This document shows positions 1 to 64,000 of a stretch of DNA of 64,000 bases, one piece after another (the stretch's first letter is position 1; the number at the start of each line of letters is the position of its first letter). The translations under genes and the position numbers were made by a program. This DNA comes from an uncultured delta proteobacterium (lineage in GTDB: Bacteria; Myxococcota; UBA727; VGSZ01): assembly GCA_963775425.1 (NCBI GenBank), contig CAVZJB010000008.1, positions 266,749 to 330,748 of the forward strand, read 5' to 3'. Below the pieces are notes generated by a model. The model did not search any database. It was not told where the DNA came from and saw nothing but the letters and a program-made list of their open reading frames with translations.

Positions 1-852
1 ACGACGATTGCGGCGGCGGCGGCGGCGGCGGCTTGGGCGCCGTCACCTTCATGGCCGCGAGCGCCGTGCGCGCGTCGGCGGCCTCCGCGGAGCTCGGGTG
101 CTCGCGCACGAGCTGTTGGTACAGGCGCGCGGCGGTGTCCGCGTCGCTGAGCTTCTCGTCGGCGATCTGCGCCGCCTGCAACAGCGCGTACGGCGCCTTG
201 GGCGTGTCACCGAACTCGTCGGCCACGCGCTGGTAGCGCCACAGCGCGCCCTGCCACTTCTGGCGCTCGGCGTAGAACTTGGCGGCGTACAGGTCGGTGT
301 CGGCGAGGCGCGCGCGCGCCTCGGTGCGCAGGCGCTTGGCCTCCTTGACGTTTTCGTCGTCGGGGAAGCGGGCGAGGTACTCGTCGAACGCCTTGATGGC
401 GTCGCGCGCGGCCGACTGGTCCTTCTCGACGGCCGTGGGGAACCACCACACGTCCTGGTCGATCTCCTTGGAGTACGCGAGCGCGATGCGGAAGGTGGCG
501 TAGGGCACCTTCTCGTGCCGCGGGTGGAAGCGCACGAAGATGCGGTAGGCGTCGGCGGCCTCGAGCCACTTCTCGCGCGCGAAGTGCGCGTCGGCGGTGC
601 GCAGCTCGGCGAGCACGGCGTACTTGGAGTACGGGTACTTGTTCTTCACGTGGTCGAAGAACTTCACGGCCTCCGGGAAGCGGCCGTCCTTCATGGCCGT
701 CTCGCCCTCTTCGAAATTCTGGCGCGCGGTCTCCTGATAGTCGACCTGTGTGTCCTGGAGGTTGGTCTCGAAGGCCTTGCAGCCCCCGAGGGTCCCGATG
801 AGCACGGCGGCGAAGGCGAAGCGGCGAAGGGCGGTGCGCGAGAGGGCGGTCA
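1..852 (-). CDS. bamD: Outer-membrane protein assembly factor BamD-like TPR lipoprotein (3'-partial, runs off window start)
   Basis: The minus frame is open from 852 to 1 and is not in the track because it lacks a stop in the window. My translation reads VTALSRTALRRFAFAAVLIGTLGGCKAFETNLQDTQVDYQETARQNFEEGETAMKDGRFPEAVKFFDHVKNKYPYSKYA...: a signal peptide plus LGGC lipobox followed by BamD/YfiO-like TPR helices. The GTG start (850-852) overlaps the upstream TGA stop (GTGA). Confidence 0.75.
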
Positions 853-2148
853 CAACTCGAGTCGATAACCGAGGAGCACGCCCGCGGCAATCGGCGCGAA
901 ATTCGCGACCTTGTCGGACAGATCCGCGCACACGTCGACGGGCGCGGCGATGAGGAAGCGGCCGGGGCCCGCGGGGAACGTCGCCTCGGGGGCGACGCGC
1001 AGCGTCCCGCCCACCACGGTCACGGTCTGCAGGATGCCGGCACCGGACACCGTGTGCTGCGTGATGCGTGCGCCCACGCCCACCGCGAGATCGAGCTCGG
1101 CGTCGAGCATGTCGAGGAGGCCGAGGCCGAGGATGCCCTCGAGCCGCACGCGCGTCGACGCCGCGTCCCAGCGGCCGTTGGAGATGTCCTTCACGAACGC
1201 GCCCTGGCCCTCGAAGTCCAGCGCGACGCCGAGCGCGGCGTCCACGGCGCGGGGCCCGAGCATCACGCGCACGCCGCCCGCGGGCACGAGCGTCTCGAGC
1301 CCGTTGACGACGGCCGAGCCGCCCGCGTGCACCTCGGCGTAGACCTTGGGGAACGCGAGCGCGCCGGCGTCGCGCCCCGCGGGGGCGCTCGAACGCTCGC
1401 GCGCAGGCTCCGTCGCCGGCGGCGCCGTCGTCGTCGACGGTGCCGTCGTCGTCGTCGTCGCCGTCGTCGTCGGGGCCGGGGGCGTCGTCGTCGTCGCCGG
1501 CGTCGTCGCGGGGGGCGTCGTCGCGGGCGTCGTCGTCGTCGTCGCGGCCGGGGGGGGCGTCGCGGGTGGCGTCGTCGTCGCGGGTGGCGTCGTCGTCGCG
1601 GGCGGCGTCGTCGCGGGCGTCGCGGTGGCGGTCGTCGAGGCGGGCGGCGTCGAGGCGGGCGGCGTCGAGGCGGGCGGCGTCGCCGGCTCGCTCGCAGCAG
1701 GCGCGGTGTCGCTCAAGGGGACCAGCGGGATGTCGGCGTTGTTGGGGGGCGCGCGCTCGACCCCGATCCGGAGGGCCATGGGCTCGTGGACCTTGATCTG
1801 CACCACCGCGCTCCCCGTCGGCAGCGGCACCCGCTGGTGCTCGGGGTGGGACGCAAAGAGCTTGCCCACGGCGCGCCCGCGGACGGTGGGGGCGGTGATG
1901 GTCAGGGTGCGCGCGTGGCGGTCGATGGTGACGGTCAGGTGCGCGCGCCCCTTGCCCAGGCGAGCGATGCGCACGACGTCGAGGGCGAGCTCGTCGCGCG
2001 GCGCTGCGTCATCGATGACGACGATGATCGGGGTCTCCGGGACGGCCTCGATGAAGCCGGGCTCGAGGGCGAACGCCGGCGGGTTGCCCCGGACGTCGAC
2101 GTGGGCGTCGGCGGCGACGACGAGCGAGAGCGCGAGCCAGGGGAGCAC
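849..2148 (-). CDS. Secreted protein with a Pro/Thr-rich linker and C-terminal putative outer-membrane beta-barrel domain
   Basis: 432-aa ORF. N-terminal signal peptide (MLPWLALSLVVAADA). A long P/T low-complexity linker (PATTPPATTTPP...) follows. The C-terminal ~170 aa show alternating hydrophobic residues and end ...LLGYRLEL, which is beta-barrel-like. The plus-strand overlapping ORFs (1054..2166, 1346..2233) are poly-R/poly-V junk. Translationally coupled to bamD downstream. Confidence 0.6.
1380..1700. repeat. Degenerate short tandem repeat encoding the Pro/Thr-rich linker of the 849..2148 gene
   Basis: Repeated ggcgtcgtcgtcgcgggcggc-type units are visible directly on the plus strand, antisense to the P/T-rich linker codons. 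Confidence 0.7.
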
Positions 2149-2262
2149 TGCGGGAGCCTACCTTGACCCGCGATGTGCGCGCTCCTTTGCGACCGGAGGC
2201 GGCGGCTCAAGCGGGCCTCGTTTTGCTTGGTGACCTCGTGGCGTGGTACCTCAAGCAGACAC

Positions 2263-5200
2263 ATGCAGATCGCCTGTCCGCAGTGCCAAGCCAACTACAA
2301 CGTCGACGAGGCGCGCATCCCGACGCAGGGCGTCCAGATCAAATGCCCTCGCTGCCAGCACACCTTCGTGGTCCCGTCGCCGTCGTCGCCAGGGGCCGTG
2401 CCCCTGCCCGGCCAGGGCGGCGCGGTCCCGCTGCCGGGCCAGGGCGGGGCGGTCCCGCTGCCGGGCCAGGGCGGGGCGGTCCCGCTGCCGGGCCAGGGCG
2501 GGGCGGTCCCGCTGCCGGGCCAGGGGCGCAGCCCCGGGGCGGTGCCGCTGCCGGGCGCCGGCGCGGTCCCGCTCCCCGGCCAGGGCGGCGCGGTCCCGCT
2601 GCCAGGGCAGGGCGGCGCGGTCCCGCTGCCCGGCCAGGGCCGCGGCGCGGTGCCGCTGCCGGGGCAGGGCGGCGCGGTGCCGCTGCCGGGCCAGGGCGCG
2701 GCCCCGCGCGGCTCGCTGCCGTCGATGGAGGAGATCTTCGGCACCAGCTCCCCGAGCATCCCCGCGCCCGCGCCGCCCGCGACGGCGCCGCCGGGGCAGT
2801 CGATGTCCATCGGCGACATCTTCGGCGACGACGGCAACAACCCCGCCGAGGAGAGCAACCGCTCGCCGCACCCGTTCCACGGCAACAACTCCGTGATGGT
2901 CGACGCCGGCCGCGAGGTGCTCGACTTCATCAACGACGCCGGCAGCCCGTCGGCGCCGCCGCGTGAGGAGAGCTTCCAGATCCGCAAGCGCTCGGGCCGC
3001 GTCCTCGGGCCGCTGTCGACGACGGAAGTCCTCACCATGTTCCACAAGGGCGACCTGCTCGGCAGCGAGGAGGCGTCCACCGACGGTGTCACCTGGCGGC
3101 CGCTCGCGCAAATCCCTGCGTTCGCGCAGACCATCCAGCAGGCGATGGCCAACGCGCTCTCCGGCCTCGACGACCTGCCGGTGCCCAAGGGCTCCGGGTT
3201 CGACAACCTGCCCGCCCCCAAGGGCGCGGGCTACGACGACCTGCCCGTCCCGCGCGACAGCAACATGGACCTGCCGGTGCCCAAGGGCCCGGGCGGCGTC
3301 GACGCGCTCGGCGTCGACACGGGCCAGTTGCGTGACGCCGAGAAGGCCAAGGCGCTCGTCGAGCGCAAGCGGCAGCGCAAGGAGCGCACGGCGCTGCGCG
3401 CGGCGTCGGTCGCCGTCATCGTGCTCCTGTTTCTCGCCGCCGGCATCGGCATCAACTTCATCAAGCCCGACGTCGGCTACTTCGGCTACAAGCTCGTCTA
3501 CCACCCGAAGGGCGCCGCGCTGCCGCCGAAGCCCACGGAGCTGGAGCCGCCGCCGCCGCCGGTCGCGCTCCCCGCCGTCGACGTCGACACCGAGGAGCTC
3601 ATCGCGGCGGACACGTACATCGCGTATCGCCAGGGCGCCGAGCAGGCGCAGCGCGCGGTGGAGGCCGGCAAGGCGGTCAAGCCGTTTCCCGACAGCGCCA
3701 AGAAGGCCGCCGCGCAGCACGCGCGCTTCCTCGCGTACCTCGTCCTCGTCGACGACCTGCCCGCCTTCGTGCCCAAGCTGCGCGAGTCGCTGGCCCTCGC
3801 CGACGGCGACGAGGTCGCCAAGGCGGTGGGCACGGCCGCGTCGAGCTACGTCGACAAGCAGTGGGACAAGGGCATCGGCGCGCTGAAGCCGCTCACCGAC
3901 GACAAAAAGAAGCTCACGCCCGAAAGGAGGGCGGAGGTGTGGACGTGGATCGGCATCGGCGACCGCGGCAAGGCCGACCTCGACGCCGCCGTGAGCGACT
4001 TCGACAAGGCGCTGCAGGCCACCACGTCCAAGAAGCTCGCGCTCTACCTGCAGGCGCAGACGCTCGTGGACGCGAGCCAGCCCGCCCCCGCGCTCGAGTA
4101 CGTCGACAAGGTGCTCTCGCTCGACCCGACGCACCCGCGCGCCAACATCTTGAAGGGCACGCTGCTCGCCGACGACTTCAAGACCCTCGATGAGGGAAAG
4201 AAGATCCTCGTGGCCATCACCGAAGGCGACAAGGGCAAGGACGCGTCGCCGCCCGAGCTCGCGCAGGCGTGGATCGGCCGCGCCAACGTCGCCATCGTGG
4301 GGCAGAAGTATCCGGACGCGCTGCGCTACGTGCAGAAGGCCGTCGAGCTCGTGCCGTTGAACCGCACCGTGCGCGTGCGGGCCGCCGAGATGGCGCTGCG
4401 CCTGCGCGACTACAAGGTGGCGCAGGCCAACGGCGAGAAGCTCCTCGAGGCCAACCCCGAGGACATCGACGGCCTCATCATGGTGTCGCGCGCGCGCATG
4501 GGAAACCGCGACGCCCTCGGCGCGTACTCGGACCTCCAGGTCGCGGTGAAGAAGCACCCGAACAACGCGCTGCTCAACTACTGGTTCGGCGTGGCGGCGC
4601 GCGAGATGTCCAAGCTCGACGAGGCCCGCTCGCAGTTCGAGAAGGCCGCCAAGCTCGATCCCAAGCACGCCGACCCCATCATCGACATCGTCTACGACCT
4701 CATCGAGCAGGGGAAGCTCACCGAAGCGGTCAAGCGCGCCGGCGACGCCGAGGACAAGGTGTTCGTCGGCGAGCGCTACAAGGTGCGCGCGGCCAAGGCG
4801 TTTGCGTACGCGCGGCGCCGGCAGTTCGAGCAGGCGGAGAAGGAGTACGTCGCCGTGCTCAAGGAGAGCCCGCGCGACACCGACACGCGGGCGCGCCACG
4901 CCACCATGCTCATCGCCCAGCGCCACCTCGACGACGCCGCGGCCGAGATCAAGAGGGCCGAGGAGCTCGACGCCAAGAACCCCGCCGTCATCGTCGCCGC
5001 CGGCGACCTCCTCGCCGCGCGCGGCGACAACAAGGGCGCGATGACCCGCTACGAAGAGGCCATGCAGCTCGCGCCCAACAACTACATGCCCTACCTGCAT
5101 GCGGCGCGCACGGCGGTGGCGCTCAAGGATCTCGGGCGCGCCAAGGGCTTCGTGGACACCGCGCAGCAGTTGCGCCCGAGCGTCGCCGAGGTGTTGGCCA

Positions 5201-5853
5201 TGCAGGCCATCGTCACCAAGAGCATGGATCCCAAGGCCGCGTCGCGCACGATGGAGCAGGCGATCGATCAGGCCCCCGAGGAGCCCGTCTATCCCTACGA
5301 GCTCGGGCTCATCTTCTCGGGCATGGTGGCGTACCCCGAGGCCATCGACGCCTTCAAGAAGGCCGTCTCCCTCGACCCCGACTACGTCGACGCCTACTAC
5401 CAGCTCGCCAAGGTGCAGCGGGAGCTCAACCGCATCAAGGACGCCAAGCAGTCGTTGGAGAACGCGGTGCGCATCGATCCCAAGCGCACCGACTGCTGGC
5501 TCGAGCTCGCGGCCATCTACCAGCAGCAGGGCGACGAGGCGGGCTCGCTGCGCGCCTACGAGCGCGCCCTCAAGGCGGACCCGAAGAACCCCGCGTCGGT
5601 GTGCCAGATGGGCGAGACGCTCGTCGTCATGTTGGGCAACGACAACAAGCAGCTCAAGCGCGGCATCGACGCGCTCGAGCGCTGCGTGAGGCTCGCGCCC
5701 AAGCACGAGAGCGCGTGGAAGAACCTCGGCAACGCCTACAAGACGCTCGGCAAGAAGAAGGACGCCGTCCGCTGCTACGAGCGCCACCTCGCCGTGAACC
5801 CAGACGACCCGGACAACGGGGACGTGAAGCAGAGCCTGGCCGACATGCGCTGA
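2263..5853 (+). CDS. Large TPR-repeat protein with N-terminal MJ0042-type zinc ribbon, (GAVPLPGQG)n repeat, GYF/DUF4339-like domain and one TM helix
   Basis: ATG at 2263 gives MQIACPQCQANYNVDEARIPTQGVQIKCPRCQHTFVV, a CPxC...CPRC zinc ribbon. About 12 GAVPLPGQG nonapeptide repeats follow. Next comes SFQIRKRSGRVLGPLSTTEVLTMFHKGDLLGSEEASTDGVTWRPL (GYF-like), a TM helix (AASVAVIVLLFLAAGIGINFI) and more than 10 canonical TPR units, e.g. AYYQLAKVQRELNRIKDAKQSLENAVRIDPK. The minus-strand ORF 2251..5787 is its shadow. Confidence 0.85.
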   Translation: MQIACPQCQANYNVDEARIPTQGVQIKCPRCQHTFVVPSPSSPGAVPLPGQGGAVPLPGQGGAVPLPGQGGAVPLPGQGGAVPLPGQGRSPGAVPLPGAGAVPLPGQGGAVPLPGQGGAVPLPGQGRGAVPLPGQGGAVPLPGQGAAPRGSLPSMEEIFGTSSPSIPAPAPPATAPPGQSMSIGDIFGDDGNNPAEESNRSPHPFHGNNSVMVDAGREVLDFINDAGSPSAPPREESFQIRKRSGRVLGPLSTTEVLTMFHKGDLLGSEEASTDGVTWRPLAQIPAFAQTIQQAMANALSGLDDLPVPKGSGFDNLPAPKGAGYDDLPVPRDSNMDLPVPKGPGGVDALGVDTGQLRDAEKAKALVERKRQRKERTALRAASVAVIVLLFLAAGIGINFIKPDVGYFGYKLVYHPKGAALPPKPTELEPPPPPVALPAVDVDTEELIAADTYIAYRQGAEQAQRAVEAGKAVKPFPDSAKKAAAQHARFLAYLVLVDDLPAFVPKLRESLALADGDEVAKAVGTAASSYVDKQWDKGIGALKPLTDDKKKLTPERRAEVWTWIGIGDRGKADLDAAVSDFDKALQATTSKKLALYLQAQTLVDASQPAPALEYVDKVLSLDPTHPRANILKGTLLADDFKTLDEGKKILVAITEGDKGKDASPPELAQAWIGRANVAIVGQKYPDALRYVQKAVELVPLNRTVRVRAAEMALRLRDYKVAQANGEKLLEANPEDIDGLIMVSRARMGNRDALGAYSDLQVAVKKHPNNALLNYWFGVAAREMSKLDEARSQFEKAAKLDPKHADPIIDIVYDLIEQGKLTEAVKRAGDAEDKVFVGERYKVRAAKAFAYARRRQFEQAEKEYVAVLKESPRDTDTRARHATMLIAQRHLDDAAAEIKRAEELDAKNPAVIVAAGDLLAARGDNKGAMTRYEEAMQLAPNNYMPYLHAARTAVALKDLGRAKGFVDTAQQLRPSVAEVLAMQAIVTKSMDPKAASRTMEQAIDQAPEEPVYPYELGLIFSGMVAYPEAIDAFKKAVSLDPDYVDAYYQLAKVQRELNRIKDAKQSLENAVRIDPKRTDCWLELAAIYQQQGDEAGSLRAYERALKADPKNPASVCQMGETLVVMLGNDNKQLKRGIDALERCVRLAPKHESAWKNLGNAYKTLGKKKDAVRCYERHLAVNPDDPDNGDVKQSLADMR
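2392..2700 (+). repeat. 27-bp tandem repeat (about 11-12 copies) encoding GAVPLPGQG units inside the TPR gene
   Basis: Near-identical units ggcggggcggtcccgctgccgggccag are visible in lines 2401-2700. Confidence 0.9.
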
Positions 5854-5857
5854 TTCG

Positions 5858-6622
5858 TCAGCGGGCGCGGCGGGGGCCGAGCCCGAGCACCACGAGGAGC
5901 GCGAGCACCGCGGACGTCGAGGGGACGTGGACGGGGACGTCGCCGGGGCCTTCGCATTCGGCGCCGTCGACGTCGCCTTCGCCCTCGCCCTCGCCCTCGG
6001 CCGGCTCGGCGGCGACGCACACCGGTGTGGCGGCGGAGGCGTTGCCGGCGACGTCGGTGACGGTGACGTCGACGCAGGCCTGGCCGTCGACGACGGGGGC
6101 GTTGGCGCGCAGGGTGTAGCCGTCGACGGTGGCGCCGACGACGGTGCCGTCGGCGAGGGACGCGGTGATCATGCCGACCTGGGTGTCGTCGCTGACCTCG
6201 AGCCCGACGATCATGTCCTCGCCGCCCGCCGGATCGCCGCCGACGGCCACCGCGTGGTGGTCGATGACGACCGGATCTTGCGCCAGCGCGGGCGGCGTGT
6301 GGTCGGGCGGCCCCGCGGTCCACGTCGAGGTGCTCTCGCCGGCCGCCGACGTCACCGTGACGCTGACGGCGGCGCCGGCGGCGGGCGGTGCGGCGAAGGG
6401 GATGACGACGACGCAGCAGCCGACGGCGACGGGGTCGCCGAGTGAGGCGGGGGCGCCGTCGACGGTGGCGGCGGCGCCGATCTGATCGAGCGAGGGCGCA
6501 GGATCGCCGAGCGCGTACAGCGAGGCGTTCTGCGGCGCCGTGGTGCCGTCGCGCGGCCGCAGCTCGCTCGGGAACGGGGGCAGCGGCGGCAGGGCGAGGG
6601 CGAGGAGGGCGAGGGCGAGCAT
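5858..6622 (-). CDS. Secreted Ig-like protein with (GE)n stretch and MYXO-CTERM-like C-terminal sorting signal
   Basis: N-terminal signal peptide MLALALLALALPPLPP. The C-terminus ...GAECEGPGDVPVHVPSTSAVLALLVVLGLGPRRAR* has a Cys-containing motif, a hydrophobic helix and an Arg-rich tail, as in MYXO-CTERM. Overlapping ORFs 5775..6644- and 5927..6445+ are R/G-rich junk. Confidence 0.65.
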   Translation of the reverse strand: MLALALLALALPPLPPFPSELRPRDGTTAPQNASLYALGDPAPSLDQIGAAATVDGAPASLGDPVAVGCCVVVIPFAAPPAAGAAVSVTVTSAAGESTSTWTAGPPDHTPPALAQDPVVIDHHAVAVGGDPAGGEDMIVGLEVSDDTQVGMITASLADGTVVGATVDGYTLRANAPVVDGQACVDVTVTDVAGNASAATPVCVAAEPAEGEGEGEGDVDGAECEGPGDVPVHVPSTSAVLALLVVLGLGPRRAR

Positions 6623-6688
6623 GGCGAGAAGGGTAGCGGGTCACAGCGCGCTTGCACGCGGGTTGCGCGCGCGCCCTCGGGCGGCATC

Positions 6689-7393
6689 ATGCGCGGGATG
6701 CCCACCCGTGCCCCCTCGCTCGTCGCCCTCGCCGCCCTCATCGCGCCGCTCGCGTGCGTCGCCGTCGCCGCTTGCGACGGCACGCCCGGCGAAGGCGAAG
6801 GAGAGGGAGAAGGAGAAGGCGAAGGAGAGGGAGAAGGCGAAGGCGAAGGAGAGGGAGAGGGCGAGCTCGGCTTCCCGCTGCGCACCCCGGGGACCGTGAC
6901 CCTGCCCTGCGACCCCGGCGGCCTCCTCTGCGACGCCGACGGCACCGCCGAGGTCCCGCAGATCGACGTCGTGTGCACCTTCCGCCAGGGCAAGGACGCG
7001 GTGGTCTACGTGCAGGCGAACCCGACCTCGACGAGCCCGTTCGGCTTCGGCGTCTACGAGGACGTCGCCGGCTTCCTCCACGACAACGCCGACGACAGCA
7101 CCGTCGACGTCCCCGCCGCCTACGACTACGGCAGCAACCACCACAACGACGTCTTCGACGTCACCATCGACGGCGACGTCTACCGCTACAACCACTCGAG
7201 CTTCGGCTTCGGCTTTCGCGCGTGCCAGGCGCCGGACTGCATCCAGAAGCTCGACGCCGGCGGCGCCGTCGTCGACGACGGCTGCACCGCCGACCGCACC
7301 ATCCCCGAGGCCTGCGCCTACGTCACCGACGGCACGCTCCCGCCGCTCGAGGACACGTTCGCGAAGTGCGCCGGCGATCCGAACGGTCCGTGA
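6689..7393 (+). CDS. Lipoprotein with (GE)14 low-complexity repeat
   Basis: Signal peptide plus lipobox (LVALAALIAPLACVAVAACDG). (GE)14 follows, then a Cys-containing domain with plausible composition. Divergent from the 5858..6622 gene. Confidence 0.7.
   Translation: MRGMPTRAPSLVALAALIAPLACVAVAACDGTPGEGEGEGEGEGEGEGEGEGEGEGEGELGFPLRTPGTVTLPCDPGGLLCDADGTAEVPQIDVVCTFRQGKDAVVYVQANPTSTSPFGFGVYEDVAGFLHDNADDSTVDVPAAYDYGSNHHNDVFDVTIDGDVYRYNHSSFGFGFRACQAPDCIQKLDAGGAVVDDGCTADRTIPEACAYVTDGTLPPLEDTFAKCAGDPNGP
6788..6865 (+). repeat. Hexanucleotide (ggcgaa/ggagag) tandem repeat encoding (Gly-Glu)14
   Basis: Seen directly in the sequence at 6788-6865. Confidence 0.9.
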
Positions 7394-7395
7394 CC

Positions 7396-8046
7396 ATGCG
7401 CGCCCTCGCCGCAGAGCTCGTCGTCGTCGTCGTCGTCGTCGTCCTCGCCCCCTCCCTCGCCTGCGTCCCCTCGCCCGCCCCCGCGGGCGCAGACGCCGGC
7501 CCCGTCGACGACGCCGGCCCCGACGCGCTGCAATACCTCCCGGCCATCGAGGACGCCTCCGACCTCGACGCGCTGCGCGGCGAGCAGGGCGACACCAAGT
7601 TCCTCGCGCAGGTCGAGGGCGCGCCCGTCACCGCGCCCATCGCCGACGCCTGCGAGTTCCAGAACACGGCGCTGTACCCGTTCCACCTGCCGTTCTTGAA
7701 CGCGCAGCCGGGCGGCGAGGACATCAGCTTCGACGAGTACGTCGCGCGCGTCATCAAGCGCGACACGCGCGTGTGGTGGGGCGGCGAGGTCGTGTTGCTG
7801 CCGTCGACGCCGCACCCGCTCACGGGGGAGCCCGGCGTCCTCGCGTGGTCGCTGTACACCGAGGACAGCGCGGGCAACCGCCTCACCCTCGACGACGTCC
7901 GCGCCGGCGACGCCCGCCTCCTGCCGTGCATGCCCGGCTTTGCGGGGCAGCTCGCGTTCTCTCCGTCGGACAACGAGCAGCTCCAGACGGTCCGCGACGG
8001 CCAGGCCGCGCTCGCCGCCGACGGGATCGCCGTCCTGCTGCCGTAA
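7396..8046 (+). CDS. Hypothetical lipoprotein
   Basis: ATG at 7396, 2 nt after the previous stop. MRALAAELVVVVVVVVLAPSLACVPS is a signal peptide with a lipobox. The remaining ~190 aa have normal composition. The upstream part of track ORF 6652..8046 is R-rich junk. Confidence 0.65.
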   Translation: MRALAAELVVVVVVVVLAPSLACVPSPAPAGADAGPVDDAGPDALQYLPAIEDASDLDALRGEQGDTKFLAQVEGAPVTAPIADACEFQNTALYPFHLPFLNAQPGGEDISFDEYVARVIKRDTRVWWGGEVVLLPSTPHPLTGEPGVLAWSLYTEDSAGNRLTLDDVRAGDARLLPCMPGFAGQLAFSPSDNEQLQTVRDGQAALAADGIAVLLP

Positions 8047-8070
8047 CGAGCAGTCGAGCCAACGAGGGAG

Positions 8071-9270
8071 TCATGCGTCGTACACGCGGCCGCGCCAGGC
8101 GATGCGGCGGCGCAGGCTCGCGCGCACGAGGACGACGGCGACGCCGGCGTACACCACGGGCAACACGAGCGCGGGCCACACGGGCGCGCCGGCGGTCCTG
8201 CGCACGAGCGCCTGCAGCCCCATGGTGACGACGGCGACGACGCAGGCGGCGAGCGCGAGCGGATCGGGGCTCGCCACGGCGATGCCCGCGACGAGCCACG
8301 GCACGAGGGAGGTGGCGAAGGCGAAGACGCCGACGACGCCGGCGGTCCGCCCGAGCAGCGCCGTGGCGTTCTTGCCGAAGCCGTCCGACAGCTCGGCGAA
8401 CGAGGCGTACATCCTCGTCGACGCCCACGGGCGCAGGTCGGCGAGGCGGACGCGCTTGCCGCGCGACTTGAGCGCGCGCGCGAGGGCGACGTCCTCGAGG
8501 ACGGTGCCGGACACCGCCGCCCAGCCGCCGGCGTCGTCGAGGGCGGCGGTTTTCACGAGGACGAGCTGGCCGTTCAGGAACGCGGTGGGGTCGACGTCGT
8601 CGTGGACGCGGCTCGGCGCGAAGCGCCCGGTGACCACGGAGATCAGCGCCGGCACGAACATCTGCTCGACGGCGCTCTCGCAGACGATGCGCGGCACGCC
8701 CGAGAGCGCGTCGGCGCCGCTTCGGTCCATCGCGCCGTTGAGCGCGGCGAGGGCGCCGGGCGCGAGCACGACGTCGGCGTCGAGGAAGAGCACGCGCTCC
8801 GGAAGCGTGCCGCCCTCGGCGGCGGCGCGGGCGCGGGCGTCGTCGACGGCGGCCTGCAGCGCGCGCGGCTTGCCGAACACCCCCGGGGGCGGCTCGTCCT
8901 CGAGGCGCAGCAGCCGCAGGCGTCCGGCGGCCTGGGCGGCGAGGGCCTCGACGACGGCGGCGGTGTCGTCGGTGGAGCGATCGTCGACGACGACGATCGC
9001 GGCGGGCGCGCTGTCGTCGGCGAGCAAAGCGCGGAGCGTGGGCCCGATGCGCGCGCCCTCGTTGCGCGCGGGGACGACGACGAGCAATCCCTCGGCTGCG
9101 CCGCCGGCTCGCTCGGCGAGCGGAGGGAGCTGCCGCGCGGGGGCGACCGGCGTCACAGGGCTCCCGGGGGCCACGCGCCACAACGCCGCGAGCTCCCGGC
9201 GGGCGACGACGAGCGCGCTGGCGACGAACGCCAGCGACAGCGCGGCGAGGGCGAGGGCGACGGCGCTCAC
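8071..9270 (-). CDS. Family 2 glycosyltransferase (membrane-anchored, GT-A fold)
   Basis: N-terminal TM helix. LVVVPARNEGARIGPTLRAL...VVVDDRSTDDTA and ...FLDADVVLAP are GT2 DxD-type motifs. C-terminal TM helices. The plus-strand ORF 7940..9283 is its shadow. Confidence 0.8.
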   Translation of the reverse strand: MSAVALALAALSLAFVASALVVARRELAALWRVAPGSPVTPVAPARQLPPLAERAGGAAEGLLVVVPARNEGARIGPTLRALLADDSAPAAIVVVDDRSTDDTAAVVEALAAQAAGRLRLLRLEDEPPPGVFGKPRALQAAVDDARARAAAEGGTLPERVLFLDADVVLAPGALAALNGAMDRSGADALSGVPRIVCESAVEQMFVPALISVVTGRFAPSRVHDDVDPTAFLNGQLVLVKTAALDDAGGWAAVSGTVLEDVALARALKSRGKRVRLADLRPWASTRMYASFAELSDGFGKNATALLGRTAGVVGVFAFATSLVPWLVAGIAVASPDPLALAACVVAVVTMGLQALVRRTAGAPVWPALVLPVVYAGVAVVLVRASLRRRIAWRGRVYDA

Positions 9271-9430
9271 CCGGGCAGGCTAGCGCGCGCGCCCGCGCTC
9301 GGGCGCCCGCCCGGCGGGGGACGAGCTGATCGGCGCGGCCGCTCCCTCCGGTCGCTGATCGCAGGCACGCGTGAGGACGGCGCCAAAAGCGCGCTTTCTC
9401 GACCCAGACGCCGGTGCTAATGCCGTCGTC

Positions 9431-10558
9431 ATGTCGCGCGCGGCCGTCGCCCTTCTCCCCGTCCCCGTCGCCGCCGCTGTCGTGGCGTTCGCGGCCGGGT
9501 GCGCGGCGGACTTCCTGCCCGCGTCCGTGGTCATCAACCAGCGCGTCATCGCCGTCACGGCGGAGCCGCCGGAGGCGGTGCCCGGGCAGCAGGTCACGCT
9601 CACCCCCACCGTCGTCTCGCCCGACGGCGACCTCGCCGCTGGCGCCGGCTACGAGGCCACCTGGTGGCGCTGTCCGGACTCCGACAGCGACGCCCTGGGC
9701 GACTACGACCAGTGCACCAACCCCGCCGACAGAAAAGACATCGCGAGCGGCGCCCCCTACGTCGACACCGTCCCCGCAGACGTCTTCGGCCCGCTGCCGG
9801 ACCCGAACGCCGCGCCGGACCCGTCGCAGACCGACCCGCTGCCGTCGGACAAGCTCCTCGGCGCCATCCTCGGCTACTGGCGCGTCGTCGGCTTCAACAT
9901 GAGCGCCGCCGCCGGCGACGGCAAGCGCTCGGTGGACGCGTTCAAGCGCATCCCCGTGTACCTGCCCGTGCGCCTCGGCGACGTCGATGAGCGGCTGGCC
10001 GCGCTCGACTCCCACGTCGACGAAAACGGCGACGTCCTGCCGCCCAACCAGAACCCCACCGTGTCCGCGGTGCTCATCCACGAGGACAAGGTCGACGGCC
10101 CCACCAAGACCGAGCTGACCCACGGCAAGACGTACTTCTTCACGCCCGTCTTCGACGACGCCACCCTGGAGGACTACATCTCCCTCAAGGTCGACCTGTC
10201 GGGGCTCGACCTCTCGGACCCGGCGTCGCTCCAGGCCATCCCCGTCGACGACATGATCAAGCGCTTCCAGAAGGTGCAGCGCTGCGAGATCCCCACGTTC
10301 ACGTGGTTCGTCACCCACGGGCGCGTCCGCCGGGACACCACGCTCGACGAGGGCGTCGTCAAGCGCGTGTTCGACGCGCGGGGCGTCGACTGTCCGCCCA
10401 TCGAGGGCGATCCGCGCGCGCCCGAGGTGGAGTACACGCCGCCCACCGGCGCCGACGGCGACCCGCTGCCCGCCGACGGCGTGGTCCACGGCTGGGTGGT
10501 CATGCGCGACGGCCGCGGCGGCACCGCGGTGCGCTCCTTCGACTTCTCGGTGCAGTGA
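9431..10558 (+). CDS. Hypothetical lipoprotein
   Basis: MSRAAVALLPVPVAAAVVAFAAGCAAD is a signal peptide with a lipobox. 375 aa of normal composition. Its TGA stop overlaps the purD ATG (ATGA). The minus-strand ORF 7883..10489 is R-rich junk. Confidence 0.7.
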   Translation: MSRAAVALLPVPVAAAVVAFAAGCAADFLPASVVINQRVIAVTAEPPEAVPGQQVTLTPTVVSPDGDLAAGAGYEATWWRCPDSDSDALGDYDQCTNPADRKDIASGAPYVDTVPADVFGPLPDPNAAPDPSQTDPLPSDKLLGAILGYWRVVGFNMSAAAGDGKRSVDAFKRIPVYLPVRLGDVDERLAALDSHVDENGDVLPPNQNPTVSAVLIHEDKVDGPTKTELTHGKTYFFTPVFDDATLEDYISLKVDLSGLDLSDPASLQAIPVDDMIKRFQKVQRCEIPTFTWFVTHGRVRRDTTLDEGVVKRVFDARGVDCPPIEGDPRAPEVEYTPPTGADGDPLPADGVVHGWVVMRDGRGGTAVRSFDFSVQ

Positions 10559-11874
10559 TGGCCACGAAGGTGCTCGTCGTCGGCGCGGGAGCGCGTGAGC
10601 ACGCCCTCGCCTGGCGGCTCGCCCGCGGCGCCGGCGACGCCGCCCTCGCCGACCGCGAGATCATCGTCGCGCCCGGCAACGCCGGCATCGCCCGCGAATT
10701 CCGCTGCGTGTCGACGTCGCTCGCGCCGGCGGCGCTCGTGAAGGTCGCGCGCGACGTCGGCGCGGACCTCGTCGTGGTGGGGCCCGAGCAGCCGCTCGTG
10801 GACGGCGTCGCCGACGCGCTCGCCGCCGCGAAGATCCCCTGCTTCGGCCCGTCGCGCGAGGCCGCGCGGCTCGAGGGCAGCAAGGCCTTCATGAAGGCCG
10901 TGTGCGTGCGCGCGGGCGTGAGCACGGCGTCGTCGGTGGCGACGGCGCAGCTCGACGACGCCCGCCGCTTCATCGACGAGCGCGCGCGCAGCGGCCGCGG
11001 CGTCGTGGTGAAGGCCGACGGCCTGTGCGCGGGCAAGGGCGTGGTGGTGTGCAAGACCGCCAAGGAGGCCGTGGAGGTCGCCCACGACATGCTCGGCGAC
11101 GACGCCCGGCCGCCGCGCTTCGGCGACGCCAGCCGCAACATCGTCGTCGAGGACGTCCTGGGCGGCCAGGAGCTGAGCGTGTTCGGTCTGTGCGACGGCC
11201 ACGACGCGCTGCTGTTCGGCGCGGCCCGTGATCACAAGCGCCTCAAGGACGGCGACGAGGGCCCGAACACCGGCGGCATGGGCGCCGTGGCGCCGCTCGA
11301 CGAGCGCCACGGGGTGTCGGCGGAGCTGTACGACAAGATCCGGCGGCGCGTGTTCCTCCCCGTCCTCGACGAGATGCGCGCGCGCAACGCGCCCGTGCGC
11401 GGCCTCCTGTTCGCCGGGCTGATGGTGCACGACGACGAGCCGCGCGTGCTCGAGTTCAACGTGCGCTTCGGCGACCCGGAGACCGAGGCGCTCGTGATGG
11501 CGACGCCCGTGGACCTGCTGCCGCTCCTGCGCGCCTGCGCGGCCGGCGAGCGCCTGCCGCGCGTGGACCTGCGGGAGACGGCGCAGAAGGCCGCCGTCGT
11601 CGTCGTGGCGGCCGCGGGCTACCCGGAGGCGCCGGTGAAGGGCGCGGCCATCGAGGGGCTCGCCGCCGCCGACGCCCTCGCGGGCGTGAAGGTGTTCTGC
11701 GCCGGCGTCGCGAGGGACGGCGACCGGCTCGTGGCGGGCGGCGGCCGCGTGCTCGCCGTCGCGGGCCGCGGGGCCACCTTCGACGACGCCATCGGCCGCG
11801 CCTACGCCGGCGTCGACGCCATCCACATGACCGGCGCGCAGGTGCGGCGAGACATCGGCGCTTCCGTTCGTTGA
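10558..11874 (+). CDS. purD: Phosphoribosylamine--glycine ligase
   Basis: MATKVLVVGAGAREHALAWRL..., ATP-grasp motifs (GVVVKADGLCAGKGVVV) and C-terminal GGRVL-type conservation span the full length. Confidence 0.9.
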   Translation: MATKVLVVGAGAREHALAWRLARGAGDAALADREIIVAPGNAGIAREFRCVSTSLAPAALVKVARDVGADLVVVGPEQPLVDGVADALAAAKIPCFGPSREAARLEGSKAFMKAVCVRAGVSTASSVATAQLDDARRFIDERARSGRGVVVKADGLCAGKGVVVCKTAKEAVEVAHDMLGDDARPPRFGDASRNIVVEDVLGGQELSVFGLCDGHDALLFGAARDHKRLKDGDEGPNTGGMGAVAPLDERHGVSAELYDKIRRRVFLPVLDEMRARNAPVRGLLFAGLMVHDDEPRVLEFNVRFGDPETEALVMATPVDLLPLLRACAAGERLPRVDLRETAQKAAVVVVAAAGYPEAPVKGAAIEGLAAADALAGVKVFCAGVARDGDRLVAGGGRVLAVAGRGATFDDAIGRAYAGVDAIHMTGAQVRRDIGASVR

Positions 11875-11894
11875 TCCACCTTGAGGAGGGGCAG

Positions 11895-12398
11895 ATGCCG
11901 TCCATGGACATCGTGTCGAAGCCGAACTTGCACGAGGTGCAAAACGCGCTCGACCAGGCGCAAAAGGAGCTGAAGACCCGCTGGGACTTCAAGGGCACCG
12001 ACGCGTCGGTGACCGAGGTCGAGGGTGGGTTCAAGCTCGAGGCCAACACCGAGGAAAAGGTGAAGCAGGTCGCGGACGTCCTCGAGGACAAGTTCGTGAA
12101 GCGCAAGCTCTCCGTGAAATTCCTCGACCGGCAGGATCCGCAGCCGTCGGGGGCGCGCTACACCATGACGGTGGCGCTGAAGAAGTCGCTCGACACCGAC
12201 AACGCCAAGAAGATCGTGGCGATGATCAAAGAGAACAAGCAGTGGAAGGTGACGTCGTCCATCCAGGGCGACAAGAAGACCGGCGAGAGCAAGGTGCGCG
12301 TCGAGGGCAAGAGCATCGACGACCTGCAAGCCGTCCAGCAATTCCTCCGCGGGAAGGACCTCTCCGTCGCGCTCTCCTTCGAGAACTACCAGCGGTGA
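11895..12398 (+). CDS. yajQ: YajQ-family (UPF0234) nucleotide-binding protein
   Basis: MPSMDIVSKPNLHEVQNALDQAQKELKTRWDFKGTDASVTEVEGGFKLEAN... aligns with E. coli YajQ. RBS gaggagggg lies upstream of the ATG at 11895. Confidence 0.85.
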   Translation: MPSMDIVSKPNLHEVQNALDQAQKELKTRWDFKGTDASVTEVEGGFKLEANTEEKVKQVADVLEDKFVKRKLSVKFLDRQDPQPSGARYTMTVALKKSLDTDNAKKIVAMIKENKQWKVTSSIQGDKKTGESKVRVEGKSIDDLQAVQQFLRGKDLSVALSFENYQR

Positions 12399-12496
12399 GG
12401 GGCGCCCCGGGGCGTTCGATGCCGTAGCGATGTACGCCGGGACACTCGATCCCGGTCACTGACGCCGGCTTCGGTTCTTCGGTACGGTGCGGGCCG

Positions 12497-13996
12497 GTGC
12501 TCTTCAACTCCTACGCGTTCCTGTTCGGCTTCCTGCCGATCGCCGTGGTCGCGTTCTTCACCCTCGGGCGCCTGCGCGCCGGGCGGGTGGCACTGCCGGC
12601 GCTCGTGCTGGCGTCGCTGGCGTTCTACGCGTACTGGGACTGGCGCAACCTCTTCATCCTCGCGCCGTCGCTGCTCGTCAACTTCGCCGTCGGCCGCTGG
12701 CTGACGCGCACGCACCTGCAGGGCGGCAAGGACGCCGACCCCGCCGTCGGCGGTCGCAAGATCGTCCTCGTCTGCGGGCTCATCTTCAACCTCGCGCTGC
12801 TCGGGTGCTTCAAGTACCTCGACTTCACCATCAACACCGTCGACTTCATCGGCGGACCTTTCGGGCTGCGCATCCCGCTGCAGCACCTGGTGTTGCCGCT
12901 CGGCATCTCGTTTTTCTCGTTCGAGCAGATCGCCTACGTCGTCGACGCCTACCGTGGCCAACCCCGCCAGTACGGCTTCGTCGAGTACTGCGTGTTCGTC
13001 ACGTTCTTCCCGCACCTCATCGCGGGGCCGATCATCCAGCACAACGAGCTGATGGATCAGCTCAAGCCGTCGCTGTCCAAGCCGCGCGCGGAGAACGTCG
13101 CGCTCGGCATCTTCATCCTCGTCGTCGGCCTCTTCAAGAAGGTGGTCATCGCCGACTGGTGCATGCGCGTGGTGCCGGGCGTCTATGACCACGGGCCGCA
13201 GGCGATGACGGCGGTAGAGGCGTGGATCGGCACCATCGGCTACTCGCTGCAGCTCTACTTCGACTTCTCCGGATACAGCGACATGGCCATCGGCCTCGCG
13301 CGCATCTTCAACATCAAGCTCCCGCAGAACTTCAACTCGCCCTACAAGGCGCACAACCCCATCGAGTTCTGGCGTCGCTGGCACATGACGCTCTCGCGCT
13401 TCCTGCGGACCTATCTCTACATCCCGCTCGGCGGCAACCGCGGCACCCAGACGCGCCGCTACGTGAACCTCATGCTCACCATGCTCCTCGGCGGGCTCTG
13501 GCACGGCGCGGGGTGGGGCTTCGTCATCTGGGGCGGCCTCAACGGCGTGTACCTCGTCGCCAACAACCTGTTTCGCAAGTGGCGCAAGGCGCCCAAGGGC
13601 AACAACCCCGAGGGGCCGTGGTGGGTGATCGAGATCTCGGCCGCCGCCACGTTCTTCTTCATCATGCTGTCGCGCGTGTTCTTCCGTTCGCCGACGTTCA
13701 CCACGGCGGGCTCGGTGTTCCTCGACCTCTTCGGCATGCACGGCGTCGGCCTCGATCAGCTCGCCGCCAACGCCGCCGTCCTCTTCGCCTTCGCCGCCCT
13801 CTACGTCTTCTGCCGCCACGCGCCCAACACGCAGCAGGTGCTCACCGAGCTCGAGCCCGTCTACGGCAAGGTGGAGCGGCCGTCGCGCATGCAGCTCAAG
13901 CTCAACCATTGGGTGGCCGTGGGCGTCGCCGGCATGGCCCTCGTGTCGATCATGAAGCTCACGCAGGTGAGCGAGTTCCTCTACTTTCAGTTCTGA
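12497..13996 (+). CDS. MBOAT-family membrane-bound O-acyltransferase (AlgI/DltB/PatA-like)
   Basis: GTG start. MLFNSYAFLFGFLPIAVVAFF... Multi-TM protein with the conserved MBOAT histidine region (FWRRWHMTLSRFLRTYLYIPLGGNRG). Confidence 0.85.
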   Translation: MLFNSYAFLFGFLPIAVVAFFTLGRLRAGRVALPALVLASLAFYAYWDWRNLFILAPSLLVNFAVGRWLTRTHLQGGKDADPAVGGRKIVLVCGLIFNLALLGCFKYLDFTINTVDFIGGPFGLRIPLQHLVLPLGISFFSFEQIAYVVDAYRGQPRQYGFVEYCVFVTFFPHLIAGPIIQHNELMDQLKPSLSKPRAENVALGIFILVVGLFKKVVIADWCMRVVPGVYDHGPQAMTAVEAWIGTIGYSLQLYFDFSGYSDMAIGLARIFNIKLPQNFNSPYKAHNPIEFWRRWHMTLSRFLRTYLYIPLGGNRGTQTRRYVNLMLTMLLGGLWHGAGWGFVIWGGLNGVYLVANNLFRKWRKAPKGNNPEGPWWVIEISAAATFFFIMLSRVFFRSPTFTTAGSVFLDLFGMHGVGLDQLAANAAVLFAFAALYVFCRHAPNTQQVLTELEPVYGKVERPSRMQLKLNHWVAVGVAGMALVSIMKLTQVSEFLYFQF

Positions 13997-14207
13997 GCGG
14001 CGTTACGACATTCACGGCGGGACGGCGCTCGTCGCTGACGACGACGTCGTGCCCCGCCGCGAATGTCTACGGCGCGCGCCTTCGCCGCCTTTCCCGCAGC
14101 GGGGCGACGGCCCGCGCCGTCGTCGCCGCTGTTGGGCGCCCCCCTGTGGGGCGCGTCGGAGGGCACCGGCATCGTCCACGGCGCCGGGTCCCTCCGACGC
14201 GGCCGCC

Positions 14208-14420
14208 TACGGTCGTCGACGCAGCATGCGCGGGTTTGTCGCCGCCGACGTCGCGCCCCGCGATGCGGTCGTCGACGCAGCCGGCGCCGCGCATGGCACG
14301 GCGCCGGGTTTGTCGCCGACGACGCCGGCCGGCCGCCGCGGCGATGCGGTCGTCGACGCAGCCGACGCCGCGCATGGCACGGCGCCGGGTTTGTCGCCGC
14401 CGACGACGTCGCGCCCCGCA
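14208..14420. repeat. Noncoding tandem direct repeat (about 2.5 copies of an ~80-bp unit) between the MBOAT and DoxX genes
   Basis: Copies at 14263-14342 and 14343-14420 (gatgcggtcgtcgacgcagccgRcgccgcgcatggcacggcgccgggtttgtcgccg...). A partial copy with internal deletions lies at 14208-14262. Confidence 0.8.
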
Positions 14421-14524
14421 GTGACCCTCGGCGAAACGACGGGGTGCCTGACGGCGATGTCCCCGGGGAAGCAACGGTGCCCCGAACGCGTTGCGCTCGC
14501 CGCCGCCAGGAGTAGGTTTCGCCG

Positions 14525-14941
14525 ATGCTGAAGAGCCTGCTCGAGAAGTACGGCAACGACGTCGCCCTCTTGATGCTGCGCGTGGGGTTCGGCGGCTTCC
14601 TCGCCGTGAACCACGGCTGGACCAAGCTGATGACGTGGGGCCCCAAGCACCCCACGTTCGCCGATCCCCTCGGCGTGGGGCACCCGACGAGCATGGCGCT
14701 GGCCATCTTCGGCGAGCTCGTGTGCAGCATGCTCATCGTGCTCGGCCTGGGCACGCGGGTGGCGGCGGTGCCGGCGCTCATCACCATGCTGGTGGCCGCG
14801 CTCGGCGTGCACAAGGACTCGGTGTTCGGCGACGGCGAGCACGCGCTGTTGTACGGGGCGGCGTTCGTCGCGCTCATCCTCGCGGGCGGCGGAAGGTACT
14901 CGCTCGACCGCGTCGTCTCCGTGCGCTGGAAGGCCCCGTGA
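14525..14941 (+). CDS. DoxX-family membrane protein
   Basis: 138 aa with 4 TM helices: LLMLRVGFGGFLAVNHGWTKL... is DoxX-like. Confidence 0.8.
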   Translation: MLKSLLEKYGNDVALLMLRVGFGGFLAVNHGWTKLMTWGPKHPTFADPLGVGHPTSMALAIFGELVCSMLIVLGLGTRVAAVPALITMLVAALGVHKDSVFGDGEHALLYGAAFVALILAGGGRYSLDRVVSVRWKAP

Positions 14942-17094
14942 CACCCGGCCGCGGCGGCTCGCCCGGCACCCGCGTCGGCAGCCCCGTCGTCGTTGCCACC
15001 GCCGCCGCGCTCGCCCTCCTCGCCGCCGCCGCCTGCCACAAGTCCCCGCCGGCGCCGCCCCCGGCCCCCGCGGACGCCGACGACGCGTCGCCGTACATCG
15101 CCGACCTCGTCCACCAGGAGGATGCGCTGCGCGCGGCCACCGACTGGGCCGCGTTCCCGTCGAGCGATCGCACCCTCGGCGCCGACCCCGTCGACGTCGC
15201 CGCGCTCCCGGGCGGCGGCTTCGTGGGCGTCCTGCGCGGCGCCGACGCCCTGGTGCGCCTCGACGACGACGGCCGGGAGCTCGCGCGCGTGCCCGCCCCG
15301 CGCGCCCCCCGCGCCGTGGCCGTCGACGGCGACGCCGTCGCGGTGGTGGGCGAGCTCGACGGGCGCGTCCTGCTCGCGAGCGCCGCTGCCCTCGGCGCAC
15401 CGGCGGCCGCAGCCCGCGCGGGCGCGCCCCGCTTCGTGGCCGTTGCCGGCGTACGGGGCATGCGCGGCGTCGCCCTGGCGCGCGATCGTCATGGCGTGCG
15501 CCTGATCTACGTCGTCGACCTCGACGGCAACCTGCTGGTCCTCGACGGTGCGGGGCGCCGCGTGTGGCCGGGCGACGACAGGGCGGCGCCCGTGAACGTG
15601 GGACCGCGGGCGCTGTGGTTGAAGCGCGCCGGGGGCTTCCTCGTGTCGATGTCCGTGCTCGGCCACCAGCTCGTCGTCGTCCCCGTCGACGAGCGCGGCG
15701 TGCCCGACGGCGCGCGCGCGATGCGCGTGGACAACGACGGGCCCTTTTGGGGCTTCGACGCGCGTGTGGTCGGCGCCTCGCTGCTGGTCGCCGCGGGGCA
15801 CGTCGAGGACCACCCGCTCGATCGCAGCGGCGGCAGCTTCGGCTACATCGACTCGTTCGTGAGCGTGTACCGCTTTCCCGCTGCGGCGGGCGCGAAGGCG
15901 GAGCGCCTCGTGCGCCTCAACGCCTCGGCCGCCGGCGTGGTGGTCCCCAAGGCCCTGGCGTTCCTCGACGACGACACCGTCGTGGCCCTCGGCGCCGGCA
16001 GCGGGCGGGGCATGCGCTTCCAGATCGATGGTTCGACGGCTATCGAAGTCACTACCGATGACGGCGCGCGCGCCCGCGAGGCGCGCGCGACGACGGCCGT
16101 CGCGGCGCTGCCGGGCATCGTCGCCGTCGCGGTCGCCGGCGGTCGCGCGCTCGCCGCGGATCGGCTGCTCGATGCCTGGGTGGTCCTCCCCCTCGACGGC
16201 GGCGCCCCGCGCGCGGTGCCGGTGCCGGCGCCGCCGGGGGCGCCCGCGCGCTCGACCGCGTCGAAGCTCGGGGAGGCGCTGGCCTTCACCACGCTGATGG
16301 CCCCGCGGCAGAAGAGCGACGGGGAGCTGTCGCGCTTCACGTGCGAGACGTGTCACTTCGAGGGCGGCGGCGACGGCCGCGTGCACTCCACCGGCCGCGG
16401 CGACGTGAAGGCCAGCACGCGCTTCATCCAGGGGCTGTTCAACAACAAGCCGCTGTTCACGCGCGCCCTCGACGAGAACCTCTCCGAGATGGTGCACGCG
16501 GAGTTCCGCGTGGCCAACGCCAGGAGCGAGCTCGACCCGTGGTTCGCCGTCACGCCCGCCGACGCGCCGTGGCTGTCGCTCCTCGGGGTGCGCGGCAAGG
16601 TCGAGCCCGTCGAGCTCCGGCGCGCGCTCGTCTCGTTCTTCCACGACTTCACCCCGCGCGAAAACGCCGCCGTCGTCGGCCGCACGGCGTTCACCGCCGA
16701 GGAGCGCCGCGGCGCTGAGGTGTTCCGCGCCCGCTGCGCGTCGTGCCACACGCCCCGGCTCGTCGGCGACGACCCGCGCACCGCCCAGCCCTTCGATCGT
16801 TGGGAGCGCCTCATCCTCTCGGACAACGGCCCGCTCGTGTGGTCCGGCGACGGCCGCAAAAAGACCGGCATCGAGCCCTACGTGCACGAGGACGGCGCGC
16901 GGCCGTCGTCCCTGCGGCGGGTCTCGCGCAAGCTCCCGTACTTCACCAACGGCTCGTCCCGGGCCCTCGCCGACGTCGTCGCCCGCGCGCGCTTCTCGGG
17001 TTCAACGTTCATGCATTCATCGAAGCGAAGCGATCTCGCGGCGCTCCCGCCGGCAGATCAGCGGGCGCTCGTCGCGTTCCTCGAGCTGCTCTGA
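14938..17094 (+). CDS. Lipoprotein with large N-terminal domain and C-terminal di-haem cytochrome c peroxidase-like domain (two CxxCH)
   Basis: The GTG at 14938 overlaps the DoxX TGA (GTGA). Lipobox LALLAAAACHK. Haem motifs CETCH and CASCH in the last ~250 aa, in a CCP/MauG-like arrangement. The minus ORF 13987..16887 is a shadow. Confidence 0.7.
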   Translation: MTPGRGGSPGTRVGSPVVVATAAALALLAAAACHKSPPAPPPAPADADDASPYIADLVHQEDALRAATDWAAFPSSDRTLGADPVDVAALPGGGFVGVLRGADALVRLDDDGRELARVPAPRAPRAVAVDGDAVAVVGELDGRVLLASAAALGAPAAAARAGAPRFVAVAGVRGMRGVALARDRHGVRLIYVVDLDGNLLVLDGAGRRVWPGDDRAAPVNVGPRALWLKRAGGFLVSMSVLGHQLVVVPVDERGVPDGARAMRVDNDGPFWGFDARVVGASLLVAAGHVEDHPLDRSGGSFGYIDSFVSVYRFPAAAGAKAERLVRLNASAAGVVVPKALAFLDDDTVVALGAGSGRGMRFQIDGSTAIEVTTDDGARAREARATTAVAALPGIVAVAVAGGRALAADRLLDAWVVLPLDGGAPRAVPVPAPPGAPARSTASKLGEALAFTTLMAPRQKSDGELSRFTCETCHFEGGGDGRVHSTGRGDVKASTRFIQGLFNNKPLFTRALDENLSEMVHAEFRVANARSELDPWFAVTPADAPWLSLLGVRGKVEPVELRRALVSFFHDFTPRENAAVVGRTAFTAEERRGAEVFRARCASCHTPRLVGDDPRTAQPFDRWERLILSDNGPLVWSGDGRKKTGIEPYVHEDGARPSSLRRVSRKLPYFTNGSSRALADVVARARFSGSTFMHSSKRSDLAALPPADQRALVAFLELL

Positions 17095-17294
17095 CGGCGC
17101 CGTCGAGGACGGTGCTCGGCGAACACCGGCGCTCGACCTGGGCTGCTCCGGCTGCTCGTGCGCTGGGCAAGCGCGTGCTCGAGGAGGTGACGTCATGAAG
17201 GGATCGATGCCTCGTCGCCAAGGTCACGAGCACGTGCATGGTGCTGCGCGGCGACGACGCACGCGTGCGCTGAGGCAGATCGCGAGGCGCCCTT

Positions 17295-17936
17295 GTGCGA
17301 CGAGCGCCGCGTGGCGGATCGTCGGGCGTGGACCCGTTCGACCTGGATACGTGGCCGCCGAAGGCGGTGAAGATCGCGGCCGCGGTGATGGGCGGCCTCG
17401 GGCTGTTGATGATGCTGTCGCTGCTCGCGGTTCCCCACATCGGCCCTGTGCCGGTGCTCGCTATCTTCGGGGCGCTCACCGCCGTCGTCACCATCGCGGA
17501 CATCGCGTGGGTCGCGCGTGCGTTGCGGCGGCGGCGCGCGCGGCGGCGGCTCGAGCGCGCCGGCGCCCCGTCGCTGCCGGCGCCGGCGCCGAGCGGCCGT
17601 TGCCTCCGTTGCGAGGCGCCGCTCGGCGACGCGCGCGGGTCGTACGACGCGCGCGCGTGCCCGAGCGGCCACGGCGCGCTCGTGTCACCGCCCGCCAGCG
17701 AGCGGCTCCTCGAGGCGCTGCCCGCCGTCGACCTCGACGAGGCGCGCGCGGCCGGCTCGCGCCGCACCCGCCGCCGGCGCCGCGAGCCGGCGTGCCCGGC
17801 GTGCGCCGGCGCGATGCGCGCAGTGCGGCTGCGCGGCGCCGGCGCGCGCGACGTCGACGTCGAGCTCTGCGGCGCGTGCGGCGCCATCTGGCTCGACGCG
17901 GGAGAGCTCGACGCGCTCCTGCCGGGGAGCTCGTAG
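17295..17936 (+). CDS. Membrane protein with two TFIIB-type zinc-ribbon motifs
   Basis: TM helices (IAAAVMGGLGLLMMLSLLAV..., VLAIFGALTAVVTIADIAWV). Zinc ribbons CLRCEAPLG...CPSGHG and CPACAGAMRAVRL...CGACGAIWLDAGELDALL (zf-TFIIB-like). The start is uncertain because the N-terminus is Arg-rich. Confidence 0.5.
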   Translation: MRRAPRGGSSGVDPFDLDTWPPKAVKIAAAVMGGLGLLMMLSLLAVPHIGPVPVLAIFGALTAVVTIADIAWVARALRRRRARRRLERAGAPSLPAPAPSGRCLRCEAPLGDARGSYDARACPSGHGALVSPPASERLLEALPAVDLDEARAAGSRRTRRRRREPACPACAGAMRAVRLRGAGARDVDVELCGACGAIWLDAGELDALLPGSS

Positions 17937-17988
17937 AGCGCCGGCGAGGGGAGCGCCGTCGCGGGCTCGCGCGGGCGCTGCGTCGTCG

Positions 17989-18447
17989 TCAGCGTCGCCG
18001 GGGATGTCGGAGCGAAGCGGCGCTCAGCCACGAGCGGAGCGGGCGAGCGTCGTCGGCGCCGAGGGCGGCGAGCCGGCGCGGGAGCGCGCGCAGCGCGCGG
18101 GTGGGGGGCGGCGCGGGGCCCGTCGCGCGCTCGCAGTAGAAGGTGCGGCAGCCGAGCGGGCGCGCGGCGTACACGAGGCAGCGGCCCTCGGGCGACAAAA
18201 ACGGGCAGCGCTCGTCGTCGTCGTCGGGGACGCGCGGCAGCCGGCGTCCCGTGCGCTTCACTTCGTCGACGACGAGCTCCCACTCCACGGGCGTGAGCCA
18301 GGGCTCGCGCCCGGTGACGGCGAAGCGGCAGCAGTCCGTCGACGCGTCGCAGGACCAACCGTCGAGGGCGTCGTCGGCCTCGCGCAGGATGGCGAGGGCC
18401 GCGCGCCTGCGCGCGCCGGCCGCGCCCATCGACGCGCGCGGCTTCAT
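17989..18447 (-). CDS. YkgJ/UPF0153-family Cys-cluster (putative Zn/Fe-chelating) protein
   Basis: CDASTDCCRF...CPFLSPEGRCLVYAARPLGCRTFYC matches the CxxCxxCC family. Confidence 0.65.
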   Translation of the reverse strand: MKPRASMGAAGARRRAALAILREADDALDGWSCDASTDCCRFAVTGREPWLTPVEWELVVDEVKRTGRRLPRVPDDDDERCPFLSPEGRCLVYAARPLGCRTFYCERATGPAPPPTRALRALPRRLAALGADDARPLRSWLSAASLRHPRRR

Positions 18448-18463
18448 CGGCGCGTCCGGCGCG

Positions 18464-18977
18464 TCACGGAGGGCAGCTGCACTGGCACGTGCACTGCGAC
18501 ATCTGTCCGGGCGGCGTGCCCGCGGGGCACTGACAGGTGCAATTGCACGTCTTCATCCCCGGCGCGGGCGCGGCGGCGGGCACGGGCGCGGGCGCGGCGG
18601 CGACGGGCGCGGCGGCGACGGGCGCGGGCGCGGCGGCGACGGGAGCCGCGGCCGCGGGAGCGGCGCCGGCGCCGACCATGATCGGCGTGATGTAGGCGAG
18701 GAGCGAGTCGTAGTCGGCCGCGGGGACGTTGTGGCGTCCGCCCACCGAGGACTTCTTCAAGGGGCCGGGCGGCGTTTTTCCCGCCAGCGCCGGGCCCGCG
18801 CCCTGGCCGCCGCCGGGGTGGCAGACGTTGCACTTCGCTTGAAAGTAGGCGGCGCCTTTCGCCGGATTCGGGAGGCCCACCGCGGCCACGGCCCGTCGCG
18901 CACGCGTCGGCGACGACGACAGCGACGCAGGCACACAAAAGGACCGAGAGGACGGCAGCGACGGAGCGAGGGGACAC
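18464..18977 (-). CDS. Class I c-type cytochrome (CNVCH) with Ala/Pro linker and metallothionein-like C-terminal Cys cluster; apparent frameshift after the signal peptide
   Basis: The frame starting at 18977 encodes the signal peptide MSPRSVAAVLSVLLCACVAVVVADA. Around 18885-18905 the haem-binding domain (AVAAVGLPNPAKGAAYFQAKCNVCHPGGGQGAGPALAG...) continues in a different frame. The C-terminus is (AAAPVAAAPAPV)n followed by CNCTCQCPAGTPPGQMSQCTCQCSCPP. This is either a sequencing indel or a pseudogene. Confidence 0.5.
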
Positions 18978-19063
18978 GGAGGGACCTCCAAGGTGTGGCG
19001 GGCGGACGACCCCGTCCGCCGAAACCGACGCTACCGCGTCGGGCGGGGTACAGTCCCGTCGTC

Positions 19064-23312
<4,249 letters not shown>

Positions 23313-23317
<5 letters not shown>

Positions 23318-23378
23318 AGAGTTGAACCGCAAAACAAATGGGTCGGCCAAGCACTCGGCGCGAAGCGCCGCCCGCACC
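23313..23378 (+). repeat. Copy A of an imperfect 66-bp element (inverted partner at 31672-31737)
   Basis: ctagagagtTgaaccgcaaaACcaaatgggtcggccaagcactcggcgcgAagCgccgcccgcac begins at the kinase stop codon. It contains the hairpin cggcgc-GAA-gcgccg. Confidence 0.8.
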
Positions 23379-23439
23379 CGGCAAAGGGGGCTTGTCCGCG
23401 CTGTGCTCCCTGGCCATGGTCCGGCCGAAAGGACCGACG

Positions 23440-24426
23440 ATGACCGACACGCAAGATCCCGCCCCCTCGACGGGCGCCGCCGGCAAAGGCGCGCTCGACT
23501 TCGCCGGCGTGCTCGAGGCCATCAAGCCGCACGCCGTCCGCCGCCTGGCCGTCGCCGTCGGCCAGGACGACGCCGTGCTCGACGCCGTGGCGCGCGCGCG
23601 CCGCGAAAACGTCGCCGAGGCCGTGCTCGTCGGTGACGAGGGCCTCATCAAGGAAGTGGCCGCGCGCGTCGGCGCCGACCTCACGGGCATCGAGATCGAG
23701 CACGAGCCCGATCAGGTGAACGCCGCCCTGCGCGCCGTGGAGCTCGTGAGCAGCGGCGCCTGTCACATCGTCATGAAGGGCAAGATTCATACGGACGACT
23801 TCCTGCGCGCCGTCCTCGACAAGGAGGTCGGCCTGCGCGGAAAGCGCCTCCTCTCGCACTGCTTCATCCTCGAGGTGGAGCGGCCGCACCGGCACCTCTT
23901 GTTCGTCACCGACGGCGCCATGAACATCGCGCCCAACTTCGAGCAGAAGGCGCAGATCGCCACCAACGCCATCGCGCTCGCGCGCCTGTTCGGCATCGAT
24001 CAGCCCAAGGTGGCGGCGCTCGCCGGCGTGGAGCTCGTGAACCCCAAGATGCCCGCCACGCAGGACGCGGCGGTGCTCGCCCTCATGAGCTACCGCGGCC
24101 AGTTCGAGGCCGGCATCGTCGAGGGGCCGCTGGCGCTCGACCTCGCCGTGTCCGAGGAGGCTGCGCGCGTGAAGGGGGTGAACAACCCCGTGGCAGGCAA
24201 GGCGGACATCCTGCTCGTGCCCTCCCTCGAGTGCGGCAACATCCTCGTCAAGACGTTCTCGCACCTCGCCGGCGGCCGCACCGCGGGTCTGGTGCTCGGC
24301 GCGCGGGCGCCCGTGGTATTGACGTCGCGCGCGGACTCCGCGGAGTCGAAGTTCCTCTCCATCGCCTGCGCCGTGTACGCCGCCAACATGGCGGCCGTGC
24401 GTGTGAAGGTCGGCAAGGTGAAGTAG
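23440..24426 (+). CDS. pta: Phosphate acetyl/butyryltransferase (short-form Pta/Ptb)
   Basis: MTDTQDP...AVGQDDAVLDAVARA...LLSHCFILEVERPHRHLLFVTDGAMNIAPN...LVPSLECGNILVKT is the Pta/Ptb fold. Placed immediately upstream of ackA. Confidence 0.8.
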   Translation: MTDTQDPAPSTGAAGKGALDFAGVLEAIKPHAVRRLAVAVGQDDAVLDAVARARRENVAEAVLVGDEGLIKEVAARVGADLTGIEIEHEPDQVNAALRAVELVSSGACHIVMKGKIHTDDFLRAVLDKEVGLRGKRLLSHCFILEVERPHRHLLFVTDGAMNIAPNFEQKAQIATNAIALARLFGIDQPKVAALAGVELVNPKMPATQDAAVLALMSYRGQFEAGIVEGPLALDLAVSEEAARVKGVNNPVAGKADILLVPSLECGNILVKTFSHLAGGRTAGLVLGARAPVVLTSRADSAESKFLSIACAVYAANMAAVRVKVGKVK

Positions 24427-24441
24427 CTCTTCGGGGGCGAG

Positions 24442-25626
24442 ATGGTCGTCAGGAGAAACGTCGTCGTCGTGAACTGCGGCTCATCGAGCGTGAAGCTCGA
24501 CGTGTTCGTGCTGCCCAGCGAGGACAACCCGCTCTCGGTGCAGGTGGACCGCGTCGGCACGCCGGGCTCCGCGCTGCGGGTGAACCGCACCGAAGACCAG
24601 AGCGAGTCGCGCCCCGTGGAGGCCCCGGACACGGCGGCCGCCGTGGGCCTCGTCCTCGACGTGGTGGCCGCCGCCGGCTTCTCCGTCGACGTCGTCGGCC
24701 ACCGCGTGGTGCATGGCGGCGAGCGCTTCTCCGACAGCGTCGTCGTCGACGAAGACGTGCTCGCCGCCATCAAGCGCTGTGTGCCGCTGGCGCCGCTGCA
24801 CAACCCCGCCAACCTCGCCGGCATCCACGTGGCGCGCGCGCGGCTGCCTAGCGTGCCGCACGTGGCCGTCTTCGACACCGCGTTTCACCAGACGCTGGCG
24901 CCGGACGCCTACCTGTATGCGCTGCCGCGGGCGCTCCATGACGATGACGGCGTGCGCCGCTACGGCTTCCACGGCACCTCGCACCGCTACGTCGCGGAGC
25001 GCGCCGCCGCCTTCTTCGGTCGCGCGCTCACCACCCTTCGGCTGGTCACGCTTCACCTCGGCAACGGCTGCTCCGCGGCGGCCATCGACGGCGGAAAGAG
25101 CGTGGACACGTCCATGGGCATGACGCCGCTCGAGGGGCTGGTGATGGGGACGCGCAGCGGCGACGTCGACGCCGCCGTGGTGCTCCGCATCGCCCGCGAC
25201 CAGGGCATCGACGCCGCGGAGACCACGCTCAACAAGCAGAGCGGCTTGCTCGGGGTGTCCAGGCGGAGCAACGACATGCGCGATCTGGAGAAGGCCGCGG
25301 CCGAGGGCGACGCCGACGCCGACCTCGCCATCCGCGTCTTCAGCCGCCGCGCCAAGAAGTACGTGGGCGCGTTCGCCGCCGTGCTCGGCGGCGTCGACGG
25401 CGTCGTCTTCACCGGCGGGATCGGCGAGAACTCGGCGCGCGTGCGCCGCGAGATCTGCGACGGCCTCGGCGTCATCGGCGCGCTCCTCGACGACCGGAAG
25501 AACGAGCGCAGCGAGCGCGGCGAGCGTGATCTCGCCTCCATGGACTCGCGCGTGCGCATCCTCGTCATTCCCACCGACGAAGAGCGGGCCATCGCCCGCG
25601 ACGCCCTCCGCCTCGCGGGCTTGTGA
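24442..25626 (+). CDS. ackA: Acetate kinase
   Basis: VVVNCGSSSVKLDVF, VGHRVVHGG, GFHGTSHRY and FTGGIGENS are canonical acetate/propionate kinase motifs. Confidence 0.9.
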   Translation: MVVRRNVVVVNCGSSSVKLDVFVLPSEDNPLSVQVDRVGTPGSALRVNRTEDQSESRPVEAPDTAAAVGLVLDVVAAAGFSVDVVGHRVVHGGERFSDSVVVDEDVLAAIKRCVPLAPLHNPANLAGIHVARARLPSVPHVAVFDTAFHQTLAPDAYLYALPRALHDDDGVRRYGFHGTSHRYVAERAAAFFGRALTTLRLVTLHLGNGCSAAAIDGGKSVDTSMGMTPLEGLVMGTRSGDVDAAVVLRIARDQGIDAAETTLNKQSGLLGVSRRSNDMRDLEKAAAEGDADADLAIRVFSRRAKKYVGAFAAVLGGVDGVVFTGGIGENSARVRREICDGLGVIGALLDDRKNERSERGERDLASMDSRVRILVIPTDEERAIARDALRLAGL

Positions 25627-25979
25627 CCCGGGCCGCGCCGTCCGCGCGCCCGGGCATCGGGCTCACCTTCGAGATCGAGATCCCGGACACGGACCTCGCG
25701 GCGGTGAACGGCGCGGTGGACCTCGTGGAGAACGACATCCGCGGCACGGTGACCATCGACGGCGACGTCGTCGAGGTCGGCGGCGCGTTGAACCCCGACT
25801 ACGACCGCGAGGCGCTCGACGCGAGCTGGGCTTGCAACCAGCCCGCCGCCACCGGCTGCTCCTCGAGCGGCGTGCCCGCGCCCGTCGCCGCCGCTGCGGC
25901 GCTCGCGCTCGGCCTCGCGCGTCGCCGGCGGCGCTCGCGGCCTACGCGCGTCGCCGCCCCGCGCCGCGCGGGGAGCTGA
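25623..25979 (+). CDS. Orphan MYXO-CTERM-like C-terminal fragment (possible gene remnant)
   Basis: The 118-aa ORF ends ...WACNQPAATGCSSSGVPAPVAAAAALALGLARRRRRS, which is Cys-Gly-Cys then a hydrophobic helix then poly-Arg. It has no signal peptide and no upstream domain. Confidence 0.3.
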   Translation: MTRAAPSARPGIGLTFEIEIPDTDLAAVNGAVDLVENDIRGTVTIDGDVVEVGGALNPDYDREALDASWACNQPAATGCSSSGVPAPVAAAAALALGLARRRRRSRPTRVAAPRRAGS

Positions 25980-25982
25980 GCT

Positions 25983-26927
25983 TCACCAGAGGTTGCCGGG
26001 CCCGCCGGGCGCGTAGTTCTTGTCGTAGAACTTCCGGTACGCGCCGCCGTAGTAGTCACGGTAGTTGGTGCCGGCGGGCTGGCCCGACGGCCGCAAGTGC
26101 GCGTAGCGCTCGACGAGCGCGTCGTGCGAAGGGAACGGCTTGGCGGTGTCCACGCCGGCGACGCCGATGTCGTTCCCGGTCTTGCTCAGCACCTCGTCGC
26201 GGATCTTCTTGTTGATCTCGGTGGCGTGGGCTTCGTCGCCGAGGTTGCGGTTGGTGTTGGCGGCGACATAGTTGCGCTCGCGCCAGGCCTCGATGGTCCG
26301 GTCCGACTTCCCGGGGTTGTCGCCGAGGCCGGGCTTCACCAAACCGGGGGCACCGCTGCGCGCGTAGTCGAAGTGACCGAGCTCATGGGCGATGGTCTCC
26401 TTGTGATCCGCCTCCGAGGTCGCGGTCCCGTGGCTGCGGGTCATGATTGCGATCTGCGGCGGGTGACCGTCCTTGAAGAAACCGCTGTCCCCACCGTCGG
26501 TGAGCTTGCCGCCCTCGGCGCGGAACCTGGCGAGGAGCGCCTTGGCCGTCGGGGAGTCCGCGGCGAGCTTGTCGGCGGTGGCGTTGAACTTCTTCTCGAG
26601 CGCCGCCTGTCGCGCGGCCGCCGTGTTGGGCGCCGCCGTCACCGCCGCCCCGGACGACGGGCCGGTCGCGGCGGAGGGGCTCGGCGCGGCCGGCATCGCC
26701 GGGTCCGTCGACGACGGCGCCCGGGCGGCGAATTGCCGGAAGCGTTGCCCCGCCGCCTGCTGGACCGAGGCGGTTGCCTGCACGTTCGCGGGATCGAGCG
26801 GGGGCTTCTGGCTCGGTTGCTGCGCGAGCTGCTGGCCGACCGCTTGCGACGCCGCGGTGTCGTTCACCTTGGGCGGCGGCGGGGGCGGCGGCGGCGGCGG
26901 CTTCTGCGGGGAGATCTCGTCTGCCAT
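25983..26927 (-). CDS. Polyproline-containing protein with HExxH motif (putative zinc metallopeptidase/effector-like)
   Basis: MADEISPQKPPPPPPPPPPKVND..., a Q/A-rich region, then ...HKETIAHELGHFDYARSG... in a globular C-terminal domain. The long upstream part of track ORF 25983..27749 is R-rich junk. Confidence 0.55.
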   Translation of the reverse strand: MADEISPQKPPPPPPPPPPKVNDTAASQAVGQQLAQQPSQKPPLDPANVQATASVQQAAGQRFRQFAARAPSSTDPAMPAAPSPSAATGPSSGAAVTAAPNTAAARQAALEKKFNATADKLAADSPTAKALLARFRAEGGKLTDGGDSGFFKDGHPPQIAIMTRSHGTATSEADHKETIAHELGHFDYARSGAPGLVKPGLGDNPGKSDRTIEAWRERNYVAANTNRNLGDEAHATEINKKIRDEVLSKTGNDIGVAGVDTAKPFPSHDALVERYAHLRPSGQPAGTNYRDYYGGAYRKFYDKNYAPGGPGNLW

Positions 26928-27071
26928 GTGTGCTCCAGGGGACGGTGAGGTTGTCGGCATACAGGTTCCGCCGCGCACCTCGGTCGCCGCGTGGATGCGA
27001 GCGCGGCGCACAGGAGCGCCGGCGCCGCGCGGGCATCGGTCGAACGTCCCCCCGCCCGGGGTAGGCTGCGC

Positions 27072-27303
27072 CGTGCCCGCGAAAGAGCCGCTCACGCGCA
27101 CGACCAAGCTCATCGCCGCCGTCGCCGTCGGCGTCTTCGCGCTCGCGCTGATCGCCGCCGCGCTGGTGGTCCTGTCGCTGATCCCCACGGACACCGCGCG
27201 GCTCGCCCGGCAGGCGCCGCCGTTTTCCACGGGCGCGGTGAAGGCGGCGCCGGGGTGTCCGCTCACGGAGATCGTCGCCCGAGCGCGAGCTGCGCGGTGG
27301 TGA
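27072..27303 (+). CDS. Possible small membrane protein (77 aa, one TM helix)
   Basis: GTG start. [25 protein letters not shown] is a TM helix. Weak: short and embedded in a junk ORF. Confidence 0.25.
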
Positions 27304-27610
27304 CGCCCTCTTGCTCGGCGAGCTCGGCGACGGCGTCCACCAGACGCAGGTTCTTCGCGAAGTTCTCGCCCTGAAAGCGCGGCGAGTGACGGCGGTAGTC
27401 GTCTTCCGGGATGTCCTCGTAGCGGCGGATGGCGCCGGACAGGAAGCCGCGACCGAGGGGGCTGTAGGCGACGAAGCCGATGCCGAGCTCCCGGCACGTG
27501 GCGAGCACGCCGTCCTCGGGGTCGCGCGTCCACAGCGAGTACTCCGACTGCAGCGCCGCGATGGGGTCGCTTCCGTCTGTTTTGTCCCAGGTCGCCACGT
27601 TCGCGGCCTC
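27263..27610 (-). pseudogene. Aldo/keto reductase gene remnant (internal ~115-aa fragment only)
   Basis: ...[91 protein letters not shown] matches the central/C-terminal region of AKR family proteins. The N-terminal ~170 aa and C-terminal ~40 aa are absent, and no frame continues the homology. Confidence 0.6.
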
Positions 27611-27654
27611 CCGGCGACAGCGGCGCCGCGCGCGCCGTAAGGTGACCGCGCGCC

Positions 27655-29607
27655 ATGTTTGTCCCGGCCCTCCTGGTCGCTGCCGCTGCACCGCAGACGC
27701 CGACGCCGTTTCCTCGCGATGTCGTGGTGCCGACGCCCACCGAGGCCATCGGCCTCGGTGAGATCTACGCCGTGCGCGGCGGCAAGCTGTGGATGAAGCG
27801 GGCGGCGGGCTCCTGGGAGCTCTATGGCGGCACGGGCGCTCCGCCAGGGACGGATCACCCCGTCATCGCCGTCTTTGCCGATGAGGACGAGCACTTCACG
27901 GTGGTCACCGACGACCTGCTGATGCACCACCACGAAAATGGCGCGTGGGACTCCCTTTGGGGCCTGCCGTCGCTGCCGCCGGTGCGCGGCCCGCTCGCCT
28001 TGCCGTTCGCCACCGCGTCGCTGCGGCCGGGGCGCGCGGCGTACAGCATGCGCCAGAAGAACGTGCTGTTCTACGAGGACCGAAACGGTGCCCAGTTCTT
28101 CTGGGGCGACGCCGGCACCACGTCGCTGTTCGTGCTCACGGACGACGGGCGCCGCATCCTGTTCGGCGATCCGTGGTTGCCGCCGGACTTCTCGCGCGAG
28201 ATCTGCGCGCCCGAGCGCGGCGGCTTTGTCATGGCGTCGGTGGCGGCCAGCGCGTCCATGCTCTTCGTCATCGGCGTCGACGGCTCGATGTTCACCCGCT
28301 TCGAGGACTACGACCACGACGGCGGCACGCCGCTGTTTTCATACGACTACCGCCCCGAGCGCTCCGCGCGGCCGCCGCCCGTCGGGCGCGCGGGCACCGA
28401 CCCGCTCTCGGCGGCGCAGACGCGCGGGCTCCCCGCCGACGACTGGCACGCGCAGCCCCCGGTCGCGCTCTCGGGGAAGGCGCGGCTGAGCCGGAACATC
28501 GCCATCGTGCAGACCGGCAGGGGCAACGCCGCGCGCGAGCTGCGCGTCGCCGGCGACGACGCCGACGGCCGCCGCGGCGTGTACGCAAAGCCGCTCGACG
28601 CGGCGCGATGGACGTTTCGCCCCGCGGGCGACGGCGCCCTCGACGCGGGGCTCGACGTCGCGGCCGGCGCCTGGCTCGATCCGCGCGCGCAGGCGCACGC
28701 GGCGGCGCCGTCGGTCTCGTACGGCGGCTTCCTGCGCATGGCGTCGTCCTCGGTGAGCGGCGCCCGGCGTGCGCGCGGGAAGATCCGCGCGTACGGCGTC
28801 ACCGACGACTTTGCCTTTCACTGCTCACCGTTTCACCTCACGCTCGACGTCGGCGGCGTCGACGTGCCGCTGCTGGTGCACGCGGTGGACGCGTGGACGC
28901 TCTTTTCCGAGAGAGATCCCGTCGACGACGACACCGCCGGCAAGCGCTACAAGATCACGCTCTTCCTCGACGAGCCCGCCGGCGCGGCGCCGCTCCCCGC
29001 GGAGACCCGCGCGGCGCTCGATGATCTGTTTCGCGGCGCCCTCGGCCGGCCCTTCGCCTTCGCCGGCGTGGCCAACCAGCACGAGCTGGTCATCGTGCCG
29101 GTGAGCTATCCCCTCGACGTGGCCCGCGCGCGTTGGTCCCTGGTGATGCGCTCGAACCCGGCGGAGCGGGCGCTCGCCGTGGTGCCGCTCCACCCCGCGT
29201 CGCACCTCGCCGCGCGCATCCTCGCGGCCGGCGGCGCCGGCGCCGGCGCGACGCTCGCCGACGTCCGCCGCGACGGGAGCGGGTGCCGCCCCGCCGTGCA
29301 CGCGCGCGCCGCGCGGGCGCTCGTCGCCGTGCGCGCCGCCCGCGACGAGGCCGAGCGCCGCTTGCTGCTGTCCCGCGCGCTCGAGGCCGCGCTGCCGTCG
29401 GGCACCGCCGTCGTCGACGTCGGCACCGTCGTCACGTCGCTGCGCTTCACGTGGCCGCTCACCGGTTGGCTCGACAGCCTCGAGCTGCACCTGCCCGCGG
29501 TGCTGGGCGCGCCCGTGCTCGCGTACGAGCGCTTCGTCGACGGCTCGCGCGCGGACTTCGACGCCACCGAGCACGCGCTCGCCGCGTGCGCGGGAGCTGC
29601 GTCGTGA
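27655..29607 (+). CDS. Hypothetical secreted protein (650 aa)
   Basis: Signal peptide [16 protein letters not shown]. Long ORF with balanced composition (W/F/Y/D-rich). Its TGA overlaps the next gene's GTG (GTGA). Confidence 0.7.
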
Positions 29608-31394
29608 GCGCCCCCGCCGCGAGCCAAGGCGCCCGAGCGCGGCTGCCAGACCGCTTCGCGGGCCTCCTCGGCGGCGCGTTCGACGACGAGGCCCGCGCCG
29701 CGTTCGGCCGCAGCGTCATCGACAGCAACAACGTCCGCCTGCGGGTGCTCTTGCCCCTGATGGCGGTGGTGCATGTGGCGCACACGCTGCTCTATTGGGT
29801 GTCACCCGCCGAGCGCGCCACGCTCGCGCCCACCGTCGCCCTCTGGCGCGACGGCGTGGTGACGGCGCACCTCGCCACGCTCGTGCTCAACCTGGCGCTG
29901 GCGGCGCTGGCGTGGCTGCGCCCGCGGGCGAGCTCCGCGTGGCTGTACGGCCCTGCCGCCGCCACGCTGTATCTGGTCCACGGCGCGGCCTGCTCGGGCG
30001 TAGACCAGCTCGTGGTCATGAACGTCACGGCGTTCACGGGTTACGCGTTCGGCATCGCCGTGATCATCGCGCTCACGCCGTGGCAGACGGTGGTGTGCTA
30101 CGGCATCGGCCTGGTGAGCGTCGTCGGCGCCGTCGGCGCGCTTCAGCCCGACGTCAACATGCGCACGTCGGCGTTGGCCAACGCCGTGTCGCTCTCCGTG
30201 GCCGGCGTGGGCCTTGCCGTCATCCTGCACGGCAACCGCCGCCGCGACTTCGCGCAGCGCCGCACCATCGATCGCCAGCGCCAGGAGCTGCAGTCGTTGA
30301 ACGCGGTCCTCGAGCGGCGCGTGCGGGAGCAGGTGGCCGAGATCGTCCAGCGCGCCGACGAGGTCGACGCGTTGAACACGCAGTTGCAGGCGCGCGTGCG
30401 CGATCGCTCGAACGAGCTGTCGCTGGCGCTCGCCCAGCTCGCCTCGCAGCGCGAGGCCGACGGTACGCTCAAGCCGGGCACGCTCCTCGCCGAGCGCTTC
30501 GAGATCGTGGAGCTGCTCGGGCAGGGCGGCATGGGCGCGGTCTACGCGGGCGTCGACAGGACCACGAGCGCGCGCGTGGCCGTCAAGGTCATCCAGGCCG
30601 CGTCGGCGCGACAGCTCGACGCCTTGCATCGCTTCCTCCTCGAGGCGCGCTCCGCTGCCACCATCGCGCACGCGGCGGTGGTGCGGGTGCTCCACGTCGA
30701 CATCTCCGACGATGGCCTGCTGTTCCAGGTGCAAGAGCTCGTCGACGGCGAGACGCTCGAGGGCTGGCTGCGCCGCAAGGAGGCGGTGCCCGCGGGTGTC
30801 GTCGCGCGGGTCGGCGCCGTGCTGTGCGAGGCGCTGGCGGCGGCGCATGAAGCGGGCGTCATCCATCGCGACGTCAAGCCGAGCAACGTGATGCTGACGT
30901 CGGCGGCGCCGCACGTGAAGCTCCTCGACTTCGGCATCGCCAAGCTCTCGGAGCGTCACGACACCAGGGACACGGAGCGCACGGGGACCGGCTTCTTCCT
31001 CGGGACGCCCGCGTACATGGCCCCGGAGCAGAAGGAGGGCGCCGCCGACGTCACCGACCGCGCCGACGTCTACGCCGTCGGCGTCGTGCTCTTCCGCATG
31101 CTCACGCGGCGGCTGCCCACGGAGAAGGAGACCGCGCGCGCGCGCGGCGGCGAGCCTGACACGGCGCCTGACCAGACGGGCCTCGCGGGGCTCGTCGACG
31201 CCAAGGTCGCGCACGTCGTCGGCGCTTGCCTCACCCTCGACCCCGCGGCGCGCCCGAGCGCCCGGGTCCTGGCCGCGGAGCTCGCGGCGCTCGCCGAGGA
31301 GGCGCACGCCGCGCCGCTCACGTCGCTCGATCTGGGTGGCGCCGCGCCGGCCCTCGAGTCGATCACCCAGACCACCTGGCAGCGCCGCACCTGA
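29604..31394 (+). CDS. Membrane-anchored Ser/Thr protein kinase with N-terminal multi-TM sensor-like domain
   Basis: About 5 TM helices in the first ~230 aa, then a coiled coil, then kinase motifs (GQGGMGAVY, VAVKVI, HRDVKPSNVML, DFG, GTPAYMAPE). The upstream part of track ORF 29133..31394 is junk. Confidence 0.8.
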   Translation: MSAPAASQGARARLPDRFAGLLGGAFDDEARAAFGRSVIDSNNVRLRVLLPLMAVVHVAHTLLYWVSPAERATLAPTVALWRDGVVTAHLATLVLNLALAALAWLRPRASSAWLYGPAAATLYLVHGAACSGVDQLVVMNVTAFTGYAFGIAVIIALTPWQTVVCYGIGLVSVVGAVGALQPDVNMRTSALANAVSLSVAGVGLAVILHGNRRRDFAQRRTIDRQRQELQSLNAVLERRVREQVAEIVQRADEVDALNTQLQARVRDRSNELSLALAQLASQREADGTLKPGTLLAERFEIVELLGQGGMGAVYAGVDRTTSARVAVKVIQAASARQLDALHRFLLEARSAATIAHAAVVRVLHVDISDDGLLFQVQELVDGETLEGWLRRKEAVPAGVVARVGAVLCEALAAAHEAGVIHRDVKPSNVMLTSAAPHVKLLDFGIAKLSERHDTRDTERTGTGFFLGTPAYMAPEQKEGAADVTDRADVYAVGVVLFRMLTRRLPTEKETARARGGEPDTAPDQTGLAGLVDAKVAHVVGACLTLDPAARPSARVLAAELAALAEEAHAAPLTSLDLGGAAPALESITQTTWQRRT

Positions 31395-31547
31395 CCGGGT
31401 GATCGAGACGCACGTCGCGCAAAGGAGGCGCTCCGCGCGGCCGCCCGCGCGCCCTCGGGCGAGCGGGAGCGCGGCCGCACATCGGGCTGCTGGAGAAGTG
31501 ATCCGCATAGCGAACAGGGTCAGTGCCGGCACGCGCGGTGGTCCCGC

Positions 31548-31608
31548 CGCCGGTGCGCTGACACCGCTCCATCTTCCGCTTCGACGTCTCGGTGTCAGCG
31601 CACCGGCG
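31548..31608. terminator. Perfect 18-bp inverted repeat (cgccggtgcgctgacacc / ggtgtcagcgcaccggcg) with 25-nt loop; possible terminator or structured RNA element
   Basis: The two arms are exact reverse complements at 31548-31565 and 31591-31608. It lies 154 bp downstream of the kinase stop. No U-tract follows. Confidence 0.35.
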
Positions 31609-31671
31609 ACGGGCCTGGCGCGCGTGCGGGCACGCCCGCCGCTTCGCGCGCATCGACGACGTGCGGGCGGC

Positions 31672-31737
31672 CCTCCGCGCCGAGTGCTTGGCCGACCCAT
31701 TTGTCTTTGCGGTTCGACTCTCTAGGCTCGCGACCGT
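31672..31737 (-). repeat. Copy B (inverted orientation) of the imperfect 66-bp element
   Basis: The reverse complement reads ctagagagtCgaaccgcaaaGAcaaatgggtcggccaagcactcggcgcgGagGgccgcccgcac, about 62/66 identical to copy A. Confidence 0.8.
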
Positions 31738-32019
31738 GGGCGCCGGCTCCCCGCCCGACCTCGTCGCACGGCTGGCGCTCGTTCGCCCGTCGCTCGCGCG
31801 CTTGTCGTCGTACCTCGAATTCATCGGGGAGATGCGCGTCGGTCTTCGCCGAACAGGTGCAGCGGGAGACGTGCCGGTATTGGATTGACGTCGAGGGCGC
31901 GCGCCGACCCGCGCATTGACCCGCGCCCGCCCGGCCCCGGTCCCCCCCGCGGGGCCCCTGTGCGGTTCCTCACGTTGCCCCCTCGACGGGGCGCTCCCGG
32001 TCCGACAGGATCATCCCAG

Positions 32020-33015
32020 GTGGACGTCCCCGACATCCTGCAAGAGCTCGTCAACGAAGGTGTCATCGATGACGTGCGCGCCCGCTTGATGTCGGGCAAG
32101 GAAGCTTCGGTCTTCGTCGTCTCTCGTGGCGACGAGCTGCTCGCGGCCAAGGTCTACAAGGCGCGCAACCAGCGGACCTTCAAGGCGACGTCGAGCTACA
32201 CCGAGGGCCGTAACCAGACGCGCAACACGCGCGACAAGCGCGCGATGAACAAGCGCACGAGCTACGGCAAGGAGCTCGCGGAGGCGAGCTGGCGCGAGAT
32301 GGAGTACCAGGCGCTGTGCAACGCGTTCCACGCGGGCGTGCGCGTCCCCGAGCCGCTGCTCCTGTACGAAAACGCCTTGTTGATCGAGCTGCTCGTCGAC
32401 GAGCAGGGGGCGCCGGCGCCGCGCCTCGCCGACTTCGATCTCACGCCCGAGGTGGCCACGCTCCTGCACCGTGAGATCTACGGGCAGGCGCGCCTGCTCC
32501 TGCGCGCAGGTCTCATCCACGGCGACCTCTCGGCGTTCAACATCCTCATCGCGCGCGGTGGGCCCACCCTCATCGACATGCCGCAGGTGGTGGACGCGTC
32601 CACGAACAACAACGCGCCGGCCATCCTGCAGCGCGACCTGCAGAACGTCACGGAGCACCTCGCGCGCTTCGACGCGCGCCTGCTGCGCTTTCGCGATTGC
32701 GGATCGGCGCTGTGGCAGCACTACCGTCGCGGCGACCTCGACCGTGCGCTCGAGCCCGAGGAGGGCGGCGTGCGTCGTCACGATGCCCGCGGACACCGAG
32801 GGCGCCGCGCCCGCGACGCCGAGCGCAACCGCGCGGGGCGCGGGGCGCATGATCCGCGGCCGGCGCAGCACGCGCCCCGCGACGCGGCGCCTCCGCGCGA
32901 CCCGCGGCCGCCCCACGCTCCACCCCGGCAACAGCACCCGCAGCGCAACAACCGCCGCCCGCAGAAGCCGGGCCCGGTCATCGAGCGCGTCCCGTCATCT
33001 CCCCGCGATTGCTGA
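32020..33015 (+). CDS. RIO1-family atypical protein kinase with basic Arg/Pro-rich C-terminal tail
   Basis: LMSGKEASVFVV...LLAAKVYK...ALLIELLVDE...LIHGDLSAFNILI...LIDMPQVVD are RIO kinase signatures. The start is assigned to the GTG at 32020 and is uncertain. Confidence 0.7.
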   Translation: MDVPDILQELVNEGVIDDVRARLMSGKEASVFVVSRGDELLAAKVYKARNQRTFKATSSYTEGRNQTRNTRDKRAMNKRTSYGKELAEASWREMEYQALCNAFHAGVRVPEPLLLYENALLIELLVDEQGAPAPRLADFDLTPEVATLLHREIYGQARLLLRAGLIHGDLSAFNILIARGGPTLIDMPQVVDASTNNNAPAILQRDLQNVTEHLARFDARLLRFRDCGSALWQHYRRGDLDRALEPEEGGVRRHDARGHRGRRARDAERNRAGRGAHDPRPAQHAPRDAAPPRDPRPPHAPPRQQHPQRNNRRPQKPGPVIERVPSSPRDC

Positions 33016-33155
33016 AGCGGCGACAGGATCCGGGCGCGAACGTGGCGTCGCCGTCGCGGCTGCGCCGAGGCCCAGGTCACCGGCGCCGGTGACGGGAGCA
33101 GGCTCAGGGCGCCCCGAGCTTGTCGGCGTGCGCGCCGCGGGCGAGCATCGATGCC

Positions 33156-35949
33156 ATGCCGATATCGCTGCGCTCTTCCGCGGCTGTCTGCCTCGCGCTC
33201 GCCGCCGCCGCTTCGCCTTCGTGCAACTGCGGAGACGACGCTCTCGTCAAGCTGGTGGTGCTCGGCGCCGTACAGCCGAGCCTCGACTTCGGCCAGCGTT
33301 TCGTCGGGTCGTCGACGCAGGCGACGGTGACCGTCGGCAGCCAGGGGACGGCGCCGCTCGACCTCAGCGACGCATCGGTGGCGGGCGGCGGCTTCACCAT
33401 CGTCGGCGCGGCGCCGATCGGGGACATTGCGCCCGGCGACAGCGCAGAGGTCGTCGTCGAGCTCGAATCCGACCGTGGCGGGCCCCGCTTCCGGCTCGCT
33501 CACCATCACCACCAACGCGAGCAACGGACCCGTCTTCACCGTCGCTCTTACCGGCGAGGGGCTCGCGCCGCTCGAGTGCCCGCCCGACGAGGCGTGCAAG
33601 CAGCTCACGTTCGATCCGGACACGGGCACCTGCGTGATCGAGATCCGCACGGGCGCGTGCGACGACGGATCCGTGTGCACGACCCAAGATCACTGCGACC
33701 AGGGCTCATGCGTCGGCGAGGCCGTCCAGTGCCCCACGGAGGGGGAGTGCGGGCGCGGGGTGTGCGACGCGCAGCTCGGCTGCCTGGCCATCCCCGACGC
33801 CGACCTCTGCGACGACGGGCAGCCCTGCACCGTCGAGAGCTGCGACGCCGACCTCGGGTGCACGCACCTCACGCTCGCTGACGGCGCGCCCTGCGGCCAC
33901 TTCGACACGTGCCACGTCGGCACGTGCAGCGCGGGCTCGTGCATCGTCAGCACCCTGCCAGACGGCGCGGCTTGCGACGACGGGCTCCTGTGCACCGCCG
34001 ACGACCAGTGCCGTTCCGGCGCCTGCGGCGGCGTCCGCGGCGAGACCACGCCGGTGCCCGCGGCGGTGTCGAGCGCGTTCGGCTTCGGCGAGGCGTTCAT
34101 GATGCCCGACATCGAAGGTGCACCCGACGACGTCGCGTTCCTCTTCACGGAGTCGCACCTGGTGCGCGCGCAGGGCGGAGCGCTCGCTCTCGTCGACACG
34201 GCGCCCGGCCCGCCGAGCGCCGCCGACAGCGTGCAGGTCGTCGCCACGTCGTTCGGCGCCGTCGGCGCGGCCTTCGGCTCGCCGCTTCACGTCACCACCT
34301 ACGGCGTCTCCGGCGCGACGTTCACCCCGCTCGGCGGCCTGGACCTGGCATCCGAGCTGAACGGCGTCCTCCTCGCCGCCGCCGGCGACCGCGCGTTCGC
34401 CGCCGGCGCCGACATCACCGCCATCGACATCACGAACCCGGCGGCGCCGCACGTCACCGACGCCGTACCGGAGGCGGGCGTCGGCCTCGCCCTCCTCGCC
34501 GTGGGAGACCGCCTCTTCTACGGGCGCTTGGACGGCTTCACGATCTTCGACACCAGCGCCGGGACGCTCGACGTGCTCTCCGACGACAGCGGCGGCGCGG
34601 CGATCGGCCTGGCGCTCTCGGACGCCGGGGTCCTCGCGCTCCGCTCCGACACGCCAAACCGCGTCGTCGCCGATCGTGTCGACGTGCTCGACCCGGTGAC
34701 CGGCGCCGTGACGTCGACGCTCGACGTCGCCGGCCGCAACGTCGCGGCCGTCGCGAGCCACGGGACCCGCGCGGCGCTGATGGGCGACAACGTCGAGCTC
34801 GTCGCGCTGCCTTCCGGGACCGTGCTCGCCAGCGCGCCGCTCTTTCCCGACTACGTTCACGGACAGCCGGCGATGTCGTCGACGCTGCTGTTGGCGAACA
34901 TCGACGGGTTGCCCGGGGCCCGTGCCTTCGACGTGTCGGGTGATGCCCTCGTGCCGCTTACGGCTCCGGGCTACGGCGCGCTCGGGCGCCTCACGCGGGC
35001 GGCGCCCGGCCTCGTCCTCGCCGCCAGTGCGTTGTCGGCCAGGCTCATCGACGCCACGGATCCTGCCGGCCCGGCGTTCATCGGCGGCGGCAACCTGCCG
35101 TTTCGGGCGTCGCTCTTCCGGCTCGCCGGCGGCGACCTCGTCACGGCCCCGCCCGGCCTCGGCGACGCCTCCGGATCCTTCGGGCCGCTCACCATCGTCG
35201 ACCTCACCGACGTCGACGCGCCGGTGCTCGAGTCGGCGCGTTCGCTCGCTGCTGCGCTCGACGGCCGGTTCCTGTTTGCGGCCGGCGGCATCGTCGTGTC
35301 GATCTCCGCCCGGCAGCCGGGGTTCGCGTGCGACATCGACTGCTCCATCCCGGGCGGCCGCGTGGTCGCCGAGGCGTTCGACGTCTCGACGTCGCCGCCG
35401 TTCCCCTATCCGCGGCTCGGCGGCGCCACGCTCGCGGTGGACGGCGTCATCGCGTTCTCCGATCTCACCACCGCGTTCGATCCCGCCACGCGTCGCATCG
35501 CGGCGGAGCTCGTCGCCGACAGCGACACCATCATCGTCGTCGACGCCGGCGACCCTACGGCGCCGCGCATCTATCCGCCGTTGGCGGAGCCCGGCTCGTT
35601 CGTCGGGTCGAGGCTCGCTCTCCACGGCGATCGTCTCTACATCCTCACCGCGGCCGGTGTGGTCGTGGAGGACATCGGCGCCGACCTGACGGAGCTCGCC
35701 GACGCGAGCTGGGCGAGCCTCGGCCTCCCCACCGACATCGCCTTCCCCCTCGCCGTCGACGACGAGACGCTGGTGGTCGGCTTCGACGGCCACATCGGCT
35801 TCCTCTCGGTGGCGACGCTGCCGCCGCGGTTGATAGGCGATGTCGCCGTCCCGATCGCGCCGGTGCGGGCGACCGCCGACGGCGATCGCCTCGTCGTCAG
35901 CGACCTCGCCCAGATCATGACGCTGACACCCGCCTGTCCACCGCCCTAG
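33156..35949 (+). CDS. Lipoprotein with choice-of-anchor-D-like Ig domain, Cys-rich repeats and LVIVD-like beta-propeller repeats; frameshift near 33470
   Basis: Frame A (33156-): MPISLRSSAAVCLALAAAASPSCNCG...LDFGQRFVGSSTQATVTVGSQGTAPLDLSDASVAGGGFTIVGAAPIGDIAPGDSAEVVVELESDRGGP. Frame B then continues the same domain (..SGSLTITTNASNGPVFTVALTGEG). Repeated Cx(n)GxC modules and LVIVD-like repeats follow to 35949. The indel lies in ggcgggccccgcttccgg. Confidence 0.6.
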
Positions 35950-36067
35950 CGCGCGCGGCCGGGCACCCGCTCGAGCATGCCGGTCCCATCACGCCGGGCC
36001 CCCGCACGGACGCGGATCCGTGTAATGCCGAGGCGCGCGCGGCGTTCAACACCGTGAAGGGGGCGCG

Positions 36068-36637
36068 ATGAGCACACAGGCGTGGCGGGCGGACGCAGAG
36101 GAGCTCACGCGGGTCGCCGCCGGCGACGACGGCGCCTTTCGCCGGCTCTATGACGCCCATCACGGGCGCGTGGTCCGGCTCGCGTATGGCGTGTTGCAGG
36201 ACCGCGAGCAGGCGCGCGACATCGCCCACGACGTCATGATCAAGCTCTTGCGGGCGGCGGCGGCGTGGGAGCCCCACGCCGCCGTGTCCACGTGGCTGCG
36301 TCGGGTGACGCTCAACGAGTGCCTCAGTTGGCGGCGGCGCCTGTTGCGCCGCCGCCGCCACGAGGACCCGGTGGATCCCGCCCCCGCCATCGACGCCACC
36401 GAGAGCGACGCGCCGTCTCCGCACGAGGTCGCCCAGGGCGTGGAGCGCAGGCGCTCCTTGCGGGCGGCGCTCGCCGGGCTGGCGCCGCGGGACCGCGCCA
36501 TCGTGGTCCTTCACGTCGACGAGGGCATGGCCCCGCGGGAGATCGCAGCCACGCTGAGCATGAACGACAACGCCGCGCGGGTCGCCCTGCACCGCGCGCT
36601 CACGCGGCTGCGCGCCGCGCTCGGAGCGACGCCATGA
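36068..36637 (+). CDS. ECF-subfamily RNA polymerase sigma-70 factor
   Basis: Sigma region 2 (FRRLYDAHHGRVVRLAYGVLQDREQARDIAHDVMIKLL) and region 4 (LAPRDRAIVVLHVDEGMAPREIAATLSMNDNAARVALHRALTRLR). Confidence 0.85.
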   Translation: MSTQAWRADAEELTRVAAGDDGAFRRLYDAHHGRVVRLAYGVLQDREQARDIAHDVMIKLLRAAAAWEPHAAVSTWLRRVTLNECLSWRRRLLRRRRHEDPVDPAPAIDATESDAPSPHEVAQGVERRRSLRAALAGLAPRDRAIVVLHVDEGMAPREIAATLSMNDNAARVALHRALTRLRAALGATP

Positions 36638-37587
36638 AGGACGACGACACCAGCCCCAACGACAACGACCTCAAGGCCGCGCTCGGCGCGCACCTCGACG
36701 AGGCGCTGCCCACCGCCGACGAGCGCCGCGAAGATCTCGCCAGCCTCCCGCGCCGCGCCCGCCGCTTTCGCGGCGGCCCGCTCTCCCACGTGGGCGCCGC
36801 CCTCGCCGGCGCCGTCGTCGCCGGCGGCGCCTTCCTGGCGCCGTCGCTGGCGGCGCGTGTGCAGCGCGCGGGGGACGACGCGGGCGGCGCCGGCGTCACC
36901 GTGGACGAGACGGGCAAGGGCGCGCCGCTCGCGGTCCGCGGCGACGCCCGCGTCTTCGCCCGCAGCGTCGCCGCCGCCGCCGGCCGCTTTCGTGGCCTGG
37001 CGGACGTGTTCGCCGAGCGGCGCGTGCGCGACGACAGCGAGCAAGAGCCCGTGCTCGCCGTCTTCGACGACGTCGTCGCCTCGGTCCCCGGCCTCGAGAT
37101 CCGCGCGGACGCGTGCCTCGCCGGCCGCCGCATCGACGTGGTCGCCGACGCCGTCCCCGCCAACGTCCTCCTCGATGTGATCTCCGAGCGCCTCGACCTC
37201 GAGGTGAAGACCAGCGAGAGCGCCGTGGAGTTTCATTGTCGCGGCGTGACGCCCGGCGCCACCACCGTGGTGGACACGCGCCACCGCTGGCCGCCGCCGG
37301 ACCCGCGGCTCTCGCACACGGTGTCGTTGGACGCCGACGACACCACCCTCGATGAGGCGCTCGACATGATCGCGCACATGGAGAAGCTCACCGTGCGCTA
37401 CGGCGCCCGCGCCCACCCGAAGCTCAAGCTCCACCTCGACGACGTCACCCTCGGCACGGCGCTGCAGGCGCTGAGCGAGTCGAGCGGCATCCCGGTGCAC
37501 CTCGACGGCGCAGCCGTCGTCGCCTCCGGCCCCGAGCTGCCCGAGGTGAAGGCGATGTTGGACAACGCACAGGCGAAGCCGCGCTAG
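36634..37587 (+). CDS. Putative membrane-anchored anti-sigma factor (co-transcribed with the ECF sigma factor)
   Basis: ATGA overlap with the sigma gene. An N-terminal ~70-aa cytoplasmic segment, one TM helix (HVGAALAGAVVAGGAFLAPSLAA) and a periplasmic C-terminal domain. Confidence 0.6.
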   Translation: MKDDDTSPNDNDLKAALGAHLDEALPTADERREDLASLPRRARRFRGGPLSHVGAALAGAVVAGGAFLAPSLAARVQRAGDDAGGAGVTVDETGKGAPLAVRGDARVFARSVAAAAGRFRGLADVFAERRVRDDSEQEPVLAVFDDVVASVPGLEIRADACLAGRRIDVVADAVPANVLLDVISERLDLEVKTSESAVEFHCRGVTPGATTVVDTRHRWPPPDPRLSHTVSLDADDTTLDEALDMIAHMEKLTVRYGARAHPKLKLHLDDVTLGTALQALSESSGIPVHLDGAAVVASGPELPEVKAMLDNAQAKPR

Positions 37588-37687
37588 CGAGCTGGGGCGC
37601 CGATCTCGTACGGCCGTGCGCGCTGTCACGAACGACACGCGCACCGTTCGCTGGTGCTGGGCGGCGCTCGGGTCCATAACGCCGCTC

Positions 37688-40600
37688 ATGCGCCAACGGC
37701 AAGCTGCGCCTCTCCAACGAAAGACGGCTTCCCCGGTAAGGCTCAGCCGCTTGCAGCGGGGCATCGAGGTGGGCTTCGCGATGGCGCTCGTGCTCCTCGC
37801 CGTCATCGGCTTCACCGCCTATCGCAGCACGATGGCGGTCGTGTCGGGTGCCGCTGATCAGCAGCGGGCCGACGAGGTCGTCGCCACGCTCGATGCGGTG
37901 GGGCGCGAGCTCGTCGACGCGGAGACGGGAGAGCGCGGCTACGTCGTCACCGGCGATCCGGCGTTCCTGCAGCCGCTGCGGGCCGCCACCGCGAACTTGC
38001 CGGGAGAGATGGCTCACCTGGAGGCGGAGCTGAAGGGCGACCCGGCGCAAGAGCGCCGCGCGCAGCGGCTGCGCCCGGTGATGGAGCGCAAGCTGCGCTG
38101 GGTCGAGCATGTCGTGGACGTGCGCGACACCAAGGGCGTCGCGGTCGCGCGGGATGTCGTCGCCTCCGGACACGGCAAGGCGACCATGGACGCCATGCGC
38201 CACATGCTCGATGAGATGCAGCACGAAGAGGTGCAGGCGGCGGGCCTGGCGCATCCGGGTGGAACCGAGGTCCGCGCCGCGCTCGCCTCCATCGCCGGCG
38301 GCAGCGGTCTCGCCTTCGTCGTCGGCGCGCTCGCGCTCCTGCTGCTGCGCGCGGACAGCCGGCGGCGGCTCCGCGACGAGCAAGTGCTCAGGCTGCAGAG
38401 CCAGATCGTCGACCAGGTCCACGATGCGGTGATCGCCACCGACGTCGACGGCGTCGTGCAAAGCTGGAACCAGGGTGCGGAGCGCATCACGGGTTACACG
38501 CGCGCGGAGGCGCTCGAGCGACCCGTCTCCTTCCTCTACCCTGAGGAGGAGCGGGACATGCACGAGCGCGATGTCATCGCGCCCCTGCAGGCAAAGGGCG
38601 CTCACGAGGTCTCGGTCCGGCTGCGCAAGAAGTCGGGCGAAGACTTCTACGGCCATGTGTCCTTGTCGCTGCTGCGCGATGACGACGGTGAGCCCATCGG
38701 CATGATCGGCTACACCATGGACGTCACCGACCAGCGGCGCGCCGAGGACGCGCTGCGCGTCCGCGCGGAGCAGCAGTCCCGCGTCGCCGCGCTGGGCGAG
38801 CGCGCGCTCGCGTGCGCGAGCCTGCCCGAGCTCCTGCGCGACGCGGTCTCCGTCGTCACCGAGGCGCTCGACGTCGAGCTGTGCGAGCTCCTCGAGCTCC
38901 TCCCCGGGCAGGGCGGGCTGCTGCTGCGCGAGGGCGCCGGCTGGCAGGAGGGCCTGGTCGGCCGAACCACGGTTGACGCAGGCGCCGCGAGTCAGGCCGG
39001 ATACACGCTCGAGCGCGGTGGCCCCGTCGTCGTCGCGGATCTGGGTCGGGAGGCGCGCTTCACCGCGCCGCTGCTGACGGCTCACCAAGCGGTCAGCGGC
39101 ATCACCGTCGTCATTCAGGGACACAAGCGGGCCTTCGGCGTGCTCGGTGCGCACGCGCGCGGGCGCCGTGAGTTCACGGCAGACGACGTGGCGCTCGCGC
39201 AGAGCGTGGCGAACATCGTCGGCCAGTTCGCGGAGCGCACTCACGTCCTCGAGCGCCTGCGCGAGCAGGCCGCGCTGCTCGAGCACGCCCACGACGCCAT
39301 TGTCGTCGTCGACATGCTTGATCGGGTCACGTTCTGGAATCGCGCGGCGGAACGCATCACCGGCTGGCGGGCAGAAGAGACCATCGGCCGGGACCTGCAG
39401 ACGTGCCTGTACTCCGCCGACGTCGAACGCTATCGCCGTGCGCGGCGCAAGATGCTGGAGGACGGAGAGTGGGCAGGTGAGCTGCGGGCCCGCAGCCGCG
39501 ATCACAAGCCCATCGTGAGCCAGGTCAGTTGGACGCTGTTTCACGACGAAGCCGGCCGGCCCCAGGGCGTGCTTGCCATCATGACGGACGTCACCGAGCA
39601 GCGCCTGTTGGAGGCGCAGTTCTATCGAGCACAGCGGCTGGAGAGCATCGGAACGCTGGCGAGCGGCATGGCGCACGATCTCAACAACATCCTGCAGCCC
39701 GTGATGCTGTCGGGACAGTTGCTGCAGAAGCGCCGCCCCGGGCAGGACACGCGGCCGCTCGTCGACATGATCGTGCGCAACTGCCGCCGTGGGGCGGAGC
39801 TGATCCGCCAGGTGTTGTCGTTCGCGCGCGGCGCCGAGTCGGAGCGCGCGCCGCTCGACCCGGCCACCGTCATCGACGAGGTCGCCCCCATGCTGCGGCG
39901 GACCCTGCCCCCTTCGATCACGCTCGAGGTGGATCGCCCTCAGGCGGTTCGTGCCGTCGCCGGCAACGCCACCCAGCTCCATCAGGTCTTGATGAATCTC
40001 TGCGTCAACGCTCGCGACGCCATGCACGGCGCCGGCGTGCTGCACATCGACGTGGCGGACGCGGAGCTGAGCGAAGCGGACGCGCGCAGGCAGCTTGACG
40101 CGCGGGCGGGGTGGTACGTGCGCATCCGCGTCGTGGACACGGGCGTGGGCATCGCGCCCGACCTCATCGACAAGATCTTCGATCCGTTCGTCACCACCAA
40201 GGGCCAGGGAGAGGGGACGGGGCTCGGGTTGAGCACCGTGCGTGGGATCGTGGTCGGGCACGGCGGCTTCATCGCCGTCGACAGCGAGCCGGGGCGCGGC
40301 ACGACCTTCTCCGTCTACCTCCCGGCTCTCGACGAGGCGAGCCAGCCGGCGCCTGCCGGCGCGAGCGCCGCCGCGCTCCCCGGACACGGCGAGCGCATCC
40401 TCGTCATCGATGACGAAGCGGAGGTGCGCGAGGCCACGCGCGACGTGCTCGAGTCGGCGGGGTACCGGGTCGTGACGGCGGAAGACGGGGTGAACGGCGT
40501 GCAGGTGTTCCGCAGCGATGCCGTCGGCTTCCAGGCCGTCGTCACCGACATGGTCATGCCCCGGATGAGCGGCGCGGTCACCATCGAGCGCTTGCGCGAG

Positions 40601-40750
40601 GTGGATCCGCACGTTCGCGTGATCGTCACGAGCGGCGTGCTCGAGCGGAGCGAGGCCGCCGCCTACGGCGCCGTCGCATTCGTGCCCAAGCCCGTCGAGC
40701 TGGACACGCTCCTCGAGGTCGTCGCCGACACGCTCGCGCGACCGGCGTGA
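37688..40750 (+). CDS. Hybrid sensor histidine kinase/response regulator with CHASE3, PAS, GAF, PAS, HisKA/HATPase and receiver domains
   Basis: TM then CHASE3-like periplasmic segment then TM. PAS (VIATDVDGVVQSWNQGAERITGY), GAF, a second PAS, the H-box AHDLNNILQP, N/G boxes (LMNLCVNARDAM, DTGVGI, GLGLSTV) and a receiver (ILVIDDEAEVRE...DMVMP). The start could be 37616. The minus ORF 37445..40612 is a shadow. Confidence 0.85.
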   Translation: MRQRQAAPLQRKTASPVRLSRLQRGIEVGFAMALVLLAVIGFTAYRSTMAVVSGAADQQRADEVVATLDAVGRELVDAETGERGYVVTGDPAFLQPLRAATANLPGEMAHLEAELKGDPAQERRAQRLRPVMERKLRWVEHVVDVRDTKGVAVARDVVASGHGKATMDAMRHMLDEMQHEEVQAAGLAHPGGTEVRAALASIAGGSGLAFVVGALALLLLRADSRRRLRDEQVLRLQSQIVDQVHDAVIATDVDGVVQSWNQGAERITGYTRAEALERPVSFLYPEEERDMHERDVIAPLQAKGAHEVSVRLRKKSGEDFYGHVSLSLLRDDDGEPIGMIGYTMDVTDQRRAEDALRVRAEQQSRVAALGERALACASLPELLRDAVSVVTEALDVELCELLELLPGQGGLLLREGAGWQEGLVGRTTVDAGAASQAGYTLERGGPVVVADLGREARFTAPLLTAHQAVSGITVVIQGHKRAFGVLGAHARGRREFTADDVALAQSVANIVGQFAERTHVLERLREQAALLEHAHDAIVVVDMLDRVTFWNRAAERITGWRAEETIGRDLQTCLYSADVERYRRARRKMLEDGEWAGELRARSRDHKPIVSQVSWTLFHDEAGRPQGVLAIMTDVTEQRLLEAQFYRAQRLESIGTLASGMAHDLNNILQPVMLSGQLLQKRRPGQDTRPLVDMIVRNCRRGAELIRQVLSFARGAESERAPLDPATVIDEVAPMLRRTLPPSITLEVDRPQAVRAVAGNATQLHQVLMNLCVNARDAMHGAGVLHIDVADAELSEADARRQLDARAGWYVRIRVVDTGVGIAPDLIDKIFDPFVTTKGQGEGTGLGLSTVRGIVVGHGGFIAVDSEPGRGTTFSVYLPALDEASQPAPAGASAAALPGHGERILVIDDEAEVREATRDVLESAGYRVVTAEDGVNGVQVFRSDAVGFQAVVTDMVMPRMSGAVTIERLREVDPHVRVIVTSGVLERSEAAAYGAVAFVPKPVELDTLLEVVADTLARPA

Positions 40751-40859
40751 TCCCGCGCCGGGCGCCGCCGGCCCCTGCGCGCAGAAGAGCCGTTCCCCGC
40801 GGCGCCCGGGCGGCCTCGCGCAGGCGACGTCCGCCGATCGACGGACGCGCGACGGTCAA

Positions 40860-40877
40860 AGAAACAGCATTGTTTCT
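40860..40877 (+). promoter_or_regulatory. AT-rich perfect palindrome agaaacaGCATtgtttct, 23 bp upstream of the astacin start; candidate operator
   Basis: A 7-4-7 inverted repeat in an otherwise ~70% GC context. An aaggagg RBS follows at 40887-40893. Confidence 0.4.
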
Positions 40878-40899
40878 ATGTCGCAACCAAGGAGGCCCC

Positions 40900-41793
40900 A
40901 TGATCGCGCGCTCGTCCATCTTCATCGCCCTGCTCCTGACCGCCGCCTGTGGCGCGCCGCCGCCGCTCGACGACGACGGCGCTCCGACGCTCGGCGCGCC
41001 GGGAGAGGGTGTCTGGCGCACCGCCGCGGTGCGGATCGACGATCGGATCGCCACCCTCTCCGTGGAGGACTTCGACGGGACGTACGTCCTCGACGGCGAC
41101 ATCGTGCTCGACCCCGAGGACGTCACCGTGCTCGACGACCACGACGCGCTCGACGCCGGCGGTGTGCAGGCGACGCCGCCGCCCACCGAGGAGCAGGGCC
41201 TGGCGGCCGTGAAGCGCGGCCGGCTGTGGCCCGGCGGCGTCGTCTACTACCGCTTCAGCGCTTCGCTCTCGTCGACGATGCGCCACCGCGTCAAGCGCGC
41301 CATGGCGGCGTGGGAGGACAGGGCGAGCATCGTCTTCGAGAAGGCCGGCCCCGGCCGCGACGACTACGTCTTGATCAAGCCGTTTCAGCACCCCTACTGC
41401 CGCGCGAGCATCGGCCACGGCTCAGGCGTCCGGTACATGTGGCTGAGCCACGTGTGCAGCGTCGGGCTCATCAAGCACGAGCTCGGCCACTCGCTCGGCC
41501 TCTACCACGAGCAGTCGCGGCAGGACCGCGACAAGCACGTGCGCATCCTGTGGAACAACGTCGAGAGGTGGGCCCGCGGCAACTTCGATCGGTACCGGGA
41601 GACCGCCGGCCGCGACGTCGGGCCGTACGACCTCGACTCCATCATGCAGTACAGCTCGTACGCGTTTTCGAAGAACGGCGCGCCCACCATCGTGCGCGTG
41701 AGCGACGGGCGCCCGTTCGGCGGCTACCGCACCGCGATCTCCGATCTGGACGCGCGCTACGTGAAGCGCATCTACGCCCACGCCGCCCAGTGA
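40900..41793 (+). CDS. Astacin-family (M12A) zinc metallopeptidase lipoprotein
   Basis: Lipobox LLLTAACG. HELGHSLGLYHEQSRQDRD is the astacin HExxHxxGxxHE signature. Met-turn SIMQY. The upstream part of track ORF 40747 is R-rich. Confidence 0.85.
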   Translation: MIARSSIFIALLLTAACGAPPPLDDDGAPTLGAPGEGVWRTAAVRIDDRIATLSVEDFDGTYVLDGDIVLDPEDVTVLDDHDALDAGGVQATPPPTEEQGLAAVKRGRLWPGGVVYYRFSASLSSTMRHRVKRAMAAWEDRASIVFEKAGPGRDDYVLIKPFQHPYCRASIGHGSGVRYMWLSHVCSVGLIKHELGHSLGLYHEQSRQDRDKHVRILWNNVERWARGNFDRYRETAGRDVGPYDLDSIMQYSSYAFSKNGAPTIVRVSDGRPFGGYRTAISDLDARYVKRIYAHAAQ

Positions 41794-41829
41794 CGCACCT
41801 CGGGGCGCGCCGGGGCACCCCGGCGCCCG

Positions 41830-44800
41830 CTATGGGATCAGCAACCGGACGGCGTTCGAGCCGTCGCCGGTCCAATAGATGTCGCCGTTGCCGTCGAGGG
41901 CGACGCCCTCCGGCGCGTTCAACAGGCCCGTGCCCGGCGCCGTGAGCGAGCTGAAGCCCGCGGTGTTGAGCGTGCCGACCAGCGTGCGCACCGTCCCGCT
42001 CGTCCCGAGCCCCGCCGCGCCCTGGCCGGCGACGACCGCGGCCACGCCGGGCAGCGCGCGCAGCCGGTGGTTCGACACCTCGGTGAAGAACAGCGTGTCG
42101 GCGACGGCGTCGTACGCGAGCCCGCCGATGTTGTTCACCGTCATGCCGTTGCCGTTGACGCCGTCGCCGGTGGAGCCGTTGTTGGCGCCCGCGATGTAGG
42201 TGAGCGTGCCGTCGGTCTCCAGGCGCAGGAGCGCCGAGGTGTTGAGCGCGTTGTTCGGCACCGGGCAGGCGCCGCCGTTCGAGATATTCGCCGAGAAGTA
42301 CATGCGGTCCTGCGCGTCCCACGCGAGCCCCGTGTTGGAGATGGAGCTGACCACCAGGCCCGACGCCGCCGTGCAGTTTTGACTGCCGAGCACCGCGCTG
42401 GTGGTGTTGAACGGCGACACGGGATCGATGCGGCGGATGTCGTTGAAGCCGTTGTCGACGACGTAGAGGAAGCCGTCCGGGCCGATGCTGAGCTCGCGGA
42501 TGTCGTTCAAGCTCACGCCCGAGCCCGCGCCGCCGTCGCCGTGTCCGGGGGTGTCCGCGGCGCCGCCGGCGATGGTGGTGATGATGCCGTCGCTGATGTT
42601 GACCCGGCGGACGCGGTCGCGGTCGACGGAGCCGCCGGCGTCCGCGATGTAGACGTTGCCGGCGGCGTCGAGCGCGATGCCCCGCGGCGACTCCAGTTGC
42701 GCCTGCGTCGCCAGCACGTTGTCGAGGAAGCCTGAGGTGCCCGTGCCCGCGAACACCGAGAGGTGTCCCTCCGGGCTGATGGACACCACGCGGTGGTTGC
42801 TGCTGTCCGACACGAACAGCGTGCCGTCCGCCGCGAGCGCCACGCCCGAGACGCTCAAGCTCAGGCGCGCTTGCGTGGCCGCGATCTCGCCAAAGCCGCT
42901 GAGCGGCGGCACCGCCCCCGCGGTGCCCTGGCTGTTGGCGATGGCGACGGTGCTGCCCGAGGGCGGGCGCTGCGCCGTCAACGTAAACAGCGGGGGCTGT
43001 CCGGTGCCGTCGATGATGTCGACGGGATCAAGCCACGTGCGCGCGAGCGCCTGGAACCGGTGCGGCGTGGTCACGCTGCGGCCGAGGCGCACCGTGCTGC
43101 TGGCCTCGCCGGCGAGCGTGGTGGCCAGGACGCCTTGTGTGACGCTGTCGCCGAGGTCGAGCGCCGTGAAGAACACGGGCAGCCCCACCACCGGCGTGGA
43201 GCCGCCGTCGATGACGCGCACGCGCAGCGGCAGCGCGGCGAGCTGACCCATGGTGGCGATCTGCGCATCTCCGTCGACGATGGCGATGGTGGCCGTGGCG
43301 GGCGTCTGCTGACCGATGCCGCGGATCATGCGCACGCGCTCGTTGCCGCCGTCGACGACGTAGAGGTTGTCGTCGGCGTCGAACGCGAGGCCGGTGGGGG
43401 CGTTCACGCGGGTCGCGGTGCTGTTGACGTTGTCGGCGGTGAAGCCGGCGACGCCGTCGCCCGCGACGGTGGTCATCACGCCGAGGACGTCCACCTTGCG
43501 GATGCGGTGCCCCGTGCCTTCGGCGAAGTACAGGTTGCCGGCGGCGTCCACGGCGATGCCGCCGACGCGGTGCACGCGGATGCCCAGGGCCGCGCCGGAG
43601 GCCGCCTCGGTGTTGCCGCCCGCGAGCGCGGTCTGCGTGACCCCGTCGCTCTCGAGCCGGAACACGTAGTCCGCGTTGGGGTCGGGCACCGGGCAGCCGC
43701 CGGCGTTGCCGATGCTGCCGCTGTAATAGAGGCGGCCCTCCTTGTCGAAGGCGAGCGACGCCTGCGGAAACGACGTGGCCGCCACGCCCGTCACCGACGA
43801 GCAGGCCTGGCCGACCACCACGCTGTCGATGACGCCGGGCAAAGCCGGCGTGGTGACCTGTACGCGGCGGATGCGCTGGTGCGCTTCGTCGACGATGAAC
43901 ACGTTGCCGGTGATCCCCGGGACGTCGCTGCCGTCGGCCGCGGTGGGGCCGACCGCGACGCTGGATGGTGCGTCGAGGTTCGCGCCGGTGGCGACCACGC
44001 CGTCGGCGGGCTGCGGGTTGTTGAGCGCGCTCCCCGCGAAGACAGTGAGGTTGCCGTCGCTCGTCAGCACACGCACGACGTCGTTGTTGGTGTCCGCGAT
44101 GTAGAGGTTCTTGTCCGCGTCGAGCGCGAGGCCGTGCGGGCCGTTGAGCGCGACGGAGAGCGCGGGCCCGTTGCCGCCGTTGCCGGCCGCGCCGGTGCCG
44201 GCGACGGCGAGCACGGCCCCGTTCGGGTCCACGCGCAGCACGCGGTTGTTGGAGGCGTCGCTGTAGAACACCGTGCCGTCGTCGGGGTCGACGGCGATGC
44301 CGTCGAACGAGGTGGTGAGGTTGGCGAGGGAGCGGGCCGCCGACGAGCTCAGCGTGCTGCCGGGGACGCCGGTCTGGTTCACGATGCTCGCGATGATGCC
44401 GGTGGCGATGTCCGTGGCCGTCTCGGTGAGCACGATGGGGGTGCCGAGCGGCAGGCCGTCGAGCCCGGTGGACGTGAGGGTGAACGTCGCCGCGCCCGGC
44501 GTCCGCGGCAGGAAGGCCACGAAGGAAAAGACGCCGTTGCCGTCGGTGAACCCCGACGACGGCTCCGCCGCCGCCCCGGCCGGCGTCGTCACCTGTACGA
44601 AGACGCCGGAGATGGGCGTGCCGTCGGTGTCCTTCACCGTGACGCCGAGCGGCGAGGCGAGCGCCTGGTTGATGGTCGCCGACTGGCCGCCGCCGAAGGG
44701 CGTGGCGACCACCACGGGCGGCGTGGTCTCCGCCACGGCGCGCACGACGCGCACGTCGTCGAGGCCGGCGTCGGTGATGATGAGGTCGCCCGCCGGCGAG

Positions 44801-47800
44801 AACGCAAGGAAGGACGGCACCGCGAACAGCGCGCCCGACGCGGGGCCGCCGTCGCCGGTGGTGGTCGACGTCGCCACCGTGCCCGCCGTGCCCGCCAACG
44901 TCGAGATCACGCCGGTGGCCGACACCTTGCGCACGCGCTCCGACGTGCCGCGCTCGGCGACGTACGCGTTGCCCGCCGGGTCCATGGCCAGGCCGGAGGG
45001 CGTGTCGAGGCGCGCGCCGCGCGCGGCGCCCGTGGTGACGATGGTGCTCCCGCCGGCGAGCGCCGTAAGCGTGCCGTCCGCCTCCAGGCGAAACAGGACG
45101 TCCGCGGAGCTCGGCAGCGCGCAGCCGCCGCCGTTGAGGATCTGTCCGAGGAACACGAGCCGATCCTGCGGATCGAGCGTGAGCTCGGTGTCGGCGAGCC
45201 CGCCCGCGCGGAGGTTGCCGGTGGTGCACAGCGCGACGGTGATCGCCGTGCTGATGAAGCCGCCGGTGTTGATCTTCTTGATGGCGTCCGGGGACCCGTT
45301 GTCGAGGACGAACGCGTCACCGGTCTGCGCGAACACCAGCGACGTGGGGCCCGAGAGCTGCGCGGTGGTGGCGAGGACGTTTTCGTTTGTCGACGTGCCG
45401 CCGCCGGCGAACGTGGTGACGAGGCCGGTCTGCGCATCGAGCTCGCGCACGCGGTTGTTGTTGGTGTCCGCGATGTAGAGGTTCTCGTTCGCGTCGAGCG
45501 CCAGCCCGTGGGGGCGGCTGAAGCGCGCTTGTGGGCCGGCGACGTTGTCGACGAACGCCGCCTGTCCCGCGTCGCTGCCGGCGGCGAGGAAGAGCTCTCC
45601 GTCGGGCGCGATGCGCACGACGCGGTTGTTCGCGGAGTCGGCGACGAAGATGGACCCGTCCGACGGGCGAACCACGACGCCGGAGGCCCCCTCCAGGCTC
45701 AGGGACGCCTTGGACGCGGCGCTCGGCGCGGCGTTGCCCTGGCCGTCGAGGAGCTGCGTGCGGCCCTGCTGCGCGGGGGCGTTCGCCAGCGTGCCGGCGA
45801 AGCCCGTGGGGAGATCCGTCGCCGTGGCCGCGATGCTCAAGGGCGCGCCGGCGAGCAGCGCTCCGTCGGGCCCGGTGCCGGTGACGGTGAACGTCTGCGC
45901 GCCGAGCGCGCGCGACACCGTGCCGAGCGAAGACGCGTTGCCGTTGGCGTCGGTGAGCACCACCGCCGGTGACACGACGCCGCCAGGCGGCGCCGTGAGC
46001 ACGATCTGCAGACCGACGAGCGGCGCGCCCGCCGTGTCCTGCGCGTGGACCACGAACGCCTGCGCGAGGTCCGCCGAGAAGCGCGCCGACTGACCGCCGC
46101 CCGCGCCGAGCGAGAGCGAAAACGGCGCCTCGCACTGCCCGCCGCAGTCCTTGGGACACGTGGTGCACGCCTCGCCGGAGTCGCACGTGCCGTTGCCGCA
46201 CGTGGCGACGCAGTCGGCCGGGCACGACGACGAGTCCTCGAGCGGGTCGCAGCGGTTGTTGCCGCAGGTGGAGCACAGGTCGCTCGACAGACGGCACGTC
46301 AACGGGTCGCACGAGATCTGCCCGGCGTTGAAGCCGAGGTCGCCGCAGGTGGCGCCGGCGAAGTTGTTGCCGTCGCACTCCTCGTCGCCTTCGATGATGC
46401 CGTTGCCGCAGATGGAGCAACTGTTGGCGTTCACCTGGCACTGCGAGTTGCACGCGAGGGTGCCGACGGAGCCGGCGACGAAGTCGGCGCAGGTGGCGCC
46501 GCCGAAGTTGGTGCCGTCGCACTCCTCGAAGTCGGCGGTGTCGATGATGCCGTCGCCGCAGTTGCTGCACTGCGTGGTGCGCGCGTGGCAGTTGGAGTCG
46601 CACGTGAGCGTGCCGCCGAAGAACCCGAAGCTGGTGCACGACAGGCCCGAGGCGAAGACGCCGCCGACGTCGCAGTCCTCGCCGGCGTCGAGGACGCCGT
46701 TGCCGCACTGGCCCGCGACCGTGAAGGGCGCGGCGCCGCCGGCGCCGTCGGGCACGGACACCGTGAGCTCCTGCGCCTGCCCGCCCGTGTCCGTGAACGC
46801 GTAGACGAGCGCGACGCGCCAGACGCCCTGCGGGAGGCGGCCGCCGCTGTCGACGCGCACCAGGCTGTCGGTGGCGATGCTCGGAGCGATCTCGACGGTC
46901 AGCTCGTCGTCGTCGCGCACGAAGCGGGCGGTGGTGATGCGCGCGTGGTTGAGGCTCGAGCCCTGCAAGAGCACGGTGAAATTGGCTCCGTCGACGGGCG
47001 GCGACAGCGCCTGCTGCGACAGGAGCGTGGGCGCGATGGCGGCGAACGTCGGCGACAGCGCCGTGCCCGTGGAGAAGTCCGCCGTGATGAAGAAGTCGCC
47101 GCGCTCGGGGAGCGCGTCGTCGACGCGCACGTTCAGCGCCGTGGCCGACGCCGACACCAGCGTCGCGGCGTACTCCGCGCCCGCGCCGTCGTTCAGGTGC
47201 ACGTGCCCGCCGTCGATGGCCACGAGGTTCTGGCCGGCCACCGTGACGACGTCACCGGGCACGAGCGCGCCCACCACGTCCGGCGACACGCTGGTGAACA
47301 CAGGCGCGAGCGCGTCCTCGTAGACGAGCGCCGAGGCGTCGGTCTGCCCGTCGGGGTTGGCCACCCGCAGGATGGCCGCGCCCGGCGCGCGCAGCGGCGG
47401 CACGAAGGTGAAGGACGTGCCCGTGAGGTTGGTGATGGGCAGCGGGTCCGTGTCGAGGAACGCGAGCATGCCGGTCTGAAAGCCCGAGCCCGTCACCGTG
47501 ACGGTGACGTTGAGCGCGTCGACGCGCACGCTGGCCGGGTTGAGCGCCAGGACGCGCGGCGGCGCCGCGGCGGGCGCGAACACGTCGACGGCGAGGGTGC
47601 CGCTCTGCTGCCCGTCGGTGTTGCGCACCGTGATGTCGGCGCTGCCCTCCGCGAGGCCGCCGGGCGCGGTGGCGATGATGCGCGAGTCGTTCACGAACGT
47701 CACGGCCGGCGCCGCCAGGGACGTCGCCCCCTGCGCGAACACGGCGGTGACGCCGGGGCGGAAGCCGGAGCCGTCGAGGAACACGCGGGTGCCGCCCAGC

Positions 47801-50061
47801 GTGGACACTGCCGTCGGCGTGGCGACCACGAGCACCGGCGGCGGGGTGGCGTAGGAGAAGCCCCCGGCGAGGATGGCGGTCTGGCCGTCGGGATTGGTGA
47901 CGACGAGGTCGACCGCGCCGGCGGTGACCTTGGGCGGGGTGCGGCACGTGATGCTCGTGTCGGAGGCGACGGTGACGTCGGAGGCGACGGAGCCGCCGAA
48001 GCGGACGAGCGCGCCGGAGACGAAGCCGGTGCCGCTGAGGGTGACGAGGTCGCCGCCGTCGGTGGAGCCGGTGGCGGGGGCCACGCTCGTGATGGCCGGC
48101 GCCGCGCCGGCCGGCTCGACGTAGACGAACGGGAAGCCCGCGCTCGCGATGGTGGAGCCGTCGGCGGTGACGTTCTCGACGACGAGGGTGGTGAAGCCGG
48201 CGCTGCCCGTGGGCGCGGTGGCCGTGATGAGGTTGGAGGAGACGACGACGACGCCGGTGGCCAGTTGCCCGCCGACGGTCACGCGCGCACCGCCGTTTTG
48301 CGCGGAGAAGAAAGCGCCGCTGATGTTGAGCGCGGTGCCCCCGAGGGTGCTCCCGGTGGGGGGATCGACCTGGTCGATCTCCGGCGCCGGCGCGTCATAG
48401 GTGAACACCGACGGCAGCGTGGCCGCCTCGCCGTTTTGGTTGATGGCGACCACCGTGAGCGGCGCGCCGAGATCGTCGGTGGACCCGGGCGGCGTGACGG
48501 TGTCGATGCGGGCGCCGTCGTCGGAGGTGACGGTCGCACCGGGGTCGGCCACGTGCGAGCCGATGAGCACCGCGGCGGTGTCGAAGTCGATGCCGTGCAG
48601 CGTGAGATCGTTGCCGCCGCGGAAGTCGCCGTGGGTGCGCGACAGCGGGTCGACGTCGTCGAACTCCGGCCCGGAGTTGAGCTGCGCGAGCAGCGCGAAC
48701 GGCAGGCCGGCGTCGACGGAGCCGTCGCCCGGCTCGCGGCCATCGACGCGCGAGAGCACGATGATGGCGCGGCGCGTGTCGGTGCTCGACGTGTTGCGGA
48801 ACTGCGCCGCCTCGGGCGAGGCGCCAGGGTGGGCGCTGACGACGCTCTCGCCGTCCGCGGCGGAGAGGCCGCCGGCGCCGTCGAGCACGAAGAGGCCGAG
48901 CTGGACGTCGGCGGTGAGGCCGTCGAGGACCACGCTCAGGCGGTTTCGCGGCGGGACGGCGACGTTGAACACGAGCCCGGGCGCGACGCCGCCCACGTCG
49001 TCGCCGGCGGTGGCGAACGGCAGCGCGGGGACGTCGACGGTGTCGTTGGGGTCGTCCGAGAGCTGCACGCTGCCGGGCGCGATGGGTTGTCCGCCAAAGA
49101 GCGACGCCGGCGGGAACGGGATGATGGTGCCGCTGAAGCCGACGGCCGCGCCGTCGACGGTGCCGGGGTCGTAGCCGGCGACCGCGGGCTGCGGGTCACC
49201 GTCGGAGCTCGCGATGACGGCGAGCTCGCTGACCGACGTCACGTGCGAGTCCGGCTGCTCGGTGGCGAGCGCCACGCTGCCGCGCACCAGGAACTCGTTG
49301 GTGGGCGCGAAGGTGACGGCGAGCAGCACCTCCTGGAACGGCTGCATGGTGAACGGCTCGAGGCTGCGCGGGGCGCCGCCCTCGGGGGTGCCGGTGGGGT
49401 CGATGCGCGTGATGGAGACCCCCTGGCCGCCGACGACGACGGGCGAGACCGTCTGCGTGAGGCCGGAGACGTTCTCGACGACGATCACCTGCCGCGTGAA
49501 CTGGCCGGGGCGGATGCCCGACGAAAACTGCAGCGTGTCGGGCAAGACCGCGAGCACGCGCTTGGGCGGCGCGGGGTCGAAGCCGGCGACGAGGTCGTCG
49601 ATGTTGCTCGCGCCGTTGCCGTTTTGGTCGAAGACGGCGGCGCCGTCGACGGCCCAATCGGCCTCCTTGAGATCGAAGAACACCGAGCTGCGCGGCTCGA
49701 GCGTGACGTTCCTCTTGGCGAGGCCGACGAGCACCTCGTCGCTGTCGCCCGACAGGCGCCCGAACACGCGCAGGGTGACGTCCGCCTTCTGTGCCTGCTG
49801 CACCGCGAGGACGAAGGCGCCGCTGAGGTGCTGGTGGCTCTCGTCGAAGGTCAGCTCGGTGGGTGCGAGCAGGCCCGGGATCTCCAGCGTGGCGCGCAGC
49901 AGGTCGCGCTGCTTCGGCGCGAGGTTGGCGACGCGCAGCTTCTTCGGCATGGTGATGGCGGCGTTGGCCTCGCCGCAGGAGCACGACGACAGCGCCGCGG
50001 CGGCGCCCAGGGTGGCCACGACGACGAGCCGCGCAGCGACGTTGCGATGGGGGCGGTTCAC
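41830..50061 (-). CDS. Giant (2743 aa) secreted lipoprotein with IPT/TIG, Cys-rich repeat, Ig-like and multiple NHL-repeat beta-propeller regions
   Basis: The GTG at 50059-50061 overlaps the upstream TGA (GTGA). Lipobox AAALSSCSC. Repeated IPT-like units (GGTxLxISGxGF..A.V.FGG...VxVxSxxxIxCxTP). CGNGxxDxGEDCD Cys repeats. Many NHL-like repeats (LxxPxGLALDxxxNLYIADxxNxRVR). The plus-strand ORFs (42763..45972, 46045..51279) are shadows. Confidence 0.85.
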   Translation of the reverse strand: MNRPHRNVAARLVVVATLGAAAALSSCSCGEANAAITMPKKLRVANLAPKQRDLLRATLEIPGLLAPTELTFDESHQHLSGAFVLAVQQAQKADVTLRVFGRLSGDSDEVLVGLAKRNVTLEPRSSVFFDLKEADWAVDGAAVFDQNGNGASNIDDLVAGFDPAPPKRVLAVLPDTLQFSSGIRPGQFTRQVIVVENVSGLTQTVSPVVVGGQGVSITRIDPTGTPEGGAPRSLEPFTMQPFQEVLLAVTFAPTNEFLVRGSVALATEQPDSHVTSVSELAVIASSDGDPQPAVAGYDPGTVDGAAVGFSGTIIPFPPASLFGGQPIAPGSVQLSDDPNDTVDVPALPFATAGDDVGGVAPGLVFNVAVPPRNRLSVVLDGLTADVQLGLFVLDGAGGLSAADGESVVSAHPGASPEAAQFRNTSSTDTRRAIIVLSRVDGREPGDGSVDAGLPFALLAQLNSGPEFDDVDPLSRTHGDFRGGNDLTLHGIDFDTAAVLIGSHVADPGATVTSDDGARIDTVTPPGSTDDLGAPLTVVAINQNGEAATLPSVFTYDAPAPEIDQVDPPTGSTLGGTALNISGAFFSAQNGGARVTVGGQLATGVVVVSSNLITATAPTGSAGFTTLVVENVTADGSTIASAGFPFVYVEPAGAAPAITSVAPATGSTDGGDLVTLSGTGFVSGALVRFGGSVASDVTVASDTSITCRTPPKVTAGAVDLVVTNPDGQTAILAGGFSYATPPPVLVVATPTAVSTLGGTRVFLDGSGFRPGVTAVFAQGATSLAAPAVTFVNDSRIIATAPGGLAEGSADITVRNTDGQQSGTLAVDVFAPAAAPPRVLALNPASVRVDALNVTVTVTGSGFQTGMLAFLDTDPLPITNLTGTSFTFVPPLRAPGAAILRVANPDGQTDASALVYEDALAPVFTSVSPDVVGALVPGDVVTVAGQNLVAIDGGHVHLNDGAGAEYAATLVSASATALNVRVDDALPERGDFFITADFSTGTALSPTFAAIAPTLLSQQALSPPVDGANFTVLLQGSSLNHARITTARFVRDDDELTVEIAPSIATDSLVRVDSGGRLPQGVWRVALVYAFTDTGGQAQELTVSVPDGAGGAAPFTVAGQCGNGVLDAGEDCDVGGVFASGLSCTSFGFFGGTLTCDSNCHARTTQCSNCGDGIIDTADFEECDGTNFGGATCADFVAGSVGTLACNSQCQVNANSCSICGNGIIEGDEECDGNNFAGATCGDLGFNAGQISCDPLTCRLSSDLCSTCGNNRCDPLEDSSSCPADCVATCGNGTCDSGEACTTCPKDCGGQCEAPFSLSLGAGGGQSARFSADLAQAFVVHAQDTAGAPLVGLQIVLTAPPGGVVSPAVVLTDANGNASSLGTVSRALGAQTFTVTGTGPDGALLAGAPLSIAATATDLPTGFAGTLANAPAQQGRTQLLDGQGNAAPSAASKASLSLEGASGVVVRPSDGSIFVADSANNRVVRIAPDGELFLAAGSDAGQAAFVDNVAGPQARFSRPHGLALDANENLYIADTNNNRVRELDAQTGLVTTFAGGGTSTNENVLATTAQLSGPTSLVFAQTGDAFVLDNGSPDAIKKINTGGFISTAITVALCTTGNLRAGGLADTELTLDPQDRLVFLGQILNGGGCALPSSADVLFRLEADGTLTALAGGSTIVTTGAARGARLDTPSGLAMDPAGNAYVAERGTSERVRKVSATGVISTLAGTAGTVATSTTTGDGGPASGALFAVPSFLAFSPAGDLIITDAGLDDVRVVRAVAETTPPVVVATPFGGGQSATINQALASPLGVTVKDTDGTPISGVFVQVTTPAGAAAEPSSGFTDGNGVFSFVAFLPRTPGAATFTLTSTGLDGLPLGTPIVLTETATDIATGIIASIVNQTGVPGSTLSSSAARSLANLTTSFDGIAVDPDDGTVFYSDASNNRVLRVDPNGAVLAVAGTGAAGNGGNGPALSVALNGPHGLALDADKNLYIADTNNDVVRVLTSDGNLTVFAGSALNNPQPADGVVATGANLDAPSSVAVGPTAADGSDVPGITGNVFIVDEAHQRIRRVQVTTPALPGVIDSVVVGQACSSVTGVAATSFPQASLAFDKEGRLYYSGSIGNAGGCPVPDPNADYVFRLESDGVTQTALAGGNTEAASGAALGIRVHRVGGIAVDAAGNLYFAEGTGHRIRKVDVLGVMTTVAGDGVAGFTADNVNSTATRVNAPTGLAFDADDNLYVVDGGNERVRMIRGIGQQTPATATIAIVDGDAQIATMGQLAALPLRVRVIDGGSTPVVGLPVFFTALDLGDSVTQGVLATTLAGEASSTVRLGRSVTTPHRFQALARTWLDPVDIIDGTGQPPLFTLTAQRPPSGSTVAIANSQGTAGAVPPLSGFGEIAATQARLSLSVSGVALAADGTLFVSDSSNHRVVSISPEGHLSVFAGTGTSGFLDNVLATQAQLESPRGIALDAAGNVYIADAGGSVDRDRVRRVNISDGIITTIAGGAADTPGHGDGGAGSGVSLNDIRELSIGPDGFLYVVDNGFNDIRRIDPVSPFNTTSAVLGSQNCTAASGLVVSSISNTGLAWDAQDRMYFSANISNGGACPVPNNALNTSALLRLETDGTLTYIAGANNGSTGDGVNGNGMTVNNIGGLAYDAVADTLFFTEVSNHRLRALPGVAAVVAGQGAAGLGTSGTVRTLVGTLNTAGFSSLTAPGTGLLNAPEGVALDGNGDIYWTGDGSNAVRLLIP

Positions 50062-51017
50062 GGCGCACCTCCGACGATGATCTTGGCGGGCGTGGAGAGA
50101 TACTCGTACGTGCCGACGGCGGCGACCGTGCCGCCGACGACGACGACGCCGGCGAGCGCGCTGCCCCACACGTACCAGCGGGCGTACCAGGGCTGCAGGC
50201 TGGCCTCGTCGACGAGGTCCACCTGCACCACCTGGGTCTCGTCGGCGTTCACCGCCACGTCCTTGCCGAAGGGGACGTACCCCGGCTTGCGCACCTCGAT
50301 GCGGTGCGGGCCGATGGCGAGGTCGTGCACCGGCTTCACCGGCGCCTGGCCGAGCTCCTTGTCGTCGATGACGACGCTGGCGCCGGCGGGCGAGAGGATC
50401 TCCACGCTGCCCGCGAGCGCCGCGGCCTTCTTGCCGAGCACGAGCCGGTCCACCGCGGAGCGCGCGAGGTCGACCATGTCGTCGACGGCGCTCTTCCACG
50501 TGTACGCCACGCGCTGGAGGATCACCGGTGTGTCGGTGGTGTCGACGAGCGTGAGCGAGAACACCGCGGCGCCGCCTTCGGCCATCTCAACGGAGCCGAA
50601 CACCACGCGCTTGGCCTGCGCGAGCTTGCCGATGTCCGCGGTGCACGCGGCCTCGTCGCAGCCGAGCAGCCGCTGGTCGGCCTGGTGCGCGAGCAGTGTC
50701 TTGAGCTCGTTGCGCGAGACGGCGCGCCACCCCGGCCGCGCCCCGATCTCCGTCGTCACCAGCGTGGTCAACGCCCTGGCGATGCCCTCGGTGCCCTTGC
50801 CCGCGCGCAGGTCGAGCACGGCGACGGTGAGCACGTCGTCGGGCAGTTGCACGGCGGGCGCGGGCGCGGCCTGCTGCGGCTGCTGCGGCTGCGGCGGCGC
50901 GGCGGGCGTCGACGGGGCGTCGGCCGGCGTCGCTGCCGCGGGCGCGGCGGCGGGAGGCGTGTCGGGAGCGGGCGGCGTGGCGACCGCGAGGGCCGCGGCG
51001 ATGGCGAGGGCGTGCAT
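50058..51017 (-). CDS. PEGA-domain secreted/membrane protein
   Basis: Signal peptide, Pro/Ala/Gln-rich linker, a PEGA-like domain (LSPAGASVVIDDKELGQAPVKPVHDLAIGPHRIEVRKPGYVPFGKDV) and a C-terminal TM helix. Confidence 0.75.
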   Translation of the reverse strand: MHALAIAAALAVATPPAPDTPPAAAPAAATPADAPSTPAAPPQPQQPQQAAPAPAVQLPDDVLTVAVLDLRAGKGTEGIARALTTLVTTEIGARPGWRAVSRNELKTLLAHQADQRLLGCDEAACTADIGKLAQAKRVVFGSVEMAEGGAAVFSLTLVDTTDTPVILQRVAYTWKSAVDDMVDLARSAVDRLVLGKKAAALAGSVEILSPAGASVVIDDKELGQAPVKPVHDLAIGPHRIEVRKPGYVPFGKDVAVNADETQVVQVDLVDEASLQPWYARWYVWGSALAGVVVVGGTVAAVGTYEYLSTPAKIIVGGAP

Positions 51018-51154
51018 GGCGCGGACTGTGTGCCGAGCCGACGCCGGTCGTCGAGGGGGAACCCGCGCGGGGCTGGCCGCGTGCGGTCGCGGCCAGGCGG
51101 ATCGTTCGACCCGCGGTTTGTTTCGCCTCTCGGTTCCCGTGCGAGAATCTCGAC

Positions 51155-51721
51155 GTGCGCTCCCCGCAGACGCTGAGCGAAGCCGACCGGCGGATTGTCG
51201 CCGCGTGGGCGGCAGACTGCGCGGAGCGGGTGCTCGGCTGGTTCGAGGCGGAAGCTCCAGAGGACTCCCGACCGCGTGATGCCATCGCGCGGACGCGGGC
51301 GTTCGCGCGTGGCGAGCTCGGCGTCGCCGAGGAGATCCGCCGGCGCTTCGTCGGTGGCGGCGCCGCTCGCGACGTGAGCGCTTGCGCGGCGGCGGCGGCT
51401 CGCGCGGCGGGGCAAGCCTCGGCCGTCGCGCATATGGGCGCGCACGCGCTCGGCGCCGCCGCGCAAGCCGCGAAGGCGGCAGGGCTCGGCGCGCCCGATC
51501 GGCCGACGGCCATCAGCGAAGAGATTCGCTGGCAGCTCGATCACATGTCCGGGGCGGCCGCAGCCGCGCTGCGAACGCTGCCGCCGGTCGGTGAGAATTC
51601 GTCCGGCCCCCTCGGGCCAGGGCTCCTCGCCTCCGGTCTCCTCGGCGCGATCATCCGTGAGATTCAGGCGAGCTTGGCGGACCCAGGCCACGTGCTCCCC
51701 GCCGCCTGGCGAACGCTGTGA
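51155..51721 (+). CDS. Hypothetical alpha-helical protein
   Basis: 188 aa of balanced composition. No recognisable motif. Confidence 0.5.
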   Translation: MRSPQTLSEADRRIVAAWAADCAERVLGWFEAEAPEDSRPRDAIARTRAFARGELGVAEEIRRRFVGGGAARDVSACAAAAARAAGQASAVAHMGAHALGAAAQAAKAAGLGAPDRPTAISEEIRWQLDHMSGAAAAALRTLPPVGENSSGPLGPGLLASGLLGAIIREIQASLADPGHVLPAAWRTL

Positions 51722-51794
51722 ATGCTCTGCGGCGTAGGGCGGGGGCATGTCCCCCGCATCGACGCAGCCCACGCCAGCGCGCGCTCGTCGATGG

Positions 51795-52451
51795 TCAGCG
51801 CTTGCGGGCCACGAGCACGCCTTCGCGCAACGGGACGCAGGCGACGTCGAGCTCGGGGTCCGCGGCGACGGCGCGGTTGAACCTGTCGACGGCGTCGCGC
51901 GCCGGGTCACCCTCCTGGTCGATCCACCAGGAGGCCCCGAGCACGTTGTCGGCCATCAACAGGCCGCCCTTTTTGAGCATCGGCTTGGCGATCTTCCAGT
52001 AGGCCTCGTACTCGCTCTTGATCGCGTCGAAGAAGAAGACGTCGACGCTGTTGTCGCCGAACTCGGCGGCGAGCTTGGGCATGACGTCGAGCGCGGCGCC
52101 GAGGCGGACGTCGACCTTGTCGGCCACGCCGGCCTTGTCGAATTGTGCGTGGGCGAAGTCGGCGTGGAGCTCCTTGAGCTCGACGGTCACCACGCGGCCG
52201 CCGTCCTTCAAGCCACGCGCGAGCCAGATGGTGGAGTAGCCGCCCAGGGTGCCGAGCTCGACGACGCGCTTGCCCTCCGTGGTCTTCACCATGAGGCTCA
52301 GCAGGTGGCCGACGTCGCTGCTCACGGCGATGTCGGGCAGGCCCGCCTGCACCGCCTCCGCCATCAGGCCGGCGAGGTGCGCGTCCTGCTTGCCAAAGAC
52401 CTCGCGCAGGTAGTTGCGGGTGTACTCGAAGCGCTCGCGGGTGAATTCCAT
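51795..52451 (-). CDS. Class I SAM-dependent O-methyltransferase (caffeoyl-CoA OMT-like, family 3)
   Basis: VVELGTLGGYSTIWLA is SAM motif I, and ...DVFFFDAIKSEY... follows it. Confidence 0.8.
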   Translation of the reverse strand: MEFTRERFEYTRNYLREVFGKQDAHLAGLMAEAVQAGLPDIAVSSDVGHLLSLMVKTTEGKRVVELGTLGGYSTIWLARGLKDGGRVVTVELKELHADFAHAQFDKAGVADKVDVRLGAALDVMPKLAAEFGDNSVDVFFFDAIKSEYEAYWKIAKPMLKKGGLLMADNVLGASWWIDQEGDPARDAVDRFNRAVAADPELDVACVPLREGVLVARKR

Positions 52452-52460
52452 GCGCGCGGA

Positions 52461-53015
52461 CTAGTGCGCGGCCAGGAGCTTGTCGAGGAGGCGCCCCGCG
52501 TCTTTGTCGACGATGACATACGAACGGGCGGTGTCGCTCACGAGCTTCTCGCCGTTGGCGTGGTCGAGGAAGGCCACGAGGTGATCCCAGTAGCCGTCGA
52601 CGTCGAGGAGCCCCACGGGCTTGTTGTGCGTACCGATCATGCGCCACGTGAGCGCTTCGAACAGCTCATCGAGCGTGCCGAAGCCGCCGGGCAGCGCGAC
52701 GAACGCGTCGGCGTATGCGGTCATCACGGCTTTGCGCGTATGCATGTCGGGCACGCGCAGCAGTTGCGTGAGCCCCTTGTGCGTGGGCTCGATGCCGTAG
52801 GGGTTGTTGGCGAGCACGTCGGGGAGCACGCCGATGACCTCGCCGCCCGCCTCGAGGCAACCGTCGGCGACGGCGCCCATGAGACCGGTCTTACAGCCGC
52901 CGTAGACGACGCCGACGCCGGCGGCGGCCAAGCGCGCGCCGAACGCCCGCGCGGCGCCGAGGTACTTGTCGTCGACGTGGGGCGAGGCACCGCAATAGAC
53001 AGCGAGACGCGACAT
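52461..53015 (-). CDS. LOG-family protein (cytokinin riboside 5'-monophosphate phosphoribohydrolase-like)
   Basis: VYCGAS...GVVYGGCKTGLMGAVADG...ALPGGFGTLDELFEALTW carries the LOG GGxGxxxE and PGGxGTxxE motifs. The ATG overlaps the upstream stop (TGATG). The upstream part of the track ORF is junk. Confidence 0.85.
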   Translation of the reverse strand: MSRLAVYCGASPHVDDKYLGAARAFGARLAAAGVGVVYGGCKTGLMGAVADGCLEAGGEVIGVLPDVLANNPYGIEPTHKGLTQLLRVPDMHTRKAVMTAYADAFVALPGGFGTLDELFEALTWRMIGTHNKPVGLLDVDGYWDHLVAFLDHANGEKLVSDTARSYVIVDKDAGRLLDKLLAAH

Positions 53016-53578
53016 CAGCGCACCTTCATCAGGCGATCGCCCTCGACCGCGGCGAATTTGTCGACGGTGCGGAGCTTGTCGATGGCGGCCTTCTGGTCGG
53101 CGGACGTGCGGCTCGCGGGCGCGAGCGTGACGAGCACCCAGCGCACCGCGGTGCGCCGCACCTTGACCACCTTCACGCCGAGGGTCTTTTCCACGAGCGC
53201 CTTGACGTCGTCCGGCCCCGTGGTCCTGTCCTTCGGCTTGATGAGCAGGCGATCGAACACCGACGCCTTGCCGGCCTCGGCGGTGTGCGCGCTCGTGGCG
53301 CCGCCTCCGCCGTCGTCGCCCGCCGCAGCGGCGCCCGCGTCCGTCGCGCCGTCGCGCGGGGGCTCGTCCGCCGCCGGCGCGGCGCCCGCGTCCGTTTCTT
53401 CGTGGCGCGGGGGCACGTCCCCCGCCGGCGCGCCGGCGTCGTCGTCGGTCGTCGTGGCGGCGCCGGCGTCGGCGGACGCCAGCGCGCCGTGGCCGGCGTC
53501 GACGGCGGGCTCGGTCTTGCAGGCCAAGAGGCTGAGCGCGCCGGCCGCGGCGAGGAGGTGCAGTCTCGTCATGGGCAC
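53015..53578 (-). CDS. Hypothetical lipoprotein (D/A/G-rich linker plus ~80-aa globular domain)
   Basis: MPMTRLHLLAAAGALSLLACKTEP is a signal peptide with a lipobox. First gene of the lipoprotein-LOG-OMT operon. Confidence 0.65.
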   Translation of the reverse strand: MPMTRLHLLAAAGALSLLACKTEPAVDAGHGALASADAGAATTTDDDAGAPAGDVPPRHEETDAGAAPAADEPPRDGATDAGAAAAGDDGGGGATSAHTAEAGKASVFDRLLIKPKDRTTGPDDVKALVEKTLGVKVVKVRRTAVRWVLVTLAPASRTSADQKAAIDKLRTVDKFAAVEGDRLMKVR

Positions 53579-53659
53579 GAGGGTGGACCAAACACCCGCC
53601 GAAGCTCAAGGCGCGCGAACGGGTTTGCCTTTCTCGACGCGGCGAACCACGACGGGTGG

Positions 53660-55354
53660 ATGGCCTCCTCCGGGCGCCGCCTGCCGCCGATCGCCACGCA
53701 CCGCCTGCGCGCCGTCGCCGCCGCGCTCGAGCACCCGCGCGTGCACGCCCTCGTCGCCGCGCCGCTGCGCCTCGCCCGCCGGCGCGCGGCCGCCGGCGAC
53801 GTCGCCTTTCCGGCGCCGCCGCCGCTGCCGCCCGCGCCCGCCGGCGCCGGCGACGGCGACGACGACGGCAGCGCGGCGCGGCTCCTGCGCGCGCCGCCGC
53901 CGCAGCTCCGCACCGACGGCGGCCTCCCCTCCGGCGTCGACTTCGCCGCCGCCTACGCCGCCGGCCGCGCGAGCCCCGTCGACGTCGCCGAGGCGTTCCT
54001 CGCCGCCGTCGAGGACAGCGAGCGCGGCGATCCGCCCATGCGCTTCTTCATCTCCCTCGACGCCGGCGATGTGCGCGCGCAGGCCGCGGCGTCGGCGCAG
54101 CGGCACCGCGAGGGCCGCCCGCTGTCGCTCCTCGACGGCGTGCCCGTCGCGGTGAAGGACGAGATCGATCAGCGCGGCTACGTCACCACGCTCGGCACCC
54201 GGTTGCCCGGGCTGCGCCGCGCGAGCCGCGACTGCGTGGCGGTCGGGCGCCTGCGCGCGCAAGGCGCGCTCCTCGTCGGCAAGGCGAACATGCACGTGCT
54301 CGGCGCCGGGCCGCAGGGTGGAAACGCGGACTTCGGCACCGCGCGCAACCCGTGGAACCCCGCGCACTTCCCCGGCGGCTCGTCGAGCGGCTCGGCGGCG
54401 CTCGTCGCGGCGGGCCTCGTGCCGCTCGCCGTCGGCTGCGACGGTGGCGGCTCCATTCGCATCCCGGCGTCGTTCTGCGGTGACGTCGGGCTCAAGCCGA
54501 CGTTCGCGCGCATCCCCAAGGCCGGCGAGACCCCGCCCATCGCCCACAGCGTCACGCACATCGGGCCCATCGGCCGCACCGTCCACGACGTGGCGCTCGG
54601 CCTCGCCGCTATGGCCGGCGCGCTCGCGCCGGGTGAGGCCGCCGGCCTCGTCGACGGGGACGTGGCCGGTGTCGCGGCGCCGCCGCCGTCGCTGGACGGC
54701 TGGGATTGGGAGGACCTCGCCGGGCTCACGGTCGGCGTCGTCGAGGCGTGGTGGGCGGACGCCACCCGCGAGGTCGCGCGGGCGTGCGAGCGCACGCTGG
54801 GCGCGCTCGAGGCGCGAGGCGCGCGCGTCGTCGACGTCGAGGTCGAAGGCCTCGACGAGGTGCGCGACGTCCTCGTGGCCACCATCGGCGCCGAGGTGCA
54901 GCACAACGCGTGGTTCCTCGACGCGGCGGCGCGCCGCACGCTCCCGCCCGACGTGCGCATCGGGCTCGCGGTCGCTCGCCACATCGGCCGGAGCGAGTAC
55001 GCCGCCGCGCAGCGCGTACGCGCGGGCATGGCGGCGTCGATGTGGCGCTTGCTCGAGCGCGTCGACGTGCTCGTGTCGCCGTCGACGGTGCGCACCGCGC
55101 CGCCGGTGCCGCGGGACGACGTCGCCGACGTCGCGCAGACCGTGGAGCTCATGCGCACCACCGCGCTCGCCAACCTCACCGGGCAGCCGGCCATCTCGGT
55201 GCCCGCCGGCTTCGACAAGGACGGGCTGCCCATCGGCTTCCAGGCGATGGCGCGCCCCTGGGATGAGGCCGTGCTCCTGCGCGTCGCCCGCGCGGTCGAG
55301 CGCCCCGTCGAGCGAGCCCCGCCGCGCTCGTGGCGCGTGCTGCCCTCGAGCTAG
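53660..55354 (+). CDS. Amidase-signature family amidase
   Basis: GGSSSGSAALVAAGLVPLAVGCDGGGSIRIPA is the AS-family Ser-cisSer-Lys signature region. The start at M53660 is uncertain. Confidence 0.8.
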   Translation: MASSGRRLPPIATHRLRAVAAALEHPRVHALVAAPLRLARRRAAAGDVAFPAPPPLPPAPAGAGDGDDDGSAARLLRAPPPQLRTDGGLPSGVDFAAAYAAGRASPVDVAEAFLAAVEDSERGDPPMRFFISLDAGDVRAQAAASAQRHREGRPLSLLDGVPVAVKDEIDQRGYVTTLGTRLPGLRRASRDCVAVGRLRAQGALLVGKANMHVLGAGPQGGNADFGTARNPWNPAHFPGGSSSGSAALVAAGLVPLAVGCDGGGSIRIPASFCGDVGLKPTFARIPKAGETPPIAHSVTHIGPIGRTVHDVALGLAAMAGALAPGEAAGLVDGDVAGVAAPPPSLDGWDWEDLAGLTVGVVEAWWADATREVARACERTLGALEARGARVVDVEVEGLDEVRDVLVATIGAEVQHNAWFLDAAARRTLPPDVRIGLAVARHIGRSEYAAAQRVRAGMAASMWRLLERVDVLVSPSTVRTAPPVPRDDVADVAQTVELMRTTALANLTGQPAISVPAGFDKDGLPIGFQAMARPWDEAVLLRVARAVERPVERAPPRSWRVLPSS

Positions 55355-55415
55355 GGCGGGCTCGTCCCCCGCGTCGAGGTCGATGGCCGGCACGATCGCC
55401 GCGCGGAGTCGCCGC

Positions 55416-57515
55416 TCAGCTCCGCCGCTCGAGGGAAGGCCGCACGAAGCGCTCCCAGAACGCCGCCAGCGCCGGCCGCGCGCCGATGCGGGTGAGCGGC
55501 GGCAGGGTCTCGAGGAAGACACGGCCGTAGCGCTTCTTGCGCAGGCGTCCGTCGAGGACGGCGACGATGCCGGCGTCGTCGACGTCGCGCAAAAGCCTCC
55601 CCGCGCCCTGCTTGAGCGAGAGCGCCGCCTCCGGGAGCGCGATGTCGTTGAAGGGATCCCCGCCTCGCTGCCGGCACAGGTCCGCGCGCGCGCGCCGCAG
55701 CGGATCCGTGGGCACGTCGAAGGGCAACCGGTCCATCACCACGAGGCGCAGCGCGCGGCCGCGCACGTCGACGCCCTCCCAGAACGAGCGCGTCGCACAC
55801 AACAAGGCGCCGGTCTCGCCGTCGTGCGCGCGCAGCTCGTCGAGGAGCTTCTTCTTTTGCATCTGCCCTTGCTTCAGCACGGGCACGCCGAGCGCCGCCG
55901 CCGCGGGCAAGAGGGCCGCGTGCGCCTCGTCGAGCGCGGCGTTGCTCGTGAACAAGAAGAGCGCGCCGCCGCGGGTGGTCTCGAGGAGGAAGCGCATCTC
56001 GTCGAGCAGCGCCTCGCCGTACTTCGCGTGGTTCGGCTCCGGCATCTCCTTCGGGCAATAGAGCGCCGCGCGCCTGGCGAAGTCGAAGGGCGAGGGGAGC
56101 ACGGCGCTCCTGGTGCCGGCCGCGGCCCCGATGCGCGCGAGGAAGGGCGCGACGTCGCCGGCCACGGCCAGCGTGGCGCTCGTCATCACCACCGGCTGCT
56201 CCATGCGAAACAGCGACGACGACAGCGCCGCCGCCACGTCCACGGGCGCCGCCGTCACCACCGCGCCGCGCCGCGTGGGCTCGCTCACCACGACGTAGCG
56301 CGGGTCCTCGAGCGCCTTGTGCAGCACGAACTCGATCTCGCCGCGCGCGGTGTAGGCCCGCTCGAGGAGCCGCAGCCGCTCCGCCATGCGCGTGGCCGCG
56401 TCGGGCCCGCCCGCGAGGTTCTCGTCGGGCAGCGCGTCGAGCACGCCGTGCAGCGACGCGAGCGCCTCCGCCGCGCCGTCGATGAGCGACCGCGCCGACG
56501 ACGGCAACACCAGGCGCGCCCGCTCGCGCTCCCGCGACGGCACCGACGCCATCAACCGCTCGACGCGCTCCTCGGCGCCGATCATCGCGTCGAGCACCGC
56601 GGCGCGGTTGTCGCCGCCGAGGCCGTCGGCGTGCTTGCGCACGTCGCCAAACAGACGCATCAGCGACGCGCTCCCCACCGAGACGCCGAAGTAGTCGCTC
56701 GCCACCTCGGGAAGCGCGTGGGCCTCGTCGATGACGTACGCGTCGACGTCGGGGAGCACGTGGGCCAGCGCGCCGGCCCAGGTGCTCTCCCCGCTCTCGC
56801 CGTCGGAGGATGCGTCGCCCACCGGTGTGGCCGCGAGGCGCAGCCGCATGTCCGCGCACAGCAGGTGGTGGTTGGCGATGACGAGGCGCGCGCCCTCGGC
56901 CCTTCGCTTCATCTGCACCACGAAGCACTTCTCGTAGTGCATGCACCGCGTGCCGATGCACGTCTCGCTGCCGCAGTCGAAATCGCTCCAGGCGACATAG
57001 GGATCGGGCAGGCCCTCGATCTCGGCGCGGTCGCCGGTCGTGGTGCGCTCGGCCCAGCGCTGGATCTGCACGAGCTCCTTCGCCTCCGCCGAAAACGCGA
57101 ACGTCGGTTGCAGCGAGAAGCGCTCGAAGCGCAGCTTGCACAGATAGTTCTGCCGGCCCTTGACGAGGACGGCGTCGCGCTCGGGGTCGAGGCCGTCGTG
57201 GTCGCCGAGGAGGTCGGCGACGGCGGCGAGCGCGAGCGGGACGTCCTTGGTGTAGAGCTGGTCCTGGAGGGCCTTGGTCCCCGTGGTCACCACCACGCTC
57301 TTTTCGGCGAGCAGCGCGACGGCGAGGTACGCGAGCGACTTGCCCGTGCCGGTGCCGGCCTCCACGGCGAGGCGGCGGCCGCCGCCGCCGGTGAGCGCGT
57401 CGGCGACGGCGTGCGCCATGTCGATCTGCGCGGTGCGCGGCTTGTACCCGGTGAGCCGCTTGTGGAGCGGGCCGTCCGCGGCGAAGAACGCGTCGACGGC
57501 GCCGTGCAGCGTCAC
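55416..57515 (-). CDS. dinG: ATP-dependent DNA helicase DinG (Rad3/XPD-like, Fe-S)
   Basis: Walker A AGTGTGKSLAYL, DEAH-box VIDEAHAL, a Cys cluster (CGSETCIGTRCMHYEKC) and C-terminal helicase motifs. The GTG start overlaps the upstream stop. Confidence 0.85.
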   Translation of the reverse strand: MTLHGAVDAFFAADGPLHKRLTGYKPRTAQIDMAHAVADALTGGGGRRLAVEAGTGTGKSLAYLAVALLAEKSVVVTTGTKALQDQLYTKDVPLALAAVADLLGDHDGLDPERDAVLVKGRQNYLCKLRFERFSLQPTFAFSAEAKELVQIQRWAERTTTGDRAEIEGLPDPYVAWSDFDCGSETCIGTRCMHYEKCFVVQMKRRAEGARLVIANHHLLCADMRLRLAATPVGDASSDGESGESTWAGALAHVLPDVDAYVIDEAHALPEVASDYFGVSVGSASLMRLFGDVRKHADGLGGDNRAAVLDAMIGAEERVERLMASVPSRERERARLVLPSSARSLIDGAAEALASLHGVLDALPDENLAGGPDAATRMAERLRLLERAYTARGEIEFVLHKALEDPRYVVVSEPTRRGAVVTAAPVDVAAALSSSLFRMEQPVVMTSATLAVAGDVAPFLARIGAAAGTRSAVLPSPFDFARRAALYCPKEMPEPNHAKYGEALLDEMRFLLETTRGGALFLFTSNAALDEAHAALLPAAAALGVPVLKQGQMQKKKLLDELRAHDGETGALLCATRSFWEGVDVRGRALRLVVMDRLPFDVPTDPLRRARADLCRQRGGDPFNDIALPEAALSLKQGAGRLLRDVDDAGIVAVLDGRLRKKRYGRVFLETLPPLTRIGARPALAAFWERFVRPSLERRS

Positions 57516-58308
57516 CCGCGCTCGCCCCTCGCGATGCGGCGGCGCTTGACGACGACGGCGACGGCGATGGCGGCGCCGAGGACGGCGATGCCCGCGCCGC
57601 TCGCGATCGGGACCACCCGCTGTCGCCGCGGCGCGAGCGCGAGCCCGCTCCGCTCGACGAGGGCGCGCAGGCCCTGCGGCGCGACGGGCTCTCCCTGCAC
57701 GTGCTCCTCGACGTGCTCGCCCTGCTTGAAAGAAAAGCCCGCGAGCAGCGCCGTGAACGCGGCGTCGTCGGCGGTGTCGGCGCGCGGGCGCGTCAAGGTC
57801 ACGTGCACGACCCCGTGCCGCCCGAGGATCGCGCGGTGGACGTTTTCGTCGCCGCCGTGGGCGACGCGCCACGAGAGCGTGTGCGCCGGGATGTCGTAGA
57901 CCGGCCGCTCGCCGCCCCCCTCCCCGACGGGCGCGTCGGCAGGGGTGAAAGGGTCGTCCTTGTCGACGGTGACGAAGCCGAGCGGCGCGTACTCGAACAG
58001 CACCTTGCCGCCGCCCGGCAGCCCGACGAGCGCCACCTCGAGGCCGCTCTGCGGGTTGTGCGTGAGCGCCTCCCACGCCTTGGCGCCGTCTTTGCCGGTG
58101 GAGACGTCGCCCTCGGGCACCTCGAGCGTGGCGACGCCGAGGTCGGCGCTGAGCGGGCCCTCGCGCAGGCCGAGCTTCCGGTTTTGCGCGTCCTGCTCCG
58201 GCGGATGCGGCCCCGCCGCTCCCGCCGCCGCCGCGACGAGCAACGCGCCCACGGCGGCCGCGCGCGCCACCGAGGCGCGCCCCACGACGAGAGGGTCGCC
58301 GCAGGGCA

Positions 58309-58309
<1 letters not shown>
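57512..58309 (-). CDS. DUF2167/COG4714-like membrane-anchored protein
   Basis: Signal/TM at the N-terminus, a conserved core (PVYDIPAHTLSWRVAHG) and a C-terminal TM (IAVLGAAIAVAVVV-KRRR). Confidence 0.6.
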
Positions 58310-60417
<2,108 letters not shown>

Positions 60418-60483
60418 CTGCCTGGTTCTCCCACGCCGGCCCCGACGAAGGAAGCGCCCGCCCGGTCGGGACGCCGCAGGGTT

Positions 60484-61251
60484 CTACGGGTTGATCGGCT
60501 TGCAGATGTTGGTGCCCGCCTGGCAGCGGAAGCCCTGTTGGCAGCCGTCGTCGGGGGTGGACGTGTTGCAGCGGCTGCCTTCGTCGCCGGGGGCGCCGCA
60601 GCTCACGCCGGTGGTGAGGTCGCCCACGAAGCACTCGAAGCCCGAACCGCAGTTGACGCGGACGGGAGCGCACGCGTCGTCGCCGGGCGTGAAGCAGGGC
60701 TCCCCCCTCACCGGCGCCGCCACGCACGTCAGCCCGCACTGACCCGCCTGGCGACACGATTCGCCGGCGCCGCACCCGTTGATGCACTCGTTGACGACGC
60801 AGACATGGCCGCTGCGATCGGCGAGCGTGCCGCAGTTGACGCTCGCGCAGTCCGTCGGCGAGGTGCAGGCGGCGCCGAGCGTCCCCGCCGTGACGCACGT
60901 GGCGTCGGACGAGCACGCGAGGCCGGCGGCGCAGCCGTCGTCGGGCGGGTTCGGTCCGTCCACGGTGGGAAAGATGCACGGGCCGCCCAACGCCGACGGC
61001 GCGACGCACGCAAACGCGCCCGCGCCCTCCGTCGACGCCGCCGCGCACTCGAGCCCGCTGTCGCACGCGCGGCTGACGATATCGGAGCGGCAGGTCTCGC
61101 CGGCCTGCGCCGGCCCTTGTGGCCCTGCGTCGGCGGGCGGCGGCGGCGGCGGCTCCTCGGGCGGGGGGCAACCGGCGCTGAAGAGCAGGGCGAAGACCGC
61201 GGCGAACGCGGCGAGACGGGGAGCCACGACGCGATCGTACCGCGTTCGCAT
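60484..61251 (-). CDS. Cysteine-rich secreted lipoprotein
   Basis: Lipobox LLFSAGC. A polyproline stretch follows. About 30 Cys in repeated Cx(n)GxxC modules. Confidence 0.7.
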   Translation of the reverse strand: MRTRYDRVVAPRLAAFAAVFALLFSAGCPPPEEPPPPPPADAGPQGPAQAGETCRSDIVSRACDSGLECAAASTEGAGAFACVAPSALGGPCIFPTVDGPNPPDDGCAAGLACSSDATCVTAGTLGAACTSPTDCASVNCGTLADRSGHVCVVNECINGCGAGESCRQAGQCGLTCVAAPVRGEPCFTPGDDACAPVRVNCGSGFECFVGDLTTGVSCGAPGDEGSRCNTSTPDDGCQQGFRCQAGTNICKPINP

Positions 61252-61288
61252 GGCGAATGAGCACGCCGGCGCGCGGCGCGGCGGTCCG

Positions 61289-63496
<2,208 letters not shown>

Positions 63497-63584
63497 TCGT
63501 CCTCGTCGCCGGAGGCCGGCGGGCATCATTGTCGACGCCGCCTCCACCCTTGGCAAGCGGCGGGCACCGATGCACGCTCGCTTG

Positions 63585-64000
63585 ATGACTCAGACTCCGC
63601 GCGGCGCCACGATCGTCGTCAAGTCGGGCGGCGGGCTTTCGCTCGAGCGCCCGACCTTCGAGCTCCTCGAGCAGACCGGCGGCAAGAAGCACCGCTTCGA
63701 CGCCATCGCCGTGCGCATCGGCGCCGGCCGTGGCAACGACCTGCTGCTCGACAACCTCACAGTGTCCTCGGTCCACGCCGAGATCCAGGCCACGCCGCGC
63801 GGCTTCAAGCTCGTCGATCTCGGCAGCACCAACGGCACCACGGTCAACGGCGTGCGCATCGTCGAGGCCTTCCTCGAGGACGGCTGCACCGTCGGCATCG
63901 GCGAGGTGATGCTGCAGTTCAAGCTCGGCAAGGAGAACGTCAGCCAGCCGATGAGCGAGGCCACCGAGCTGCACGGCGCCGTCGGCGCGTCGCCCGCCAT
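63585..64000 (+). CDS. FHA-domain protein (5' part only; continues beyond window)
   Basis: MTQTPRGATIVVKSGGGLSLERPTFELLE...IRIGAGRGNDLLLDNLTVSSVHAEIQATPRGFKLVDLGSTNGTTVNGVRI is an FHA fold. Not in the track because it has no stop in the window. Confidence 0.7.
   Translation, partial: MTQTPRGATIVVKSGGGLSLERPTFELLEQTGGKKHRFDAIAVRIGAGRGNDLLLDNLTVSSVHAEIQATPRGFKLVDLGSTNGTTVNGVRIVEAFLEDGCTVGIGEVMLQFKLGKENVSQPMSEATELHGAVGASPA

Follow-up and report, generated by a model that had tools for sequence, protein, structure and literature searches.

The locus described here is read, with moderate confidence in the explanation as a whole, as an intact two-gene operon whose first gene gives rise to an exported protein of 170 residues. 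Our best guess is that this protein carries electrons in the periplasm, tethered by a lipid and ending in a cystine-ladder knob. If the reading holds, the combination of an anchor, a mini-haem domain, an Ala/Pro arm and an eight-Cys hairpin is a rare and previously undescribed architecture, and the membrane-tethered cytochromes c would gain a C-terminal module that has not been described before. As assembled, the gene is broken by a frameshift, which is quite likely a consensus artefact consisting of one spurious A inside GATCC.

Gene Organization of the Locus

The features of the locus are listed in Table 1; the window is the whole 64,000-nucleotide stretch of DNA that was analysed. The GTG codon at 18977–18975 opens frame A, and the position of the Shine-Dalgarno sequence supports it as the true start. 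Frame A reads MSPRSVAAVLSVLLCACVAVVVADA followed by CATGRGRGGPP and stays open as far as 18444, and frame B reads ...NPAKGAAYFQAKCNVCHPGGG... and ends at the stop codon 18466–18464. The first-pass annotation had placed the signal peptide and the cytochrome c domain in different frames, and the sequence confirmed it: the two are out of frame as assembled, and they are in frame in all homologues and after the removal of one A. The junction, which had been expected near 18885–18905, is located at 18864–18872, where the extra base is the A in GAATCC. The repaired open reading frame of the window, with one A removed, encodes the 170 amino acids and keeps every family-invariant residue. In the public annotation, the cytochrome gene appears as a truncated protein (P0001, 18889–18464). 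The GC3 frame plots failed to place the junction, as the N-terminal part was too short.

The cytochrome gene and the PF03692 gene run in the same direction, and the gap from the cytochrome stop codon to the PF03692 open reading frame is 16 nt and not the 17 bp given earlier. Around the putative operon, the search revealed neither a sigma-70-type promoter nor an intrinsic terminator, and the Rfam and tRNA scans of the 64-kb window were empty. An orthologous kinase (72–90% identity) occupies the same divergent position in L002, L004, L008 and L009. In the cytochrome-less loci L013, L015 and L016 it is likewise divergent and upstream of the PF03692 partner, and in L015 and L016 the two are directly adjacent. 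The kinase is a conserved neighbour that is probably not tied to the pair in function.

Table 1. Coordinates of the features of the cytochrome locus and of the second frameshift in the window
Feature	Position	Strand	Remarks
Divergent Ser/Thr kinase (Pkinase + AAA_16 + TPR), then pta, ackA	19064..23317	+	Pfam
Shine-Dalgarno GGAGG	18985..18989	-	Read directly; 7-nt spacer to GTG start
Signal peptide MSPRSVAAVLSVLLCACVAVVVADA	18903..18977	-	Frame A; aligns with the signal peptides of homologues
Family-invariant Cys right after the signal, probable lipidation site	18900..18902	-	C26, invariant in 12 aligned sequences
Gly-rich tether ATGRGRGGPP	18870-18899	-	Follows the invariant Cys
Frameshift site GA(A)TCC	18864..18869	-	One extra A (18868 or 18867)
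Mini class I cytochrome c domain	18677..18868	-	Frame B; PF00034/PF13442 and PDB profile matches
CNVCH (CxxCH haem site)	18832-18818	-	Frame B
Invariant His of R-H-N-V-P	18731-18733	-	TPIM ends at 18677
Ala/Pro-rich spacer (AAAPVAAAPAPV)n	18548..18676	-	~43 residues
Eight-Cys tail CNCTCQCP-AGTPPGQMSQ-CTCQCSCPP, CNCTCQCPAGTPPGQMSQCTCQCSCPP	18467..18547	-	Stop 18464-18466
PF03692 (YkgJ-type) Cys-rich protein	17989..18447	-	152 aa, signal peptide absent; PF03692 at 29 bits (threshold 23)
Second GA(A)TCC frameshift	33465..33470	+	In an unrelated lipoprotein gene, 33156-35949, 14.6 kb away

Origin of the Frameshift

Dropping the extra A restores GGPPDPAKG, in which DPAKG matches the family consensus ADPARG, and the true sequence is probably CCC GAT CCG (P-D-P). 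The unrelated lipoprotein gene on the plus strand is broken in the same way. When one A is taken from this second gene, a PF22544 Ig-like domain (residues 42–133) spans the junction, and the public annotation calls its 3' part only (P0035). The hexamer GAATCC was observed 2 times in the 64-kb window, against 17.4 expected. Each of the two is the frameshift site of a different, unrelated gene and lies inside C-GA(A)TCC-G with the octamer CGAAUCCG. As GATCC pentamers make up ~1% of the window, the chance that two independent random indels would both land in one is ~1e-4. It suggested that an extra A common to two unrelated broken genes comes from a systematic consensus error rather than from pseudogenisation. 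The first-pass annotation had offered a sequencing indel in a GC-rich run or a recent pseudogenisation; the indel is the part that is favoured here, but it is an additional A inside GATCC, outside any G+C run.

Other assemblies bear on the same motif. The independent assembly L001 (run ERR11571143) has a sole mismatch to the window in 2202 bp, which is the G of the motif; it reads CCCCAATCC at the frameshift site, and its end falls exactly before another C-GATCC-G. The same extra base was found in L040, which belongs to an unrelated MAG, in GGAT(T)C and among four frameshifts in one gene; its isolate and contig names (MFD...bin, contig_11920) look like those of a long-read assembly. It is reported that the consensus errors of nanopore assemblies cluster in methylation motifs (PMC6591954). 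The 26 CGATCCG sites in the window that are intact indicate that any error would be context-dependent and not deterministic. The notion that every CGATCCG is miscalled was rejected on the same ground, and no longer shared context sets the two broken sites apart. Two apparent frame changes elsewhere in the window were rejected: a triple frame alternation in the gene at 850–2148 is a Thr/Pro low-complexity effect with no frameshift, and a frame change at 14941–15049 is a gene boundary (DoxX, then a lipoprotein).

We consider it unlikely that the frameshift is real, that is, a very recent 1-nt insertion which leaves a fresh pseudogene or allows a signal-less fragment such as P0001 to be expressed. 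The extra base is present in both assemblies, and it would be real if L001 derives from short reads. The public annotation has the gene truncated, and the close relatives L013, L015 and L016 have lost the cytochrome yet keep the kinase and the partner, so that the gene is dispensable. However, the gene carries no further defect, as the invariant residues are all intact once one base is removed; the identical insertion in the identical octamer breaks an unrelated gene 14.6 kb off, and these are the only two GAATCC of the window; and the two assemblies disagree at exactly that base of the motif, with L001 breaking at another GATCC. Programmed +1 ribosomal frameshifting at C-GAA-UCC-G, which would join the signal to the cytochrome with the same signal operating in the second gene, seems highly improbable to us. 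It draws on the need for a +1 shift at both sites, on the octamer that is common to both and on the rarity of the GAA and AAU codons in this 75% G+C genome. On the other hand, all the other full-length tail-bearing homologues are single-frame, neither a stop codon nor a known stall signal is present near the site in frame A, and the P-site codon CUC of the second site is unable to re-pair in the +1 frame. Moreover, deletion of the A gives Asp, the family consensus, whereas frameshifting gives Asn, and the equivalent extra base of L040 occurs among plain indels. If the consensus error is the true explanation, P0001 and P0035 are mis-annotated as truncated owing to a recurrent extra A in GATCC. 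This would be a concrete annotation warning, and the pattern could be screened for in similar assemblies.

The Haem Domain and Its Probable Membrane Anchor

The haem domain scored 22.4 bits with PF00034, just above the cut-off of 21.3, and 23.7 bits with PF13442, below the cut-off of 27. The family profile searched against the PDB found the cytochrome domains of QcrC, CcoP and ActA at E ~3e-5, with the N-terminal half alone covered, and a Foldseek search of the protein model against the PDB gave no match. In the aligned homologues, both Cys and the His of the CxxCH site are invariant; P0019, an additional member, has CxxCQ instead. Among tail-less proteins, the closest relatives are c6/c551-like cytochromes of the lipoprotein type that carry a G-M-P-A-F motif. 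The column of their Met is occupied by Val or Ile in the family alignment and by Val in the window protein, and the distal Met in a conserved G-M-P loop, by which class I cytochromes c are recognised, was not found in the family alignment. The Met of TP[IM]M is not conserved in L009, P0019 and the di-haem forms. In the alignment with the Met-ligated relatives, an invariant His stands 2 residues ahead of the replaced Met column. This His is the likely sixth haem ligand, which would give His/His ligation.

The invariant Cys after the signal peptide is most likely lipid-modified, to judge from the alignment. Most members fit a permissive lipobox, and the window protein has V-A-D-A-C with Asp at −2. 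The same A-D-A before the Cys is compatible with a signal peptidase I site too, so lipidation is not assured. No respiratory or metal-handling genes were found to be conserved around the gene pair when the family loci were compared.

Conservation and Distribution of the Family

Signal, invariant Cys, cytochrome, linker and tail all lie in a single open reading frame in about 16 homologues, which agreed with the earlier proposal that the signal, the haem domain and the Cys tail are one protein. The conservation of the tail that had been expected was also observed: across the alignment of 12 mono-haem sequences, none of the eight tail Cys varies, nor do P151, P155 and G157. The di-haem forms, L009/P0018 and P0019 preserve the eight-Cys pattern as well. 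When the tail codons were compared with those of the homologues, 9–10 synonymous changes were counted against 5 non-synonymous ones. Among 1.4 million six-frame residues of the window and the related loci there are 23 occurrences of CxCxCxC, of which the paired tails of the family account for 20; the tail motif is thus not due to chance. A linker of differing length was found in all the homologues of the alignment; in the window, TRF reported the spacer repeat at 18560–18676 with a period of 36 nt, 3.2 copies and 85% matches.

These comparisons indicate that the family is a real one, very rare, and that it evolves under purifying selection. It is known from uncultured Myxococcota, and the architecture appears to be confined to them. 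The family patterns gave no match among the GTDB species representatives, and no match was obtained in the JGI metagenome scan. A word-index search with the tail-only alignment yielded zero scored sequences, as the candidates were drowned by Ala/Pro words. When the 31-aa tail was compared by phmmer with 1.84 billion representatives, only two unrelated repeat proteins came back and the family itself was missed, so that the negative is weak. The literature searches on CxCxCxC and on YkgJ gave nothing relevant. The Pfam, NCBIfam and PDB profile searches found no described family that covers the architecture, in line with the first impression that it is not a standard described module.

The Cysteine-Rich Tail and the Downstream Partner

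The AF2 model, built on 12 sequences with a mean pLDDT of 67 and with neither disulfides nor metals modelled, placed strands at 142–146 and 160–164, symmetric about the loop, with pLDDT ~80. The tail is predicted to be an ordered beta-hairpin with its eight Cys in register at alternating positions, and the predicted strand register pairs C141–C165, C143–C163, C145–C161 and C147–C159. In the alignment, conservation extends to the non-Cys tail residues N, T and Q and to the loop P-x-G-T-P-x-G-Q, which fits an ordered surface. In the oxidising periplasm, the eight Cys would probably form a four-rung cystine ladder. Such a ladder would turn the tip of the flexible arm into a rigid, conserved knob, and the whole protein would act as a membrane-tethered electron carrier whose knob may dock to, or swap electrons or thiols with, some partner.

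The downstream protein matched PF03692 at 29.0 bits against 23, with residues 33–104 covering the profile positions 2–70 of 85. At its N-terminus lies a Cys cluster that ends in CC, a CPFL...C.VY..RP.GC motif is present as well, and seven of its Cys are invariant in five homologues. The first-pass annotation had called it a CxxCxxCC (YkgJ) protein; the family assignment passed the threshold, but the motif is C33-x5-C39-C40 in the window, and it is C-x10-CC in the di-haem-linked L006 and L007. The tandem arrangement held beyond the window, with the partner directly downstream of the cytochrome in 9/9 tail-bearing loci. The signal peptide is absent in all the partner homologues examined, so that the pair is not the periplasmic one that had been suggested, and many Polyangia have members of the partner family but no such cytochrome. 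The partner is read as a cytoplasmic protein that probably binds an Fe-S cluster. It would be co-transcribed with the cytochrome gene, and any functional link between them is tentative. The partner profile retrieved no sequence from the PDB, and the single-sequence AF2 model of the partner (pLDDT 42) was unusable. The neighbours in the partner-only loci (Memo, PilZ, Hsp70-like, methyltransferase, RelA-like) had no common theme.

The sequence and the model fit disulfides and a metal-thiolate cluster alike, and other roles for the tail have to be weighed beside the cystine ladder. That the tail is a metallothionein-like metal-thiolate site for Cu(I), Zn or Cd, which would make the protein a haem-linked periplasmic metal buffer or metal oxidoreductase, is possible but doubtful. 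The composition speaks for it, with 8 Cys in 27 residues, CxC motifs, zero aromatics and small polar spacers, and the eight thiols, all on one face of the predicted hairpin, could cradle a cluster. However, none of the metallothionein models in Pfam or NCBIfam matched (E up to 1), the strongly conserved non-Cys residues and loop and the predicted ordered hairpin are unlike typical metallothioneins, Sec export takes the protein into an oxidising compartment, and there is no conserved metal transporter, chaperone or metal regulator nearby. The earlier label of metallothionein-like therefore stood for the composition and not for homology.

To our knowledge, FliB is the only studied member of the partner's family. 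It is reported that FliB carries a PF03692-like Cys motif to which an oxygen-sensitive [4Fe-4S] cluster is bound, and that its substrate, the secreted protein flagellin, is modified while still in the cytosol; the motif, CX4CX3CC, also departs from CxxCxxCC (PMC8598068). The PF03692 protein might in a FliB-like manner modify, load or hold the tail in the cytoplasm before export, so that the pair would be one functional unit; we regard this as improbable. In the nine tail-bearing loci the genes overlap or nearly abut, even in the di-haem forms with their different neighbourhood, all tail-linked partners fall in one clade, and the single tail-less close relative, L089, has no partner nearby, although this negative case is one locus. 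Against this, at least 70 Polyangia partner homologues occur without such a cytochrome and among varied neighbours, cytochrome-less loci are interleaved in the same partner clade, the protein of 152 residues has no recognisable catalytic domain, and the match to FliB is insignificant (E 0.088). It is rather improbable as well that the eight-Cys hairpin represents a novel redox or cofactor module of the periplasm, made or loaded with the aid of the cytoplasmic PF03692 Fe-S protein before Sec export, as the analogy with FliB would have it. If that were true, a swinging arm would carry a cysteine ladder that is linked to the haem and either post-translationally modified or loaded with metal, and we know of no two-compartment maturation system of that kind described for any cytochrome.

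The preferred reading remains the tethered electron carrier with a cystine ladder. The tail is small, strictly conserved and easily synthesised; whether its chemistry is that of a disulfide ladder or of a metal-thiolate cluster, and whether it depends on the PF03692 neighbour, can be tested directly. The likely impact is modest, because the pathway context points to no major process.

Comparison with Known Systems

The cyt cy of R. capsulatus, the c552 of P. denitrificans and the fatty-acid-anchored c553 of Heliobacterium likewise combine an N-terminally anchored, exported class I domain with a long flexible linker; in cyt cy, a 30-residue TMH and a 69-residue linker precede a domain of 100 residues (PMC7876108). 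In the window protein, by contrast, the linker comes after the haem domain and leads to an additional Cys hairpin at the C-terminus. The haem domain, at ~60 residues, is shorter and has its canonical G-M-P Met replaced, and the neighbourhood has no link to bc1 or oxidase genes. The partner differs from FliB in that it has 152 residues only and lacks the large C-terminal part of FliB.

The tail has high Cys density, CxC motifs and the absence of aromatics in common with SmtA/BmtA, MymT and PmtA. It differs from them in being exported and not cytoplasmic, in its strictly periodic CxCxCxC, in its conserved non-Cys residues and in the predicted hairpin. Hairpins with cross-strand disulfides are known from theta-defensins with three disulfides and hepcidin with four (PMC13001179). 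Theta-defensins, protegrins and hepcidin have antiparallel strands with alternating in-register Cys and 2–4 disulfides (PMC13001179), and the tail is predicted to have such strands with all eight Cys in register. The tail has no sequence homology to these peptides, which are free cationic host-defence or hormone peptides of animals with tight turns, whereas the tail is neutral, forms the C-terminal module in a cytochrome from bacteria and has a conserved loop of 11 residues and putative disulfides.

Apparent frameshift in the cytochrome gene

The cytochrome gene is divided between one frame that holds the signal peptide (frame A) and another that holds the cytochrome domain, linker and tail (frame B), and an ORF for a PF03692 protein follows it. 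The first-pass annotation had described the locus correctly, save for the place where the frames join, which it put at 18885-18905 in a G+C run. From the lipobox TGC to the conserved TAC of K-Y-F we counted 55 nt in the window versus 57 nt in the homologous locus L008, so the window carries one nucleotide in surplus for an open frame. The surplus base sits in ...GGT GGG CCT CCC GAATCC GGC... (18864-18869). Deletion of one A gives CCC GAT CCG GCG AAA GGC (P-D-P-A-K-G), in agreement with the family consensus D-P-A-[RK]-G, and an intact ORF of 170 aa with all invariant residues present, which places the junction at 18864-18872. The extra base is an A lying outside any G+C run. The G+C content of the window is ~75%. 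The public annotation of this locus (P0001) is a protein of 141 aa from an internal GTG start at 18889, without the signal.

The extra A is most likely an assembly or consensus artefact. A frame-signal scan of the whole window found only one further clear frame switch without a gene boundary, at ~33465, in a lipoprotein gene that encodes Cys-rich repeats and, at the N-terminus, a PF22544/ASH Ig-like domain; the public annotation of this gene (P0035, 824 aa) keeps the 3' piece only. This site also has an extra A in GA(A)TCC, and once an A is taken out of GAGCTC GAATCC GACC, the junction lies within a single PF22544 Ig-like domain (residues 42-133, E 1.4e-9). GAATCC/GGATTC occurs only twice in the 64 kb, with both strands counted, against 17.4 +/- 3.7 expected, and the two copies are the two frameshift sites, both in the octamer C-GA(A)TCC-G with the codon context xxC-GAT-CCG. 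GATCC pentamers make up ~1% of the window, and the probability that two independent random indels would both land there is near 1e-4. GAATC/GATTC has only 10 sites in the whole window and GATC is abundant, with 277. No frame switch was found at the other eight GAATC/GATTC sites; the window also has 26 intact copies of CGATCCG, and a longer sequence context does not distinguish these from the broken ones.

An independent Logan assembly of run ERR11571143 gave a contig (L001) that aligned with window positions 19522-17321 without gaps; the single mismatch of this contig was the G of GA(A)TCC at 18869, reading CCCCAATCC against CCCGAATCC. It stops exactly ahead of the next, intact C-GATCC-G (17320-17316), and its opposite end is 24 nt from GGATCG at 19551-19546. 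The reads of this run thus appear to conflict over the opening bases of GATCC. In an unrelated Polyangia MAG (L040; MFD09495.bin.2.10), whose names (MFD...bin, contig_11920) resemble those of a long-read assembly, the reading frame of a Memo-like gene (2599-3839) has four breaks. The one at 3162 comes from a surplus base in GGAT(T)C, removal of which restores ...SRFDVRED...; the others are at a C5 run, at GTC(C)GTC and near AGAAG, and the locus looks indel-rich. It is reported that consensus errors surviving polishing of nanopore assemblies concentrate in methylation motifs (PMC6591954).

A sequencing indel and recent pseudogenisation had both been proposed for this gene. The recurring GA(A)TCC makes the former likely, and a genuine recent insertion of the A is unlikely. 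Programmed +1 frameshifting at GAATCC is highly improbable, as it is conserved in no homologue, the site lacks a stall signal, the CUC of the second site is unable to re-pair, and frameshifting would yield Asn where deletion of the A yields the consensus Asp. Since the frameshift most likely arose in the assembly, through an error of a recognisable type, the cytochrome gene is to be read as intact.

Features of the cytochrome locus, its neighbours and related loci
Feature	Position	Strand	Description
MBOAT acyltransferase	12431-13996	+	before the large lipoprotein
DoxX membrane protein	14516-14941	+	before the large lipoprotein
Large lipoprotein	~14960-17094	+	two CxxCH; weak MauG/MbnH/CCP-like matches at C-terminus
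Membrane protein	17295-17936	+	C-terminal TFIIB-type zinc ribbon (PF13453); convergent to PF03692 gene
Partner ORF (PF03692)	18447-17989	-	152 aa; begins 16 nt past cytochrome-gene stop
Cytochrome gene, frame B	stop 18466-18464	-	...NPAKGAAYFQAKCNVCHPGGGQGAGPALAGK...GGRHNVP...ITPIM, Ala/Pro repeat, tail
Tail closing frame B			CNCTCQCPAGTPPGQMSQCTCQCSCPP
Ala/Pro repeat of frame B	18560-18676		36-nt period, 3.2 copies
Cytochrome gene, frame A	from 18977	-	MSPRSVAAVLSVLLCACVAVVVADA-CATGRGRGGPP...
Cytochrome gene, start GTG	18977	-	GGAGG upstream, 7-nt spacing; opens frame A
Ser/Thr kinase, pta, ackA	19064-25626	+	Pkinase-AAA_16-TPR, 1417 aa; then PF01515, PF00871
Split lipoprotein gene	33156-35949	+	frame switch at 33465-33470
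Open frame, ~8.7 kb	41830-50586	-	single frame, coding-like signal throughout; probably a giant protein
Di-haem cytochrome (P0010, P0013)	L006:1278-2135; L007:1-843		two mini-cytochrome domains, two Ala/Pro linkers; end CQCSCMCPPNTPPAALPAACTCNCQCPR
Tail-less relative (P0021)	L089:145-459		68% identity in haem domain; lipoprotein signal, short Pro/Ala end

The arrangement of MBOAT, DoxX and CxxCH-lipoprotein genes is not kept beside the cytochrome in other loci. In L002 and L008 an amidase occupies the position of the PF13453 membrane protein, and the kinase-pta order is also found in L002 and L004.

The tail-bearing cytochrome family

The provisional join of frames A and B matched 14 proteins in a search of 5.8 billion protein clusters, and a second search with the linker-trimmed alignment added a few further members. 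As had been proposed, signal, cytochrome and Cys tail stand together in a single ORF in every full-length member. The shared parts are a signal peptide ending in an invariant Cys and followed by a Gly-rich stretch, the motif A-D-P-A-R-G-x-K-Y-F-x-x-K-C-N-x-C-H-P, then G-R-H-N-V-P, an Ala/Pro linker of variable length, and the tail C-N-C-T-C-Q-C-P-x-G-T-P-x-G-Q-x-x-x-C-T-C-x-C-x-C-P-P-G. The tail was conserved as well. Its eight Cys, three Pro and one Gly do not vary across the mono-haem alignment of 12 sequences, and the remaining members retain the pattern of eight Cys. In the 25 codons of the tail the window differs from three homologues by 9-10 synonymous and 5 non-synonymous changes. Six-frame translation of high-G+C DNA from the window and 88 loci, 1.4 million residues in all, contained CxCxCxC 23 times, and 20 of these were the paired tails of the family. 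The tail-bearing family is real and constrained.

The family is very rare, with ~16 tail-bearing sequences in the protein collection, a single member (L009/P0018) among 185,579 GTDB species representatives and none in the JGI contig scan. Its named relatives are MAGs of uncultured Myxococcota ('Deltaproteobacteria' or 'Myxococcales'). The two di-haem members have a second Ala/Pro linker between their haem domains and the same kind of tail. In P0019 (JGI 3300050046, 3157-bp contig) CNGCQ replaces CxxCH, with loss of the proximal His, and the eight-Cys tail is intact with a PF03692 gene downstream; a sequencing error may explain this, or the protein may be a haem-less variant.

The haem domain of the window protein gave marginal Pfam matches (PF00034, 22.4 bits against a threshold of 21.3; PF13442, 23.7 against 27), and in the PDB the family profile matched class I cytochrome c domains over their N-terminal half (QcrC, CcoP, ActA; E ~3e-5). 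In the protein collection, the tail-less proteins closest to the family are c6/c551-like cytochromes of lipoprotein type, which have the classical G-M-P-A-F loop (P0025, P0026, P0029, P0030, P0034). Their aligned Met column is Val or Ile in the family (R-H-N-V-P), with a family-invariant His two residues before it, and the later Met of T-P-[IM]-M is missing from L009/P0018, P0019 and the di-haem forms. From these residues we infer His/His haem ligation. The invariant Cys comes right after the hydrophobic core and is followed by the Gly-rich stretch in a lipoprotein-like manner, and a permissive lipobox fits most members. Lipidation of this Cys is probable for the family, and less secure for the window protein because of its Asp at -2.

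In an AlphaFold2 model of the window protein, built from the 12-sequence alignment (mean pLDDT 67), the tail (pLDDT ~80) forms two five-residue strands (142-146, 160-164) symmetric around an 11-residue loop. The predicted register pairs Cys 141-165, 143-163, 145-161 and 147-159, all on the same face. This predicted geometry agrees with that of cross-braced beta-hairpin peptides, among which theta-defensins have three disulfides and hepcidin four (PMC13001179). The tail had been called metallothionein-like; no metallothionein model of Pfam or NCBIfam matches it, and it is predicted to be an ordered hairpin. Sec export would place the tail in an oxidising compartment, and the residues between the Cys (N, T, Q) and the loop are conserved. 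Together with the predicted geometry, this leads us to prefer a knob that is ordered and stapled by disulfides to a floppy metallothionein. It is possible, if rather unlikely, that the Cys face carries a metal-thiolate cluster.

The PF03692 partner

The partner ORF scored 29 bits against PF03692 ('CxxCxxCC'; Pfam threshold 23). Such a gene, noted earlier behind the cytochrome of the window, lies directly downstream in all nine distinct tail-bearing loci with visible downstream DNA (window, L002, L004, L008, L009, the contigs of P0011 and P0019, and di-haem L006 and L007), at spacings from overlap to a few tens of nucleotides. In the di-haem loci it overlaps the cytochrome stop, and these loci otherwise differ in their neighbours (Exo_endo_phos, Cupin_2). 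No partner gene was found near the close tail-less relative in L089.

The partner has seven invariant Cys (C-x5-CC, then CPFL...C.VY..RPLGCRTF.C). A signal peptide was found in none of its homologues, indicating that the protein is cytoplasmic and that the two do not form the periplasmic metal-handling or redox pair suggested before. Within Polyangia (80 loci, among them Sorangium, Minicystis and Byssovorax) the partner family is widespread, with the cytochrome upstream in L009 only and varying neighbours at partner-only loci. All tail-linked partners fall in one clade of a neighbour-joining tree, and this clade also includes the cytochrome-less L010, L012, L014, L017, L013, L015 and L016; this fits an old association from which the cytochrome would have been lost repeatedly. 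An orthologous Ser/Thr kinase (76% identity) is directly beside the partner in L015 and L016, and ~1.3 kb of other sequence separates the two in L013.

To our knowledge, FliB is the sole studied protein with a PF03692-like motif. It binds a [4Fe-4S] cluster that is sensitive to oxygen, and its modification of flagellin takes place in the cytosol, ahead of secretion (PMC8598068). This precedent, beside the genomic evidence, makes it conceivable that the partner acts on the cytochrome tail before export, a role that we regard as doubtful.

Comparison with tethered cytochromes

With the frameshift repaired, the gene belongs to a small and conserved family, as yet uncharacterised, of tethered mini-cytochromes c whose eight-Cys hairpin is novel. 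This module is unusual and easily testable, and no context links the family to any major process. As read from the sequences, the layout would be an anchor, a short tether, a haem domain, a spacer of ~43 residues and a terminal knob, with two haem domains and two spacers in the di-haem forms. The family thereby resembles electron carriers tethered to the membrane; one of these, cyt cy, is made up of a TMH of 30 residues, a linker of 69 and a domain of 100 (PMC7876108). Unlike cyt cy, the window cytochrome has its arm placed after the haem domain, with an extra module at its end.

Follow-up and report, generated by a model that had tools for sequence, protein, structure and literature searches.

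A PEGA-domain protein gene and a giant NHL/TIG lipoprotein gene form a conserved pair in uncultured Myxococcota-like bacteria and probably encode an adhesin-like cell-envelope module

The window (the whole 64,000-nt stretch of DNA that was analysed) carries two adjacent genes on its minus strand. The upstream gene (50058..51017) encodes a PEGA-domain protein of 319 aa, referred to here as the partner. It was delineated from the ORF table and the sequence, a Pfam PEGA match of 46.2 bits, an alignment of 21 homologs and an AlphaFold2 (AF2) model. The downstream gene (41830..50061) encodes a predicted lipoprotein of 2743 aa, the giant, and ends with a TAG stop codon; its limits were set by the ORF table, the sequence and ten full-length orthologs. 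The two genes form an operon with opposite-strand genes on both sides. An Imm5-like gene (51155-51721, plus strand) diverges 137 nt upstream of the partner gene, and an astacin gene (40747-41793, plus strand) converges on the giant, ending 36 nt from its stop codon. A CHASE3/PAS/GAF hybrid kinase gene (37616-40750) and an ECF sigma gene (36026-36637) also lie on the plus strand, and their positions, with that of the astacin gene, confirm the opposite-strand downstream cluster reported in a preliminary description of this locus. A promoter scan found nothing, terminator-like sites were no commoner than in shuffled sequences, and Rfam gave no match. In the 36 nt between the convergent genes, a GC-rich hairpin was no more stable than its shuffled counterparts (z -0.84).

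The junction of the two genes (50058..50072, minus strand) consists of a GGAGG motif (50068-50072), a 6-nt spacer and the string GTGA (50061-50058). As the preliminary description had stated, this string is shared: the GTG of the giant occupies 50061-50059 and the TGA of the partner gene occupies 50060-50058. The GGAGG motif is located inside the partner gene, 6 nt before the GTG, and the sequence therefore has the layout of translational coupling, i.e. an overlapping stop and start with a ribosome-binding site within the upstream gene. The GTG start is supported because the N-termini of the orthologs (M-N...) align to it, which disposes of the earlier reservation that the start might be wrong and a sizeable gap might exist. 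An alternative in-frame start further upstream would overlap the partner gene by 440 nt and would add an Arg-rich sequence resembling out-of-frame translation. Translation from GTG 50061 gives exactly the 2743 aa first reported. At orthologous junctions, the gap between partner and giant ranges from 5 to ~ 25 nt, and a GTGA reading is also possible in two loci (L008, L009). Judged from the sequences compared, the stop/start overlap is not a family feature.

The partner starts with a short cleavable signal peptide (residues 1-13), followed by a Pro/Ala-rich linker (residues ~ 14-60) and an α/β domain resembling TolB-N, PelC and LpoB (residues 61-176; 50490..50837, minus strand), which was recognised from the AF2 model and Foldseek. 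A long helix (residues 178-200) lies between this domain and the PEGA β-sandwich (residues 201-268; 50214..50417, minus strand). The PEGA assignment was secure, with E 4e-12 and 46.2 bits against a cut-off of 20.8 for PF08308 over residues 209-269, and with pLDDT of 95-97. A conserved juxtamembrane motif rich in Trp and Tyr, QPWYARWYVWG, precedes the C-terminal transmembrane helix (residues 277-307; 50097..50189, minus strand), which was seen in the alignment and as a helix in the model; a tail of 12 residues ends the protein. The mean pLDDT of the model was 81, with values of 86-96 over most of residues 61-176. Against the PDB, Foldseek matched the α/β domain to TolB (E 1e-7), PelC (3e-5) and LpoB (1e-4), with a probability of 1.0. 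Normalisation to single-domain targets (PelC, LpoB and GNA1162) gave TM-scores of 0.45-0.63. The TolB_N, LpoB and PelC families gave no sequence-profile match to the partner in Pfam or NCBIfam, and no NCBIfam family scored above its cut-off for the partner or the giant. Cys120 and Cys125 were invariant among the 21 aligned homologs.

The giant begins with a lipoprotein signal peptide (49981..50061, minus strand). Its N-terminus, MNRPHRNVAARLVVVATLGAAAALSS-C27, has a positively charged n-region, a hydrophobic h-region and the lipobox LSSC, as is characteristic of lipoprotein signals; the lipobox had been recognised before, and the orthologs corroborate it. Cys27 is invariant in all 10 of them, position -1 is A, G or S, and in the wider family almost every complete member has a Cys at the lipobox position. 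The residue after the predicted lipidated Cys differs among orthologs (S, E, A, L, D or N), so that this position offers no conserved sorting signal. Throughout the family, a characteristic N-terminal module begins 6-10 residues past the lipobox Cys. In the giant (48667..49980, minus strand), it comprises three β-sandwich domains: N1 (residues 28-165), an ASH/PapD-like domain (residues 166-295) and a PPC/jelly-roll-like domain (residues 296-465). These assignments derive from weak Pfam matches (ASH, E 0.004; PPC, E 0.1), a profile search, and an all-β AF2 model of moderate confidence (pLDDT 75, pTM 0.46). Foldseek related the module to the ASH domains of CEP192 and Hydin, and also to domains at the C-termini of VesC, Vpr and a sialidase. 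N1 matched no family, and none of the three sandwiches belongs to a curated one.

The module is followed by an Ig-like stalk (46714..48666, minus strand), in which TIG1-5 (residues 466-917) are clear and two further Ig-sized units (residues 918-1116) are divergent. The TIG profile (PF01833) scored 116-134 bits against a cut-off of 20.9, four stretches passed alone, and the fifth was backed by a self-built HMM; the CoaZ repeat of NCBIfam scored 72.9 bits on the stalk. The initial count of more than eight IPT/TIG domains is thus reduced to five clear ones (465-917) and two divergent ones. The next segment is a Cys-rich block (residues 1117-1311; 46129..46713, minus strand), defined from the sequence, Pfam and the alignment. 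Between residues 1119 and 1310, we read three DUF4215-like repeats of ~ 50 aa (CGNG..GE.CD) and two shorter repeats of ~ 20 aa (CGN(G/N)xC), consistent with the tandem CGNGxxDxGEDCD-type repeats noticed earlier. The pattern CGNGxx(D/E)xGExCD occurs three times. The DUF4215/Myxococcus-type Cys-rich repeat (PF13948) scored 22.4 bits, under its cut-off of 27, and NCBIfam had no match for the repeat. All 29 Cys residues of the block are invariant in the orthologs.

The remainder of the giant consists of three modules on the minus strand, each formed by a Big_1-like Ig domain and a six-bladed NHL propeller: A (residues 1312-1778; 44728..46128), B (residues 1779-2250; 43312..44727) and C (residues 2251-2743; 41833..43311). 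NHL (PF01436, 116.9 bits) and TEN_NHL (PF25021, 119.2 bits) both exceeded their gathering scores. Domain annotation, proposed as a check in the preliminary description and carried out here with Pfam, recovered NHL as well as TIG, with corrected counts; the NHL repeats, previously estimated at about 20, number 18. These blade motifs, in three sets of six, were read from the sequence, and a regular expression picked up 12 of them. The Ig-like domains, also anticipated, were read as Big_1-like with profile scores under the cut-off (PF02369, 24.3-26.7 bits versus 34.9). Each propeller has a Cys pair: Cys1612/Cys1647 in blade 4 of A, Cys2087/Cys2123 in B, and Cys2563/Cys2599 in C. The last NHL blade forms the C-terminus, with no further domain after it. 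The modules are 32-36% identical to one another and 41-67% identical to their own counterparts in other species, which indicates that the triplication is ancient and that each copy has been kept. Tandem Repeats Finder reported two trivial short arrays only; the domain repeats are therefore old and do not reflect a recent DNA duplication. The best PDB sequence matches were the bacterial teneurin-like proteins 9ifo and 9pt5 (E 6e-36), restricted to the propeller part. Other NHL matches were binding-type domains of teneurin, TRIM71, PknD and NHLRC2, and the TIG domains matched the IPT domains of plexin and Met. Pfam and NCBIfam contained no catalytic, toxin or YD/RHS domain match for the giant, and PADLOC found no defence matches.

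The ten full-length orthologs of the giant span 2721-2759 aa and share 47-58% identity, with even conservation (~ 50%) across all domains. In every related locus with upstream sequence, a PEGA gene lies within ~ 25 nt upstream of the giant, and the flanking genes differ. The partner is directly 5' of the giant in L001/L002, L003/L004, the GCA_041442895 contig, L008 and L009. It also lies directly ahead of a distant relative (P0045, 32% identity) in L022, and in L007, L010 and L011 it precedes TIG giants of 2000-2070 aa with the same N-terminal module. The contig of L023 opens in a partner-type transmembrane tail, 10 nt before a giant. The proposal of a dedicated pair, which would have fallen had the genes been separated in related genomes, is upheld by this adjacency. 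A clade of partner homologs (L005/L006, 41% identity) has no adjoining giant, and the partner type can therefore exist alone. An exhaustive profile search among 1.84 billion representatives returned 98 matches to the N-terminal module, always at residues ~ 25-490. This module, which co-occurs with the partner, is the constant part of the family; the distal domains vary and include NHL, Calx-beta, TSP3 and MopE. Paralogous giants are frequent, with two or more per locus (L007, L008). A scan of a genome collection yielded 4 true relatives, and matches from Arenimonas/Lysobacterales, which spanned 70 aa of the TolB-N-like domain, were set aside. The relatives all belong to uncultured organisms, and the related MAGs are assigned to Myxococcota, Myxococcales or 'Deltaproteobacteria'. 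The pair is found again in a small set of Myxococcota-like bacteria, all uncultured. Literature searches on PEGA with lipoprotein, Myxococcus or TolB returned no report, and the papers retrieved with 'PEGA domain' did not study the function of a pair of this kind.

These data suggest that the pair is probably a cell-envelope adhesin-like module. Our preferred reading, to which we assign a probability of roughly 55%, is that of a dedicated module in which the partner serves an adhesin- or receptor-like lipoprotein that binds external ligands. The partner would be bitopic, with its signal peptide placing the TolB-N/PelC/LpoB-like binding domain and the PEGA sandwich in the periplasm, and with the C-terminal helix in the inner membrane. 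The giant would be built from a base (the conserved three-sandwich unit, beginning just a few residues beyond the lipidated Cys), a middle part (~ 7 Ig-like domains that form a stalk, with a disulfide-rich spacer) and a head (three non-redundant Big_1 + NHL propeller units). We infer that the partner binds or handles the base, either as a dock for it or as an aid in positioning it within the envelope. The distal part, which varies between lineages, may be exposed at the surface and bind protein or glycan ligands on surfaces, prey or kin. The match of the partner fold to periplasmic protein-binding domains favours this reading. The Cys pair of the partner, the 29 invariant Cys of the giant and the Cys pair in each propeller fit an oxidising extracytoplasmic location. 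The giant would thus be adhesin-like or receptor-like, and neither an enzyme nor a toxin. Of the two roles first suggested, a surface adhesin or an S-layer-like apparatus, the former agrees with the lipid anchor, Ig stalk, Cys repeats and propellers. More tentatively, the partner and the three-sandwich base might constitute an undescribed docking and display system, a constant 'socket and plug' with interchangeable heads (NHL, Calx-beta, TSP3, MopE), specific to the uncultured Myxococcota-like clade.

The partner could instead be a biogenesis or export factor that transiently holds or guides the giant to the outer membrane or surface and is not its lasting anchor. PelC is a ring guiding a polymer to an outer-membrane pore, and LpoB is an activator spanning the periplasm; the partner shares their fold. 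Tight operon linkage would match the expression of the two genes, and 2743 aa of β domains would presumably be far too long for ordinary handling. Nevertheless, the partner carries an inner-membrane helix and no outer-membrane lipid anchor, the gene tables of related loci list no conserved outer-membrane pore or secretion gene beside the pair, and the fold likeness is confined to the domain level (TM-scores of 0.45-0.63). We regard an export role as unlikely.

Retention of the giant in the periplasm, at the inner leaflet of the outer membrane or at the inner membrane, is a doubtful alternative. The giant would then be a scaffold, or an enzyme array with lactonase- or lyase-like propellers. The Pfam SGL match (50.8 bits), weaker matches to Vgb_lyase, Arylesterase and strictosidine-synthase-like families, and the IMG name 'sugar lactone lactonase YvrE' would agree with an enzyme, and no surface-export signal is known for the group. 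However, the SGL match is partial (profile positions 126-217 of 246), and cross-matches are expected between SGL and NHL, which share one propeller superfamily. The top matches are the binding-type NHL domains listed above, and the Calx-beta, TSP3 and MopE domains in distal parts of the relatives are also binding modules. Judging from typical domain sizes, an extended chain of ~ 20 β domains would exceed the width of the periplasm.

The preliminary description also raised the possibility that regulation or processing of the giant involves its downstream neighbours, the astacin gene and the ECF sigma/anti-sigma/CHASE3 kinase genes. Their adjacency in the window, with the astacin gene ending so close to the giant, is compatible with such a role; however, the strands are convergent, and so there is no co-transcription. 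The flanks of every orthologous locus lack homologs of these genes and of the Imm5-like gene, and the gene tables show unrelated neighbours there. The adjacency of astacin, sigma and kinase genes is therefore specific to the source genome, and we rejected the link as unsupported and very improbable.

An S-layer-like apparatus, in which the giant self-assembles into a lattice anchored by the PEGA protein, is highly improbable. The PEGA domain was originally recognised in cell-surface proteins of archaea and bacteria (PMC2447325), which would suit such a role. Against it, neither Pfam nor NCBIfam shows an SLH or other S-layer domain, and the PEGA domain is located in the small inner-membrane protein and not in the giant. 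The family of 98 matches, with its frequent paralogous giants, suits variable adhesins better than it would a single lattice protein. To our knowledge, a 2743-aa multidomain lipoprotein is unlike the known lattice-forming subunits. This part of the original proposal was consequently abandoned for lack of support.

Finally, a teneurin-like or RHS-type polymorphic toxin with the Imm5-like gene as its immunity gene is barely credible: the 9ifo and 9pt5 matches, the proximity of that opposite-strand gene and the frequency of teneurin-like proteins in Myxococcota speak for it, but the match is confined to the NHL propeller, RHS/YD repeats, FN-plug and C-terminal toxin domain are missing, the giant ends inside its last NHL blade, and the Imm5-like gene is absent from orthologous loci, so that the reading is refuted at the level of its defining domains. 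As reported in PMC13018210, bacterial teneurin-like proteins have a superfold of FN-plug, NHL and YD shell, occur commonly in Myxococcota and in many cases are predicted lipoproteins. The giant resembles them in its teneurin-type six-bladed NHL propellers, its lipoprotein nature and its Myxococcota context. It differs in having three propellers instead of one and in having no FN-plug, YD shell or toxin; only the NHL part matches.

In terms of overall architecture, the adhesin-like reading places the giant closest to large Ig-array adhesins and receptors, such as the TIG/Big adhesins of Gram-negatives, with the plexin/Met IPT stalks as fold relatives. These likewise combine an end anchor, a TIG/Ig stalk and distal binding domains without a catalytic domain. 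In contrast to them, the giant is anchored by an N-terminal lipid and not by a β-barrel, sortase or RTX system, and it has a head of three NHL propellers, a three-sandwich base peculiar to its family and a small partner gene that is obligate. PknD, NHLRC2, SOQ1 and TRIM71 also use six-bladed NHL repeats for binding, although as single propellers in unrelated architectures. Residues 61-176 of the partner share their fold and periplasmic location with the TolB N-terminal domain, PelC, LpoB, GNA1162 and FlgT, and the long flexible linker is LpoB-like. However, this domain is fused to PEGA and a C-terminal inner-membrane helix and lies outside those sequence families; the partner is not an outer-membrane lipoprotein, and it is unlinked to Tol-Pal, Pel, PBP1B or flagellar genes. 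Other PEGA proteins (PF08308), e.g. the Ser/Thr kinase PpkA with its periplasmic domain (PDB 9k1u), similarly hold a periplasm-facing PEGA domain beside a membrane anchor, whereas the partner has no kinase or other cytoplasmic output domain, its tail being ~ 12 residues long.

How very large lipoproteins are placed and held in diderm envelopes is poorly understood beyond a few model species. The strictly linked small partner gene and the family-specific N-terminal module offer a concrete, testable pair for studying this placement in Myxococcota-like bacteria. The finding does not overturn current views; it does correct misleading automatic names such as the lactonase label mentioned above. The variability of the heads suggests a toolkit with which the cells would adhere to surfaces, prey or kin, and the socket-and-plug system, if true, would provide a modular presentation of very long surface proteins.

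The partner gene, with its PEGA domain, ran on the minus strand from an ATG at 51017 to 50058 (319 codons), in a window of ~73% G+C. In the partner frame, the junction with the gene of the giant lipoprotein read ...GTC GGA GGT GCG CCG TGA. The partner TGA (50060-50058) overlapped a GTG (50061-50059, minus strand), and a GGAGG (50068-50072) preceded this GTG with a spacing of six bases. Counted from the junction GTG, the giant ORF encoded 2743 residues and ended at 41830 on the minus strand. This start, which the preliminary description had proposed, is borne out by the sequence and by the N-termini of ten full-length orthologs, which align to the GTG. Moreover, the protein then carries a well-formed lipoprotein signal, MNRPHRNVAARLVVVATLGAAAALSS-C27. 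The sole upstream alternative, a GTG at 50499, was rejected, as it implies a 440-nt overlap with the partner gene and an Arg-rich, out-of-frame reading. Genes on both sides delimit the two-gene operon: an Imm5-like plus-strand gene upstream and, downstream, a convergent astacin gene with its stop codon 36 nt from that of the giant. The gap (41794-41829) contains a GC-rich hairpin (-24.8 kcal/mol); its stability did not exceed that of shuffled sequence (z = -0.84), and it therefore provides no evidence of a terminator.

We derived the layout of the partner from 21 aligned homologs together with an AlphaFold2 model (pLDDT 81). A short signal peptide, with a clear A-x-A cleavage site in several homologs, is followed by a Pro/Ala-rich linker of variable length, which differs widely in sequence between homologs. 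In the window, a 9-nt tandem array of 3.6 copies (50866-50898) encodes the PQPQQPQQ stretch of this linker. Residues 61-176 form a compact α/β domain in which the pair Cys120...Cys125 is invariant. From there, a long helix leads to the PEGA sandwich (46.2 bits, Pfam), the conserved Trp/Tyr-rich motif QPWYARWYVWG, a transmembrane helix (residues 277-307) and a tail of 12 residues. A Foldseek search of the PDB with the α/β domain returned the N-terminal domain of TolB (E = 1e-7), PelC (3e-5) and LpoB (1e-4), as well as FlgT and GNA1162. The partner domain shares its fold with these domains, all of them periplasmic binders of other envelope proteins. The relation to the TolB/PelC/LpoB group escaped the sequence profiles of Pfam and NCBIfam. 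Given the signal peptide and the C-terminal helix, the partner is expected to be a type I membrane protein whose two folded domains lie in the periplasm.

The giant was dissected by reading the sequence, with piecewise Pfam scans, a self-built TIG HMM and blade motifs. Its signal peptide and lipobox (residues 1-27) precede an N-terminal module of three β-sandwich domains (residues 28-465). The first of these, N1, had no family match in Pfam, the second was ASH/PapD-like (E = 0.004), and the third was PPC-like (E = 0.1). Five clear TIG domains (residues 466-917) and two divergent Ig-sized units (918-1116) follow. The Cys-rich block (1117-1311) comprises three ~50-residue CGNGxxDxGExCD repeats and two short repeats of ~20 residues. 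The remainder consists of three modules (1312-1778, 1779-2250 and 2251-2743), each with a Big_1-like Ig domain and a six-bladed NHL propeller, the fourth blade of which holds one Cys pair. The C-terminus falls within the last NHL blade, with no further domain beyond it. The strong Pfam matches were to TIG (116 bits), NHL (116.9 bits) and TEN_NHL (119.2 bits); the DUF4215 and Big_1 matches fell below the cut-offs. The kinds of domain listed in the preliminary description thus stand, but its counts do not: instead of more than eight TIG domains and about 20 NHL repeats, we counted five to seven and 18 blades, respectively. An AlphaFold2 model of residues 28-472, built with ten orthologs (pLDDT 75, pTM 0.46), was all-β. 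In Foldseek it matched ASH/PapD-like domains from CEP192 and Hydin, along with C-terminal sandwich domains from secreted proteases and a sialidase. As judged from this predicted model, the relatives of the N-terminal module are structural or binding modules, not enzymes.

The pairing of the PEGA partner with the giant is real. Partner homologs with 52-77% identity occurred in metagenomes and MAGs labelled Myxococcota, Myxococcales or 'Deltaproteobacteria'. Wherever the DNA sufficed, the next gene after the partner encoded a giant (2741-2759 residues) with the Pfam content of the window protein (loci L001/L002, L003/L004, L008 and L009, and one GCA_041442895 contig), so the adjacency anticipated for related genomes was seen in all close-homolog loci with enough DNA. 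The gap between the two genes was 5 nt in L008 and L009, 9 nt in L001, 11 nt in L003 (with a GGGAGG), ~20 nt in L007 and 25 nt in L022. In L008 and L009, an in-frame GTG within GTGA would yield a 4-nt overlap like that of the window. More distant partners (44-50% identity; L007, L010 and L011) preceded TIG lipoproteins of 2000-2070 residues carrying the three-sandwich N-terminal module. A further family member, P0045 (3048 aa, 32% identity), also had a PEGA gene upstream, in L022. Its public gene call starts too late (L022 5854-6001); the true start is the ATG at 5882, 25 nt past the PEGA stop, which gives MKKNNGLLGWLGVVGVLLWGGAC and restores the lipobox and lipoprotein signal. Another, P0049, was preceded at a distance of 10 nt by a partner-type transmembrane tail at the contig edge. 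The exception was the L005/L006 clade of partner homologs (41% identity), which had no adjoining giant.

Some of these loci carried additional related genes. Upstream of the orthologous pair, the L008 contig carries a second, paralogous pair (1-7530), in which a PEGA-type transmembrane tail ending at nt 392 is followed by a ~2370-aa lipoprotein ORF with the N-terminal module. In L007 (3626-15083), one 485-aa partner gene precedes two consecutive giants (P0116 and P0119; 2068 and 2770 aa), both bearing the module, the longer of which extends beyond the end of the locus. L001 also encodes, convergently with the ortholog giant gene, another propeller-rich envelope protein (19464-21185, minus strand; 1373 aa, NHL, TEN_NHL and DUF4215).

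Conservation across the ten full-length giant orthologs (2721-2759 aa, 47-58% identity) was even, with each domain at ~50%. Cys27 was invariant, as were the propeller Cys pairs and the 29 Cys that make up the full set of the Cys-rich block; the residue following the lipidated Cys varied. The Big_1 and NHL modules were 32-36% identical to one another and 41-67% identical to their counterparts in other species, which indicates that the triplication is old and that each copy has been maintained; no DNA-level repeat was found in these modules. Searching 1.84 billion representative proteins with a profile of the N-terminal module retrieved only 98 proteins. In every complete protein that matched the entire module, this occupied residues ~25-490 of a total of 1200-3600, and in nearly all complete members a lipobox Cys lay a few residues ahead of it. 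The distal domains of the relatives differed (TIG only, Calx-beta, TSP3 or MopE-type motifs); what stays constant is thus the partner, together with the lipid anchor, N-terminal module and TIG stalk of the giant, and the distal head varies.

The genes flanking the pair were unlike from locus to locus (QueC, thioredoxin, PlsY, ATP synthase, fatty-acid desaturase and others). Homologs of the astacin, ECF sigma, O-methyltransferase, LOG and Imm5-like genes of the window occurred in none of the related loci, and the sole neighbour match was a weak receiver-domain match of the window kinase in the set-aside Arenimonas locus L016. Among the genes of the window, the Imm5-like gene (51155-51721, plus strand; PF21805, E = 6e-31) encodes a 188-aa putative immunity protein. 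It stands alone between the PEGA and O-methyltransferase genes, with no adjoining toxin gene and with weaker GC3 periodicity than its neighbours. The G+C content dips to 0.65 at 12001-14000, against ~0.73 elsewhere, over an MBOAT O-acyltransferase gene (12428-13996, plus strand), possibly a horizontal acquisition. An 872-aa protein encoded directly before the ECF sigma gene (33331-35949, plus strand) had only a weak Dicty_CTDC Cys-repeat match (E = 1.5e-4). Four Ser/Thr protein kinase genes (18140-23317, 29025-31394, 58309-60483 and 61289-63589), one of them encoding 1725 aa with AAA_16 and TPR domains, fall within the 64 kb of the window, a density typical of Myxococcota-like genomes.

In build the giant resembles an adhesin or receptor, its most likely function, with an anchor, a base, a stalk, a spacer rich in disulfides and three propellers. 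Among solved structures, the propellers are closest to the binding-type NHL domains of bacterial teneurin-like proteins, SOQ1, NHLRC2, PknD and TRIM71. Teneurin-like proteins are defined by an FN-plug, a YD shell and a toxin domain (PMC13018210), whereas the giant has none of these, and PADLOC returned no defence-system match for it. So many invariant cysteines are consistent with a location outside the cytoplasm, under oxidising conditions. Judging from typical domain sizes, ~20 β domains in a fully extended arrangement would exceed the width of the periplasm, which favours surface display. An S-layer-like role, suggested earlier, is not supported, since no S-layer domain was found in Pfam or NCBIfam and PEGA sits in the small protein. 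The proposed link to the astacin and ECF/CHASE3 genes is likewise unsupported, as these genes sit on the converging strand and are not conserved beside the pair. Nor is an enzymatic role of the propellers supported; the IMG name 'sugar lactone lactonase YvrE' derives from partial Pfam cross-matches within the propeller superfamily.

Every domain type in the pair is already known, and Myxococcota commonly have giant envelope proteins with multiple domains. Curated libraries and the searchable literature contained neither the three-sandwich N-terminal module as a family marker nor its strict pairing with a TolB-N-like/PEGA/transmembrane partner. Since the partner co-occurs with this module and not with any particular head, we infer that it would act on the module, whether by docking it permanently or by handling the giant while this is being placed. 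Tentatively, with a probability of about 0.3, the pair may constitute a modular display system of the 'socket and plug' type, in which the heads are interchangeable.
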